A DNA stretch of 64,000 nt from Lingula anatina. Its lineage: Eukaryota > Animalia > Brachiopoda. The translations under genes were made by a program, and so were the position numbers. The notes below the pieces were generated by a model. The model worked only from the letters and a program-made list of their open reading frames with translations. It did not search any database and was not told the origin of the DNA. This document shows positions 1 to 64,000 of the stretch, piece after piece. Where the stretch lies: positions 8,180,587 to 8,244,586 of the forward strand of contig CM120648.1 of the NCBI GenBank assembly GCA_051362555.1, written 5' to 3'. How positions within the stretch are numbered: position 1 is the first letter of the stretch; every line of letters begins with the position of its first letter.

Positions 1-3000
1 AAGTTCTCTGATATTTCTGGTAGATCAGCTAGTAAAACTTAATCCTGGTAAGTAAAAGTTTTCCTCAGTACATGCATTTGTGAGTATATCATCAACCTGA
101 TTTATATAATATGTCTTCTTCCCTTAGACATAAGAATTTTCTTCAGAGACAACACAATATTTTCAATTATCCATATGGTTCTACATCCAATGCTGATAAA
201 CATCTCACTGTTTCATGCAATATATTTCTGCTTGGTGATAGATCGGATCGTCGCTCATCTCGACGCTATTTCTGTCTAAAACTGACAGCATCTGCCTCAG
301 AAAACAGTCTCACATATGATAGAATTTTTAATCACCACTGCACAGCAATTATGTAATTATGTCACAGTGTCGGAGCATGCCTCATCTGCATACTAGTATC
401 CCTCCAGCAGTGAGTGCAGCCGTTTGCATCAAGACGTGTAGATGAATTTCATATCTCTCACAATTAAAGGCCCCCTGAAAAGTTCATCACTGCATGAGAC
501 TGTCTGAGGAGATGCTCGAATCTGCCAATTTAAAAAAAAAGTTTTCCGTGTCTTTCAAGTTCGCGTGACTGCCAGGGATTGTCTAGGTTGCTTTAGGGAT
601 TGAACGTCACAAATGTTGCTCGACTTCTCTCATGCAAGGTTGGTTCACATGTGGTCCTAAATCATTGCTGATTTCATGTGTCGCAGCATCGGCAAATAAT
701 CTCAGCTGTGCTTATTGAACGAAATCCTTCCAGATTGTATGGCAAATAAAATGCGAAACATACTGTACAGCTTAACTGTGTGTAGTCTGATACAAGATCT
801 AATGCATTTGTATCAATCACTCGTTCACTAAAATGGAATACTTTCTACATTATTTTCCTCTGGTTTCAGTCTGAGTTCCAAATATTGTGTATTTTTTAAG
901 TCCCTTTCATACAGTATATGATGTATTGGATGCACAGTTCTTATCTAAATTATTCAATAATTAAGGTACTGTAAGATATATTGCCTTGCTATTCCTGATA
1001 TCATTAATACATGTATATCAATAAAAAAGCAGATCACAGCATAAACATTTCAGGAATTGATGGTCAAGCCACCCCCAAATAGTCTGATGAGCAAGAATTA
1101 TGACCAGTGGGCAGAATTAATCCTCTGCCAAGGTCAGTTAATTAGTCTTACAATACTTGATCACATCAGGCTAATACTGCACAAGTCAATATTGTTCTTT
1201 TAAGATACTAAAAAGTTTCAGATCTTGTTACAAAAATTATTCTGGCGACCCTGATGTCACTGTTGTACTTCTTCTAAAGTGTTTTTTAATTCAAGATATT
1301 CTGTGCCCTTGCCTGACCTTGTAGTCAAAATCTGAAAATATGTCCAGTTAGGTGTCTTCTTCCTACTCTGATGAATCTAACACCACTAATTTTCAATAAA
1401 TTGAATATCAAGTGTCCAGTCACCTGCTGATTCGAACGACTGACCAAGCTGGTCACTTGATCAACCTTCTAATTAGTGCTAATTAGAACATATCCTGAAA
1501 TTAACTCAGCAGGGGAGGGCACTGATCGCTGCCCATTCACAGTTAATCACTTCTGGGCTCCTAAAATGAACATTAATCTAGATATTAGATCATTAATCTG
1601 AGTAAACTGCCTATTGTTTGAAATATAGACAATTGGTCAATCAAAATAAGCTTATATTTAATGTTTGACCATTGACCATCAGTCAAATGCTTTCAGAAAC
1701 GGTAGTTGCTCTCAGAAATGGTTGCTTGACCAGGGTAAATCTGAGTTCAGCCAACCTGAGACAGGATTTGGTAATTGTTTATAAGTCAATTGGTATAATT
1801 GCTATAACCAATATCTTTGTATTCTGATATTAAGATAGTGAAAGCCAAAGATCTGCCTCTTGTCTAAAGCCCTGTTATTCTACAATCAATCAGTGTTTAC
1901 TAGGGATACTGAACCAGTTATAAAGATGGCTAGACTTCAGTTACCCATTTTGTCATGGTTGTTTGATAAATATCTAAGCATTCAAAACTGAGAGTAAGAT
2001 TGTAGACGTGTATAAATGATAACAGTTAGTTGTAATCATACAATCAAGGAATTGTAAGGCTACAAAAAAGAAAATGTGTTACAGGCAGATTATTTGCGTG
2101 GTTTTAATAAACGGTAAATGTTTTCAATAATCAAATGTTTAAATGGCAATATTAGATACTACTCTTCACAAAATATAATGTCTAAGTATGAAAGGAATTA
2201 TGTTCCTTTTCAACAGATGTTCTTCTTAAATATTTATAGATACGTCTTTTGTCCAGATAAAATAATGTGTAAATTATATGTAAATTATAGAAATTTGCAG
2301 GATGAAGGCATCCTTTGTTCAGCTTCACATTATAAGGGTAAAATCTCCCAAATATAACACCTCTACTAAGCAACCAATTATTATTATTAGTAAATAAATA
2401 TGATTAATGTAGTTATTGTAAATATTATATATATAGTCTACTTTTATCTTAAAACAGGAAATATTTCAATTTTCCCTTAGTCGTGAGGTATAATGAAAAA
2501 TAAATCAATAATATAAATATAAAAATATATATCAATGTGACTTGTTATAATGAGCTTAAGTCTTAAGATTATTTATGTAATATATATAATGATTGTGAGT
2601 CTTTTTAATAGATATACATGCACCTGTAAACTAAGATTAAACAATATTTATCCTGAAATGAATTTCATTTGTCGAAGATTTGTGAATTGAAAATAAAATA
2701 AAAACTATCTTCCTAAGGTTTCTCTAAATATAGCTATCACATTATCTGAAATGATATTCAGTTGTCGTAGTTGTAACATGCCCTTTTTTTTCAATGCAGA
2801 TGGTTCAGCTTTGTCCCATAATATCTTCAGTTGTCATGGATACCAGTTTATGTTAGGTTTGCTTGTTGTGAAACGTCTTGTGTTTCCTTTGACGTTTTAT
2901 GTTTTCCAAATACAGCTTGACCTTCAGTTGCTTTATCAGCAGTCAACTATTTGTGGTTCGTCATAATTTCAGTTAAAACATAGTTGATCAAAATTTGCTG

Positions 3001-5710
3001 CTCACTTAAACACAACAATTTGTGTCCTCGAACTTTTTCTCATTGTTATCGTGTTCACAGATGTCAATGTAAGACGATTTCTCCATCACCATTCTATGTA
3101 AAGAATTGTAACTTGTTGTCACTTTCCCTTGAAAGACTGCATTTATCAAATACATTAGAAAACAATGTGTTTCTTCTGTCCTCCGTGAATATGTTGCAGT
3201 TATTGTTAAGCCAAGGTGTCAGAAACAGAAAGGTTTCTTCGTCATCATGGATTCAGTTTGTAAGTACACCCCTAAAGCCTTTGACACCCTATATAAAAGT
3301 GTGTTCACTAAGCCCCTTAATTCTACAGTGTCCAATGCTTTGCAGGCCAAGGGGAATAACATTTTTCTTTAAATCATCTCTTTTAGAAAATTTTCGCAGT
3401 GTCCCAGGCCTGCAATCTAGAGGCATCACTTTCTTAAATATTTTATTTAAACTAACATTAAGTTATAAAGATATGTATGTTGAATCATATTCTGGGTTGT
3501 TTAGGACTTATAATTGCTATTCATCCACAATCTTGTCTCTTTTACCCATGGTTTCTGTCCTCTTGACTACTGCCCATTTGAAATTGAAGCCAAATCCTTC
3601 CTTGCTTGGCCTTATAAAGTTTTGACAGAAAATATTACTATTGATACACCTAGCAGTGGAGCAAACAAACAATACACAACAAGGCCCTTAATAAAAAAAA
3701 TAACCATGCCCAAACCATGTATAAGAGTAACTGAATTTTTATAACCCAAAAGCAGGGCAGTTCTTATACTAAAAAGGGTCCCCGCCTTCTGTATTTCTAA
3801 TATCAGGAATTGACAGACTTGCCAGAGCGGTAATTACAGCAGGAATAGATCCAAACACACACTTACACCGATACTTGGGTAAACTACAGCATTCATTAAA
3901 CACAAAAGAAAATACACACAATTTAATTTCATAACTCCCCGAGGCTAAGTGCCTGACCCTGGGGCAACCGCATACCATGTTTGAGAAAACAAAATGGCAC
4001 AACAACTTTGACAGGTATTTGAACAAAAGCATTGGAATAATACAAAGATGCGTTTAGACATTTACTTGAATCCAAACTTCTTCACTTCAGAAACACATCA
4101 CCAAAAAACCAAATTAATTAATATACCAAAAACGCTAAGACAGCTCAGAATAATACTGGCACATGGTAAGTAAATTTAGAGGTCACAACTGTAACAGACA
4201 AATTCATTCACACTGACCAGTAGTCAACAACTTCTTACTTAATAGGTGACACATCTGAACAGGACTCAAGAGTGTGAACCAAATCGATCCTGGATTGTAC
4301 CCTGGCAGATCCCATTGCCTCAGTGTAAATGTACTAAGTGTCACACGGGCAAACGTCACTGCTTTATTTTGACTGACAGCGCATGACCTCCTATTTATGA
4401 GGTTTCCAAATACAAATTGACAAAATAATTTTTTTTTTAAATCCCAGTAGATATGAGAGGGCAAAATTTAATAGGAGTCATACCTCATGTGCATTGGTGC
4501 TAAATGGAATAACATATCTGTTGGGTAATGCAGTAATGCAATATTAAAAGGAAAAGCAAACATAAAAATAAACATGAAACTTTCTACCTCAACTTTCTAC
4601 CAAAATTTGCCACAGTTGTGAAGTGGCAATCCTAGAAAATGATTTAAAATTCAGAGATAATTGGCAATTATATAATCCACCCAGAAACAGGTAGAAATTA
4701 GTTAAGTGCTCTTCATCTTTGACCCTCAGCTATAATGAGGGTAGGGAATACCCCCCCCCCCCCCTTTAATCACCAAACACCAAGATTAAAATAGCTCAAT
4801 CACCAAGACATATTCAGGTCTATCACCAATCACCAAGAACTCCTGAATCACATTTCATGCAGAATATTGGGCTCAAATAATGCATCATGCTTGAAAAATA
4901 AGGACAATCACACGGAACGTGAAAGGCATTCCCTTCCCTCTATAAGCACTCTTCTACTACAAAACCTTACATATATGAACGTACGTTGTATAATCCAGAT
5001 GCAAAACTAAGAATTGCTGTATTGCACCAGCAATTTATTTATTTATCTATTTACTTATTTATTTATTTATATGTATGCACTTTGGGGTATAAACATTGTA
5101 AATTAAAAACTATTTTTACTTTGAATTCAGTTTGCCAAAGTGATTCCTCTTTTATCACTTCCTGCTCTCTAAATAATAACAATTGAAGAGTAGATACTTT
5201 TCATCAATTTATCCCAAATTTGACTCAAACTGTACGACATGACTAACACCAAGTCAACCCAGCAAATGCATCACAATGATGTTGGGTCATATTGTCCCTA
5301 ACTGTGATGTTTATGTTAACCTCATTAAACTGTGTAAGCAAAGAAGAAATGAACTGGAAATATGTTTATGTTGGAGGACCATTGCACTTGTGATTGACAT
5401 AAATTCTCTCTCTCTTTCTCTCTCTCATTTCATTCCTGGCACATTTTCTGTCTTTCTCTTTCTTTTCTCATGCTCTGCCTCCTTATTTCCCATGGTATCC
5501 ACGAAGAACAACAACAAAGTTAAAGAAGCTAGGAAACCTTGCCTTGTGAAACTCTCTTTTAAAAACTTTACCCTTTAATTTGTCTACCATTTCAGGGGAT
5601 ATTTTACAGGAATGAAATCATTTTGGTATGTTCTGTTGAGATAATCTTTGTCTTATCATAGATCATGATCTCTATATTTTTACTTTTTTTTACAATTATA
5701 CCAGCTTTAA

Positions 5711-5890
5711 CAGGCCCGTAGCCAGGGGGGGTTCGGGGGGTTCGAAAGAACCCCCCTTTTGTGCTGAAAAAGGTCCACTCTGGGTAAAATTTGACATAAG
5801 TACATGGGGATTTTTCGTTAAAAGGTCCACTTTTTCAGAAAAAGAACCCCCCCCCCCCCCCCCCCTTTGAAATTGCTGGCTACGGGCCTG
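5711..5890. mobile_element. MITE family A (hAT-like non-autonomous DNA transposon)
   Basis: 15-bp TIRs CAGGCCCGTAGCCAG...CTGGCTACGGGCCTG with 5-bp TSD TTTAA on both sides. Homologous copies at 8288, 16748 and 17989. Confidence 0.9.
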
Positions 5891-7930
5891 TTTAATGTTT
5901 CAAGCTTGGACATAATAACGTTATTACGTCCAAGTTTCAAGCATCCTCCATTCAACTAGGTAATTGAAACAAATTACAAAATTTTATTTTTCACACATGG
6001 TCACCAGTTAAGTTACAAACGTACCTTTTTAAAAAAAGCATTGTCTTGCATTACATATACTTACCTCATCATTGTCCTTAGGCCCATCAGGTAGAAATGA
6101 TCCCTACCTAGCATAAAGGATCATAAAACAAACCAATCAGGTCTACCTTTTGGTAATTACTAAGTAAATTAGCACATAATTAATTTTTCATTTTCGCAAT
6201 GTAACTTTTTGTTTGTAACAACTGAAAAAAATTACTTGAGTTCAGCGAAGTGCAGCAAAATGAATAAGTTCACTTATTGTCAAAACACACTCTTTTCATA
6301 TACGTGTACATAACAATTGAATAGAATATTGTTTTATTAGTGAGGTGTTCTAAATATCAGATTAATTACCGTAAATGTTTACCTGACCTATAATTAAGTG
6401 CAGAAATAGTGGCACCTTTCGGTGCTGACCCCATAAATCAATCAATATACCAGCACTAATAACTCCGCTCTTAATACATTGTAATACTTCCTTCATTAAA
6501 TCAGTCAATTATCGGTCAACAAACTACAATTAATTAAAAACAATTGTGTTCTCATTTAACCCTGGTCAAAATAATATCAACAATTTTAATTCTGAACGTA
6601 AAAAACATGTAACACGTTTCATTTTAGAATTTTAAAAATCAACATCTAAAAAAATTGTACATATAGATTTTAAAAAATCTAAGCCACCTCATGCAAAGGC
6701 GTAACTATGAACTTCACCCATCAATTTGGAATACATTTCAAACCTCCGCTTCAAACAGAAGTTCTCACAATCATCTTATCATCTTATTCATTTATCATTA
6801 GATGCATATGTCACAACAGCAAAAATCTATTTGCAAAATACATTTATCAAAAAAAATAGGAAACCTCACCAACCTTGCTGGTCACTATCTGTATCAAATT
6901 GATCAGAAAGAGTGGTCAGTTTTCCTCCGAGATATTGTCCACTTCCATCCAACACTGTCTACATGATGGTCACTCAAAACTGCCTCTGCGGTCACTATAA
7001 CACGCAAGTGCAATTAAACTAAAGTCAATCATATGTTGTGGATTTGTCAAATTTTTTCTTGTGAACCAAATTCAAATTTGCCCCAAATAAAAGGCCACGG
7101 GTTTGTGCGTACAGTGTAAGTGCGTTTTTATTATTTCAACAATTCAGTATTTCCCACACTGTGTATTCTCTAGTTATTTCAACAGAGGAGCCCACCTGCC
7201 AAAACTCTACGGGTACAAATCAATACAGTAGTACATCTTTCATTTTCGTTGATCTATTGTATTGAACTTCTATTCCTAATATTTACTGTGAGAGGACTGC
7301 CTGAGGACTTACGTATTCCTCTTCTTTATATTGTAAACGTGTTTGCGGAAATTAGTGTCAATATAATTCAGGTGCAAAATTGGACACTTTCTAAAAGGAG
7401 ACGGGATGTGTGTGCGTGAATTTGTGTGGGATTGCAGGGGGGGGGGGGTTACACCAAAGTTGACACAGTGGTTACGCCCTCCCCCCTCCTCCCCCTTCCT
7501 CTCCATCCACCCAAGCTTACGTAAGTCTATAAAAATATTCAGAAAAGAGAGGTGTAGAGGAGATGCTGTGTGGGTGTGTGCGTGAAAAAAAACAAAAAAA
7601 AAAAAAAGGAAAAGAAAAGAAAAGAAAAAGAGAGAAAATGATAACAAGAAATGGAATAAAGGATATTTAAAAAATACTTGCGTTGTAAAAAAAGTATTTG
7701 CACTTGGTTTTCATAAAAAAGGTCATTTCTTTACAGTGTACGTGTTATATTACACTCATCTTCACATGGGTCAACTTTTCTTCTTCTTCTTCTTCGGCTT
7801 CTTTTTCAACAAAAACGCATGGCGTTATCATCGCCATAACTGGAAATCTGCCCATACCATTTCAGTAAGTTACGTAGAGGGGGTGACCAGACCACGCTTG
7901 GCTGGACTGGATCCATCTGATTATAGCTAA

Positions 7931-8162
7931 ACCCCTTTACACTGCTAGACGGCGTCTTTTCTGCTTCCCGTAGAACGGCTCCGTTTGAGAGTCAAAAAAA
8001 AAAAAAAAAAAAAAACTTTACGTGCCGACAACTGGCCGATCATTGAGCATTCATTCTGCAACCAAAGCGATGCTTGTGCCTCATTTCTACAACCAGAGCG
8101 ATGTCAGTTTCATGTTCGCACTAAGGACGCAGGAAGGACGCCGCCCAGTGTAAAAGGGATTT
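7931..8162. mobile_element. Foldback MITE remnant (PIF/Harbinger-like)
   Basis: Imperfect terminal inverted repeats ACCCCTTTACACTG..GGCGTCTTTTCTGC / GCAGGAAGGACGCC..CAGTGTAAAAGGGA. Superfamily assignment is inference. Confidence 0.5.
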
Positions 8163-8237
8163 AACAGAACACAACTCAAAACACATGAACCAGATGGGAT
8201 TACTTGTTAACTCAACCAATGCAATCGCCTTTGCCGG

Positions 8238-8590
8238 TGTGACGAAACTGAGGGCCGTGTAACAGGGAGTCCGCCTTTCATTTAGGTCAGGGCTTTTTTT
8301 TTTTGGGGGGGGGGGGGGGGGGGTTTCGGAGGGTTCGAAAGAATCGCCCTTTTTGCTGGGAAAAGGTCCACTCTGGATAAAATTAGATCTAGGTACATGA
8401 AGGTTTTATGGTAAAAGGTCCACTTATTCAGAAAACGAACCCCCCATTTGAAATTGCTGGCTACGGGCCTGTTAGGTACACTGGTTAGGGTTAGCCTAAC
8501 CTAAGTGGATCAAAATTTAGGGCGAGGCTTACCTGTACAAATGAATGGGAAGCGGATTCTGTATCATGGAGGACTCTGTGCCACGTTACA
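8238..8590. mobile_element. Ginger-like non-autonomous element carrying a nested family A MITE
   Basis: TGT...ACA termini with perfect CCGG 4-bp TSD (8234-8237 and 8591-8594), subterminal inverted repeats, and an internal GGTTAGGGTTAG motif. Confidence 0.65.
8288..8471. mobile_element. MITE family A copy (left TIR degraded), nested
   Basis: Internal sequence matches 5711-5890 and the right TIR is intact. Flanked by the 6-bp direct repeat TTAGGT. Confidence 0.85.
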
Positions 8591-10226
8591 CCGGTCATTT
8601 GTGATGAAGGAGCGAGCTGCCGCATGGGGAATGGTGCTACTCCAAGCTAGAGACCAGCTGAGTGATGGCGTTAATTTCAAGCAAAAATTTTCGCTGAGAA
8701 AAAAATTGTCAAGAATTAGTCATGATCAGAGACAAAGTTGTTTATGTCTAGTGAACGACTGATCAGTGGGCCTGGTAGAGGGTGGGGGGGGGGGGGGGTG
8801 CCGACTTCAAACCACCGGTGACCCATGCTTGGTTGTCACCTTGATTAATTAATTAACCTTAAAAATACACAGAAAACAACTTTAGAATAGGGGAGACCGG
8901 GGCTAGTTGGACTCCTGGGTTAGTTGCCCCCCCCCCCCCCCCCCCCATCAATTTATGACAAAGTAACTATGGGGTAAAAGAATTGATCACATCATTTTGT
9001 AAAGTGACAGTATATAGGAATAGGCCTATATGGCGATTTCATGAAATTCCTTTTAAAACGATTTCCAACTCCAAGCATAAAAACAACGTGTTTTTTTCCT
9101 GCAGTCAATCATAAATCTTTCCATATACCACACCAATACTAATGCATTTTTTCCTATTGAAAAGAAGTTCCTGAAATTTAGGTCTCGCTCCTAGCTGGTG
9201 AGCCATCGCCTAAAGATGTTTTATTATATAATATCGATAAGGGGGGGGGGGGGGCAATGATGCCGGTCAAATCAAGTTGCATAGGGGAGAAATTGGGGGT
9301 GAAATTGTATTGTTTGTAGTTTATCTTACTGTCATTATAAAAGAATTAAAATAGAGACAATGATAACGAATTAAAGCACAACTACATTTATCTCCAACGC
9401 GACCGTAGGAAATGGAGAAATGTGCCATGAAATAGCCAAAGACATATTTGTGAATATCAAGTGAAAAGCAACCCGAGGCCGTGATAGAGGGTAGTTATGA
9501 CGTTGGTTGGAAGATTACGGAACAGGAGTTTCAGACAAACAATTATTAATATATAGCCTAATTCCGTAGTAATTACTAGGCAAGGTAGGCCTACACCTTA
9601 ATTACACACGTTTAAATCGCTTGTTTTTGGCAGTACCTCTGGGTCATGTAACAAATATGGAGGCAATCTTCTTATCGTCATCGGAAGCGACGCATTGCAT
9701 TACTCATTATTATCTGGTAATAGAGATTGACAACCGGGATATTACTAATTAAACACCACAAAATCCCTAGAAAATAATACGGTAGTTAGGCGATCTTTTC
9801 AGAGACGGGGGGTGAATTTTACAGATAATGCATATTCTAAGTCATATTTTTAAGATTTTTAAATGTTTAAAAACATTCCTATTAAGTGGAGGCAACTAAA
9901 TTAAAATGTAGACTTCTCTTTACTACTACTCCTTGCAGTAAAAGCACTACAAATGCTATAAAGAAATATAATTTTTGAGATTATAAAAATATATATCCGA
10001 AAGTTTGATGATTTTTGCCCATTGAAAATATGCATCGCAAAATTCTAAATAAGCTATCATGATTTGGCAACTGAAAAGGGCAGACACTCGAAAACCCCAC
10101 CACAAGAAAGAAAGCGCAATCACTGCCACAATGAAATTGAAGAAAATGTACGCTTCAGAAGAAATTTTTATCTAAAAAGTCTGATTTGGGAAATGGTGAC
10201 TTGTTTAGTTAAAGGGAAATAATAAT

Positions 10227-10693
10227 GAAAAGCACTCCGAGAGCGCAGACCTCCGCCAAGGCAGCAAAGTCTCCACCCAATGCCGTTTCACCCCTAAATT
10301 TTCATTCTATAATGATTTATTTATTTATTTTTTTTTTCATTTTTGATTACTGATTGATTAATGATCCGGATCACCACCAAAAACAGGGCCGTAGCCTGAG
10401 CAAAATGTCAGTGGGGGCAGTAAGCGGACACGAGGGGGCGAAGCCCCCGAGGGGGGAGGGGTTGTCCCCCTACCAGTGTGGAAATTCTAAATCCCAGGGG
10501 GGGGCAGATGCCCCCCCTGCCCCCCCGGAGGCTACGGCCCTGAAAAACTAATCATCTGTTCCTTGGCCCACTTCTGACAGTTCCTGAAAATTTCATCAAA
10601 ATCGGTCCATAACTTTTTATGTAATGTTGCTAACAGACAGACAGACAGACAAACTAACGGAACCAAAAACATAACCTACTTGGCGGAGGTAAT
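10227..10693 (+). mobile_element. Non-autonomous Helentron/HINE-type element
   Basis: 5' ACCTCCGCCAAG and 3' CTTGGCGGAGGT sub-terminal inverted repeats, terminal palindrome ACCTACTTGGCGGAGGT, and an (ACAG)n microsatellite near the 3' end. Confidence 0.7.
10384..10542. mobile_element. hAT-like MITE related to family A, nested in the HINE
   Basis: TIRs CAGGGCCGTAGCCT...AGGCTACGGCCCTG flanked by AAAAA on both sides. Confidence 0.8.
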
Positions 10694-10977
10694 TATCTCT
10701 CGGCCGTGCATGCAGTATCACATGTAAATACACTGCGAATAGCAAAGTACTGGCGTACTATTTGTATCTCGTAATCATTCTAGGACACATGATGATAAAA
10801 AACTTTGTCGTTTGGATTTGTGACTGCAATAATCAAATTAACGACTTTCAACGAATTAATGGTGATAGTTTAGATAAACAACCGCTACTTATGGAAAAAA
10901 CGTGTTAATAAGTTATACTAATACGCCTGGTGTTTTTATTCACAGTTCATACTTGTAGACGCATCAGCTAATTTAAT

Positions 10978-11200
10978 AAGGCCGCTTTAATTACACTATA
11001 GGCGCATTAACTACCAAAGTTAATCCGCGGACTAACAGATTCGCTAATCAAATATGGCCGAACCACTTGAAAGCTTACCGCGTTATCCCTGCGGGGAATC
11101 TATTCTACTAGGGAATTATGCAACAAGCTTCCGAATAGGTCGGCCATATTGGATCTGCGGATCTGTTAACTCCCGACCAATTTGTTCTGAATGAGGCCTA
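10978..11200. mobile_element. Foldback MITE (Harbinger-like), with a second copy at ~30240-30480 in opposite orientation
   Basis: Internal inverted repeats ACTAACAGAT..CAAATATGGCCGA / TCGGCCATATTGGATC..GATCTGTTA. The core GAATAGATTCCC-GCAGGGAT-ACGC is shared with 30240-30480. Confidence 0.6.
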
Positions 11201-11818
11201 TATTTAAACTGTTTTTATAGTACATATATATATATTGCGTGCACTTTTCCATTTTCCAAGGCACATGTGCATCTTACAAGTTATCTGATCTCGTGTACAC
11301 TTCACGTAAAATGACAGAGGGACAGAGGGTCGGCTATATCAGTCTGATGATCAGATAATGTCACAAAGCCATAAACAATCTTTTCCAATTACCAGAAAAT
11401 GGGGATAAAATAAAACAATCTGTTCCCCTTGATGTTCAGTTTTTTGTAGTTCATCGACTGGAAGTAAAGCACTTAAAGGGATAACATCTGTTCGTTTTGG
11501 CCAAAAATTGAATTTTCCTGGAGTAAACAACAATTTTCCATACTTACCAATGGTTAATGAATCCATTTCTACATTCAAAGTTAGTCCCTGTTTCTTTTTC
11601 TTTTTCTTAAAAGTTTGTTTGTTTTGTTATAATCTCTTAAGGGATTATAACAGAGTATAGCCATCTATGGAGGTCACGTGGTCCGATGACAAGTTCAGAA
11701 ATCAGAATAATAGCTATAACTGCCGTTATTATATTATATATATTATATTTCTATGAGTTGTTTACAATGTTTTTATTGTGAAATATAGATCTCATACGAA
11801 GAGCTATTATCCAATTTA

Positions 11819-13213
11819 TTAAATGAAATTGTTTTCTGCAGTTTCGGAGGAACTGTCTCTTCGTCGGCAGTAATTTGCAATATCGTGAATTAAAGAACTA
11901 AGCCTTTTCCTAAACACGTAGGACCTCAGTGTGTATATGTAAGGATTAGCGCATGTATTTATAAATCTAAATGAACTTGCAATTACACCGATAATATACT
12001 GATTTATATCAAGACTTGACGATTGTGATTTAAATATTATAAAAATAATGAGAAAAGGCAATATACTAATTAGAAATATGACCAGTAAAAGTAAACTAGA
12101 CAAAATAACTTGCTGGTCTTTCTGTATGATTTTTACATAGTGCATGTCCGAACCTGTTTGCACCTCCATTACGTCGGTTGTTTCCTGTGCAATTATGTCT
12201 ATAGTGTCAGGGCTCACGTTGCCTCTTGTCCACCGAACTTGAGCATTCGTGTTAATTTTTCTTTGGGAAAATTGCGGTACATCTGTTCGCTGCGAGGTGG
12301 AGCAAGATGGAGCTCCGGATCCTGGTAGTTCCTGGGCGTCTCTGGCTGAAATGGCTTCTATTGCGGTTGGCGCGTTTCCTGTAGATTTTGGTATACATGT
12401 ATGAACACAATGGCTTTGTTGATGCTGTCGTGAGACACGCTCTATAGGAGTAAAAGTCGGAGAAAGTGATTCGTCTGTGTTGTTGCCACCATCCGCCATA
12501 AACATGTTGGCGACATTTGCAGACACTGTGTGTACGGTATGTCCAGTGTAGTAAGGTTTTACCAACTGGCGTTGTTTTAAAATTTTTTTCACGACTGACA
12601 AGTAAGATAATATTGTTACTGTAACGCAGGTCATTGCAAATGTATAAGCAATTTTAAATAAAACACTGCTAGGTTGTTTTCCGTCCTTCTGACATTGCAA
12701 AGGGAACACAAATTCCCTGTTAGATTCGGAAACAAATGCAAAGAATATGATGCCTAGAATCCAATGTGCAGTCAGGCATATTTTGAAAACATGCTTTGGG
12801 ATAGTCAGAGTAGGCTTGTGAAACTTGGCTGCTCGCAGGACACTTATACTGGCCAAAATAACGATATTCATAAATGGTCCTAGGGCTAAAACACGCCCTA
12901 TAGAGCAATTGATAGAAAGTGTCGATTCATCCCATGACCAAAGTGTCATAACGAATAACGGGCACCCAATTAAAGACATAAACAGATCAACGAGTGCTAA
13001 GTTAATGTGGAATGAATTCCACCATGTTTTCAGAGACGGAGTACTTCTTGTGATCATAATAACGCAAATGTTACCGAACGCTCCAAACACTGCCAATATA
13101 GCTGTAAATAGTGTCACGGTGATGTGTGTCCATCTTGTATCATCAAAAAATCCTGGCTGATTCCACAAGCTAGTGTTTTCTGTGGCGTTGTATCCGCTGG
13201 ACGAATTCCTCAT
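11819..13213 (-). CDS. Intronless rhodopsin-like (class A) orphan GPCR, 464 aa
   Basis: Seven hydrophobic segments, N-terminal N-glycosylation sequons, TM1 GN, TM2 NLALVD, TM3 Cys with a DRY variant (VLRA), TM6 Pro, TM7 NPYIY, and a long third intracellular loop. Confidence 0.9.
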   Translation of the reverse strand: MRNSSSGYNATENTSLWNQPGFFDDTRWTHITVTLFTAILAVFGAFGNICVIMITRSTPSLKTWWNSFHINLALVDLFMSLIGCPLFVMTLWSWDESTLSINCSIGRVLALGPFMNIVILASISVLRAAKFHKPTLTIPKHVFKICLTAHWILGIIFFAFVSESNREFVFPLQCQKDGKQPSSVLFKIAYTFAMTCVTVTILSYLSVVKKILKQRQLVKPYYTGHTVHTVSANVANMFMADGGNNTDESLSPTFTPIERVSRQHQQSHCVHTCIPKSTGNAPTAIEAISARDAQELPGSGAPSCSTSQRTDVPQFSQRKINTNAQVRWTRGNVSPDTIDIIAQETTDVMEVQTGSDMHYVKIIQKDQQVILSSLLLLVIFLISILPFLIIFIIFKSQSSSLDINQYIIGVIASSFRFINTCANPYIYTLRSYVFRKRLSSLIHDIANYCRRRDSSSETAENNFI

Positions 13214-13959
13214 TTTGTATATTGGTAGTGGTATTTTTTTTTACCGTTTTAAATACTGGTATGGCTAAAGAAAGAGGTCCAAATGTCGTCAATCCAGCCC
13301 GTTCGATATGTTCCTTCAATAATACGATATCAAGACGTGTGCCGACAGAATGCTCCACGTCATCATAATTACTGCCGCGTATAACATCCACAAACAACCT
13401 GGCAACGCAACTTGAATCCAGCCAGAATCATTATCAAAGCAGACCTGGAACAATCTTTACAACAGTGCTACAGACATCACGCGCGAAAAGAATACAAAGT
13501 CATCCTACATAATTTCATTATGTCCTTTAGACAAAAATTCCAGTTTTAAATCTTTTCAAAAAGTTAAAAAGAAAATAAAGTCCTTTTGAAGGTGATGTGT
13601 TAGAATATACTAGTACATACAACCCGCGTGTTTTCCACAAGCAGTTCTCAAACAACAAGAGTGAAAATGGTAATTCGGAACTTATTATCGACACACTTCA
13701 TTATAATTTTCAAAACATGATGAGTGGTGGATTTTGAAATACATGAATTAGAATGTAATGTAGATTAATATACAGAGACAATTTCAAAAATAATTGCGAC
13801 AACCGCCGTTTGGTGGTAAAATAGAATTCATTTTATTTCTATGAGTTGTTTACAATGTGTTTATTGTGAAATGTGGATCTCACACGAAGACTTGTTATCA
13901 CTTTAAGATGCTTAAAAATAGGCTAGTGGCTTGGGTTAAAAACAACTGTATTAACGTCA

Positions 13960-14640
13960 CGACTAATATTCATTTCGGATCTAAATCTGGACTTAGTACT
14001 GATCATGTTTTCTGCTACAACGATTGATTAATAAGAAGCAGTATTGTGCGCTTATAGACTACAAATCCGCTTTCGATTTAAAATGATAAGCCGGGTCTTT
14101 GGGAAAAATAATTAAACTCGGTGTGCAAGGGAAATGATACAAGCCGTCTTTATAGCGGTGTTAAATCTTGTGTTAAGTATGAAGGCAACTATCAAAATAC
14201 TTCCAAATATATACAGATCTTGTACAAGGAGAGGCCATGTTCACTCTATTTTAGCCTTTATATGTAAATGATTATGAAACTCTTTGTTTATCGAAATTTT
14301 GTGACTGTGTAGAAGACATCTCTTCTTATTTGCGTATGCTGACGATAATGTACCCTACTTTTTTCAAAAACTCCTCAAGGTTAACAAAAAACTAATAGTT
14401 ACCCTACAGAAATACTCACATTGGAAATTTACAGTGGATATAGTAAAAACAAAAAGAATATATGGTAACTATAGTGTGGTTAAGGGCTGTTTAATAAAGG
14501 CTGATGAAACATGGACGTATAACGATTTTGAAAGGGTGAATAGGTTCAGTAACCTTGGTTTATCGGTAAGTTTTGTTAAAAACATATTGCAAAGCATTTT
14601 AAACTATGCATCGGAAATATGGGAGGAGATTACGTGAATA
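13960..14640 (+). pseudogene. Degenerate non-LTR retrotransposon (LINE) reverse transcriptase fragment
   Basis: Frameshifted remnants of RT motifs in the correct order: YCALIDYKSAFD, KLGVQGKM, VKSCVK, VQGE, LYVND, YADD. Confidence 0.75.
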
Positions 14641-14880
14641 AGGAAAATAATGTTGATTTTCTGAAAAAACACGGAACGATTTTATAACTTTGAACAAATC
14701 CCATGCGATTAAAATCCCGAAAATCGGAGATTTTCCTGCCAATATCACTTTGAATAAGCAAAAGTTTGTCAGCAAAGGGTCAAGAAATCATAATGATAAC
14801 TGAAGCAGTCTTGAGCAAAAAGGTTCATTAGCTTGGTTGTTGGATAAATATGAAAATTCTCAGACACAAGCCTAAAATTT

Positions 14881-14938
14881 TCCGTACCGTTAGCTTACGG
14901 CCAACCTGGTCGAAGGCCTTCATCAGACTGACGTGAGT
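14881..14938 (-). ncRNA. Minimal type I hammerhead-ribozyme-like motif in the PLE 3' pLTR
   Basis: Minus strand reads CUGAUGA-A-GGCC(loop)GGCC-GUAA-GCUA, with the core GAAA replaced by GUAA. Hammerheads in PLE pLTRs are established knowledge. Confidence 0.6.
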
Positions 14939-14950
14939 AGTTGTTCACAC

Positions 14951-16615
14951 TCACTGACCGCTAGATGGTATAGCGGCCAGGACCCTCTTATAAATGTCAG
15001 GTAGATCAACCCCCCCGTCCCTATTCATGGGTGGCTGGTGTCGGCTGATGTGGATAGCCTCTCGTATTTTTCGCGGGATGTCGGATGATTCAGATTCAAG
15101 AATCTTAGTTGAATTCCAATCTATACTGTGGCCGGTGTCTATTACATGTTCAGAAATGGCAGAGCTGGTATTGCCTACAGTCACTGATTTCTTGTGTTCA
15201 CTCACCCTGATCTTCAACTGTCTACCTGTCTCACCAATGTAAAAGGAATTACAGTCATGGCAATTGATCCTGTATATTGTCCCACAACGGTGATCTTGGG
15301 GGGTTTTGTCCTTTGGTGCCACTAGGTGTTGTTTCAATGTGCACTGAGGTCTAAAAGCTGTGTTGACACTGTGCTTCTTGTAGATCCTGCACACTTTCTC
15401 TGAAATTCCTTTACAATAAGGGAGGATCACTAGCTGTTTTTTTCCGACTGTATCTGTTGGCTCACAGTTAGTTACTGCTGTCTTATCCTGGCGAAGTTTG
15501 GTCTTTAGAGCCCAAGGTGGGTAACCACACATCAAGAGAGCCTCATCTAGTGTCTTGTTCTCCAAGGTCTTGTCTTCCTCATTAGTCACGATCGTGTTGC
15601 ACCTGTGTTTTAGAGTTCTTACTACCCCCAGTTTCTGATGTAATGGGTGGTGCGACTGGAAGTTTAGGTATTGGTTGGTATGAGTGGCCTTCCTGTAGAC
15701 TTTCAGACTCAGGTGGCCGTCGTTTTCACGTGTGATCAATGAATCCAGGAAAGCAATAGAATTGTTATCCTCTAGCTCTCTAGTGAACTTGATGTTACGG
15801 TCTTGGCTGTTGATAAAATCGGTGATAGCAGTTATGTGGTCTCTGTGGCAGATGGTGAACGTGTCGTCTACATATCTCAACCAAAGACGTGGAGGATTGG
15901 GCATGGATCCCAGTGCGGCTTCCTCAAAGTTCTCCATATACAGATTAGCCACGATCGGACTGATTGGACTGCCCATGGCTGCTCCATGTTTCTGTTTATG
16001 GAATTCACCCTTATAGATAAAATATGTGGTGTTCAATACAATGTCTAATAGCTCTGTGATGTCCTCTACTGATAGATTAGTACGTCCATTGAGGGTGGGA
16101 TCTAGCGTAAGTCTGGAACTAATCACTTTAAGAGCATCATCCACCGGTACACTAGTAAAAAGTGCACTCACATCATATGAAACTAGTGCTTCATGTGGTC
16201 CCAGAATGATATCCTTCACTTTATCAACAAAGTCCTTCGAGTTCAATACATGATGGCATGATTTACCTACTAGTGGGTTTAAGATTTTGGCTAGGAACTT
16301 TGCTGTCTGGTAGGTGATAGATCCAATACTTGACACTATAGGCCTTAAGGGTGTACCCTCTTTATGAATCTTAGGAAGACCGTACAGCTTAGGTGGTGTT
16401 TCCGCAGTAGGGTATAGTTGAGCATATTGAGACCTAGATAGCTTCCCTTCTTTCTGTAGCCGTAGTAAACACTTAGTTAACTTACGTTTATAAGCTGCAG
16501 TTGGATCACGCTTTAGTTTCTCATAGGTGTTGTCATCATTCAGCAATTGTTGTATCTTGTGTTCATAGTCTGTCCTATTTAGAACCACTGTTGCTCGTCC
16601 TTTATCAGCAGCCAA
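14951..16615 (-). CDS. Penelope-like RT and GIY-YIG endonuclease ORF (N-terminally truncated, no ATG start)
   Basis: Motifs ADKG, LYGLPKIHK..PLRPIVS, SYDVSALFTSVP, GAAMGSPISP, LRYVDDTF, VYRKATHT, and C-terminal GTIYRINCHDCNSFYIGETGR. Open for 554 codons. Confidence 0.93.
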   Translation of the reverse strand: MAADKGRATVVLNRTDYEHKIQQLLNDDNTYEKLKRDPTAAYKRKLTKCLLRLQKEGKLSRSQYAQLYPTAETPPKLYGLPKIHKEGTPLRPIVSSIGSITYQTAKFLAKILNPLVGKSCHHVLNSKDFVDKVKDIILGPHEALVSYDVSALFTSVPVDDALKVISSRLTLDPTLNGRTNLSVEDITELLDIVLNTTYFIYKGEFHKQKHGAAMGSPISPIVANLYMENFEEAALGSMPNPPRLWLRYVDDTFTICHRDHITAITDFINSQDRNIKFTRELEDNNSIAFLDSLITRENDGHLSLKVYRKATHTNQYLNFQSHHPLHQKLGVVRTLKHRCNTIVTNEEDKTLENKTLDEALLMCGYPPWALKTKLRQDKTAVTNCEPTDTVGKKQLVILPYCKGISEKVCRIYKKHSVNTAFRPQCTLKQHLVAPKDKTPQDHRCGTIYRINCHDCNSFYIGETGRQLKIRVSEHKKSVTVGNTSSAISEHVIDTGHSIDWNSTKILESESSDIPRKIREAIHISRHQPPMNRDGGVDLPDIYKRVLAAIPSSGQ

Positions 16616-16621
16616 GATCAG

Positions 16622-16679
16622 CTCACGTCAGTCTGATGAAGGCCTTCGACCAGGTTGGCCGTAAGCTAACGGTACGGAA
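16622..16679 (+). ncRNA. Hammerhead-like motif in the inverted 5' pLTR copy
   Basis: Exact inverted copy of 14880-14938: CTCACGTCAGTCTGATGAAGGCCTTCGACCAGGTTGGCCGTAAGCTAACGGTACGGAA. Confidence 0.6.
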
Positions 16680-16747
16680 GCAGTCTTGTTTTTTCACAGA
16701 CGCGCTTTGAATTTGTTTTATTTTCAGTGTATAAATATTATAAAATA

Positions 16748-16920
16748 CAGGGCCATAGCCAGTTAATTTAAAGGGGAGGGGCATGGCGAGGGGGGGGGTG
16801 TCTTTTTCTGAAAAAGACGACCTTTTGCCATGAAATCTTATGGAAATCTTCATCGAGTTTTTACCCAGAACGGACTTTTTCCCGGCCCCCCCCCCCTCCT
16901 CCTTTCCAACTACGGGCCTG
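16748..16920. mobile_element. Degenerate MITE family A copy
   Basis: CAGGGCCATAGCCAG...CTACGGGCCTG ends and internal similarity to 17989-18156. No clear TSD. Confidence 0.65.
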
Positions 16921-17121
16921 AATTTTTTATCTGGGAAACCTTTTTACTGCGAAACCTAGCTAGGCCTACATGTGCTTTGCTTTTATTTTATTTGTTTTTT
17001 TCATAAAGGAAAAGTAAATAGATCAAAGTTAATTTGACAGACTTTATACCAATATTATATAGCACTTTTTCTGAAAAAGTGGACCTAGATCGATTTTTAC
17101 CCACAGCAGTCCTTTTACAGG

Positions 17122-17267
17122 TGTGACAGGAATGGTAGTCGTAGGAATAGAAGTCCTATACGCTTAGTACAGGTTAGGGTTAGTTGGAGTAATTAGGGTT
17201 AGTATATGGGACGCATGTAACCTGGGAAACGGGCATCGGTTCCTAGCGGACTTTTATTCCTGTTACA
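17122..17267. mobile_element. Ginger-like MITE upstream of MSH6
   Basis: TGTGACAGGAAT...ATTCCTGTTACA termini, flanks CAGG/CCGG, and internal TTAGGGTTAG motifs as in 8238-8590. Confidence 0.6.
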
Positions 17268-17301
17268 CCGGGCCACTTTACGGAACTAATCGTGTAGCCA
17301 C

Positions 17302-17312
17302 TTCGCGCCAAA
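17302..17312 (-). promoter_or_regulatory. E2F consensus site upstream of MSH6
   Basis: TTTGGCGCGAA on the minus strand ~280 bp upstream of the ATG. A CHR-like TTTGAA lies at 17542-17547. Confidence 0.5.
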
Positions 17313-17589
17313 TAATAACAAATAGGTCAAACCCCAGGTCACTGGTATAGACTCGTCTATAATTAAAGAGCTGCATGTAAAATCAACGTGCAATATCGAA
17401 CGAAAAACAAAAAAACTTTCACATGTTGGATCAAAGAACGAAAAATGTAAATAAAAGATAGTTTGTTAAACGTAATAAAAGGATATGTGCAACAAAAATA
17501 GAGATAGATTAACGCAGGCACAGGTGCTGCTATCCCCTACATTTGAACGAGTTCATTAGGCTCCATGTGCGGCGGCTTTAATCCCAGTG

Positions 17590-20500
17590 ATGTCGAAAGC
17601 GCAGAACTCGATCCTTTCCTACTTTAGCAAGACACCAAAGTCCGAAAAAACACAGAACAAGGAAAAGAATGTCCTGACACCGAAACAGACGCGATCCTCG
17701 CCAAATAAGTCGGGAAGTCAGGGGGACAAGAAGGAGAAAGCAACTGGGAAAGTGGGTCAGTGTCACTGTCACAGAGTCAACGTAAACATGGAGTACTGTA
17801 CCCATAACTTTATTATGGCCAAGGTTTAATGATAAGCATATATATGTACTATCACCAGAACTTGTGTTAACTGTTTTTAAACCAAAGTTCTCGTCGGTGC
17901 TTGGGAGACGTCGATATGTTAACAAAACTTGATTGACATGTACTGTACCATCTACCATGCAGGGCCGCTAGCTGTTATTAATTATTATCAGGCCCGTAGC
18001 CAGCAATTTCAAAAGGGGGGTTCTTTTTCTGAAAAAGTGGACCTTTTCCCATAAAAACATAATATACCTAGTTCAATTTTTACCCAGAGTGGACCTTTTC
18101 CCAGCAAAAGGGGCGGTTCTTTCGAACCCCCCGAACCCCCCCTGGCTACGGGCCTGATTATGTTGACATTTTCTCTGAGGCGACAGTACGGAGAATGACC
18201 GTCAGTTTAATCAGAGATATATCTGTGAATATATAGTGAAAAATCAATCCGTGGCCCTGGAAGAGGGTAATGGCCATGAATCAAGGAATCATGTACAGTA
18301 TTTTCTGGGTCGGAGAAATGAAGGGGGGGGGGGGGGAGGGAAAGGCAGTCGCACTTACATGTTAATAATAATTAATATTAATACTATGTTCCTAATTATG
18401 TTCCTAATGGTGTCCGGTGAGTCTAGATCAGACTTGCTATGATATTTAATAAATAAATTATGATATTTTGATTGCAGCACCAGGAGATGTGGTCTGGGCT
18501 AAGCTGGAGGGGTATCCGTGGTGGCCCAGTTTGGTCTGTAACCACCCTACCTTGCACACCTGTACCAGGACCAAGGGAAGAAACACGGACGTACATGTGC
18601 AGTTCTTCGACAACCCGCCTTCCAGAGCCTGGGTGAAGGAGAAGTGAGTCAAGACTCATTTGTAGGGTTGTTTTATGTGTCAGGTCTTTCTCCTGACAAA
18701 CACCTAACATTTGGAAAACATTTCCAAAATGTTGTCACCATAATGTGTTTGCAAAACTTTTTAATAATATTATTAAAAACTTTTAAACATTTGCAAAATG
18801 TTGTCACTAAAACTTTTTATGCACAATGTTTAACAATATTATTAAAACATTTCACATTAATGTTTTTAAAACATTTTGGTGAAAATGTTAACATTTTCTA
18901 AAAGATTTTTCAAATAACAACGTTTTCAGATAGCATTTCCAAAATGTTACCAAACTGTCTTTTAATATATTTCTATTCTAACAGATATGTGAAACCATTC
19001 ACTGGCTCGGACAGCGCTGATTTCCAGCGTGGTGGACAGTTCTTCAGTGCGGACCCCCAGTGTCGCAAGGGAGCCACTGAGGCAGACAAAGCTGCTGCGT
19101 CTAGTGTTGCGGACAGACTGAAATTGGTTGTGGACTTACAGCCATCATCTGATGAGGAGGAGGAGGAGGGGACAAAGATTGATGATATTGATTGGGATGG
19201 TGAGTTTGGAAGACACAAGAGCCTTATTATTGGAGCTGTGATTTCATTTGAAATTTATAAGCATTTTATCATTTAGTAGTAGAATTATAAAAGCAAGAAA
19301 AGATTGTGAGACATATTTTCACATGAGAGATTTTTTAAGTGAATAAGTAAAAAAAAATTGTCATGACAGAGAAAATACATATTTCTTTTTATTTAGATGA
19401 AATATTTGACAACGAGGCAGACAATAGTAAAGAAAATCATGAAGAAGAAGAAGTTGGTGCAGAGACAAAAAGTAACAAAAAGGTAAATTAGATTATGAAA
19501 ATCCAAGTGTTTTTTTTTCACATTTTGAAAAGTATAATTTTCACATGTTCCTTGTTTTGAGTTTTGATAAGGTTTAAATTTCCACTTGGAAATTGGATAT
19601 TGACTTTGAGTTAAATCAAGGAATTTTAAAACTCCTTGATTGAATCAACTTAAAGTGATGCTTACATTCAAACTTATACAATAATGGTTTCTCTGTGACT
19701 TGTGTAATGTGAATTGTTTATGAAACTGTTGAATGTGTCATTATTTTACAGTGTTAGATTTTAGTATAAAAGTTGATTTCAGTTGCTTATTGTAAAAGAA
19801 AAAAATTCTGTGGTTTCTGAGAAAGGATTTCTCTCCAGAAAACTCCCCAAAAACCCACCCCAAAGAAAAATGGCCGCCCATCCAGAGGCAGTAAGGCCAA
19901 GAGAAGGAGGATAAGATTACCAAGTGATGACAGTGAGGATTCGGGTACGGGCAGAAATTTTCTCCACTAAAAGATATTATATTATAGCTAGCCTAAATAT
20001 ATGTTTTCAATTCTTTTGAAAGTGCAAGCTAAATATAGATAAGTTAGCTGTAAAATAAATAATGTAGTATAAAAAAATGTGTCCATATTTGTGAGAATTA
20101 ACATTTTTTATGTACAGACACAGATGTGTCTGTACATATTGCCATCACCTGCGTCTGTCGTCGCCGTCGTCGCCGTCGCCGATGCCGATGCCGGTGCCGT
20201 GCACTTTCAGCGTTAACACGATAAGTGGAAGAAAGTTTTACTTTTTGGCTTTATATTTACAGAGCTGATGAATATTCATAAAACCCAGGTCAAGTTCGAA
20301 AATCAGCATGATCGAGCCATTATTGTAGAAGTTATGCTGTTTTTTCACTTTTCAGCATATATACAACACTGTTAACACATTTCAAGGAAAACCGATAGGC
20401 CTGTTGTCATGAAACTCACAGGAGCAATCAATCTTACTAAAACGCAGGTCAAGTTCGAAAATCGGCACGATCGGGCCACTATTTTAGTAGTTATGCTGTT

Positions 20501-23500
20501 TTTTCACTTTTTAGCATATATGCAACACTGTAAACACAATATAAGAAAAACAGATAGGCCAATTGTCATTTAAACTCACAGGAGTGGTTAATCTTACTAA
20601 AATGCAGGTTGAGTTTGAAAATTAGCATAATTGGGCCATTATTTTAGAAGTTATGCTGTTTTTTCACATTTCCTTAGATTCAGTTCTAAGGCATGTTAAC
20701 AGTTTCATTATTTAATTAATAAGAAATGTAAAAGTGTTTGTTTGACATTTTCTGCATCTTTACAACATTGTTAGTTGATTTCGTAAAAATGATGGTAAAC
20801 TTGTTCTGGTGTATTGTGTAATAAAGTGTCAAAAATGGAATTAAACTCATATCATTGCAGTTTGTCAGATTCAATTATTCAGTATGTTTAGAAACTCAGA
20901 ATGGAAGAAATTGGACATTTAACACTATTCTATTAATATTTTTCCCATCTCATCAATTTTCTTAGTTGATCATATATAAATGGCAGTAAATTGTTAATTT
21001 TGTTATATGTTAAAAAATTGTTAAAAATGGAAAAAAAACATTTCAGGACAGTGCTGTCTTGTCTACATTTTGGCATATTCAAGGTGTGACTTTGAAGTTC
21101 CTTGGGCCTGAAGACCTTTGCTAGGAACATTTTCTGAATATCCATGATACTAATATTTTATTATTAAAAATTGATGGTAATTATCCTGTTAAACATTATG
21201 TAATATTGCAACAAAATTTGAAGACACCCCTATTTTGGACACTGCTCCCATGATGACCATTTAAGGAAAACCATGTCACTTACTGTTCTCAAACTTACAG
21301 GAAGAAACAAGGGACTTAAATAAAGCTTCAGTGGGCAATGCAGTCTATTTGGTAAATTTTTTTGGCAGTTAATCAGTTTTTTGTGAAAATTTAATTTTTC
21401 ACATATTGGCATTTTCAAGGTGTGACTTAGAACCTCCACGGGCTTGAAGACCCATGCTAGTCATATTTTCTGAAAATCCACGATACGTATATTTTATTAT
21501 GAGGCCACCTGCGTCTGTCGTCGCCGTCGCCAATCATGTTGCCGTCACCGTCGCTGTGCACTTTCAGCGTTAACACCGTAAGTGGAAGATAGTTTTACTT
21601 TTTGGCTTTATATTTACAGAGCTGATGAGTATTCATAAAATGCAGGTTAAGTTCGAAAATAAGCATGATCGGGCCATTATTTTATAAGTTGTGCAGTTTT
21701 TTCACGTTTCCTCAGATTCAATTCTTAGGCATGTTAACAGTCTCATTATTTAACTAATAAGATTCGTAAAAGTGTTTGTTTGACATTTCCTGCATCTTTA
21801 CAACATTGTTAGTTGATTATGTAAAAATGATGGTAAACTTCTTATTTTAGTAGTTATGCTGTTTTTTACACTTTTCAGCATATATGCAACACTGTAAACA
21901 CAATATAAGAAAAACAGATGGGCCAATTGTCATGAAAGTCATAGGAGTGGTCAGTTTTGCTAAAATTCATGTTGATTTCGTAAACCAGCATAATCGTGCC
22001 AATATTTTTGAAGGTATTCTGTTTTTTCGCATTTCCTCAGATTCATTTCTTAGGCATGTTAACAGTCTCATTATTAAACTAATAAGATACGTAAAAGCGT
22101 TTGTTTGACATTTCCTGCATCTTTACAACATTGTTAGTTGATTTAGTAAAAATGATGGTAAACTTGTTATCATGTATTGTGTAAAAAAGTGTCAAAAATG
22201 GAAATAAACTCATATCATTGCAGTTTGTCAGATTTAATCATTCACTATGTTCAGAATCTCAGAATGGAGGAAATTGGACATTTAAGACTGTTCTATTGAT
22301 ATTTTTCCCATCTCATCAATTTTCTTAGTTGATCATATAAAAATGGCAGTAAACTGTTAATTTTGTTTTATGTTAAAAAATTGTTAAAAATGGGGAAAAA
22401 AACATTTCAGAACCGTGCTGTCTTGTCTTTATTTCCACGTAAGCAGTTGTATTGTTTTTTATGTCTTTAAACATTATGTAATATTATTTTATGCACTGTC
22501 ATCATTTTTCAAAAATTGAGACTTTCATCATGTGAATTTGAACTCTCATGATCCTGAAACTGTAATCTTATTGAAGAGGTGGATTGAGACCATCTTCTGG
22601 GTCTTCCGGAAGACGGTCAGGTTATTAAGTTTATATTGACTGGTATCTATTTTTTTCTGTTGGAAGACCATAAAAATGGGGGATGAATCAACATAGATAC
22701 TTTGGAATACTATCAGAAAATATCTCTGGGTTCGCTCCTGTTATTGACCATGGTACCTGTTGTGCATGATTAGAATTCAGTGTTGACTGACAGTGCTATT
22801 ATAAGCAGTATTTATTATTGCATCAAAATTGACAAAATGACCTATTTTGCATCTTTATTTTCTGTTTTTTGTCTGTACATTTGACAGCTTTGCTGCCTTG
22901 TTTATGATTTTTGACAATAACACTTGTTCAGTGTTGTCTGTAGTGAAGTGCCTTAGGTTCCATGAATTTCACATTTTTCTTTTATCAGGGGATGAATACA
23001 AACCAGCTAAATCAGAGAATGAGAGTGAGTCTGAAGATAGTGCAGGAAGTGGTGTGGATGAGGCAGATATCTCTGAACCCGAGACGGAATCAGATACTGG
23101 AACTCCAGTTAAGGTAGTGTGTGCCAGGTTCTTATGATCCCTTTCACACCTTGCAATATGTTGGGGTCGATCTAACTGACATTTATAAGAGGGTCCTGTC
23201 TGCTATACCACCTAGCTGTCAGTGAGTGTCAATGTCTACTTATATCAGTCTGATGAAGGCCTTCGCCCATGTTGGCCATAAGCTTACAGTATGAAAATAT
23301 TTCGGCGTGTGTTTGATAATTTTCACTTATGCTGCAATATACAGTATGTATTTGTATTGCAACAATTTGCCTGGTCCAAACAGGTACTGGTACATTACTC
23401 GGGGAGGGGTGGGGTGGGGTGGGTTGCTTCCTTTCATTTTCTTTCACAAGTTCACTTACTACTATTTGAGAGTATCAAAATTTTTCAAAGTAACTGGATA

Positions 23501-26500
23501 TGTCTTGTCTGGGGGTTCTGTTTGATGAGGCTGTTATGTAATGCCCGGGCTAGCCTTTTGAGTTGTTGATCTCTCAAAATGTTGAGATACAAATTCTTAA
23601 GCCACACAGTGTAAAAAGGAGTTAGGATTTTCCTGCAACTGCTGTGTCTGCAGATTGGTACCTGGTCCCAATTTCACAAAAAAAAAACAACAAAAAAAAA
23701 ATAAATAAATAAAATAATAATAATAAATATAATAAATAAAATAATAATAATAATAATAATTAATAAAAAATTAGTTGACTGGGATTTCCATGTGATTGCT
23801 GTTGCACTGCTTTTGATAGGGTAAGATGTAACCACGTAACTTGGTAATTAAGTTCTTGGCCCGGGAACCCGACTTAAGTTTTTTGTGAAACTGGGGCCAG
23901 GCCAAAGCCTTGTTCCATTTAAACAACAATAACATACTTGTATACAATGGTGTTAGGTGACAAATGATCCTCAGTCAAAATGCAGTAGCTTGAGATTTAC
24001 TTGTATGATACAGGCAATTTTAAAAAATAAGTTAGAAGATAGTTTTTGAAGTAGAGTAGACAAATTGATTGGGTTTCTGAACTTGACTGTGAATTTGATG
24101 TTAAGACTCTTTGCGTTGCTCTATCCAAACTGAAGTGGTATGTGACATGTGAATTCATATGAAAATACCCAAATTTTGTATATAATGCTTATAATATAAA
24201 TGATTTTAAATTTGTAAAAGTACCTTTAAAAAAATGGTCATTTTGAATTTATTTCTTGACTGTTAGGAAAATGCATTTTCATAAAACCACACTTCAAAAC
24301 TCTTGTTTTGGTGGTGCTATACATTGTAATTTGAACTTAAAATAATTTGATCTTTTTCAGAATTCAAGAAAAAGGAAAAGGGGCTCAGTTACTACATCTA
24401 AAACACCTGGGGTAGCAACAAAAGCTAAAGAAAACCTCAGCTCCTTTGCCAACACCACCCCCAGTTCCCCACTGAGTGGCGCATCCACCCCCCTCACCCC
24501 TCTCAGCAGGAGTTCCACCCCTCATACCCCTGTTAGTGTCAGTGACAAGACAAAGAGCAAGCTCATGGCATGGGCTGCCCCAGATACACCAGTGAGTAAA
24601 TGATGGTGCTTGTAACAGGTGCCGTTATCATGTAGATGTCATCACTTAATGCTTTATATGATTAATCTCTGCTTCACAAAATGAAAAAAAAATCAGAAAA
24701 AATAGTTTGAAGAAGAAGAAAAAAGGAAGAAAAAATAAATGTGCTTAGTCACAAATGTGAAAAAAAAAGCACAATTCTAAATTAATATCCATTTGTTAGG
24801 AAAATATCCATCTCCAATTTTTGAAGTTGATTATATTAACCAGTCATTTTTTCCTGTAATATTAATCTTAATTAAATGTACAAAAAGAGTCAACTTAAAA
24901 AGTTCAATTCACATATTTTTCATACTGTTTGAAAGAAAAGTAAAAATGAAAAATTTGACAGTGACAGACAAATTTTTTCATCTGCAGCCCGAGACGTCTG
25001 CCCCAGTCAGTGAAGATGGGACAGTATATATGCACTACACATTGGACTTCCTCAAACCAGAGAAAATCAAGTAATTAAACCTTATCATTTATTATTTATT
25101 TATAAAATCAAGCATGGAATTTTGCTCCAACTTTTAATGGAAACTATCTCCTTCTCTCAAGGGACCCCACCTGAGTTTGAATAAAAATGCAGTTGACAAA
25201 ATCTGCAGTTTTTTTTCAAACATTTTACACAAAGGCCAGTATCATGTTTGTTGATTTCATTTGAATGTGTTACATATAAATATATTTTAAGTTATCACAC
25301 CATTTTTCTCTTGCCTGAAAATTTAATTTTTTTTTTTTTGCCTACGTATTTGCTATTGAATGACGTGGAAAATATATAAGTTTCTTTCATATTGAGATAG
25401 AAAGTCATTAAAATATTTTTCTCAACCTTTCTCGGATATTGTTTTTTTTTCTTATTAACTGTTAAATTAATTTTGTTTACAGAGACATTGAAGGCAGAAG
25501 ACCAGATCACACAGAATATGACCCAAGGACACTCTATGTTCCTGACACTTTCAAAAAGAAGCTTACCCCAGTAAGTAAAACATAAAATGTGTCTGCTTTT
25601 GTGCTATTTTTATTTTCGTATTGGTTTGAAGTGTCAGCAGACAAAATTTAAATCTTTTATGATGATAAACCTGTTCGCTTATTTAAAAAAAAAGTGTTTC
25701 TTTGTTATTACTTATATTATTAGAAATTTAAGAACAATTTGGCATAGCTTTTCTAAGAAGGGTGTGGTGGCCCTGAAAAGGGCCATTTAAATGAAAGCCA
25801 GACTACATTTGAAGCTCTGACTCAGGAATGCACTGTCTAAACTGAGACCTCTGGATAGCTTCTGCCTCTTCAGAAACCCGCAGTGCATACTCATAGATCA
25901 TCTGCTTCACACCAAAGAGAGTGGTGATCTGCAGACGAAGGTTGTAGCGAGATGCAGGTCTGCTGGTCTTTGTAGCTCTCTGATAGCGTTCCTGGAGGCC
26001 CTTGATGTGATTCTCTAGCAACTGTAATTGGTTCAAAGCCTGGGTGAACTTGCCATGCATAATGATCAGTTGATCATTTACAAAGTCGAGATCTGGCAGA
26101 CAACCATCTTCAAACAAGCTGGAATCAGTGAACTGAAAATCATACGTGTCATCTTCTGAATCAAAGCTGTCATCCATCCACTGGTCACTGTCACTGTGAT
26201 CAAAACTGGTCTGGTTTTCCATTTTGGCAAACTGGAGAAAAGTGGAGAGCAACTGTCTTGTAGAGAGTTGAAACTCAAGTGATGTTCAGTCAGTGGTGGT
26301 CAGGTCTTTATATAGCCAGGGAATTTAGTCAGAAAATTTACAATTTTCTGGAAAAAATGGCTTCATTTTAGGTTTCAGGATTGAAGTTTGATGAATAGGA
26401 AGAAATGATTAAGAGGTCAGGTGACCTACCTTAATGAGGCCCAATTAAGATCAAAGAGTTTCATCACCTGTTGTCAGATCTTTTACCTGTTAAACCCATC

Positions 26501-29500
26501 ACAGACTTTTATCTCAAAGACCAATTGTTTAACTAGTTAAGCAGACTGTCAGTACAGGTAGGTTTTTTGAAAGGTGACTGGCAACTTTGATCAAAGGTTT
26601 AAGATTAAACCAGTTAACAGCTCTGACTAATTTACATGTTTATCAGCTAGCCTGCTTTGTTCAAGATTTAGGTTACAACATAGTCCTCAATAAAAAACAC
26701 CACAGTAAATCCCTGCAAAACATTATATTTCAAAGTAATTACCAGACTCCTATTCTTTTGCTTCCCCTTTCTTAAAGAATACCATAAGATGTAATTTTTA
26801 AGTTCTTTTTCTTACTAAAAATTATTATAATTTCAAATTTTATTTTTTAAGTCTGCATTTATCCCCATCCAACACACCATAATAAGATATTAAAGTAAGT
26901 TTTTAAAATTTCAAATTAACAGGGTTTATGATGAAGAGCCAATTGGTTCTACCTGTAGTTTAATAAGTTAGTTTTATAAGTCAACTGTTTAAATTAACAA
27001 TAAGATGTTACTGAAGTGTGTTTTATCAAAGAACTATCTAGACATTTAAGGCTTACATTTATTGAAGAAAGTTGTGAATTTTATGATGTTGGGTATCCAA
27101 ACAAACGAAGTAAATGAAATTTCTTTAAAATATGTAATGGGGAAAAATATAAGGCAGAAAAGAAAAGGTTTTAACTAAGTTTTTTATTTGAAACAGAAAA
27201 AACCTGTCTCATAATCTCCAAGGGCATTGTTTTTTATGCACAACACTAAAATGAATGAGGAAAAAAAAACAACAAAATAAGGCATACTAGCTGATTAACA
27301 AGTTCATTAGTGAGGACTATTAACCAGTTTTATTAAAAACCTTTGATCACAGTTGCCAGTCACCTTTCAAAGCACACTACCTGTACTGACAGTCTGCTTA
27401 ACTAGTTAAACAATTGGTCTTTGTGATAAAAGTCTGTGACAGGTTTAACAGGTAAAAGATCTGAAAACAGGTGATGAAAGTCTTTGATCTTAACTGGGCC
27501 TCATTAAGGTAGGTCACCTGACCTCTTAATCATTTCTCCCTATTCATCAAACTTCAATCCTGAAACCCAAAATGAAGCCATTTTTTTCTTGAAAAATGTG
27601 AAATTTTTGACTAAATTCCCTGGCTATATAAAGACCTGACCACCACTGACTGAACATCACTTGAGTTTCAACTCTCTACAAGACAGTTGTTCTCCACTTT
27701 TCTCCAGTTTGCCAAAATGGAAAACCAGACCAGTTTTGATCACAGTGACAGTGACCAGTGGATGGATGACAGCTTTGATTCAGAAGATGACGCGTATGAT
27801 TTTCAGTTCACTGATTCCAGCTTGTTTGAAGATGGTTGTCTGCCAGATCTTGACTTTGTAAATGATCAACTGATCATTATGCATGGCAAGTTCAGCCAGG
27901 CTTTAAAACAACTACAGTTGCTAGAGAACCACATCAAGGGCCTCCAGGAACGCTATCAGAGAGCTACAAAGACCAGCAGACCTGCATCTCGCTACAACCT
28001 TCGTCTGCAGATCACCACTCTCTTTGGTGTGAAGCAGATGATCTATGAGTATGCACTGCGGGTTTCTGAAGAGGCAGAAGCTATCCAGAGGTCTCAGTAT
28101 AGACAGTGCATTCCTGAGTCAGAGCTTTAAATGTTGTCTGGCTTTCATTTAAAAGGCCCTTTTCAGGGCCACCACATCCCTCTTAGAAAAGCTATACTAG
28201 ATAATCAATGAATATGTTCTGCGAGTCTCTGGAAAAGTGGAGGCAGTGCAGAGGTCACAGATTAGTCTGTGTACTTTGGAGTTCAAACTTTGTTTACTGA
28301 ATATGTCGTGTAATACCAAAGGCCCTTTTCAGTGCTGCAAATGTTACCTAGAAACTTCAAAGGCTATGCCAAATGGCCCATTTATAAATTAGATAAAAAA
28401 AGAGGTCTTTTGAATTAAATATCATTTTAAGGTTAAGATAGAAAATATTTATTCATTTTTTTTTATTTGTACAGTCTTTAAAGCAAGTAAATCATAAATG
28501 TATACTTACTATGTACTTTTTTTAAAAAGTATTTCTTGTCATTTTAGGCCATGAAGCAATGGTGGGAGATTAAATCAAAACATTTTGACACTGTGTTGTT
28601 CTTCAAGGTAAGAAAACTACAATTTATATACTACATCTGTCTTCCAGTAGTGCAAAAGTAAACATTTTGGATTTACAGTAATGACAGTTTGTATGGGAAA
28701 AAAATGGTGCAATATTCAGTGGTGGATTGAGGCTGTCTTCTGCGTCTTCTGGAAAACGGTCAAATTTTCAATTTTGCATTGACGGGTATCTAACTTCTTC
28801 TGTCAGCAGACGGTCAAAAAGGGAGGATGAATCAGCAAACTGGCCCTGATATTTTTGGTCTTTCTCTTGTCAGGTTGGCAAGTTCTACGAGCTGTACCAC
28901 ATGGACGCTGTCATAGGGGTGACTGAGCTGGGACTGATGTATATGAAGGTATAGTGCAGGGGTGGATTTAGGCCATCTTATGGGTCTTCCCGGAAGACGG
29001 TCAGATTTTCAAGTTTACAATGACGGGTATCTACTGTTTTTCTGTTGGAAGACAGTCAAAATAGAGGATGCATCAACAAAGATAATTTGGAAGGCTGTCT
29101 GAAAATATCTCTGGATCCGCCCCTGTAGTGTTGGAGGCAAATTTCAAGAAAAAGTGTGAAATTCTAGATGTAGGAAAGAGTGCTCTTCACATTTTTAGTG
29201 TCAATTCCCATCATTTGAAGATGTTATGTATTTTCAACATCTTGTTGGAATACTAATCGGCACATGTTGAGAACTGAGATGATGCCAATCTTAGGCCTGT
29301 TGTTATGAGAGTCAAAAAGTAGATCATTGTATTCTATGTATCACAAGAGTATCTTATCCTTATGTTATAAATGAAGTGAAATACAATAAATTACAAAACT
29401 CAAACCATAACTTAGCTATCATTCTGCCTTTTAATGAAATTTATTTATTATTTTTATGATAATGATGATTACTGTTATTAATTATTGATTTTTTTCTAAC

Positions 29501-32500
29501 CTCCAGGGCAATTTTGCCCACTCGGGTTTCCCAGAGATTGCCTACAGTCGCTATGCCGATACCTTGATCCAGAAGGGGTACAAAGCAGCCAGGGTGGAAC
29601 AGATGGAGTCACAGGAGAGTGCTGAGGAAAAAGGTATCACTTTTGGTCTTGATTGTTAGCAGTTTATAACTTTATTGGTCCTACATGCTATAGCCTTGTT
29701 CATTGTTTTTGGTAGATGGTTTAGAATTACTGATCCATTGGAAATAAGCATTTGATCACAAACTATTGTGATTAGATATTTTAGTCAAGTAGGGGTGGTT
29801 GGGAGGGGGGGGGGGCTATGGTTTAATTTCTACATATTTTCAGGCCAAATGCTTAGCTGTGTGTTGTTGAACCATGTACGTATGATTGAATTTTATAATT
29901 GTTGTCAGTTTCGTCATGCTCACATTATAAATGTTTAAGGAAATGTCTTTATTGTACATGGGGTAGAGGGTGGAGTATCCTTGCTGACTGTGGTAAGTTT
30001 ATCATGGTCAGATAAGAGTATTGGAGTAAGAAGGGTCAGCCTAAATTGTATGTGAATGCGCTTTTTGTCCGTAATATACCTACAGTAAGCCTGTGAATTC
30101 CAGCTGCTGGCAAGGCCAACAAACTGATGCAGAGAGAACTGTGTAGAATCACTTCCAAAGGCACAAAGACCTTCAACTTCATGGATGGGGACAGTACAGA
30201 GAGTGGGAGTGATTACCTCTTGGCGATAGCAGAAAAGGTGCTTTTGAACCCATTTAGAAGAGCGGACTAACAAATCCATGGATCAAACATGGTGACCCAC
30301 GAAAAAGCTTGCTACTTTATTCCTGATTAGACACTGAATAGATTCCCAGCAGGGATTACGCAAGAAGCATTCAAGTGGGTCGGCCATATTTGATCCGCGG
30401 ATCTGTTAGTCTGCTGTCCTGAATGTGCTCTTTGTGGTTTCAATTGATGTAGACCCATGGTGTCTGTGAGAATGAGGCCTTAGAGCATAAGTGTGAATTG
30501 CCCGATTTTGAAGTTTTCTTTGCAGCATGAAAATATATTAAAGCTTAATGCATGTAGCATATTTTTATTTAAAATTTTCATAATTTTCAGAACAGTGAGG
30601 AGAGTTCTGGAGGTGAAAGCACCTATGGAGTGTGTTTTGTGGATACCTCTATTGGAAAATTCCACGTGAGTCACTTCACTTTTTCAAAACATGAAAATTC
30701 TGATTTTATAGAAATAATTTTTTTGTCCAAATATATATATTACATTTTCATTGCTTGCTTTGCATTAGAGTTATAACCACAGTTGAGAAACATTGGGACT
30801 TTTTGGTTGTTTTAAAAATGGATTTAACCCAGGAAGCGATCACAATGCTGTTTAACTTTCAGATTGGTCAGTTTTCTGATGACCGCCATGGGTCAAGACT
30901 GAGGACGTTGGTTTCACACTTTAGACCAGCTGAAGTAAGTATTTGCTACACTGTACACTTGTTCATCAATAAACAAACAGAGTTTCATTATTAATAATTA
31001 TAATTATAAATATCAAAAAACTTTTAAGTGAAGATTTCCCCTGGTCCAATGTAGCAGGTGTAGATTAAAAAAAAAAAAGAAATTAATTTTCAGATACTGT
31101 ATGAAAGAGGGCATATATCCCAAAAAATGCAGCAAATCTTCAATGGTCACCTGACGTCTGCTCTCAAGGAGGCCTTGACCTCTGGTACTGAATTCTGGGA
31201 TAGCTCCAAGACCCTCAAGTTTTTATCTGAAGGAGACTATTTCCTTCCTGGAGGAGAGAATAGTGAGAAATTTCAGTGGCCTCAGGCAATCAAGGCTATG
31301 ATATCTGAGAGTAAGTTCTACATTGTATTTTTCAGTATCAAATCTCTTTCATTTTTGAATTTTTTTAAATTGATTGATTTTTAATTGTGAACATCTTTTG
31401 TGATGAATTCTGAGTCTAGTGATACATAACAAGTGATTAAAACAAGTAAATGGAGAAATTTTAATGAATTTAATGAACATGTATATAAAGGTCAAGCTGT
31501 TTAATGCTGCTGTATTCTCTCTCTCTCTCTCTTTGTGTGTTAATGGAGGTTTTTTTGTAATTTTCTTTTATGGATTAGTGCTATTTGTTAAATTGTATTG
31601 TTTGATTTCAGCTGACAGCTTAGGACTGACAGCCTCTGATGAGTATGAATTAGCAATAAAGGCATTAGGTGCAATTACTTGGTAAGAAATCATGATCTAT
31701 CTTAAATGTTTATAAAATAGCAAATTAACCTAATTTTTTTTCAAGACTTTTCAAGTTGTCCCTTTTGATTCATATCTCTATTCATCAGTTATGTTCTCTC
31801 GCAGCCTGTTTCGGTATGCCAATTAATTTTTGTAGGTAAATAGTTCTTGAAACAGTTCAAAGTTGATACTTGCAACACCAACCTGAGGGAGTTGACAAAA
31901 TGAGTTTTACAGTTTAAATTTTAACTGAAAAAGACCAAAAACACAAGTCTTTTTGTGAATCAGGCACAAAATATTATATATACTATAATGTGAGATTTTG
32001 TCTTTGAAGCTGAGAGCATTTATCCCATTTGACCAGATGAGAGACACACGTATGATGCTTATTACTTTAATATTGACAGGTATCTGTGCAAGTGTTGCAT
32101 AGACCAGGAACTGTTGTCTATGAAGCAGTTTGAAGAGTACACTCCTCTGGATCAGAAACAGAACAAGAAAGGAGTGGAGTTTGCATCAGGGAAACAGAAA
32201 ATGGTAATGATGAAGTAGTTTTTTCTGTCTGTTTGTCTTTCTTCCTCTTAATCTTCTTTTTGTCTCTATAAGCAAAATAATTGCATGTAGTAATGTTCTA
32301 TGCATTTTAGTTATCCAGTCATATTTTACATAAAAGAAACGTAATAAATCTATTACTGAACTTACAAATTTGTCTAGTTGATGATATTGTGTCTCCTTCT
32401 TGGAGACTTCAGCCAGTCTACTGAGAATAGATTACGTAACAAGACCGAGAATAATATATCAGTTTTCTCAGAGGACCAGCTGAAGTCTTTGAAAAATGTA

Positions 32501-35500
32501 CACATATTTGATAATTTTGATGGAATTTTTTTTTACCACTGCTCAGGTGCTGGATAGCGTGACCCTGTTCAATCTGGAGGTGATGGAGAACAGTGTCACT
32601 GGGACCACAGAGGGCACCTTGCTGGAGAGATTGGACCAGTGTGTCACGCCATTTGGTGAGTTCTCCACACCTTCTTACTCAGGGGCGGATTTAGGGCGTC
32701 TTCTGGGTCTTCCGGAAGACGGTCAGATTTTCAAGTTTACATTGACGGGTATCTATTTTTTTCTGTCGGAAGACGGTCAAAAATGAAGAACGGATCAACA
32801 GAGATAATTTGGAAGACTGTCAAAAAATATCTCTGAATCCGCTCCTGTAACTCCCCCCCCCCCCCCGCTCCTCCCCTTTCTCCTTTCTCGCCCTCATTGT
32901 CAAATTCCTTGTAAACACCATAGTTCTACTTTCCTTTAGGTATTCATAATCATTTTTTAAATAATTGTACAAAAAGCCAACTTTTATTATTGTAGGAAAG
33001 AGGCTGTTCCGTCAGTGGCTTTGCGCCCCCCTCTGCAATCCGTCTGCAATTGATGACCGTCTTGATGCTGTAGAGGACCTAATGGCAGCACAAGATGTTG
33101 TAACTGAAGTGATGGAACTGATGAAGAAATTGCCAGACTTAGAAAGACTTCTCAGCAAGTAAGGATATCCATCCCTGACCATAATTTTGTATTTTTAAAA
33201 GATGAGGCCTTTTAGTTTTATTATTATCATTTATTTCAATATATTTTATCTCACTTTTAATGTTAGGTTGTAACCTTCTTTTTATCTTTGTGATTATTTT
33301 GTTTGAACAATTGTCAAGTGGGATTCCTGTCGTTATTTTGGTTAACAATCATCAAATGGGATTCCTGTCCTCCTTATAGAATCCACACCTTGGGTAATGC
33401 CAGCAGAAGCAAGAACCACCCTGACAGCAGAGCCATCTTCTATGATGATGTCACCTACAGGTAAAACTCATTATAAATACCCACATCTGTGAGCCACAGG
33501 ATGAGCTGCTTGTAGTTTGCCATAACAAGGGTATGGTGAAAGAATTGTGCTATGTAGATTGATCTAACTACATAGTTGCTGAACGTAATCAGATTAACTA
33601 CATGTAAATGGCACTCTTTAGTTTAAGGACCTAGGAGGTTGTTTACTTTTCTGTGCCTTGGCTTCTGGAAGTTTTTTTTTTCGCTTTCTTTGAAGTGCAA
33701 CGGAAAACACAAGAAAGTTTATCACCCACTAGCCACCGGAAGAGGTGTGTCATTCAGTTAATCTGTTTGCATTCAACAGAGTTGGATTGATCTACATAGA
33801 ATGATACTTTCATTAGGAGCACACCCTAAGTTACATTAAGCAAATACATGTGTATATCTGTAGTAACTATTAAAATAATGCAATTATGATTTCTCTTTTT
33901 TACAGTGTTAAAAATATAAGATATATCAATTCAAGAACAATTCAAAATTTTATTTTATTGTTTTGGATAATTCTAATAATATTAATGATTGATGTTTTTG
34001 CAGTAAGAAGAAGATTGAAGATTTCCTTGCTACTTTAAATGGATTCAAAGCAACACAAGACATTGTCCTTAAATTTAAAGGCAAAGGTCAAAATTTCAAG
34101 TAAGTTGTAAGTTTTTCTAATGTTCTTTACTGAAGATGTAAGTTTATTTTCATTTTCCATAGCTAGTAAGATAACATAATTTAGTTGTTTTACGGGGATG
34201 GGGGGTTACTATCAGTCATTTTATAGAGGTAGGTAAGGAAAACTGAGTAAGCCAAGTTAAATATTTAAAAACCGGTAGTATTCCTCAATATTACATGGTA
34301 TGCAGTCTTTTTTTTTTTCAATTATTTTGTTACCTCTGTAGAATTTTTATGAGTTTGAGCCCCATATCTCTAAGTATGTAACTTGACATTATAGGTCAAG
34401 ACTCCTGAGGCAGTTGGTGACAGTGCAGAAAAGTGACACGAGTAACTCAGCAAAGTTCCCTGATCTGGTGGAGAAGTTACGCTTCTTTGATGTGAGTAGT
34501 TTTAATTTTTCTCATTTTCAAGTATATAATATTTCACATGGCAGTGTTTTTTTCTGTGCTCGATCTGTGCATGGTGATTATATTATGTACATTCAAAATC
34601 ACTGTCAGACTAAATCATTGACTCATATTAAAATACACATTTACAGAATTTGGTTTATAAAATTATACAGTTATTTCACACCTGTTTCTACCTGTAGCAA
34701 GCATTTGACCAGCAGAAGGCCAAGGCCCAGGGGGTCATTGTCCCCTCCAAGGGGGTAGATCCCGAGTATGACCAGTCCCTGGATGATATTAAGTCCACTC
34801 AGGCCAAACTGGACACTTATCTTGACCAGCAGAGACAAAGGCTTGGATGCAGGGTAAGGGTTGGATAGGATTGATAAAGTTAGCAGATCAAAGTTGGTCA
34901 ATTGTGTGTGTGTGAGTACAAATGGTATGTACTTGTATGCTGCAATGTTAGTTATAGGGATTATACCCAAAGATGGAAAAAATTAAATTTATATGCAATA
35001 TCAGATTTATTAACTACAACTATTAGTAAGATTGGTAAGTAAACATTTATGCTGCAGAATGATCACTTTTAGAAAATTTTAATCTTAAAATATTTAGAAG
35101 ACTGAATTATTTATTTAATAAGTCCCCAAAAGAGCAACAAAAAGTATGTACATTTCAAGGAAAAATTCACACCTCTTGTATCAGATTTGAAATGCGGAAA
35201 CATTTACATGTATATGTGATTAAAACAAATGTAAGCACATACACAATGACAGTACATAAGGATAAAGAAATTGCTAATCATGCTTATGGGGTTTTATTAT
35301 TTCAGTCCTTGCAATACTGGGGCACTGGCAAGAATCGCTACCAGTTAGAGGTCCCTGAGGGAGTGCTCCAGCGTGTCCCAGACGAGTACGAGTTTGAGTC
35401 CCAGAAGAAGGGATTCAAGCGCTATCGCACCAAGAGGATCATGGGATTGCTAGCTGAAATGGAGGCCGCGGAGACCAGGAAGGTGGACGCACAGAAGGAC

Positions 35501-37675
35501 TGCATGAGGAGGATTTTTAATAGTTTTGACGAAAAGTAAGAAATGATTTTTTTAAAAATTAGTCATTTCTTAAATATTTGTATTTGTTCTCTCTTTGATA
35601 CTGACAAGAATGGCTTTTTTCACACATTATGCTGTAAACCTTTTTATTTATTTTTTGCTAAGAGGTACAAATAATAATTACAGTAAAGTTTGTTTAACAA
35701 TACTGAGCTGATTTAGCAGTTTTAAGTTTGACTTTAATTTTATGGAAACAATGTACGTCCTTCAAACTGGGCATGAGCTTTTTGGTAGACTTTTTCCAGA
35801 ATTACAACCTTCACTCACAAGGCACTATAATTATATAATCATCGAGCATAGTCATAAGAGATAACATCCAGTTTCATTTGACCCAAAGGGACATTTAACA
35901 CCAGGCTATCACCAATATCACTTGTGATTTAAATATATTTCCAGTTACACTAGCTGGCACTCCGCTGTACAGTGTATGGCTGTACTGGACGTGTTAATCA
36001 ACATGGCCGCCTACAGCAGATGTGGAGATGGGGTCATGTGCAGACCACAGCTAGTACTCCCTGAGGACCAAGACCAGGTAGGCACGAGATGGACGATCAT
36101 TTGTCGTTGCTATGTATGCACACATTCACACAAACACACTTCCAGTAAGAGTTCATTTTTGTTTGCAGAGTTTGATCTCTGATAAACAAGCCTTGAAGGA
36201 TGCATTCCAGGGAATGTATCCATTTAGTTGCCAGTGCTCGGGAATTCCTCAAATTTGTCTTTAATATGGTAATAGAGGGGGGATCACAACAGAATGTTGT
36301 TGCTAATGCTTATAGCATAGGCCCACTCTGGCATATATAGATTTGCAAAGTACTGAAGCTAAGTCTCTGTTCACGACCAAGTTGAGCCAGGCATAACTGA
36401 GCTGCGGCTCAAATATAACCCACATGAAAGCATGCCACATTAGCCCTGCAGGATGTGGGAGGCAGGGAATCTATTAGGGGATTAGAGGCATTAGATATTT
36501 CCAAGTGCGTGTCGTATTTGAGCGGCAGTTCAGTTAGGCCATAGCTCAACTTGGTTATGGACAGTCTAAGATATTCTCTACTGCTTATGTAAATGTACAT
36601 CACAATTTGTAAATTGAGTATCTTCATTCTTGTAATGATTTTTTTTTTTTATTAACTATCTAAAACCTTCTTGATTTGGCAGCCATTTTTGGAGTTGAGA
36701 GAAGCTCGTCATCCATGCATCAGTGCCACCTTCAGTGGGGGAGACTTCATTCCAAATGACACGGTGATTGGCTGTCACGATGTATGTGAGATTTTTCTTT
36801 GAATAATGTTACAGTAGCAAAATATGGTTCACATCACAGTTTCCCGTCAAATTAATCATAAAAATTAATTTCATGCAGTTTCTTTTAAAATAAGTTTTGT
36901 ATTTTTAAACTGCAGCATGTCGATTGAGAGGTTAAAGTGAATTTATTTGAATGAATTTTTATAATTCATGAAATTTGTTTTAGGACAACGCCATGGAAAC
37001 AGATGGCATTGATCACTCTGACAGCAGTATCGTCCTGGTAACAGGGCCTAACATGGGGGGAAAGTCCACTCTCATGAGACAAGTTGGTGTCATTGTCATT
37101 ATGGCTCAGTTGGTATGTGAAGTTCACATCAGGGTTGTTCGAGGGGGATTTGGTATTTGGAGAGAAGGGGAAAAGGCGTGGGACGGAAATCTCTAATGTT
37201 CAAAAACATTTTTATGCTGAGTAAAAATAGTGTGAATGTATAGTTGAATCCTTAGTATACACTTATAGTTGTGAAGAAATTTTGGTGAGAGGTATTTATG
37301 TTAAAAATTTCAATTCCCTTAACTTAAATTGAGATAACACATGTTAGCAGAGAAATACAAACTACAGGCTGTCTGCCAGACTTTTTTTACACTTACTTCA
37401 CCTCTATCCGCAGGGTGTGTATGTCCCAGCTGAAAAGTGCAGACTTACCCCTGTTGACAGGGTGTTCACAAGACTTGGTGCTAGTGACAGAATTATGTCA
37501 GGTATACATTTGTTCTCAATTTTATGGAATTTGGTCAATTTGGCCAAAAAAATTAGCTGCAGCAAAGGAAAAGTGAGAAAATTATTTGAACCTTATCATT
37601 TTCTTTTATAATTTCATCATTGATCTGGTAGACCATTTGTTATTTGGCTGAAAGTGAATAAATATAAGTGCTTGA

Positions 37676-37746
<71 letters not shown>

Positions 37747-39802
37747 AATGAATGAATAATCTGGGTAATGATGATTATTATTATTAATTTAGGTGAGAGC
37801 ACATTCTATGTGGAGCTCAGTGAGACTTCGGCCATCTTACAACATGCCACACGCCATTCCCTCGTCTTACTGGATGAGTTAGGTAAGAAGCTTCTTTTAC
37901 ACTGTAGCAAGTCATTTGTCAAAAGTACGTGAGATATGCTAATTTACTCCTAAAGTCATTTGAGGGTTTGTGACCTTTTCTACTGTATTGTCCCCTTTGT
38001 CAAATTGTTGTCCATTTCTGTTTTTTAAAGAGGCATACTGGGGTATGCATGTACATTGCAATTGTGAAACTGTGATTTCTTATATTTTTTCATGAGAAAA
38101 TTAAGAAATTTTAAGTCATACATCAACAATTCAGTAAACTCATTTTGTTCTTGATCTCTTTCATACTGACAGTATCAAAATCATATTTTTTAGAGCATTG
38201 CTTGTGATTGAGAGTTCTAATGCTTCTTTAGATTTAAAACGGCTCTCTTTAGACATTTTTAGTATTCCTACTTCTTTTTCAAGAATGGCCGTATGTCCTT
38301 GTGCTTGATCTACCTACAACAGATAATTTTTTTCTTACAGGAAGGGGCACAGCAACCTATGATGGCACTGCTATTGCCTGCGCTGTAGTGCGTGAGCTGT
38401 CACAGAATGTGCGCAGCCGTACATTGTTCTCCACTCACTACCACTCATTAGTGGAGGAGTTTACACACGACCCAAACATCAGACTGGGACACATGGTAAG
38501 AAAATTCATTGGTTTTTTTTTTATTTTATTTTATTTTTATTTTGTGTGTGTGTTTGTGTGTATTCTGGAATTAAAAACAATATGATAAGGTCAGAGTGGA
38601 TGGAACAGTTTCAGTTTATCACAGTAGATGGCGCCACGATGCAGTGTATTACTATAATTTGAGATGTGTAGCTTTTTGTGAATCTGAAGCCTCAGAGGTT
38701 CTTAAAATGGGATATCAAGGATCCACAGGGGATATGGGAGTGTCAAATGTACTTTCATCACAATTTGATTTATTAAAATTACTTAATATTATTTTTCTTT
38801 TGATTTCAGGCCTGCATGGTGGAAAATGAGAATGACGAGGACCCCTCTCAAGAGACCATCACCTTCCTCTACAAGTTCGTGTCTGGAGCTTGTCCCAAAA
38901 GCTACGGCTTTAACGCTGCCAGGCTGGCCGACATACCTGAACAGGTGCGCACATATGATTTCGATCTCTTCACCCCATATTGCTCCAAAATTTACTGTTT
39001 TAATACCGCCATGCTGGCAGATATACCTGGAGAGATGTGCACACAAAATTTTGTTTCTTTTTACCCAATATTGTCCCAAAGGTTATTGTTTTAGCACCGT
39101 TATTCATTTCTTTTCTTACTATAATGTCCCTGGATTGAAAGCTTTAATCTTACTATACCTGGGGGTATGTCTGTACAAATATGCTGTTATGTTCTGGAAG
39201 TTGGTATTTTAACATGGCCATGTTGGGACCAAGCCTCATAATAACTTCCTCCATTAGAACCTTGTATAGTAGGTCAAAGTGATTCGCGATGTATATGTCC
39301 TGTAGATGTACAATTTTTGGGATGTATTAGATCATTAAGTCATTAATAATGAACCAATGAATTGAATAATTTAATATTTTTTCAGATTATAAAAGTTGCC
39401 AGGATTAAAGCACGGGAGTTTGAGGAGCATGCAGACAACCTGAAAGTTTTCAGGTATATTTTTGACTCCTTGATTCCACTACAAAAAATATGTCAAACAT
39501 TTATAATTGTAGAATCATTTGAGAAATACCATATTTTCCTTTTGTAAGTTTTTTTTGCGTAAAAGATGAGGGCAGATTTTCCCACGCTATTGACTAGCTT
39601 TTAATGAAATAAATTGAGTATTGTTATAGGGCACAGAGAAATGAGTGTCAGTGACCAGGTGCGCTGATCACATTACAAGATTATTTAAGATTATAATTAT
39701 GATTTATTTATTTTTAATTTTTGTAGGAACATCTGCAGTACAGATGAAGCTCTTGGAAAGGACAGTCTGATCTCATTACAAAACCAAATCCAAGTGTCTT
39801 GA
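17590..39802 (+). CDS. MSH6: DNA mismatch repair protein MSH6 (multi-exon, ~34 exons)
   Basis: PIP box [12 protein letters not shown] exon ([20 protein letters not shown]), domain I motifs ([31 protein letters not shown]), Walker [65 protein letters not shown]. Approximate GT-AG exons: 17590-17755, 18478-18643, 18985-19199, 19397-19482, 19839-19944, 22989-23113, 24361-24591, 24988-25070, 25483-25570, 28548-28607, 28874-28948, 29507-29633, 30104-30237, 30591-30665, 30863-30934, 31094-31310, 31612-31682, 32080-32203, 32548-32655, 32996-33158, 33380-33460, 34004-34099, 34395-34491, 34698-34853, 35306-35536, 35945-36077, 36683-36781, 36984-37112, 37414-37501, 37793-37882, 38341-38495, 38810-38944, 39386-39453, 39727-39802 (TGA). 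Confidence 0.97.
17989..18156. mobile_element. MITE family A copy in MSH6 intron 1 (opposite orientation to the 5711 copy)
   Basis: Perfect 15-bp TIRs and 5-bp TSD ATTAT. Confidence 0.9.
20104..22903. mobile_element. ~2.8-kb Helentron/HINE-type element with internal tandem repeats in MSH6 intron 5
   Basis: Terminal palindrome ATGTACAGACAC-AGAT-GTGTCTGTACAT after a T-run, a (GTC/GCC)n microsatellite, ~160-bp tandem units (20289, 20448, 20608), an internal duplication (~20146-21060 vs ~21506-22430), and a far-end subTIR GTCTGTACAT with small hairpin CAGC-TTT-GCTG. Confidence 0.7.
22577..22740 (+). mobile_element. Degenerate MITE family B copy
   Basis: Core CTTCTGGGTCTTCCGGAAGACGGTCAG shared with the 28957, 32680 and 56797 copies. 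Confidence 0.7.
23163..23335 (+). mobile_element. Diverged Penelope 3'-end/pLTR remnant in MSH6 intron 6
   Basis: Matches the reverse complement of ~14840-15012 (CTGACATTTATAAGAGGGTCCTG...CAGTCTGATGAAGGCCTTCG). Confidence 0.85.
23661..23901. mobile_element. Harbinger-like MITE
   Basis: TIRs CCTGGTCCCAATTTCACAAAAAA / TTTTTTGTGAAACTGGGGCCAGG. Confidence 0.6.
25769..25784 (-). promoter_or_regulatory. Histone-type 3' stem-loop (copy A), with HDE-like AGAAAAG at 25754-25748
   Basis: Minus strand reads AAAT-GGCCCT-TTTC-AGGGCC-ACCACACCCTTCTT-AGAAAAG, starting 18 nt after the stop codon. Confidence 0.9.
25803..26222 (-). CDS. Intronless small acidic/helical non-histone protein, copy A (139 aa from the first ATG)
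   Basis: Strong start context GCCAAAATGG, TATATAAA upstream (~26307-26314), a near-identical paralog at 27717-28130, and a histone stem-loop downstream. Confidence 0.8.
   Translation of the reverse strand: MENQTSFDHSDSDQWMDDSFDSEDDTYDFQFTDSSLFEDGCLPDLDFVNDQLIIMHGKFTQALNQLQLLENHIKGLQERYQRATKTSRPASRYNLRLQITTLFGVKQMIYEYALRVSEEAEAIQRSQFRQCIPESELQM
27625..27632 (+). promoter_or_regulatory. TATA box of nested gene copy B
   Basis: GGC-TATATAAA-G about 30 bp before an Inr-like TCACT (27658) and 92 bp before the ATG. Identical in copy A. Confidence 0.7.
27717..28130 (+). CDS. Intronless small acidic/helical non-histone protein, copy B (137 aa)
   Basis: [25 protein letters not shown]...RYQRA...[22 protein letters not shown]. 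Differs from copy A by 4 amino acids and an earlier stop. Confidence 0.8.
   Translation: MENQTSFDHSDSDQWMDDSFDSEDDAYDFQFTDSSLFEDGCLPDLDFVNDQLIIMHGKFSQALKQLQLLENHIKGLQERYQRATKTSRPASRYNLRLQITTLFGVKQMIYEYALRVSEEAEAIQRSQYRQCIPESEL
28155..28170 (+). promoter_or_regulatory. Histone-type 3' stem-loop (copy B), with HDE-like AGAAAAG at 28185-28191
   Basis: AAAA-GGCCCT-TTTC-AGGGCC-ACCACATCCCTCTT-AGAAAAG, starting 24 nt after the stop codon. Confidence 0.92.
28198..28374 (+). pseudogene. Decayed 3' fragment of a third copy of the nested gene, with a decayed stem-loop
   Basis: Translates [18 protein letters not shown], versus [18 protein letters not shown] in copy B. Followed by CCAAAGGCCCTTTTCAGTGCT (28316-28336). 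Confidence 0.8.
28957..29125 (+). mobile_element. MITE family B (hAT-like)
   Basis: TIRs CAGGGGTGGAT...ATCCGCCCCTG and 5-bp TSD TAGTG. Inserted 8 bp after an MSH6 exon end. Confidence 0.9.
32680..32847 (+). mobile_element. MITE family B copy
   Basis: TIRs CAGGGGCGGATT...AATCCGCTCCTG, with flanks TTACT/TAACT. Confidence 0.88.
33528..33828. mobile_element. Foldback MITE remnant
   Basis: Inverted arms AGGGT..GAAAG..CTATGTAGATTGATCTAACT / AGTTGGATTGATCTACATAG..CTTTCA..CACCCT. Confidence 0.5.
36362..36570. mobile_element. Foldback MITE
   Basis: ~50-bp imperfect inverted arms ACCAAGTTGAGC..TAACTGAGCTGC.GCTCAAATA / TATTTGAGC.GCAGTTCAGTTA..GCTCAACTTGGT. Confidence 0.6.
37677..37743. repeat. Poly-C plus (CA)n microsatellite
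   Basis: Directly visible in the sequence. Confidence 0.9.
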
Positions 39803-40904
39803 AGAAAGTGGACTCTAAAAGAGGAAACATTTGTAAACATGCAGCCACAGTTGCCAAGAACATTATACCATTATTTACTAAAAGGATCCAGTTGACTGAA
39901 ACACTTGAGTAACATACAATATACTGGAATAGAAAAAGTATCAGGCATTAACTCAGACAGTCATGGAGTACACAATTGAGCAATTAGCTAGAAATAGTAG
40001 TCGGCAGATATTTGCCTTTAAAAAGTCTTTATTATTCAGGAGCAAATCCTTGCAGAAGCACTGGAAATGTATTGCTGCTGCTTTATGAATGTATTAGATT
40101 TACTCAATCTGTGAGAAAAGTAGGCAGAAAAATTGGGATCCAGTCTGTCGATATGCTGATTAACTTTATATTTCTTGCCATTTGAATTATGAAATAGCGG
40201 ATCAGAATGTATTGTTAGAAATTTGGTTAGTTGGGAAATTTGCCTGACCTGTTCAAACACTTAACCAACTGTTAATGCATGATCACGAACTGTGTAAATG
40301 TATGTGCAAATTTGGGTTCATTTACGGCAAAATATTTGCATACAGTTATCAATTTGATATTTGATACGAAGTATCATTTAGTATTTGAATGCAGTTCCAA
40401 TTCTCTATATTTGAAGTTCCACAATTACTTGTATGTTTTAATGCATCAAACAGGGATAAAAAACGGCAGAAAATACATGTGCGATTACCTTTCTGTTGAT
40501 AAATCTCCACGTTTTACTGATATTCAGTTGCTTTGGACATTCTCTGCATAATTTTTGTCCATTTTATACTAGAGTACTTACAGGGGTAGGTAGTACTGTA
40601 ATTGAGCAGTTATAACATTTATGATATTGGTAGAATAAACCTTATATTTTGAAATTTACATGCTGATTCTGTGTATTGACCCAGAATTTTGATTTTTGTA
40701 TTCCCAGTTTTTCATTTTTTTTTCTGTACATCAAGATTGCCAATGCGGCGTTTGTATAGATGTGCACAAACCGGTGTCACTACTAACACATTTAGCCTCT
40801 TCGATGCGCGCAGGATACACGCTGCAAATGATAAACAAAAACGCAGCGTCGCGTGGCACTCCGTGCGTATGAGATTCCAAATCACTTAACGCGCCGGCCG
40901 CAAG

Positions 40905-42627
40905 ATGGCGGCAAGGAGTCGTTGGAACGCTGTCTGGATACCGATCTTCTTTCTCAGTTTCCACAACTCAGCAGTAACTTGCAGGAAAGGCGAGATCTAC
41001 GAGCACTTTCTGTCGTCGTCTGCTCGGGGTGAGAAATTTATTCATCATGACATGTTTATGATCAGCTCCCCCGACATTCTTACGGGAAACACCTCAGCTT
41101 TCATTGAATATGTGTTCAACGGAGGAGAGAAACGCGCTACAGCAGCCGACGGTCTGGAAGATTTTCTGAGAGATTTCAAGGAGCTTGGAAACACCAGTAG
41201 AACTGTCAACGAGAATATGCTATTGAAAACGGGAAAAACCAATGGCAGATTCAGCGAGGAAATTCCCTCGCGACTTGACGAGGGTAATTTGAATGAAACT
41301 GCGCTGTGGGAACATCGTGGCTTGGCAGTTGATCCAAGCGAACTTCAGGCGCCGGTTGATGGCAAGGGTAGTGACACCCGCAGTTTTAAAGAGGAAAAAC
41401 CATCAAAATATAGCGACTTTAGAAAGGGAAATGCGACCTCGGCGATGAACTTAAAAAGCAATATAACAGGTGATACAGAGAACAGCCAGTACAACCGAGT
41501 CCAGATGGAGAATAATATTTTATTTAAGATCATAAACAGAAGTGGAAAACGGAACCAGACAGGCAGCAGTCAGAAACTCTACACTCTGCGGTTTGTTGAA
41601 ACAGAAGGCAGAGAGCATGGATCACACAAGCGCGTAGGTGATGTCGTCATGGCAACTGCTACTAGAGGTCATGGCAGACGGAAACGAACACCGGGGAGAC
41701 GTAAGTTTTTTTTTTCTTTTTTTGTGTGCGAATTTAATTAAGATTTTCTGAAGGCAAGCGTCTAGGTCTTGGTGCCATCGCAACAACCATTTACGAAAGT
41801 TTGCATTTATTTTGCTCTAGAATTCAAAAAGTATAAGCTGTTGGTGTTTTGACCGTGAAAATGAAATGAAAACAATAACATTCACGCTACTTATACTAAC
41901 GGCAACCACGAAAAGTAATGCATTAGCACTTTGATTTTCGTTCTTAAAATGTATATTATGTGCCAATAAAGCAGATATAAAAAATCAATACAAGTGCTAA
42001 CAGATGATTATTCGTGCAACGTAACAGTGTTTTGCACTTTCTTTTTACGCTTGACGCTGCGCGTACAATGTAAAAACAAATCCATTTCCCTTAATGCGTT
42101 GAGTGACTTCGTTCAGTAAAAAGTAACTCGGTCAATGGGAAATGTCGGGTTAAGGGAATAGGTAATATCTGAGGAAAAATACCCCAAATCTTATCACAAT
42201 CACAATCAAAGTATGTGTCACAACAAACGCAATCATTGTGAATGCTGCTGACGATAATTCTCAAAATTGTATTAGCTGTGTAAAGAGATTTGATTTCCCG
42301 CTAGTGTCTTCACCTAGCTGGAAACGCACTTGAGCTTTCTACTAAAATAGTTCAATTTCTATCCTAGGTTGCTGGATGGACTGCATATGGCGATGGAAAT
42401 ACGGTTTTCTCAAATGCGGTTTTTATGACAAACTCACCATGTGCGGAGGCGGGGACTACATGGTCCGATACTATGACGTAGCCAAAACCTACCACGCCCA
42501 CTGTTGGCCAGGGAAAGGGTCATACGGAATTACCCGAAACAGGAAATTCATCTGGGTGCATAAATGCGAAGGGAAGTTTGTCGTGAAGTATAAGAAGTAT
42601 CTTGGCTGCAAGCCCGTCTGCTATTGA
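40905..42627 (+). CDS. Secreted pre-pro-protein (351 aa) with a furin site and a Cys-rich DUF3011/ADEL-lectin-like C-terminal domain
   Basis: Exon 1 (40905-41700, phase-1 donor C|GTAAGT) joins exon 2 (42368-42627) in frame. Signal-peptide-like N-terminus, RRKR site, and motif CWPGKGSYGI..IWVHKCEGKF resembling DUF3011 (recalled, not searched). Confidence 0.75.
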
Positions 42628-43760
42628 TCGCCGTACCCGAGTTTGAACGTGTGACGTCATTGTGCCATGTGACGTCATTATTTCAAAGAATAACCAGGAA
42701 AAAAGTGGGAACTGTTGTCCTATGCACAGTACCGTTTAGATTTTAGTGCTTGATGCTTACTGATGATACATAAATGATATTGCACACTACGAATGTTTTA
42801 TCTATTCTTTAACGTTGTCTAATGAATGTAAGATTTGGTTTCAAATCTGATATTATTTGAAATCAGCTGTTAGTATTTAAAGTTAGTATCAGCAGAATCA
42901 GCGAAGCAGGAGGATGTCCGTTGGTAGCCGACGATGACGATCAGTTCCGTGCATGTCTCCGCAGCCCGAAGTTAGAAGCACGTAGGCGTCCACATCTTCC
43001 ACCGGGACCAAAAAGAGAGTGTTTTCACCAGACATTCACATTTATTACAGGTTATTCAATAGCTGTGCATTTATTTTATCCTAGAGGGGATTTTTGACCG
43101 ACAACTCATCACCCAGCTGTTTCACGTAGAAAATTTAACAGCGGCTAGTGGAGGAAACCGGGTCCTGTGACACCATTCCCTTGCGTTTTATATCGACAAT
43201 GAAAAAAACACTAGTTAACTTATTAATCTTAGCTTTATTTAACGAGTTTTTGAAAGCTCATATATGGCTTTTGATGCTCTGAGCCTAAGCCTTAATTGTT
43301 TAAGGTAAAAAAACAGAAACCCTGCACTTTAGCAGAATGTTTTCATATCTGCAAGATAATTGAAATAATAAAAATAGCATATCTTCAATAAATTAATGGC
43401 CCCATAACTCTGTCGTTTTCATAATATGTACAACTATTATAAATACATAAAATATTTTTAACGCAAATTCTTAGTCCTAACACCTTCTGACTGCATAGAA
43501 ATTCACTATTTTTATTAATTTGACATTAAAATCATTGGCTATTAATAATATCTTAATGGTTTTACCTAGTAAGCAAAATAATTATATTTGGTGCAGATAA
43601 ATAGAAACATATACATGAGTAATATCATAAAGACACTTTGTGCAATAGCACCTAGGGAATTGTTGCTGTTGTCAACTCTGCAATGATGTTATATAATTAT
43701 GTGAGTATGGATTTTTGTTTTCCATACTTAAAAAACATGAAGAATGCATAATTTCAGTGA

Positions 43761-43761
<1 letters not shown>

Positions 43762-43824
<63 letters not shown>
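43762..43824. repeat. (AAT)n microsatellite
   Basis: Directly visible in the sequence. Confidence 0.95.
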
Positions 43825-43828
<4 letters not shown>

Positions 43829-45292
43829 CGCTGTGGCAGATGATAAAAGGGTGTACAAAAATTTCTGAATGAATCTCACAGCTCCCAATTCCAATAGTTA
43901 ATAACTGTACAAAATTTTTGAGTACCCCTCCCCATCACTCCTCCTTTGGGGGGATGTATCTGTCTCCTATAGTGTTCCATCTATGAGTCACATACTCTTT
44001 GGAGGCAAGTATGTTAGCCATGCTGCACTTAACTATATATATCAAATGTGCCTTGTTTGCATCCTAATACATGCGATGTTAGTGAGTAGCAAACAAAATT
44101 AAAAAAAAAAAACTTTTACGTTTGTGGCATTAAATGATATGTTAAATGGAATATTTACTGTCAACATTACAATAAATTAATAATTCAAAATTGAAAATTT
44201 GATTTAAATGCATAGGATATATAAAGAAAAGTGTGTGCTGAAACAGTTATTTAATACTAAATAAGTTGACCTAAAAAACAAAATATTTTCTCGGGAAAGA
44301 TAGCAGTAATAATGGACGGAACTAACCCTGTAAATTTTGACTTAGTGCAGGTGATTATGTATAACAAATAACAAAATACACATAAACATAAAATAAAATT
44401 TGTGGTTTACAAATGACACACGTTTAGACAAAAATACATCGTTGTAATAACTGAGGTGGTACAATGCTAAAGGCATTATTATTAAACAATGACATGAATG
44501 AATAAAATACAAAACCTACAAAAAGAAGAATTCAAAACATTTTCATTCATCTCAAACAGTATTGTTTTAATGATTTCAATGAGTCAAATAACAATTAAAT
44601 CAGTAATATCACCAGTGGCTCGGTATTTGCTGCTGCCTCTAATAAATATGGAAGGATTTATTCACAACCTGTAGAATCTGGTTGCCAATAGCAACACGAC
44701 AAGGTCAAGGCCTATGTGACAAGGTCAAGGCCAAAAAGACCAAGGTTAAGGTCAAATAAACTTACAAAACAATACCCACTGAATCTAAATGGCTTTCAGA
44801 TTTAAAACTTAACCATCAAATTAACTAATAAACCCTAACAAATCCTTAACTTCCCAGTCACTTGACTCCATATAGAACATTTGTTCACAATTAAAGAAAT
44901 AGTTCTTTGACATTAAAACTAAAGATACAAACAAAGAAAACACCACCAACAACAATGACTTACAAAGACAATACTGAAACATGTAACAGGTTTATACTAT
45001 TATTGACCATTTTGACATTCATGTTATGTTAACTGCTCCTCCAGTTAGGTCTGCACTAGCATGTTATGTTAACCACTCCTCCAGTTAGACCTGCACTAGC
45101 ATTGCAATAAGCTTGATTGCAAAAAATAATGAAGTTCACTTTGGCTGACATTATATAAATAGATATTTATAAAAAAAAAAGCAAAATGAAAACACTGCTG
45201 CATAAGCAATATTAATACAATCCTTAAAAAAAATTAACAAACTATGCAAAAGAAAGGTGAACTACAGTATCAGTATACTTATGCTATGAATC

Positions 45293-48200
45293 TTAATACC
45301 CTGAGAGCCTGTCACTACTACTGACTGGCCCTGTATTGCTGTTCACACTCCCTAAAACTGGACCATTGTGGTTGACTTGTCCCAGTGACTGTGACCTCAG
45401 TGGAGAATATGACCTCCCTGGGGACTGTGGCATCACATTAGTATGTGAACTCACAGGCAATTGTGACATCATATGGGAGAGTGACCTCACAGGTGACTGT
45501 GACCTCACAGGCGACTGTGACCTCATATCTGATTGTGACCTCACATCTGATTGTGACCTCACAGGCGAATCTGGTCTCACAGGTGAGTCTGATTTCACGG
45601 GTGTGCTAGTTAAAAATGGAGACGGGGTCCTTCGTAACAGTATGGACCCTAAGTCATTACCTCCATTTTGATTTTGGAAATAAGGCTTATTGGAAAACTT
45701 TGGGTTGACCTGAAATAAAGGGGAAGCTCTGCCTGAGATTCCATTCTCCAGACCAAGGGTGAATGATTTTTGGTTATCCTGAAAGTAAAATAAAGATAAT
45801 ACAATACAGGTGCATCATGTCTGTTTAAGTTGAAAAAAAAAAAAAAAAACCAATGGCAACTTTCTGTTTTATTTCATTCCATTCTTAATTCAGTGTTTTA
45901 TATTGTAAAGATACAGTCACTCAACATATTTCTATGTAATATTTTTCTTTTATCACTTTCAAATTTTACTACTTATTAGTAATCACATCTAAGATAAGAC
46001 TTGTCACCCCCTTACATTTCTCTCCTCCTTTGCCTTAAGCTCTTTGACCATCTTCTCCAGCCCTGCCCTCTGTTTGACCAGTGAATCTAACCTTGACTGC
46101 AGCTGGAAGTTCTCGTCTTCCACAAACTTCAACTTCACATCTAGAAGTTGAAGAGCCCTTGCCTTGTCACGGGCAAGTTCTTCATTTTCTGCATTTCTGA
46201 AATAAGAACACTTTCCGTTGTACGCTGTGGTGTATATGGTTTTTGGCACTTTACATCCAGTAGTTGAAGACCCCCCCCCCCCCTAGCATGGGCAAGTTCA
46301 TATTTTTCTGCATTTCTGAGATATGAGCAGCCATGCTATTACTTTGAATTCAACATAGTACATATCACTGCTGAAGGTAAAGAAGGCAAAGCAGATCAAG
46401 TTCAGCCCAAATTCAATAGAGTGGCTGTGGACTGATATAATTTGGAGGCACTTGCTGCCATCATTGGTGTACCCAATAAATATTGACATTTGTTCAGAAA
46501 AAAAAACATGGTTTGAGTGGCCATTAAAATTGTCCTGGTTATGAATACTGGACTCTCAGTGTGACCTCTTCTCTGTCTGTCTGGCATTCTGTTTGCCTTT
46601 GTACTTGACAGCCATTTTTTTCTCTTTGGGTCTTTATACATGTTTAACTTCCATCACTATAAGCAGGATGTTTTAGGACTAATCAGAATTCATTTTCGGA
46701 CTTCATCTTCAACTCTGTCTATCAGGAGGGTCTTCTCTCTGTCTTCTCTACTGAACCAATTCTTAACACCACTTACTGAGCAAGTAGTTCTCTTTTCTCC
46801 TGTAGCACCATTTTGTATTTGCTCTCCATCTTAGCCTTCCACTCGGCCTCTCTGGAGAGCGTGGACTGTGCCAATAACAGCTCGGACTCCAGTCGTTGGA
46901 GCTCGTCGCGAAGGCGCTGTTTTTCTCTCTGGAACAGCTCCCTTCAGAATGAGTGAAAAATATTTTGTAGGGTATGTACATAATATAACTGATAAAATTG
47001 GCAAAGGCATATAATGTAGTTCTTTGGCAAGGACACTTTTTGATCTTTTTTCTTCTGACAAGATTTAGTAAATTAACAAATTTTGAAGCTTACTATAATA
47101 AGTTACTGAAGTTTCTCAGCCACAATAATGTGCTCTACTGTGAATCCTGAGACTTGAACCAGTTCCTCAATTTTTTTCATTCTTTAAAAAAGTTTTAAAA
47201 GTTTTTTTGTTTTTATAAAATCAAACACAAGTTTTCAGAAAGAGCAAAAACCATCATGACAGTTCTGAAGTAAAAAGATATTTACGATGTCATTTTAGAT
47301 GTAGTTTAGATATTTACTGGTGCCTATGTTCATTGACACACATACCTCGCATTCTGAAGTTTTGCCTTGTGCCTATTTTTCCTGTCCTGGTTCTTCTTGG
47401 TCTGTGCCTGCAGTTTCTCTGATACTGAGAGGAGCTCTAACTGAAGAGTTTCAGTTTCTTGCTGAAGTTTTGCCGCCTGGCCTGCCAGGGTCTGCTTGCT
47501 TTGTTCTGTTAAGTGATGCTGTAAGGGAAATATACAGAGTGAACCACTGGCCCAGAGATTTTTTTCTTTCCTTCATTTTTTTTAAACAATCTAACTTTTG
47601 CTACATCATTAAAAACATTACTGATGCACAGCTTTTTTTTCTTTTCAAATGCTATCAAAAACAGATTTCATTTTTCCCTTTTCACAAGTCTACAGGTGTC
47701 TAAGCTAAGACCTAGAAATACAATCAACCCACTGAAACAGCCCTTGAATTGCTTTTGGTTGTTTTGCAACTGTTACACTAACTAACCCTGCAGCTGTTCA
47801 AAACATATCTAAACATAGGTCACTGGCAAGAAGTCAATAGTGATTTGAATGGACAACATGCTGTGCGCCTACCAGACAGCACAAGACTCACCATGTCATT
47901 CACAGACTTTGTCTCGTCTTTCATGTTGTTCATTTTAGCCTCCACATCCAAAAGAGTGTGTTGTAATTCTTTATTCTTTGCCTGTAGCCTGGCCTCTCTG
48001 TCCTTTAGGGAATTAACTTGCTGCTTCAGCTCCTCACAATTCTGTGTGGAGATTTGTCTGGAGGTAATTTAAACATATTAATGCTTCGTTTATTCATTCA
48101 TATTGCCATAAAACTTTGCACATGCCAAATCTACTTTAGTGCTTTTTAAATATCATTTTATTAAAATATCATTTGAATACCTGGTCAATTTGCTTGAATT

Positions 48201-51200
48201 AAAAAAAGAAATAAACATTTGGGTTTGGCAAAAATAAAAGTGACCATAACTTGACAAATTTCTGTCAACCTTAATTAATACAGTTACTGTGGTAGTAAAT
48301 GGCTTCTTCATAATGAATTCTGTACTATTTTAGAAGGAGGAGATATACATGTAAATCAATAAACATCTAAACCACTAAATCTATGTAATTATTCCATATG
48401 ACCCATAATCGCAGCTGAGTCACCCTTCTCATTGTTCTCTCTCTCTCTCCGTGTGTGTTACTTACTTCTGTAACTTCTCCTCCTGTAAATTATTTCGCAG
48501 GCGAATTAGCTCATCCTTGGTGGTCTGAAGTTCCATACGAAGGACAGGGCCTTCACGTAACTGATGCTCAGCTGCCTGCAGGCGTGACAAGGCCTCTTCC
48601 AGGTCAGTTTGGAGCTCGTTGACCTGAAACAACAAGGTGAAGGTCAACCTAGAAATAGGTCAGTTTAAATATCAAGGTTAAGGTCCAATTGGAATGAGGT
48701 CAGCTGAAATGCCAAGGTCAAAGAAATACATTGGAGGTCAATGAAATATTTACAATAAAAGAATTGAAATGGAACAGTTCTGCTAAATAAATCCACTTTC
48801 TACTATAAAATGTATTTAATAACAAAAAATATAGCTAGAAAACTTAGGGAGAGATATAATACATGTATATAGTCAGAAGAGAGAAGAGGATGGGTGGGGA
48901 CACAGGTAGACAATATGTTTTCTCTCAATATTTCTGTGTGGTACAAAATGAGAATATACTATTACACTACTATACAAAAAAAGAATTCACACTTGACAAC
49001 ATTGTGCCATAATAACAAACAAACAAAATAATAAATAAATAATGGACTGATTAAAAAAAAACTGACTATGACATGAAACACACACACACACACACACACA
49101 AATTTACACTAGAACTGACAGCTAGAGCATCTTTCAAGCTTGAAATACATCTCCATTTCTTGGACAGCATAAATTACCAAGTGATGATGGCAACTGTTAC
49201 TAAAATAACAATTTTAACATGCCACATTCCCTCCACCAGTTTAGGAACGGCAATACAACATGTACTTACTATAGTTAATCATGGCAGTGAAAATAAATAT
49301 CAGTACACTCTGGTGCAAACAAGACACATTTAACAATATGCAACAGATAGCCCATATGAAATAATACAGTCTCCATGGCTATATAACACGCAATGTGAAC
49401 ATGCTGATATTATCAAAGCTGAGTACATAAGGGGGAGGGGGGCTTATCCAAGATTCAGGGGGAAGGTACCCCCCCCCCCCTTGTCCCCTTATCCTCAGTA
49501 GTTGTAGAGTTCACTTTATGTTGGTGACAACTTTTAATCGATGAAAATTCAATTAGATATGACAAAACAGTGCATTTGAATAAATGTATCATAAATAATA
49601 AAAAGTTGTGGGTGGGCACTTCTGTTATAACTTCTCATTCTTACATGTACCTCCGAATCTTCTCTGAGTGTGATACGCATGTTAATTCAGAAAAAAATTT
49701 AGCAACAATTTTAGTTTTCAATATATGAGGACAATATATGTGCATGTGTGGGAGGGGGTATGTACATGTGTATGTGTGCATGTGCTCTCAGTAGTTTATT
49801 TCTCATGATCTTACTTGTAATCATTTTTAACGATGAATTATCAATGTGTATTACTGGGCACATAAATTGCAAAGGCACAACACTACTAAAACATGGATCT
49901 TGTAGCTGGTGTGTGCAGGCGTCAGAGCGCACGCACGCACAAATAGGCATATGTATGCATGTGTTTTCTTGCTGAAGAGACAAATACATAATATATAAGA
50001 AGATATAAATATAATTCACCTTGATGGTTCTATGATTTTCAGCAGTAAGCAAACAAAAAAGAAATGCCTACATATCACAAATAAACAAGCAGACATTGAA
50101 TATTGGCCCTTTCCCATTAAAATGAAATAGAAATGGTTTTATCATACAGTAAAAACTTCAGATTAAATAAGACCCTTTCAACAGAAAATACCAGAAGATA
50201 GAAGACAACTCACCTGCATTTGAGAAATTTTACAAACTTACATAAATACTAACACATAGGTAAATGAATAGAAACTTTAGAGAACATTGAAAACAGAAAT
50301 TAAATAGTATAAAAATGCATTTTTAGTTAGACATTCAGAATGTCTAACTAAAAATGCATTGTTATACTATTTGCATATTGCATTCTAGAGTCTAAACCGA
50401 AACATTCATGACTATGCTATATGTAGTATACAAGTTCTGAAATACTAAATTAAGTTCTTTGACAGTTATGAAACAGAGACCTTTGAAAAAATATTAAATA
50501 ATAATACACTAACAAACATCACATAGTACTGTTCAAGATGAATTTTGTCAATCAAGCTAATGCGCACAAGTTCCATGGGGACTCTTGCTGTATGCAATCA
50601 GATTTACAGACTAACATGCTTCCTGTTACTTGTATTTCAAACCTGTTCCTGTAAAAATGCCAGGTTTTCTATATTCTACACAACGTCAGGAGGCATGTTA
50701 ACCTGTTGAATTTGTGCATATTAAACAGGTCAACAAAATTCATGGTGAACGGTCCCATACTTAAATTATTTCTGATATAATTTAGTTCTGATGTGAACAG
50801 CACCCAACAGTGCATTCTGCAATGCTTACCCTTCTCTCTGCGTTCTCAGCCCTGTTGTTTGACATTTGGAGTTGCATGCTTTGGTCGCTGGCTCTCTGAG
50901 TAAACAGCATTTCTGTCTGTTTGGATACGCCACGCTTCTGAATAAATCAATAAGAAAATAATAACAATAATATCATAACAATATATGTATAACAAAAAAT
51001 ATATTGTATGCAGATAATCTAAACAAAAAGAATATTTAAAGGTCATTTTAGTGAGAAAATTTAACAATTGGCCATGCTGACCTTAAAGCTTAGAGTAATG
51101 ATGTTGGTGTTCATGGAAATAACAAAAATTGTGGCAATTAGTCACAATTAAGTGAATAGAATCTGTCAGATATTCCTTGAGTCAACATACATGTAGGCGT

Positions 51201-54200
51201 TGATAAACCTTCTTAAATCATTACAGACATAATATCATGTTAAATGAAGCACCATACCCTTTCTAATTCTTCTTCCAAAAATTTGTTGGCATCTTCAAGA
51301 AGTCTGACTTTTTCCAGTAATTCCTTCGTCTGATTTAGCACCTGCAATTGTCAGAATATGTAGTACTGGATTGAAAAAAATATGGATACAGGACAACAAA
51401 AATGGTTATTTCTTTCTTTAAAAAATTAATATTAAAGGTACTATGCAAAATATTTCCATAGACAAAGTAATTATGATTTGAAACAGAGCGACATGATGCA
51501 TATTTTCATTATACCAAAAACATTAACAATATCAAGAAAAACACACTAATAAAAATAAAACAAAAGTTATGATTAAATAAAATATTAAATTTTATTGACA
51601 GTCTCTCATCTTAAATCTGAGATATAACATCTCAAATTACCTTCTGACAAGTTTGGGTGATAAAAATAGAAACTTTGTTTTTTTGTTTTTTAAACTTTAA
51701 AAAAGTACTTTTTTTCACCTTTGTCATTTCCTGTTCCAAGGTCGTGTTTCTCTTCTCCAGGTCTGACCTTGACTTAATTTCTGTTTCAAGACGGAGCTCA
51801 GTTTTGCTTCCACTATTTTTAACCCTGTCTCTAGCTTCTTTTAACTCCTGTATTTCCTGCAAAAAAGAGAATGTATCCGTATCATCGAATGTGCAATCTT
51901 ACATTATACAAATTCTATACTTTCTATACATCCTGTAATAAAACATTACATTCACCAATAAAACCTTGATAATGATAGCAATATTCATATATTATCAATC
52001 CCGTTCTTCAGTTTCATATTTCCCAGGGCTGGCTACAATATTTATCTATACTTCTATAAAGCTAGTATCAGTCTAAGTACACAATTGACCCAAATTTGTC
52101 ATCAGTGAACAGGCAGACTTACTGTTCAACAAAATAATCAACTAAATTAAATTTGTAGATAACCAACCTACACAACGTAGATAACCTCCTTATATGAAAG
52201 GACACCGCTCCCCCAAGAAACTCTAATGTCAAATTTAAGGTATAAGAAACCAGATTCTCCATAATAAGACCCTGACACAAAAGCAACACCGTGTTCCTCA
52301 AACTCTTCATCTAGTTAATTTTGATATTCCTGTCTGCTGGACAAAGTCTATCCATTATCATAGCAGACACCTCAACTGTTACTACAAAAACTACTACAAC
52401 TACTAACAGTAAAGGCCAATGTACAGTGTACCTATGACTGGGTTCCCATACCTATATTGATCTAAAAGGAAGGGTCCATCTCCAAGGGGTTTCTTGCTAA
52501 ATTGCTTTCAGCTTAAGCGACTTAGATGTCTACTAAGGCTGCTTAACCATAGTTAATTACCCCCTATCAGCTTCAGTATAGGCGTGACAGACATCTAAGG
52601 TGCTTAAGTTGATTGCAATTTAGCGAGAATCTCCTAGGAGATAGATCGATCCAAAGTTAGTACAATAGGGTCCGGGAATTGATCCCATATGTTGACCTTT
52701 TTTGTTCAGTCTATCTATAAGGTCGACATAGCAGAGAACTGGTTCAGTTGAATACTTGCGGCCACAGCAGCAACATCAACATGCTAGTCATCGCATTTCT
52801 CCTGCAGTGCTTTGTAACTGCATGCATTGGACAGTTATCCCCTAACTTGACCACTACCACCAAACCTCATGTAGTGACCAGCAGTGACCAGTGTACCTAC
52901 ACACTGACTGTTCCTGCCCCTGACAAGACCTGTTCCGCCGAGGCCAAGAAGATAGCCAGTCTGGAGCAGAGGGCACAGAAACAGGACGCGGTCTTGCTGG
53001 CGATGCAGTCCAGCCTGATCCATGCTGAACAACAAATACGAGATCTTCAGACAGTAAGTGTGGTTCACTTATTTTATGATTTATTCAATAAATGATTTCA
53101 TCACCTTAACAGCGATATTTGTTCTTTTATTGATATTATAATTTCTGCACTATGAATTATGAATTTTATTTTGAAGCACAAATTTAAGAGTAATTGAAAA
53201 TCAAATTCTTTCTGAAAAATATATATATTCTCCATGAAAGAGAGAAAAATCACTGAGGTAATTTGAATCAATTTAATCATTGTTTGTTATATTGAAAATA
53301 GTTTCATCAAATTAAGCTGTCATCAATTCAAACAGTTCTACATATGAATTCTTTACTCTGATTGTCATATTGAGGGGAATTTCCTCGGACAAAGCCGAAC
53401 CAGTCACAAATGACACTATAAGAAGAAAAGTTATCATTTTTAATGAGAAGTTTTAGACAATATTCTATATCATTTTATTTCAGCAAATGAAGACACAGTC
53501 ATCCAACATTCAAAGCCTCCAGAGTTTGAGCTCTCAGCTTCAGCAACAACTAGCCCAAACCCCCAAATTTCCAATCAAGAAAGAACATAAAGGTAATGTA
53601 AAGTTTAAATGAAATATCATCATTCTGATGTACCTTATTTCGATAGGCTTCACCAAATAATACAGAAACAGTCAAAGGAAATATGCAGTATTTAACATAA
53701 TCACTAGTATAACCACTGTGTATCCCCAAATATATCTAATGTGACAAAATAACAAGTAAAGCTGCTTTGTTTAAGCATGAACCAATTTTTAGAAATCTGT
53801 AAAAACATATCAATTTACTAGCACCTTGAAAAGGAGGAAAAAACAAACCAGACCACTCGAGTCATGAATAACACAATACTATTAACATTACTTTCCTTTA
53901 CAGATTGTTCTGAATACAGACTAGATGGTTATAAAGACACAGGTTTATATAACATCACACTGAGCCATGCCCTGTCCCAAATCACAGTGTGGTGTGACAT
54001 GACCACTGACAATGGAGGATGGACGCTGATACAGAGAAGACAAGATGGCTCCGTTTACTTTTATCGTGACTGGGCAGAGTACAAGAATGGCTTTGGTAAC
54101 ATCGATGGAGAATTCTGGTTGGGGAATGATGACATCCACTATCTGACCAATCAGAAAGATTACAGGCTGCGTGTTGATTTGTGGGACTTTGAAGGCAATC

Positions 54201-57200
54201 ATCGTTATGCTGAATATGACAACTTCAAGGTTGATGACGAGAAGTCAAAATATATTCTTCATGTTGGGAAATACAATGGTACTGCTGGAGATGCAATGAG
54301 TTACCATAATAACATGAAATTCAGTACGAAGTACCAGGACAATGATAAATGGAGTGGAAACTGTGTACAGGATCGAAAAGGTGCCTTCTGGATGAATCAA
54401 TGCCAATATTTCAACCCAAATGGAATTTACCACTTTGATCCCAAGTACAATTTTATGGATGCCATTCACTGGACTAAATGGAAACAAAACTATGCTTTAA
54501 AGAAAGTTGAAATGAAGGTTCGCCCTATGCTGTTTCACAGATTTTAGATATACTCAAAAGAGATAAAACTTTTTATGAACAATGTCTCCTTGGAATTATA
54601 ACACAATCATGACATATATTATGTAAAAATGTGATAAAAATAAGTTGAAAGAACTATGAGAACATATATCATCAAAATAAAATATTATACTAAGTAATCT
54701 GAAAAGACTCATTACCAGTAATTCATTGAGTTTTTCATTAAATCATATCAATAGAGAAAGAAAAAGGAGAAAAACTACTAAATGGCAAGTGACTGTAATA
54801 ACATACTGGTATTAGTAATCAATTAAGTACAGAGTAAAAGTCATGATATACAATTCATTCCACCATCCAACATCCCCCTTTCTGGCCTTTGTGCAGGCCC
54901 ATTGTATAATTGCCATCATACTTATCAATGATTTTTCTACTCCAAGCTCCCTTTACCCCTACTACACCCTGAATATACTTAAGATATTTTGGAGAATGAC
55001 AACAGGTGCCTGATTGATACTATGGTCTTAGTATTTGGCCACACAGTGGCCTGTTCCCTAAAAAAACTCAAGTTGACTATCTAATGTAAGCAATCTAAGC
55101 TAAGCCCCAAAACTTTACACTCTGTAAGGCGTAGGCCCTAAGGGTCATAGAATCAAACCCAAGGTGACCTCTGGACCACCAAGATCATCCAGGCGGGTGA
55201 ATAAATCTGACAAAAGATAACCTTCTTAGATCAGTCTATCTATAAGGTTGACATAGTGGAGAACTGGTTCAGTTGAAAACTTGCAGCCACAGCAGCAACA
55301 TCAACATGCTAGTCATCGCATTTCTCCTGCAGTGCTTTGTAACTGCATGCATTGGTCAATTATCGCCTAACTTGACCACTACCACCAAACCTCATGTAGT
55401 GACCACCAGTGACCAGTGTGCCTACACACTGACCGTTCCTGCACCAGACAAGACCTGTTCAGCAGAGGCGAGAGAGATAGCTGACCTCAAGGGACAAGTG
55501 AAGAAACAAGATATTGTTCTGCTGGCCATGCAGTCAACACTGCTCCGTGCAGAGCAGCAACTGTCAGACCTTCAGAAGGTTGGTATAGTTATATCAAAAC
55601 ATATCAAAAGGGGCAGATATAGTTCTTTCTTTTCACTTAAATTAATAAAAGACTTTTAAGATAAGATCAAAATGTTTTGGCAGGTCCTTAAACATGCCAT
55701 ACAGTGCAATATTCAGTGTATTTTAAATTTCTTTTGGTCAAAAATTGTGAAATAATTGTCAGATTTCCAATACTTTTCAAATGTCTCTTGTAGGCAGTAC
55801 AAACAAAACATTTTAATTGTGGGAAATGCATTCAAGTGAATAATCTATTTTTAATTTTTAGTCATACACATCATGTAAAATGTTCATTTCAGCAACTGGC
55901 AGCTCAGTCTTCCACGATACAGAACCTTCAGACCATGAGCTCTCAGCTTCAGCAACAGGTGTCCCAGAACATCAAGTTTCCAATTAAGAAAGAGTATAAA
56001 GGTAAGGTACAGTGAGTTTATCTATATATAGATACTTATGAACTTCTTATTAAATGAAGCAATACAGATGACTGAAATGTGAGATTAATAAAAGACAAAA
56101 GTGATGTGGAATTTACAAAAAGTTCAAACTCGAGGATATCAAAGCCATTATGACAATTCATGGCAAAAAATATTAAGTCAATATCGAAAAAGCAATATAA
56201 ATATTTGTCTGTTCTTGTTTCACAGATTGTTCTGAATACAGACTAGATGGCTATAAAGACACAGGTTTATATAACATCACACTGAGCCATGCCCTGTCTC
56301 AAATCACAGTGTGGTGTGACATGACCACTGACAATGGAGGATGGACGCTGATACAAAGAAGACAAGATGGCTCCGTTTACTTCTTCAGAGAGTGGGAGGA
56401 TTACAAGAACGGCTTTGGTAACATCGATGGAGAATTCTGGTTGGGGAATGACGACATCCACTATCTGACCAATCAGAAAGATTACAGGCTGCGTGTTGAT
56501 CTGTGGGATTTTGATGGAAATCATAAACATGCCGAGTATGATAACTTCAAGGTTGATGATGAAAAGGCAAAATACCTGTTGCATCTTGGGAAATACAATG
56601 GTACAGCTGGTGATGCTTTCAGTTACCATAACAACATGAAATTCACTACAAAGTACCAGGACAATGATAAACATAGTAGTAACTGTGCCCTAACATATAC
56701 TAAATCTGGATTCTGGTGGAACAGCTGTGAACGATTTAATCCCAATGGTGTTTATCATTTTGATCCTAAATACAGCAATGATGAGACTATACACTGCAGG
56801 GGCGGATTTAGGCCGTCTTCTGGGTCTTCTGGAAGACGGTCAGATTTTCAAGTTTACATTGACGGGTATTTAATTTTTTCTGTTGGAAGACGGTCAAAAT
56901 TGGAGAATAAATCAACAAAAACAATTTGGAAGACTGTCAGTAAATAGCTCTGCATCCGCCCCTGCACTGGTATGATTGGAAACAGCGTTATGCCCTGAAG
57001 AAAGTAGAGATGAAAGTACGACCCATGCTTTTTCACAATTTCTAAATCTGTATAACCCCTTCAAACATGTGCTGTTCAAAATGTTTGTCACAATTTGCTG
57101 CTTTTAATGCATGTTTACAGGTCAAAAGGAAAAATACTTAAATAATTTCAACTTTAGAATTTGCACTCAATTTTGGACCAACTTGTGTCACAGACCCTGG

Positions 57201-58241
57201 GGGGCACGTAATCAAACATAAGCTGCTGACCTCTGGACCACCAAGGTCATCCAGGCATGTGAATAAATCTGACAAAAGATAACCTTTTCTGTACGGTTTA
57301 TCTATAAGGTTGACATAACAGAGAAGTGGTTTTCATGCTGAGTATGAAAACCACTTCAAGGTTGATGATGAAAAGGCAAAATACTTGTCCCCCCCTCCCC
57401 CTCTTCCCACTTTGAATTTCCCAATTTAAACATGCATAAATGCCATATGAAGCAAGACAAAATTTTTCACAACCCAAGTACTTTTGCACCCTCTGACAGA
57501 ATGATTAAAAAAAAAAAAAAAAACATCAACACATCTTGGATTAAACATATAAAAAATTCTTTTATTTTTTTAAAGATTATGCTACTAAATGTATTGGGTA
57601 ATAAGGTTTTTATGTCAATTCAGTATACCCCAGATAACCTTGTGAAATGTGAAATTTTGTGATATATTTGTTTACTAAATCTACCTAGTGTCCCCTATTG
57701 ACCCTGAAACATCCTACGAGACTGCAAAAGCAGAATTAGCTATCATATTCTAATTCTTGAATTAATTTAGGCAACAAATGCACTTAAAACTATTAACTAA
57801 TGACACATTAATCTTTGATTTGTAAAATCTAATATAAAATAGACCTTAAATAAAATGTACCTCTTCTTTCTCCCTAAGCTGTGCAGTCAAGTCCCCAGAC
57901 TCTCTGTAAGCTTGCTCTAACTTCTCCCCCAGGTCCTCAATCTCTCTCTGGTGGGACAGCTTCAGCTCAGCCATCTCAGACCTTAGGGAACTGATGCCTG
58001 ATTCACCTTTCACCTAGAATAACATCAAGGTTACATTTAAACCGGTTAATGTTGTAATAACATTTCCAGGTCAATATCATAACAATAGTATCAGTTAAAG
58101 CTGATATGTGATAAAAAAATATGACATCAGTCATCATGCCATACTGCACTATTACATAAATGTTTTTGCTTTAAAGAAAAAAAATTGCACAAAATAGAAA
58201 TTTATCAATCATATCTACACTCTATTTCACAGAGATAAACA

Positions 58242-58322
<81 letters not shown>

Positions 58323-61300
58323 TATCATTAGCAGCCTCTGCCTCCAGTTTGGTGACGTGTGAGTGCTTCATCCTGAGTTCCTCTCTCAAGTGGTCAATCT
58401 CACTGTTCAGTGTGCTAATCTCCTCCAGGGATTTCTGCAGCTTCTCGGCAGCTTCTGCTTCTGAAAATAATGTGAATAAATCAAACATTACTTCTAGGTA
58501 ACTTCTTATTTTATTAATCTTTTTTCATTTTTTAAATATTTTTTTAGACAGGAGGGTAAAATTATGTAGCACAAGAAAGGTTATATTTTTTGAAGTTTTT
58601 TTTTACCCCTACATAGTAAGCTACACTGCTTTGTATTTATATCTGAGAAATGAACCATGGGTCATATCTACAGTATATATCTATCTTAAAATACCTGGTT
58701 TAGATAAAAATATTTGATAAAAAATGCAATAATGATAACATGAAAATAGTTGGTTGATAAAAAATAATTCTGTGTCAAATTGATTTACCTTGTTGCTTCT
58801 CCTTTTCATTGAGCAAATTTTCTTTTAACTGAAAATAACATAAAAACTTCATTCATCTCACATTTGATAATCCAAATCAGTTGTGCTACAGAATGATGAA
58901 ATCACAGTCAGCTGACTCTTTAGTCAACTCAGAATAATGAGCTTCTTGATCTCAACCCCAGAAAAAAAATCTCAACCCAGAAAAAAAATTAAATGATATA
59001 CAAAAGATATAAAAGCTATAGAATATATTTTAGAATGTATTTTATGCCTTCTTTTCAAATTATAACTTAAAGTACAATAATTACCAATGTACCTTCCACT
59101 TTTTAGTTGAAAAAAGATTATGCATATTATTATCATTATCATCATCATCATCATCATCATTATTATCATCATCATCTTCATCATCATCAACATCGTTATC
59201 ATCATCATCATTATCATTATCATTATCATCATCATCTTCATCATCGTCAACATCGTTATCATCATCATCATCATCATCATTATCATCATTATCATCATCA
59301 TTATTATTATCATTAAACACACACCTTAGCAGCAAGTTCCTTATTGTCCCCTTCTAGCTGGTGTGTGACTTCTTCCAACATGGCCACTCTCTCCTGCAAC
59401 TCTGTTCTCCTCCTCTCAGCCTCTTCCTGGCTCCTCTTCCAAGTCTCCAGTTCCGTGATCAGTTTGTTTTTCTCACTCGCCAGCTGGTCTCTGTCACTTG
59501 TTAGGCGCTCTGAGTTAGATGTAGAGTCTTTAAGCTTCTGTTCCAGGATTTCTATTTTGGCCTCCATTTCCTGCAGAATAGAATGAGCATTGTGGGATAT
59601 TTATTATATTTTTAAGTGGTTCCAAACATGATTTTTTATCATGAAAATGCTAAAAATATTTTTTATAAAATTACCATTTATCATGATCATCATAATAACA
59701 ATGAAGTTCCTGCAAATTTGCAATCTTTCAAAAAATCAAATAACTGAGATCATGCTTGGTGACTCAAATTGGCAAGATATTGTCTTGAATTTTGTCCATC
59801 CACATTTATAAACTCTAGTGACCTGGAAAATAAATTTTGATAGTCTTTTAAAGGAATGAATGAGGTGAAATTAAGAATGGTACTGACACCTTAATCAAAA
59901 TCTGGTTTTGTGGCATTTAATTCACAAATAATCTGGACCTCATGTCTCAAAGCAATCCTTTACCCTGTTTGCTTGTTCCAGTTGCAGTTGCTTACTGGAC
60001 ATTTCCCCGGCCACACTGTCCTTGCTGGTCAGCTCTCTGGTCAGTCTGTCCTGGATGGATGTTGTCTCTGCTTTGGCCAAGGTCAACAACTAAGATGGTT
60101 ACAAGAAAATGGGATTTTTAATGGGGTGGGGTGAAGGGGAGTAAAATCTAATTAATACTATATTTTCAAACAATTGCATGGACTTGGATATTTTTTACAT
60201 CTTTATCAGCCAATACTTTTTTCTCAAGACAATGCTTAAATTCCAAGTCAATTTTGATTGCTTTATTCAAATATCAAAACAAAAAAAGCCCGAGTGATCA
60301 CCAGCTGTTTAGATGCAAATAAATATCATTTCATCAATATTACAATAACCAATTACTTTTCTTTGCAGAGAATGATATATCAGAGACCCCAGTAAATACC
60401 TTTTCATAATTTTTTGTGGTATTTTTGACTTCATTTTGGGTTCTGGTCACTTCGTCTTCCAGAGATTCCACCTTCAGTTCCATTGTTCTGAGCTGGACAT
60501 AGATTACAATACAATATATATCAAAACCTTAGACACAATTATAGCTACCAGATAAAAAGCATAATACTCATGACAGTATTAAAACTAGCCTAAAAGAAAA
60601 AATTACTTTAATTAATTTAAAACTTCCAAATAGTTCAAATATATTGTCAAGTTGACACCGACAATGATTGTACTCATTTGAATATAATATATACAATTAA
60701 ATATACTGCAATGTCAGGACACACACTGAAAAAGTTCAACAAATAGCAGAACAAATTTTTAAAATGAATTCTAGCTTGAATTTAGGAGTAATGAGTCTAC
60801 ACATTTTGAAGACAAATACATAAACAGTTAATAACCTTTGACTTGAGAGTGTCTTGCACTCTCTCCGCCTGTCGTTTCTGATCAGACAACATTTCTTCCG
60901 TGATGAGAAGTTTCTGTTCTGTCTCCACTTTTGATTGGTTGGCTTTGTTCAGGTTCAAAGTGGCATTGGAGATTTCTTGTCTCAAACTCTTCAACTCATT
61001 TCGCTGGTCCTCCTTTTCTTTCCTGTGTCTAAAATTTCATGATCAAATAATGATAATAACACCACCAACAACAGCAACAACAATTAGAACAATCCTTGCT
61101 GGTAACTCCTAGCAAAATCATGAAAGTCATCCACCACACAAAAGATCCCAAATTTTCAAGCCAAGCCACAGGCATATTAATGCCCAATAGGATCACTTAC
61201 TCCTACTGAGATTAAACACTATATTCTGTTTAAAGGTCACCGGGTTATCTGTCACGTTCCATATTATGCTTTTTTATCAAGGCTTTGGCAGAAGATACCA

Positions 61301-63397
61301 AATAAGAAAAAATTATGGGGGGGGGGGGGAAAGGCCTATGTAAAACACTAGCAACTGTGCCATCTTCAAACTGGCAAAGACAATTACACCATTGACAAAT
61401 GTCAAAATTGCCAGCATTATTACAAGTTTCTGTTACTTTTAACTTAATCCAGTAACATCTTTTTTTTTTTATTATTAGTCTATCATCTAGAAGTAGAAGA
61501 ATAGATAAATACTGGTAGTCTATAATTTTTATACATCTGGCAAGCTCCAATATTGCATAGAATCTATAGTGAATTCAGTCTGACAATAATTAATTTTGGA
61601 TACAGTTTTTACATTTGAATCATTGTACTCACTTTGCTTCTGTTTCTTTAACTGAGGTAGATAAAGAGCGCTAAAACAGACAAAAATAAATCACAGTTAA
61701 TGTTCTGGTAGATAATGCTTTGAAAAAAATTAATTGTGTATTTTGCAATATTAGCACTAGTTGAATGCAGTTCAGAATAATCATATTTCATTAACCATAA
61801 TGATAAAAAAAAATAAAAAAAAAATAGACCAGAAAGCAAAAATCCCTTTCTCAATATACTGACATTTTCCATGGAAAGCTCGTTATTTTCCTTCTTGAGA
61901 TTTTCCATATCTTTCTGAGCAGAGTCCAATTTGATAGCCAAGGCGCTTTTCTCCACCTCTAGGTTCTGCTGTGTGATCTGTGAAAGGAAAAAAAAATGAA
62001 GAAACAAATAAAAAAATTTTAACGCATTTCAATGGGGATGTATTGTGCTCTGCTATTGTGGCCATAGTAGGAACAGCTGCTATCACTTTTACTTCTGTTG
62101 AATCCAAGTGTTTTGTCCCTAGTGCCCAAATATTAAGATTTCATAGTTTAATAATATCATGCCTCACTCCAAAATAGAAGTCAAACCTTTTTATTATCAA
62201 TAATAGGTTTTACAACACGACAACACTAAAAACAAAATGGCAGCCTAATTGTCTCACCTGCAACTGTGAAATCTGTGTGCCTTGTGCGCTGACCTTGGCA
62301 TTGAGTTCCAGCAGGCCGCTCTCTTCACTGGCTGACTTGTTTGCCGTCTGCTGTCTCTCTTTGTCAAGATCCTCTGTCAGGATTCTTACCTTTAGAATAT
62401 AACCAAATGTTGGGCTGTTGTTAGTTTTATTCAAAGGGATAACAGTCTTCATGTGAGATTCAAAATTCCACAATAAATACATTGTAAACAATTAACACAA
62501 AGAAATATCACGAATTCCATTTTACCACCCAGATACCATCAAACCAGGTGGACCTGCATAGATGGCTACCCTCTTTAATTTTTAGAGATCATTACAAAAA
62601 CCACACTATTCTAAACACAGCCTTTGTGACTTCTTAAGTCATTTGGTTGTGAACTCACTACATGTGCAGCCATTTGTCTTGTAATTTTTTTTTTTCAAGA
62701 CCTGTATAATAAGCCGTTTTTACCTGATCACTCAACTGTGCCTTTTGGTCTTCTAAAATCTTCACTTTCCCTTTCATGGATAACATATCTCTCTCAAGTT
62801 TGCTCTTGTCTTGTTTTGCCTTCCAGAGTTCTTCTTCACTTCCAGACTTAGTTGGTAGGACTGAAATTGTGATCAGTGATATCAAGCTTTTGTTTTTCTC
62901 TCATACACCCCACCAGTTTGTTAAAGTCCACAAAATGACGTAATAATGTAGACCTATTACTGCTATACAGGCAAAGAATGATTGTTCAGATGAACTTTGG
63001 TAAAAACAGGGACAGGTTATGTATAGTGCAGAAAGAAAGCTGGAAATCTCTGTTCAAATATTTGGAATAGGGGGCATGAAATGATACCCATTGATATTTC
63101 TTTAAGTTAGGCCATTTGAAGCTATATGGAGGTATTTGGAGGAAAAGATTTGTATGTAAGACATGTAACTTGAAAAGAAAAAGCTGAGACAAAATACTAA
63201 AAAATCTTCCATTTAAGGGAAGCATTATTATTCTTCCATCACTAATTTGGAAGCTTTTATAAATCTTCAGTAAGAGGAATAGACTGACCCGTACCCTCAG
63301 TGCTTTGTTTGGCTTTTTTCTCTGCTTGTGCTCTTAGTAGTTTTTCTTTGCCAAGTTCCCCTTTCAGTTTTAGTGTTTCTTTCTCCAGGTCTTTCAC
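45293..63397 (-). CDS. Multi-exon long coiled-coil protein (3' part; the 5' end is probably outside the window)
   Basis: About 20 short minus-strand GT-AG exons encoding E/K/L/Q-rich heptads. Approximate examples: 63290-63397, 62724-62850, 62258-62389, 61863-61977, 60836-61023, 60400-60493, 59324-59570, 58321-58460, 57861-58013, 51719-51856, 51258-51341, 50829-50937, 48465-48623, 47892-48056, 47346-47518, 46777-46942, 46016-46196. The last exon 45293-45778 carries SPVRSQ repeats and the TAA stop. Family not identified. Confidence 0.8.
50302..50372. repeat. 71-bp near-perfect AT-rich palindrome
   Basis: 35-bp arms with one mismatch and a 1-nt centre (50337). Confidence 0.9.
52472..52648. mobile_element. 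Foldback MITE immediately upstream of FReD gene 1
   Basis: ~58-bp imperfect inverted arms ATCTCC..GCTAAATTGC..CTTAAGC..CTTAGATGTCT / AGACATCTAAG..GCTTAAG..GCAATTTAGC..GGAGAT. Confidence 0.65.
52781..54547 (+). CDS. Angiopoietin-like / fibrinogen-related-domain (FReD) secreted protein, copy 1 (341 aa)
   Basis: Exons 52781-53053, 53484-53592 and 53904-54547 join in frame. Signal peptide, CTYTLTVP..C motif, coiled coil, and FReD motifs [57 protein letters not shown]. TATA-like TATAA at 52716. Confidence 0.93.
55306..57045 (+). pseudogene. FReD/angiopoietin-like gene copy 2, last exon interrupted by a MITE
   Basis: Exons 55306-55578, 55893-56001 and 56226-57045; the first two equal copy 1 in size. 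Removing the MITE and one TSD restores ETIHWYDWKQRYALKKVEMKVRPMLFHNF*. As it stands the frame stops at 56947. Confidence 0.85.
56797..56964 (+). mobile_element. MITE family B inserted in a coding exon
   Basis: TIRs CAGGGGCGGAT...ATCCGCCCCTG and perfect 5-bp TSD CACTG. Confidence 0.95.
57227..57388 (+). pseudogene. Relic third FReD copy (promoter fused to an exon 3 fragment)
   Basis: 57227-57331 matches 55165-55270 and 57334-57388 matches ~56528-56579. Confidence 0.8.
58243..58320. repeat. (CA)n microsatellite starting at a minus-strand donor site
   Basis: Directly visible in the sequence. Confidence 0.95.
59125..59315. repeat. Degenerate (CAT/TAT)n microsatellite
   Basis: Directly visible. 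It explains the poly-His/Ile/Asp/Met ORFs in the ORF track. Confidence 0.95.
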
Positions 63398-63493
63398 CTG
63401 AAACATGACAACAGTTTTAAAATTAAAATTACTTGCCAGGTTTCTAGGATTTTTTAAAATCAAATTTGTGTTATTGCTTATGCTGGCATTGTT

Positions 63494-63495
<2 letters not shown>

Positions 63496-63588
<93 letters not shown>

Positions 63589-63602
63589 TGTGTGTGTGTG
63601 TG
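63496..63602. repeat. (CT)n(GT)n compound microsatellite
   Basis: Directly visible in the sequence. Confidence 0.95.
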
Positions 63603-63743
63603 AACATGGGTGCATGCATGTATGCCTGAAACAAATACAAAATCTCTATAACCAACATAAACATCACATGTTCCTTTTAACCTCTCCCTCATCAACAACT
63701 GGCATCCCTCCTGGACCCTCCCCCACCCTCCAACATCCCACCC

Positions 63744-63749
63744 CACCAC

Positions 63750-63805
<56 letters not shown>

Positions 63806-63828
63806 CCATCATCATCACCATCATCATC

Positions 63829-63881
<53 letters not shown>

Positions 63882-63894
63882 CAACATCACCATC

Positions 63895-63926
<32 letters not shown>

Positions 63927-63960
63927 CACCACCATCATCATCATCATCATCATCATCACC

Positions 63961-63994
<34 letters not shown>

Positions 63995-64000
63995 TCATCA
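63744..64000. repeat. (CAT/CAC)n microsatellite
   Basis: Directly visible in the sequence. Confidence 0.95.

Follow-up and report, generated by a model that had tools for sequence, protein, structure and literature searches.

We describe a large invertebrate family of non-histone genes, most members of which carry the stem-loop and downstream signal thought to be confined to histone genes, so that a non-histone protein is likely made by the histone route. Two members lie within an intron of MSH6 in a 64,000-nucleotide stretch of the Lingula anatina genome, here called the window. A sequence-only reading of this DNA had proposed that a non-histone family co-opted the histone 3' end, and the comparison reported here supports that proposal, given that the signal is found in 38 of 54 scorable homologs and that the product does not resemble a histone. 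We consider it quite probable that the two genes are recent duplicates from an old family of helical-hairpin proteins and that their mRNAs are ended like those of replication-dependent histone genes. The genes and their surroundings are arranged as follows.

25571..28547, plus strand: MSH6 intron hosting the gene pair, with GT..AG borders; the flanking exons join in frame (...KLTPAMKQWW...)
25737..26661, minus strand: left arm of an inverted duplication (copy A: promoter, ORF and 3' signal)
25803..26222 (26222-25803), minus strand: copy A ORF, 139 aa, intronless
26307..26314 (26314-26307), minus strand: TATA box of copy A (TATATAAA), 92 nt upstream of the ATG
26662..27275, no strand: AT-rich spacer separating the arms, 27% GC
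27276..28202, plus strand: right arm of this duplication (copy B)
27341..27489, plus strand: upstream region with two CTTTGATC sites, retained in both copies
27625..27632, plus strand: TATA box of copy B (TATATAAA), 92 nt upstream of the ATG
27717..28130, plus strand: copy B ORF, 137 aa, intronless, with an acidic N-terminal part followed by the two-helix family domain
28198..28390, plus strand: decayed third copy, 3' of copy B, comprising an ORF 3' end and a broken stem-loop at 28321-28336

The host gene is identified by matches of its PWWP exon (E 2.9e-22) and core exon (E 9.4e-20) to solved human MSH6, and these matches, together with the GT..AG intron, bear out the earlier placement of a divergent gene pair within MSH6. 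The ORFs of the two copies are 98% identical, uninterrupted and divergently oriented; each runs continuously from TATA box to hairpin and is intronless in the DNA sequence, and each begins in the same start-codon context, GCCAAAATGG, as had been described. Their stop codons differ, and the frame closes within two codons in both. The two arms share about 94-96% identity, and because both genes are thus arms of a single inverted duplication they count as one observation; the earlier treatment of the pair as two cases stands insofar as both genes are present, but not as two observations. Divergence between the copies amounts to 1.9% in the ORF, 1% in the leader and 6.2% in the upstream region, and the coding changes (four synonymous and four non-synonymous, dN/dS about 0.25) are too few for selection on these two copies to be inferred. 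The third copy retains 53% amino acid likeness over 30 residues (71% at the nucleotide level) and, decayed as it is, keeps the same arrangement of ORF and hairpin. The flanking ORFs scanned at homolog loci include no histone gene, and none lies close to the gene pair.

The encoded protein is acidic, with a pI of 4.5, and its N-terminal 45 residues contain 15 aspartates or glutamates and no lysine or arginine. A structural model (pLDDT 85.7) predicts two helices of about 42 residues forming a long hairpin; in copy B these helices span residues 45-86 and 89-131, corresponding to the family domain, and are preceded by the acidic N-terminal 44 residues. Pfam yields no match at the curated cut-off for either window protein, and among 150 family members it yields scattered coiled-coil matches only, the commonest being TBCA in 4 of 150, with histone families matching 0 of 150 at E ≤ 0.01. 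The initial description of the protein as acidic and not a histone thus holds.

By sequence comparison, both genes belong to a large, undescribed invertebrate family. With a threshold of E ≤ 1e-3, a full HMMER scan recovers 273 clusters, the best of them at 2.3e-14. All eight near-invariant family residues are present in the window protein, which forms a long branch with a best identity of 40% and is altered at well-conserved positions (C63L, E103F, R106K and N107Q). The named relatives are hypothetical proteins of annelids, nemerteans and molluscs; the uncharacterised lophotrochozoan proteins KAI0240625.1, XP_064650874.1, A0A0B7ADZ9, BFZ06018.1, CAG5135126.1, KAH3798070.1 and KAH3770177.1 share the window protein's domain and are all annotated as hypothetical. 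One homolog locus, L001, which is nearly identical to the Lamellibrachia protein, has no hairpin; annotation may therefore favour members of a polyadenylated class. Searches with the single protein were unproductive: a word-based homolog search and a metagenome search returned no relative, and the ESM Atlas gave nothing usable. Searches of viral contigs returned no relative (one counted a single candidate without a locus), and searches of prokaryotic genomes returned none. With a homolog as query, the ESM Atlas gives unnamed clusters at 0.81-0.82, which serve as a lead only. The structure search finds no match at E ≤ 1e-3 in the PDB or a viral library, and a PDB sequence search finds coiled coils only (E ≥ 0.006). 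The generic geometry is that of two-helix antiparallel hairpins such as the ING N-terminal domain, the ESCRT-III core, prefoldin and the LSD1 tower, with Z scores up to 11.7 in a flat distribution and an rmsd of 1-3 A over about 90 residues; since identity to these matches is 4-17% and none stands out, neither homology nor function can be derived from them.

Both copies end in the stem-loop GGCCCT-TTTC-AGGGCC, an identical 16-mer followed by ACCA, exactly where the sequence-only reading had put it, 18-24 nt past the stop.

25748..25754 (25754-25748), minus strand: purine-rich HDE-like element of copy A (AGAAAAG)
25769..25784 (25784-25769), minus strand: copy A stem-loop of the histone type, 18 nt past the stop
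28155..28170, plus strand: copy B stem-loop of the histone type, 24 nt past the stop, then ACCA
28185..28191, plus strand: purine-rich HDE-like element of copy B (AGAAAAG)

The strict stem-loop consensus occurs twice in 64 kb against an expectation of 0.02, and in both copies the second stem pair is G-C and the first and third loop nucleotides are U. In copy B, cleavage is predicted at about 28174-28175. AGAAAAG starts 14 nt past the stem in both copies, confirming the earlier estimate of about 15 nt. When compared with Rfam model RF00032, a check proposed at the outset, copy B scores 36.5 bits (cut-off 34, E 5.7e-7), while copy A falls below the cut-off despite its identical 16-mer. The window purine box reads AAAGC rather than AAAGA, and its A-run starts about 2 nt farther out than in homologs. 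Set against the complement of the universal U7 box, UCUUU (PMC5054213), it agrees at four of five positions. An AATAAA at 25609-25614 lies 188 nt past the copy A stop, and none occurs in the first 1.2 kb for copy B, so the claim that the 3' ends have no AATAAA nearby stands for copy B and fails for copy A.

The same 3' signal recurs across the family. We assembled 56 metagenome loci with 61 ORFs, of which 54 are scorable (in the other 7 the stop is missing or fewer than 200 nt of downstream sequence are available); all the loci come from the EG[VL]RN branch, whereas the window protein branches off at length, so the set includes no close relative's 3' end. A strict stem-loop pattern matches 31 of the 54, against 0.1% in shuffles, and a covariance model built from 27 homologs raises this to 38, adding seven new loci at E ≤ 3.2e-5; inclusion of five variants with A-U at the first pair brings the count to 43. 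Clustered at 70% identity, 13 of 20 clusters carry the stem-loop, and five homolog loci reach the RF00032 cut-off. Within the homolog stems 95.7% of cells are paired and three of six pairs show two-sided changes, exceeding all slid controls. U1 and U3 of the loop are invariant in all 29 unique homolog hairpins, though the pattern permitted C, and these hairpins likewise have G-C as their second stem pair; SLBP contacts the two loop positions (PMC4604434). All 31 homologs have a purine run that begins 12-15 nt past the stem, and 25 of these 31 boxes contain AAAGA, the complement of the U7 box UCUUU (PMC5054213). The stem follows the stop at a median of 42 nt (range 20-173), and histone genes are quoted at 25-60 nt (bioRxiv 10.64898/2026.10.14.759114), the window's own 18 and 24 nt being at or slightly under that interval. 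The proposed check of whether homologs keep stem-loop and HDE near the stop is thus answered affirmatively, with covariation and a fixed HDE spacing. Fifteen antisense hairpin matches are the same palindromic hairpins reversed and were discarded as a control; the hairpin-plus-HDE pattern has no match in viral contigs.

Presence of the hairpin divides the family into two classes. TATA boxes accompany 30 of 32 stem-loop members versus 2 of 7 without a stem-loop (p 7e-4), and AATAAA lies within 300 nt in 8 of 38 stem-loop members versus 8 of 11 without (p 0.003), near-copies being counted separately in both comparisons. The 11 homologs without a stem-loop thus tend to have no TATA box, an AATAAA and sometimes an intron (as in L031 and L049). 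A quick tree built on few columns shows hairpin-bearing members spread over its branches. The family ORFs are under purifying selection: of 15 pairs, two were dropped as saturated, and the other 13 have dN/dS values of 0.01-0.20, with the exception of one at 2.4.

Our reference system is the replication-dependent histone gene, with its stem-loop (Rfam RF00032), HDE, SLBP, U7 snRNP and CPSF73. Like metazoan genes of this kind, the hairpin genes of the family are intronless, multi-copy and found in divergent pairs, with a TATA box and short UTRs; their 3' ends share the 6-bp stem, G-C at pair 2, U at loop positions 1 and 3, ACCA and a purine box about 15 nt on. Unlike in those genes, the product is not a histone, and we infer the mRNA processing from DNA. 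A second difference concerns loop position 2, the 3'hExo contact (PMC4604434): of the 29 unique family sequences, no more than 12 have U there (T12 G9 C7 A1). Replication-independent histone variants of Hydractinia (H1.2, and H3.3.1 versus H3.3.2; PMC5011920) exhibit the same division into stem-loop-bearing, intronless genes and genes with a poly(A) signal and introns; here, by contrast, it is a non-histone family that is divided in this way, a split read from DNA alone.

In the pathway that we propose, RNA polymerase II would initiate from the TATA box, SLBP would bind the stem-loop, the purine box would pair with the U7 snRNP and CPSF73 would cleave about 5 nt past the stem. The resulting tail-less mRNA would then be translated and degraded on the SLBP schedule, either during S phase or in oocytes and embryos at cleavage, and the second class of family members would constitute a polyadenylated counterpart, like the replication-independent histone variants.

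The four RNA runs bear on whether these two copies are active. All four give zero reads over 26700-28517 at 90% likeness, and the same runs contain spliced MSH6 exons at depth 39 in one and 1-3 in the others. As two of the libraries are poly(A)/oligo-dT and two of unspecified type, the zero reads fit a tail-less mRNA but equally fit silence. It is accordingly conceivable, though unlikely, that the family uses the histone 3' end while these two copies are silent or decaying and working copies reside elsewhere in the genome. The adjoining decayed third copy and the long-branch protein with its four changes at well-conserved positions fit such a fate. Yet ORFs, TATA boxes and hairpins are intact in both copies, ORF and leader have diverged less than the upstream region, the frame ends within two codons despite the differing stops, and close paralogs likewise give no read in the four runs at 90% likeness.

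A more improbable reading is that the genes constitute a selfish or mobile cassette which borrows the histone 3' signal for expression in dividing or germ cells, its protein serving the element and not the host. Unrelated genes do carry dispersed copies in their introns (MSH6 in the window, with exons of FTHFS and glycogen debranching enzyme adjoining L036 and L037), and 5 of 56 loci contain two copies. Certain clusters comprise 35-41 members, several of which lie on contigs of identical length. Histone genes, however, also disperse and multiply. No transposase, reverse transcriptase or histone is encoded in the 64 of 85 flanking ORFs scanned, target-site duplication is not convincing (the ends share only low-complexity 6-8-mers), searches of viral and prokaryotic contigs returned no relative, and intron-containing hairpin-less paralogs exist; given the shortness of the loci, such tests would miss an element that is non-autonomous. 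As to the initial concern that the protein might be a divergent histone or a transposon fragment, these searches gave no histone match and no relation to a transposon.

It is less probable again that SLBP is brought in by the hairpin to serve translation or storage, while the mRNA is cut and polyadenylated farther downstream without U7. SLBP-dependent polyadenylated maternal histone mRNAs are reported for Drosophila (PMC11997800), and the AATAAA past the copy A stop and those in 8 of 38 hairpin members could serve in this way. Against this, the purine box keeps a fixed spacing in all 31 homologs, which U7 pairing alone explains, AATAAA is rarer in hairpin members than in hairpin-less ones, and the two poly(A) libraries gave no reads. 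That the protein derives from a histone or linker histone by extreme divergence, its signal therefore being ordinary, agrees with the gene anatomy only and can be dismissed as exceedingly improbable, since it has no histone fold, H1 globular domain or basic tails, its two-helix model corresponds to neither the three-helix histone fold nor the H1 winged helix, histone Pfam families match none of the 150 members, and no histone appears among the matches listed by fold and sequence searches.

Returning to histone-type 3' processing, we lean towards a broader reading in which an ancient, multi-copy non-histone family of lophotrochozoans is a second class of SLBP/U7 clients, with its own polyadenylated, intron-bearing counterpart, and encodes a partner of replication-coupled or early-embryo chromatin assembly; the family would then be missing from annotations because its mRNAs have no poly(A). 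More tentatively, the protein could be a small chromatin- or replication-associated adaptor needed alongside new histones, which would use the conserved basic and aromatic face of the hairpin (R79 Y80, R92 Y93, R96, Y110 and Y112) together with a tail that is acidic and probably disordered, like those of histone chaperones. The literature searched, which includes few subscription papers, reports neither a non-histone gene with stem-loop and HDE nor this family. If our reading is true, a conserved client family in annelids, molluscs and nemerteans breaks the histone-only rule, the SLBP/U7 pathway can be reused to couple another protein to S phase or maternal storage, and a gene class overlooked by poly(A)-based annotation comes into view. 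Because loop position 2 varies naturally, SLBP binding could be separated there from 3'hExo-driven decay.

Two further observations concern the window itself. The upstream CTTTGATC sites, which we take to be a TCF/LEF-like motif, number two against 0.02 expected, the motif being one of 12 tried, and precede only 2 of the 61 ORFs in the homolog set, which means that the family at large does not share them. Finally, the spliced RNA reads hold MSH6 exons located 3' of the sense-strand hairpin, so at least some host transcripts escape cutting at this hairpin, provided that the animals sequenced carry the insertion.

The window carries two near-identical small genes, copy A and copy B, whose placement as a divergent pair nested in MSH6 is confirmed.

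25571-28547: MSH6 intron, most of its length made up of the copy A/B pair
26222-25803, minus: copy A ORF, 139 aa, uninterrupted
27717-28130, plus: copy B ORF, 137 aa, uninterrupted
28198-28390, plus: decayed third copy of the gene 3' end, with the last 30 codons repeated (53% identity) and a broken hairpin at the equivalent place

Both intronless ORFs possess the elements ascribed to them by the sequence-only reading, namely a TATA-type box (TATATAAA, 92 nt 5' of the ATG), the hairpin GGCCCT-TTTC-AGGGCC 18 nt (copy A) or 24 nt (copy B) 3' of the stop, the ACCA that follows, and AGAAAAG 14 nt 3' of the stem. The claim that AATAAA is absent near the 3' ends is wrong for copy A, where one lies 188 nt after the stop. 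The strict hairpin consensus occurs twice in the 64 kb against 0.02 expected; the Rfam Histone3 model (RF00032) recognizes copy B at 36.5 bits (cut-off 34), and neither it nor any other Rfam model reaches cut-off elsewhere in the window. Because copies A and B are the arms of one inverted duplication, separated by an AT-rich spacer of 614 nt, they constitute a single evolutionary observation. The third fragment pairs a decayed ORF end with a hairpin, and the association of ORF and hairpin therefore predates the recent duplication. The upstream arm (27341-27530, mirrored at 26410-26596) is palindrome-rich, with two CTTTGATC, five CAGGT and an AGGTCA-CC-TGACCT inverted repeat, which may represent Wnt/TCF or nuclear-receptor input; these motifs are not conserved in homologs.

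Pfam and word-based searches with the window protein returned no match. A full HMMER scan with an E<=1e-3 threshold recovered 273 clusters, the best at 2.3e-14, matched over residues about 45-130, and the named members are exclusively hypothetical proteins from an annelid, a nemertean, three gastropods and a bivalve. Using a pattern from the family alignment, we fetched 56 metagenome loci containing 61 family ORFs, 54 of which retain the stop and 200 nt downstream. At these loci, which represent a different branch from the window protein, a strict pattern places a histone-type hairpin within 200 nt of the stop in 31/54 ORFs, versus 0.1% in shuffled sequence; five loci pass Rfam's own cut-off. 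Elsewhere on both strands of the 296 kb, reverse readings of known hairpins aside, the pattern finds four further matches, three of which also adjoin family genes, the fourth being a second hairpin farther downstream of a family gene. A covariance model built from 27 strict-pattern hairpins adds seven loci (E<=3.2e-5), including L038, whose hairpin falls inside an extended reading frame, and L051 and L052, where the 5' arm is damaged and the ORFs are partial. The expectation that homologs keep the stem-loop and the purine-rich box 3' of it (HDE) near the stop is thus borne out, with a hairpin in 38/54 ORFs and a purine run starting 12-15 nt 3' of the stem in 31/31. Five more ORFs carry a six-pair hairpin that opens with an A-U pair and retains both loop uridines (43/54 in total), and among 20 clusters at 70% core identity, tallied by hand, 13 have the hairpin, two the variant and five neither. 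L038 (583-650) holds two overlapping hairpins in tandem.

In the hairpin alignment 95.7% of stem cells are paired, with two-sided changes at three of six pairs, and slid controls all score below the true stem, the sequences having been selected for possessing a hairpin. Loop positions U1 and U3 are invariant in 29/29 unique sequences, though the pattern permitted C, and position 2 varies; according to PMC4604434, L1 and L3 are contacted by SLBP and L2 by 3'hExo. AAAGA, present in 25/31 HDEs, is the complement of the U7 UCUUU box, called universal in the accessible part of PMC5054213. Hairpin-class genes would most likely be transcribed from TATA promoters, with SLBP and the U7 snRNP processing the transcripts into mRNAs that lack a tail and follow the timing of histone messages; the pathway's steps are summarised in the text available of bioRxiv 10.64898/2026.10.14.759114.

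Copies A and B themselves may be silent, an unlikely circumstance and one compatible with the family-level claim. We sampled 6-25% of each of four RNA runs labelled as this species, from animals that may lack the insertion; one library was poly(A), another oligo-dT and two of unspecified type. No read mapped to copy B or the region upstream of it at 90% likeness, a threshold loose enough to include reads from copy A. Depth over spliced MSH6 exons is up to 39 in one of these runs and 1-3 in the remaining three. The zero speaks against any abundant polyadenylated transcript in the material sampled, and fits a tail-less or stage-restricted mRNA as well as silence. The stem-loop and HDE at 28155-28191 (+) stand complete on the MSH6 pre-mRNA sense strand, yet MSH6 exons 3' of the hairpin are spliced in the reads, which raises the question whether cleavage depends on the promoter.

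That the genes travel as a mobile cassette is improbable. The 64 of 85 flanking ORFs examined at homolog loci include neither a histone nor a transposase, and two of the loci adjoin metabolic-gene exons. Three tRNA genes lie beside one hairpin-bearing member (L028:1780-3420), and a 488-codon open frame without a Pfam match lies downstream of another (L056:2408-3871, +).

SLBP binding followed by downstream polyadenylation is more doubtful still. AATAAA lies within 300 nt in 8/38 hairpin members versus 8/11 without a hairpin, and a correctly positioned TATA box is present in 30/32 versus 2/7, near-copies inflating both p-values. The constant distance of the HDE from the stem gives the best indication that selection acts on cleavage as well as on SLBP binding.

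An intron follows the conserved YEYA motif in two members without a hairpin, L031 and L049; L008 is the uninterrupted form of their branch. The hairpin and hairpin-less classes parallel the histone genes of Hydractinia, which divide into stem-loop and poly(A) types according to PMC5011920.

A diverged histone can be practically dismissed; histone identity was rejected across family members, and the sequence-only description of an acidic non-histone holds (pI 4.5). The N-terminal 45 residues include 15 D/E and zero K/R, the core is basic, and AlphaFold2, given a 150-sequence family alignment, predicts a hairpin of two long helices (45-86 and 89-131; mean pLDDT 85.7) that matched generic hairpins only in fold searches. 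Core and tail were separable in 132 of the 150 members; 125 of these have a core of net positive charge, and in 75 the net charge of the C-terminal tail is at most -5. Q65, R79, Y80, A83, Y93, R96, G104 and Y112 are near-invariant, and dN/dS of 0.01-0.20 in 12 of 13 computable pairs (2.4 in the other) indicates purifying selection on the core; the window protein sits on a long branch of the tree, where the nearest row shares 40% identity with it. Our tentative guess is that the protein serves as an adaptor linked to chromatin or replication, its hairpin being basic/aromatic and its tail acidic.

The feature is real, and apparently adds a new client class to a known pathway. Histone mRNAs are stated to be the sole mRNAs processed by the stem-loop/U7 route in the available text of PMC5054213 and PMC4604434; 'non-histone' occurs nowhere in that of bioRxiv 10.64898/2026.10.14.759114, and the accessible portion of a 2026 review of histone gene organisation (PMC13525598) mentions no such gene. 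Our literature search, over an incomplete collection of main texts, turned up neither a non-histone client nor any description of this family.

The window also contains the following features, the second of which is a Penelope-like retroelement.

11822-13240, minus: rhodopsin-family GPCR, intronless, 473 aa
14954-16627, minus: 558-aa ORF with RVT_1 and a weak GIY-YIG domain
28713-29126, 22570-22741, 32676-32848, 56694-56870: abundant dispersed repeat family, heavy in RNA reads
40890-41738, plus: 283-aa open frame with a signal-peptide-like start, no Pfam match
about 46000-63700, minus: long multi-exon coiled-coil gene, opposite the fibrinogen-related pair
52721-57000, plus: two tandem fibrinogen-related genes
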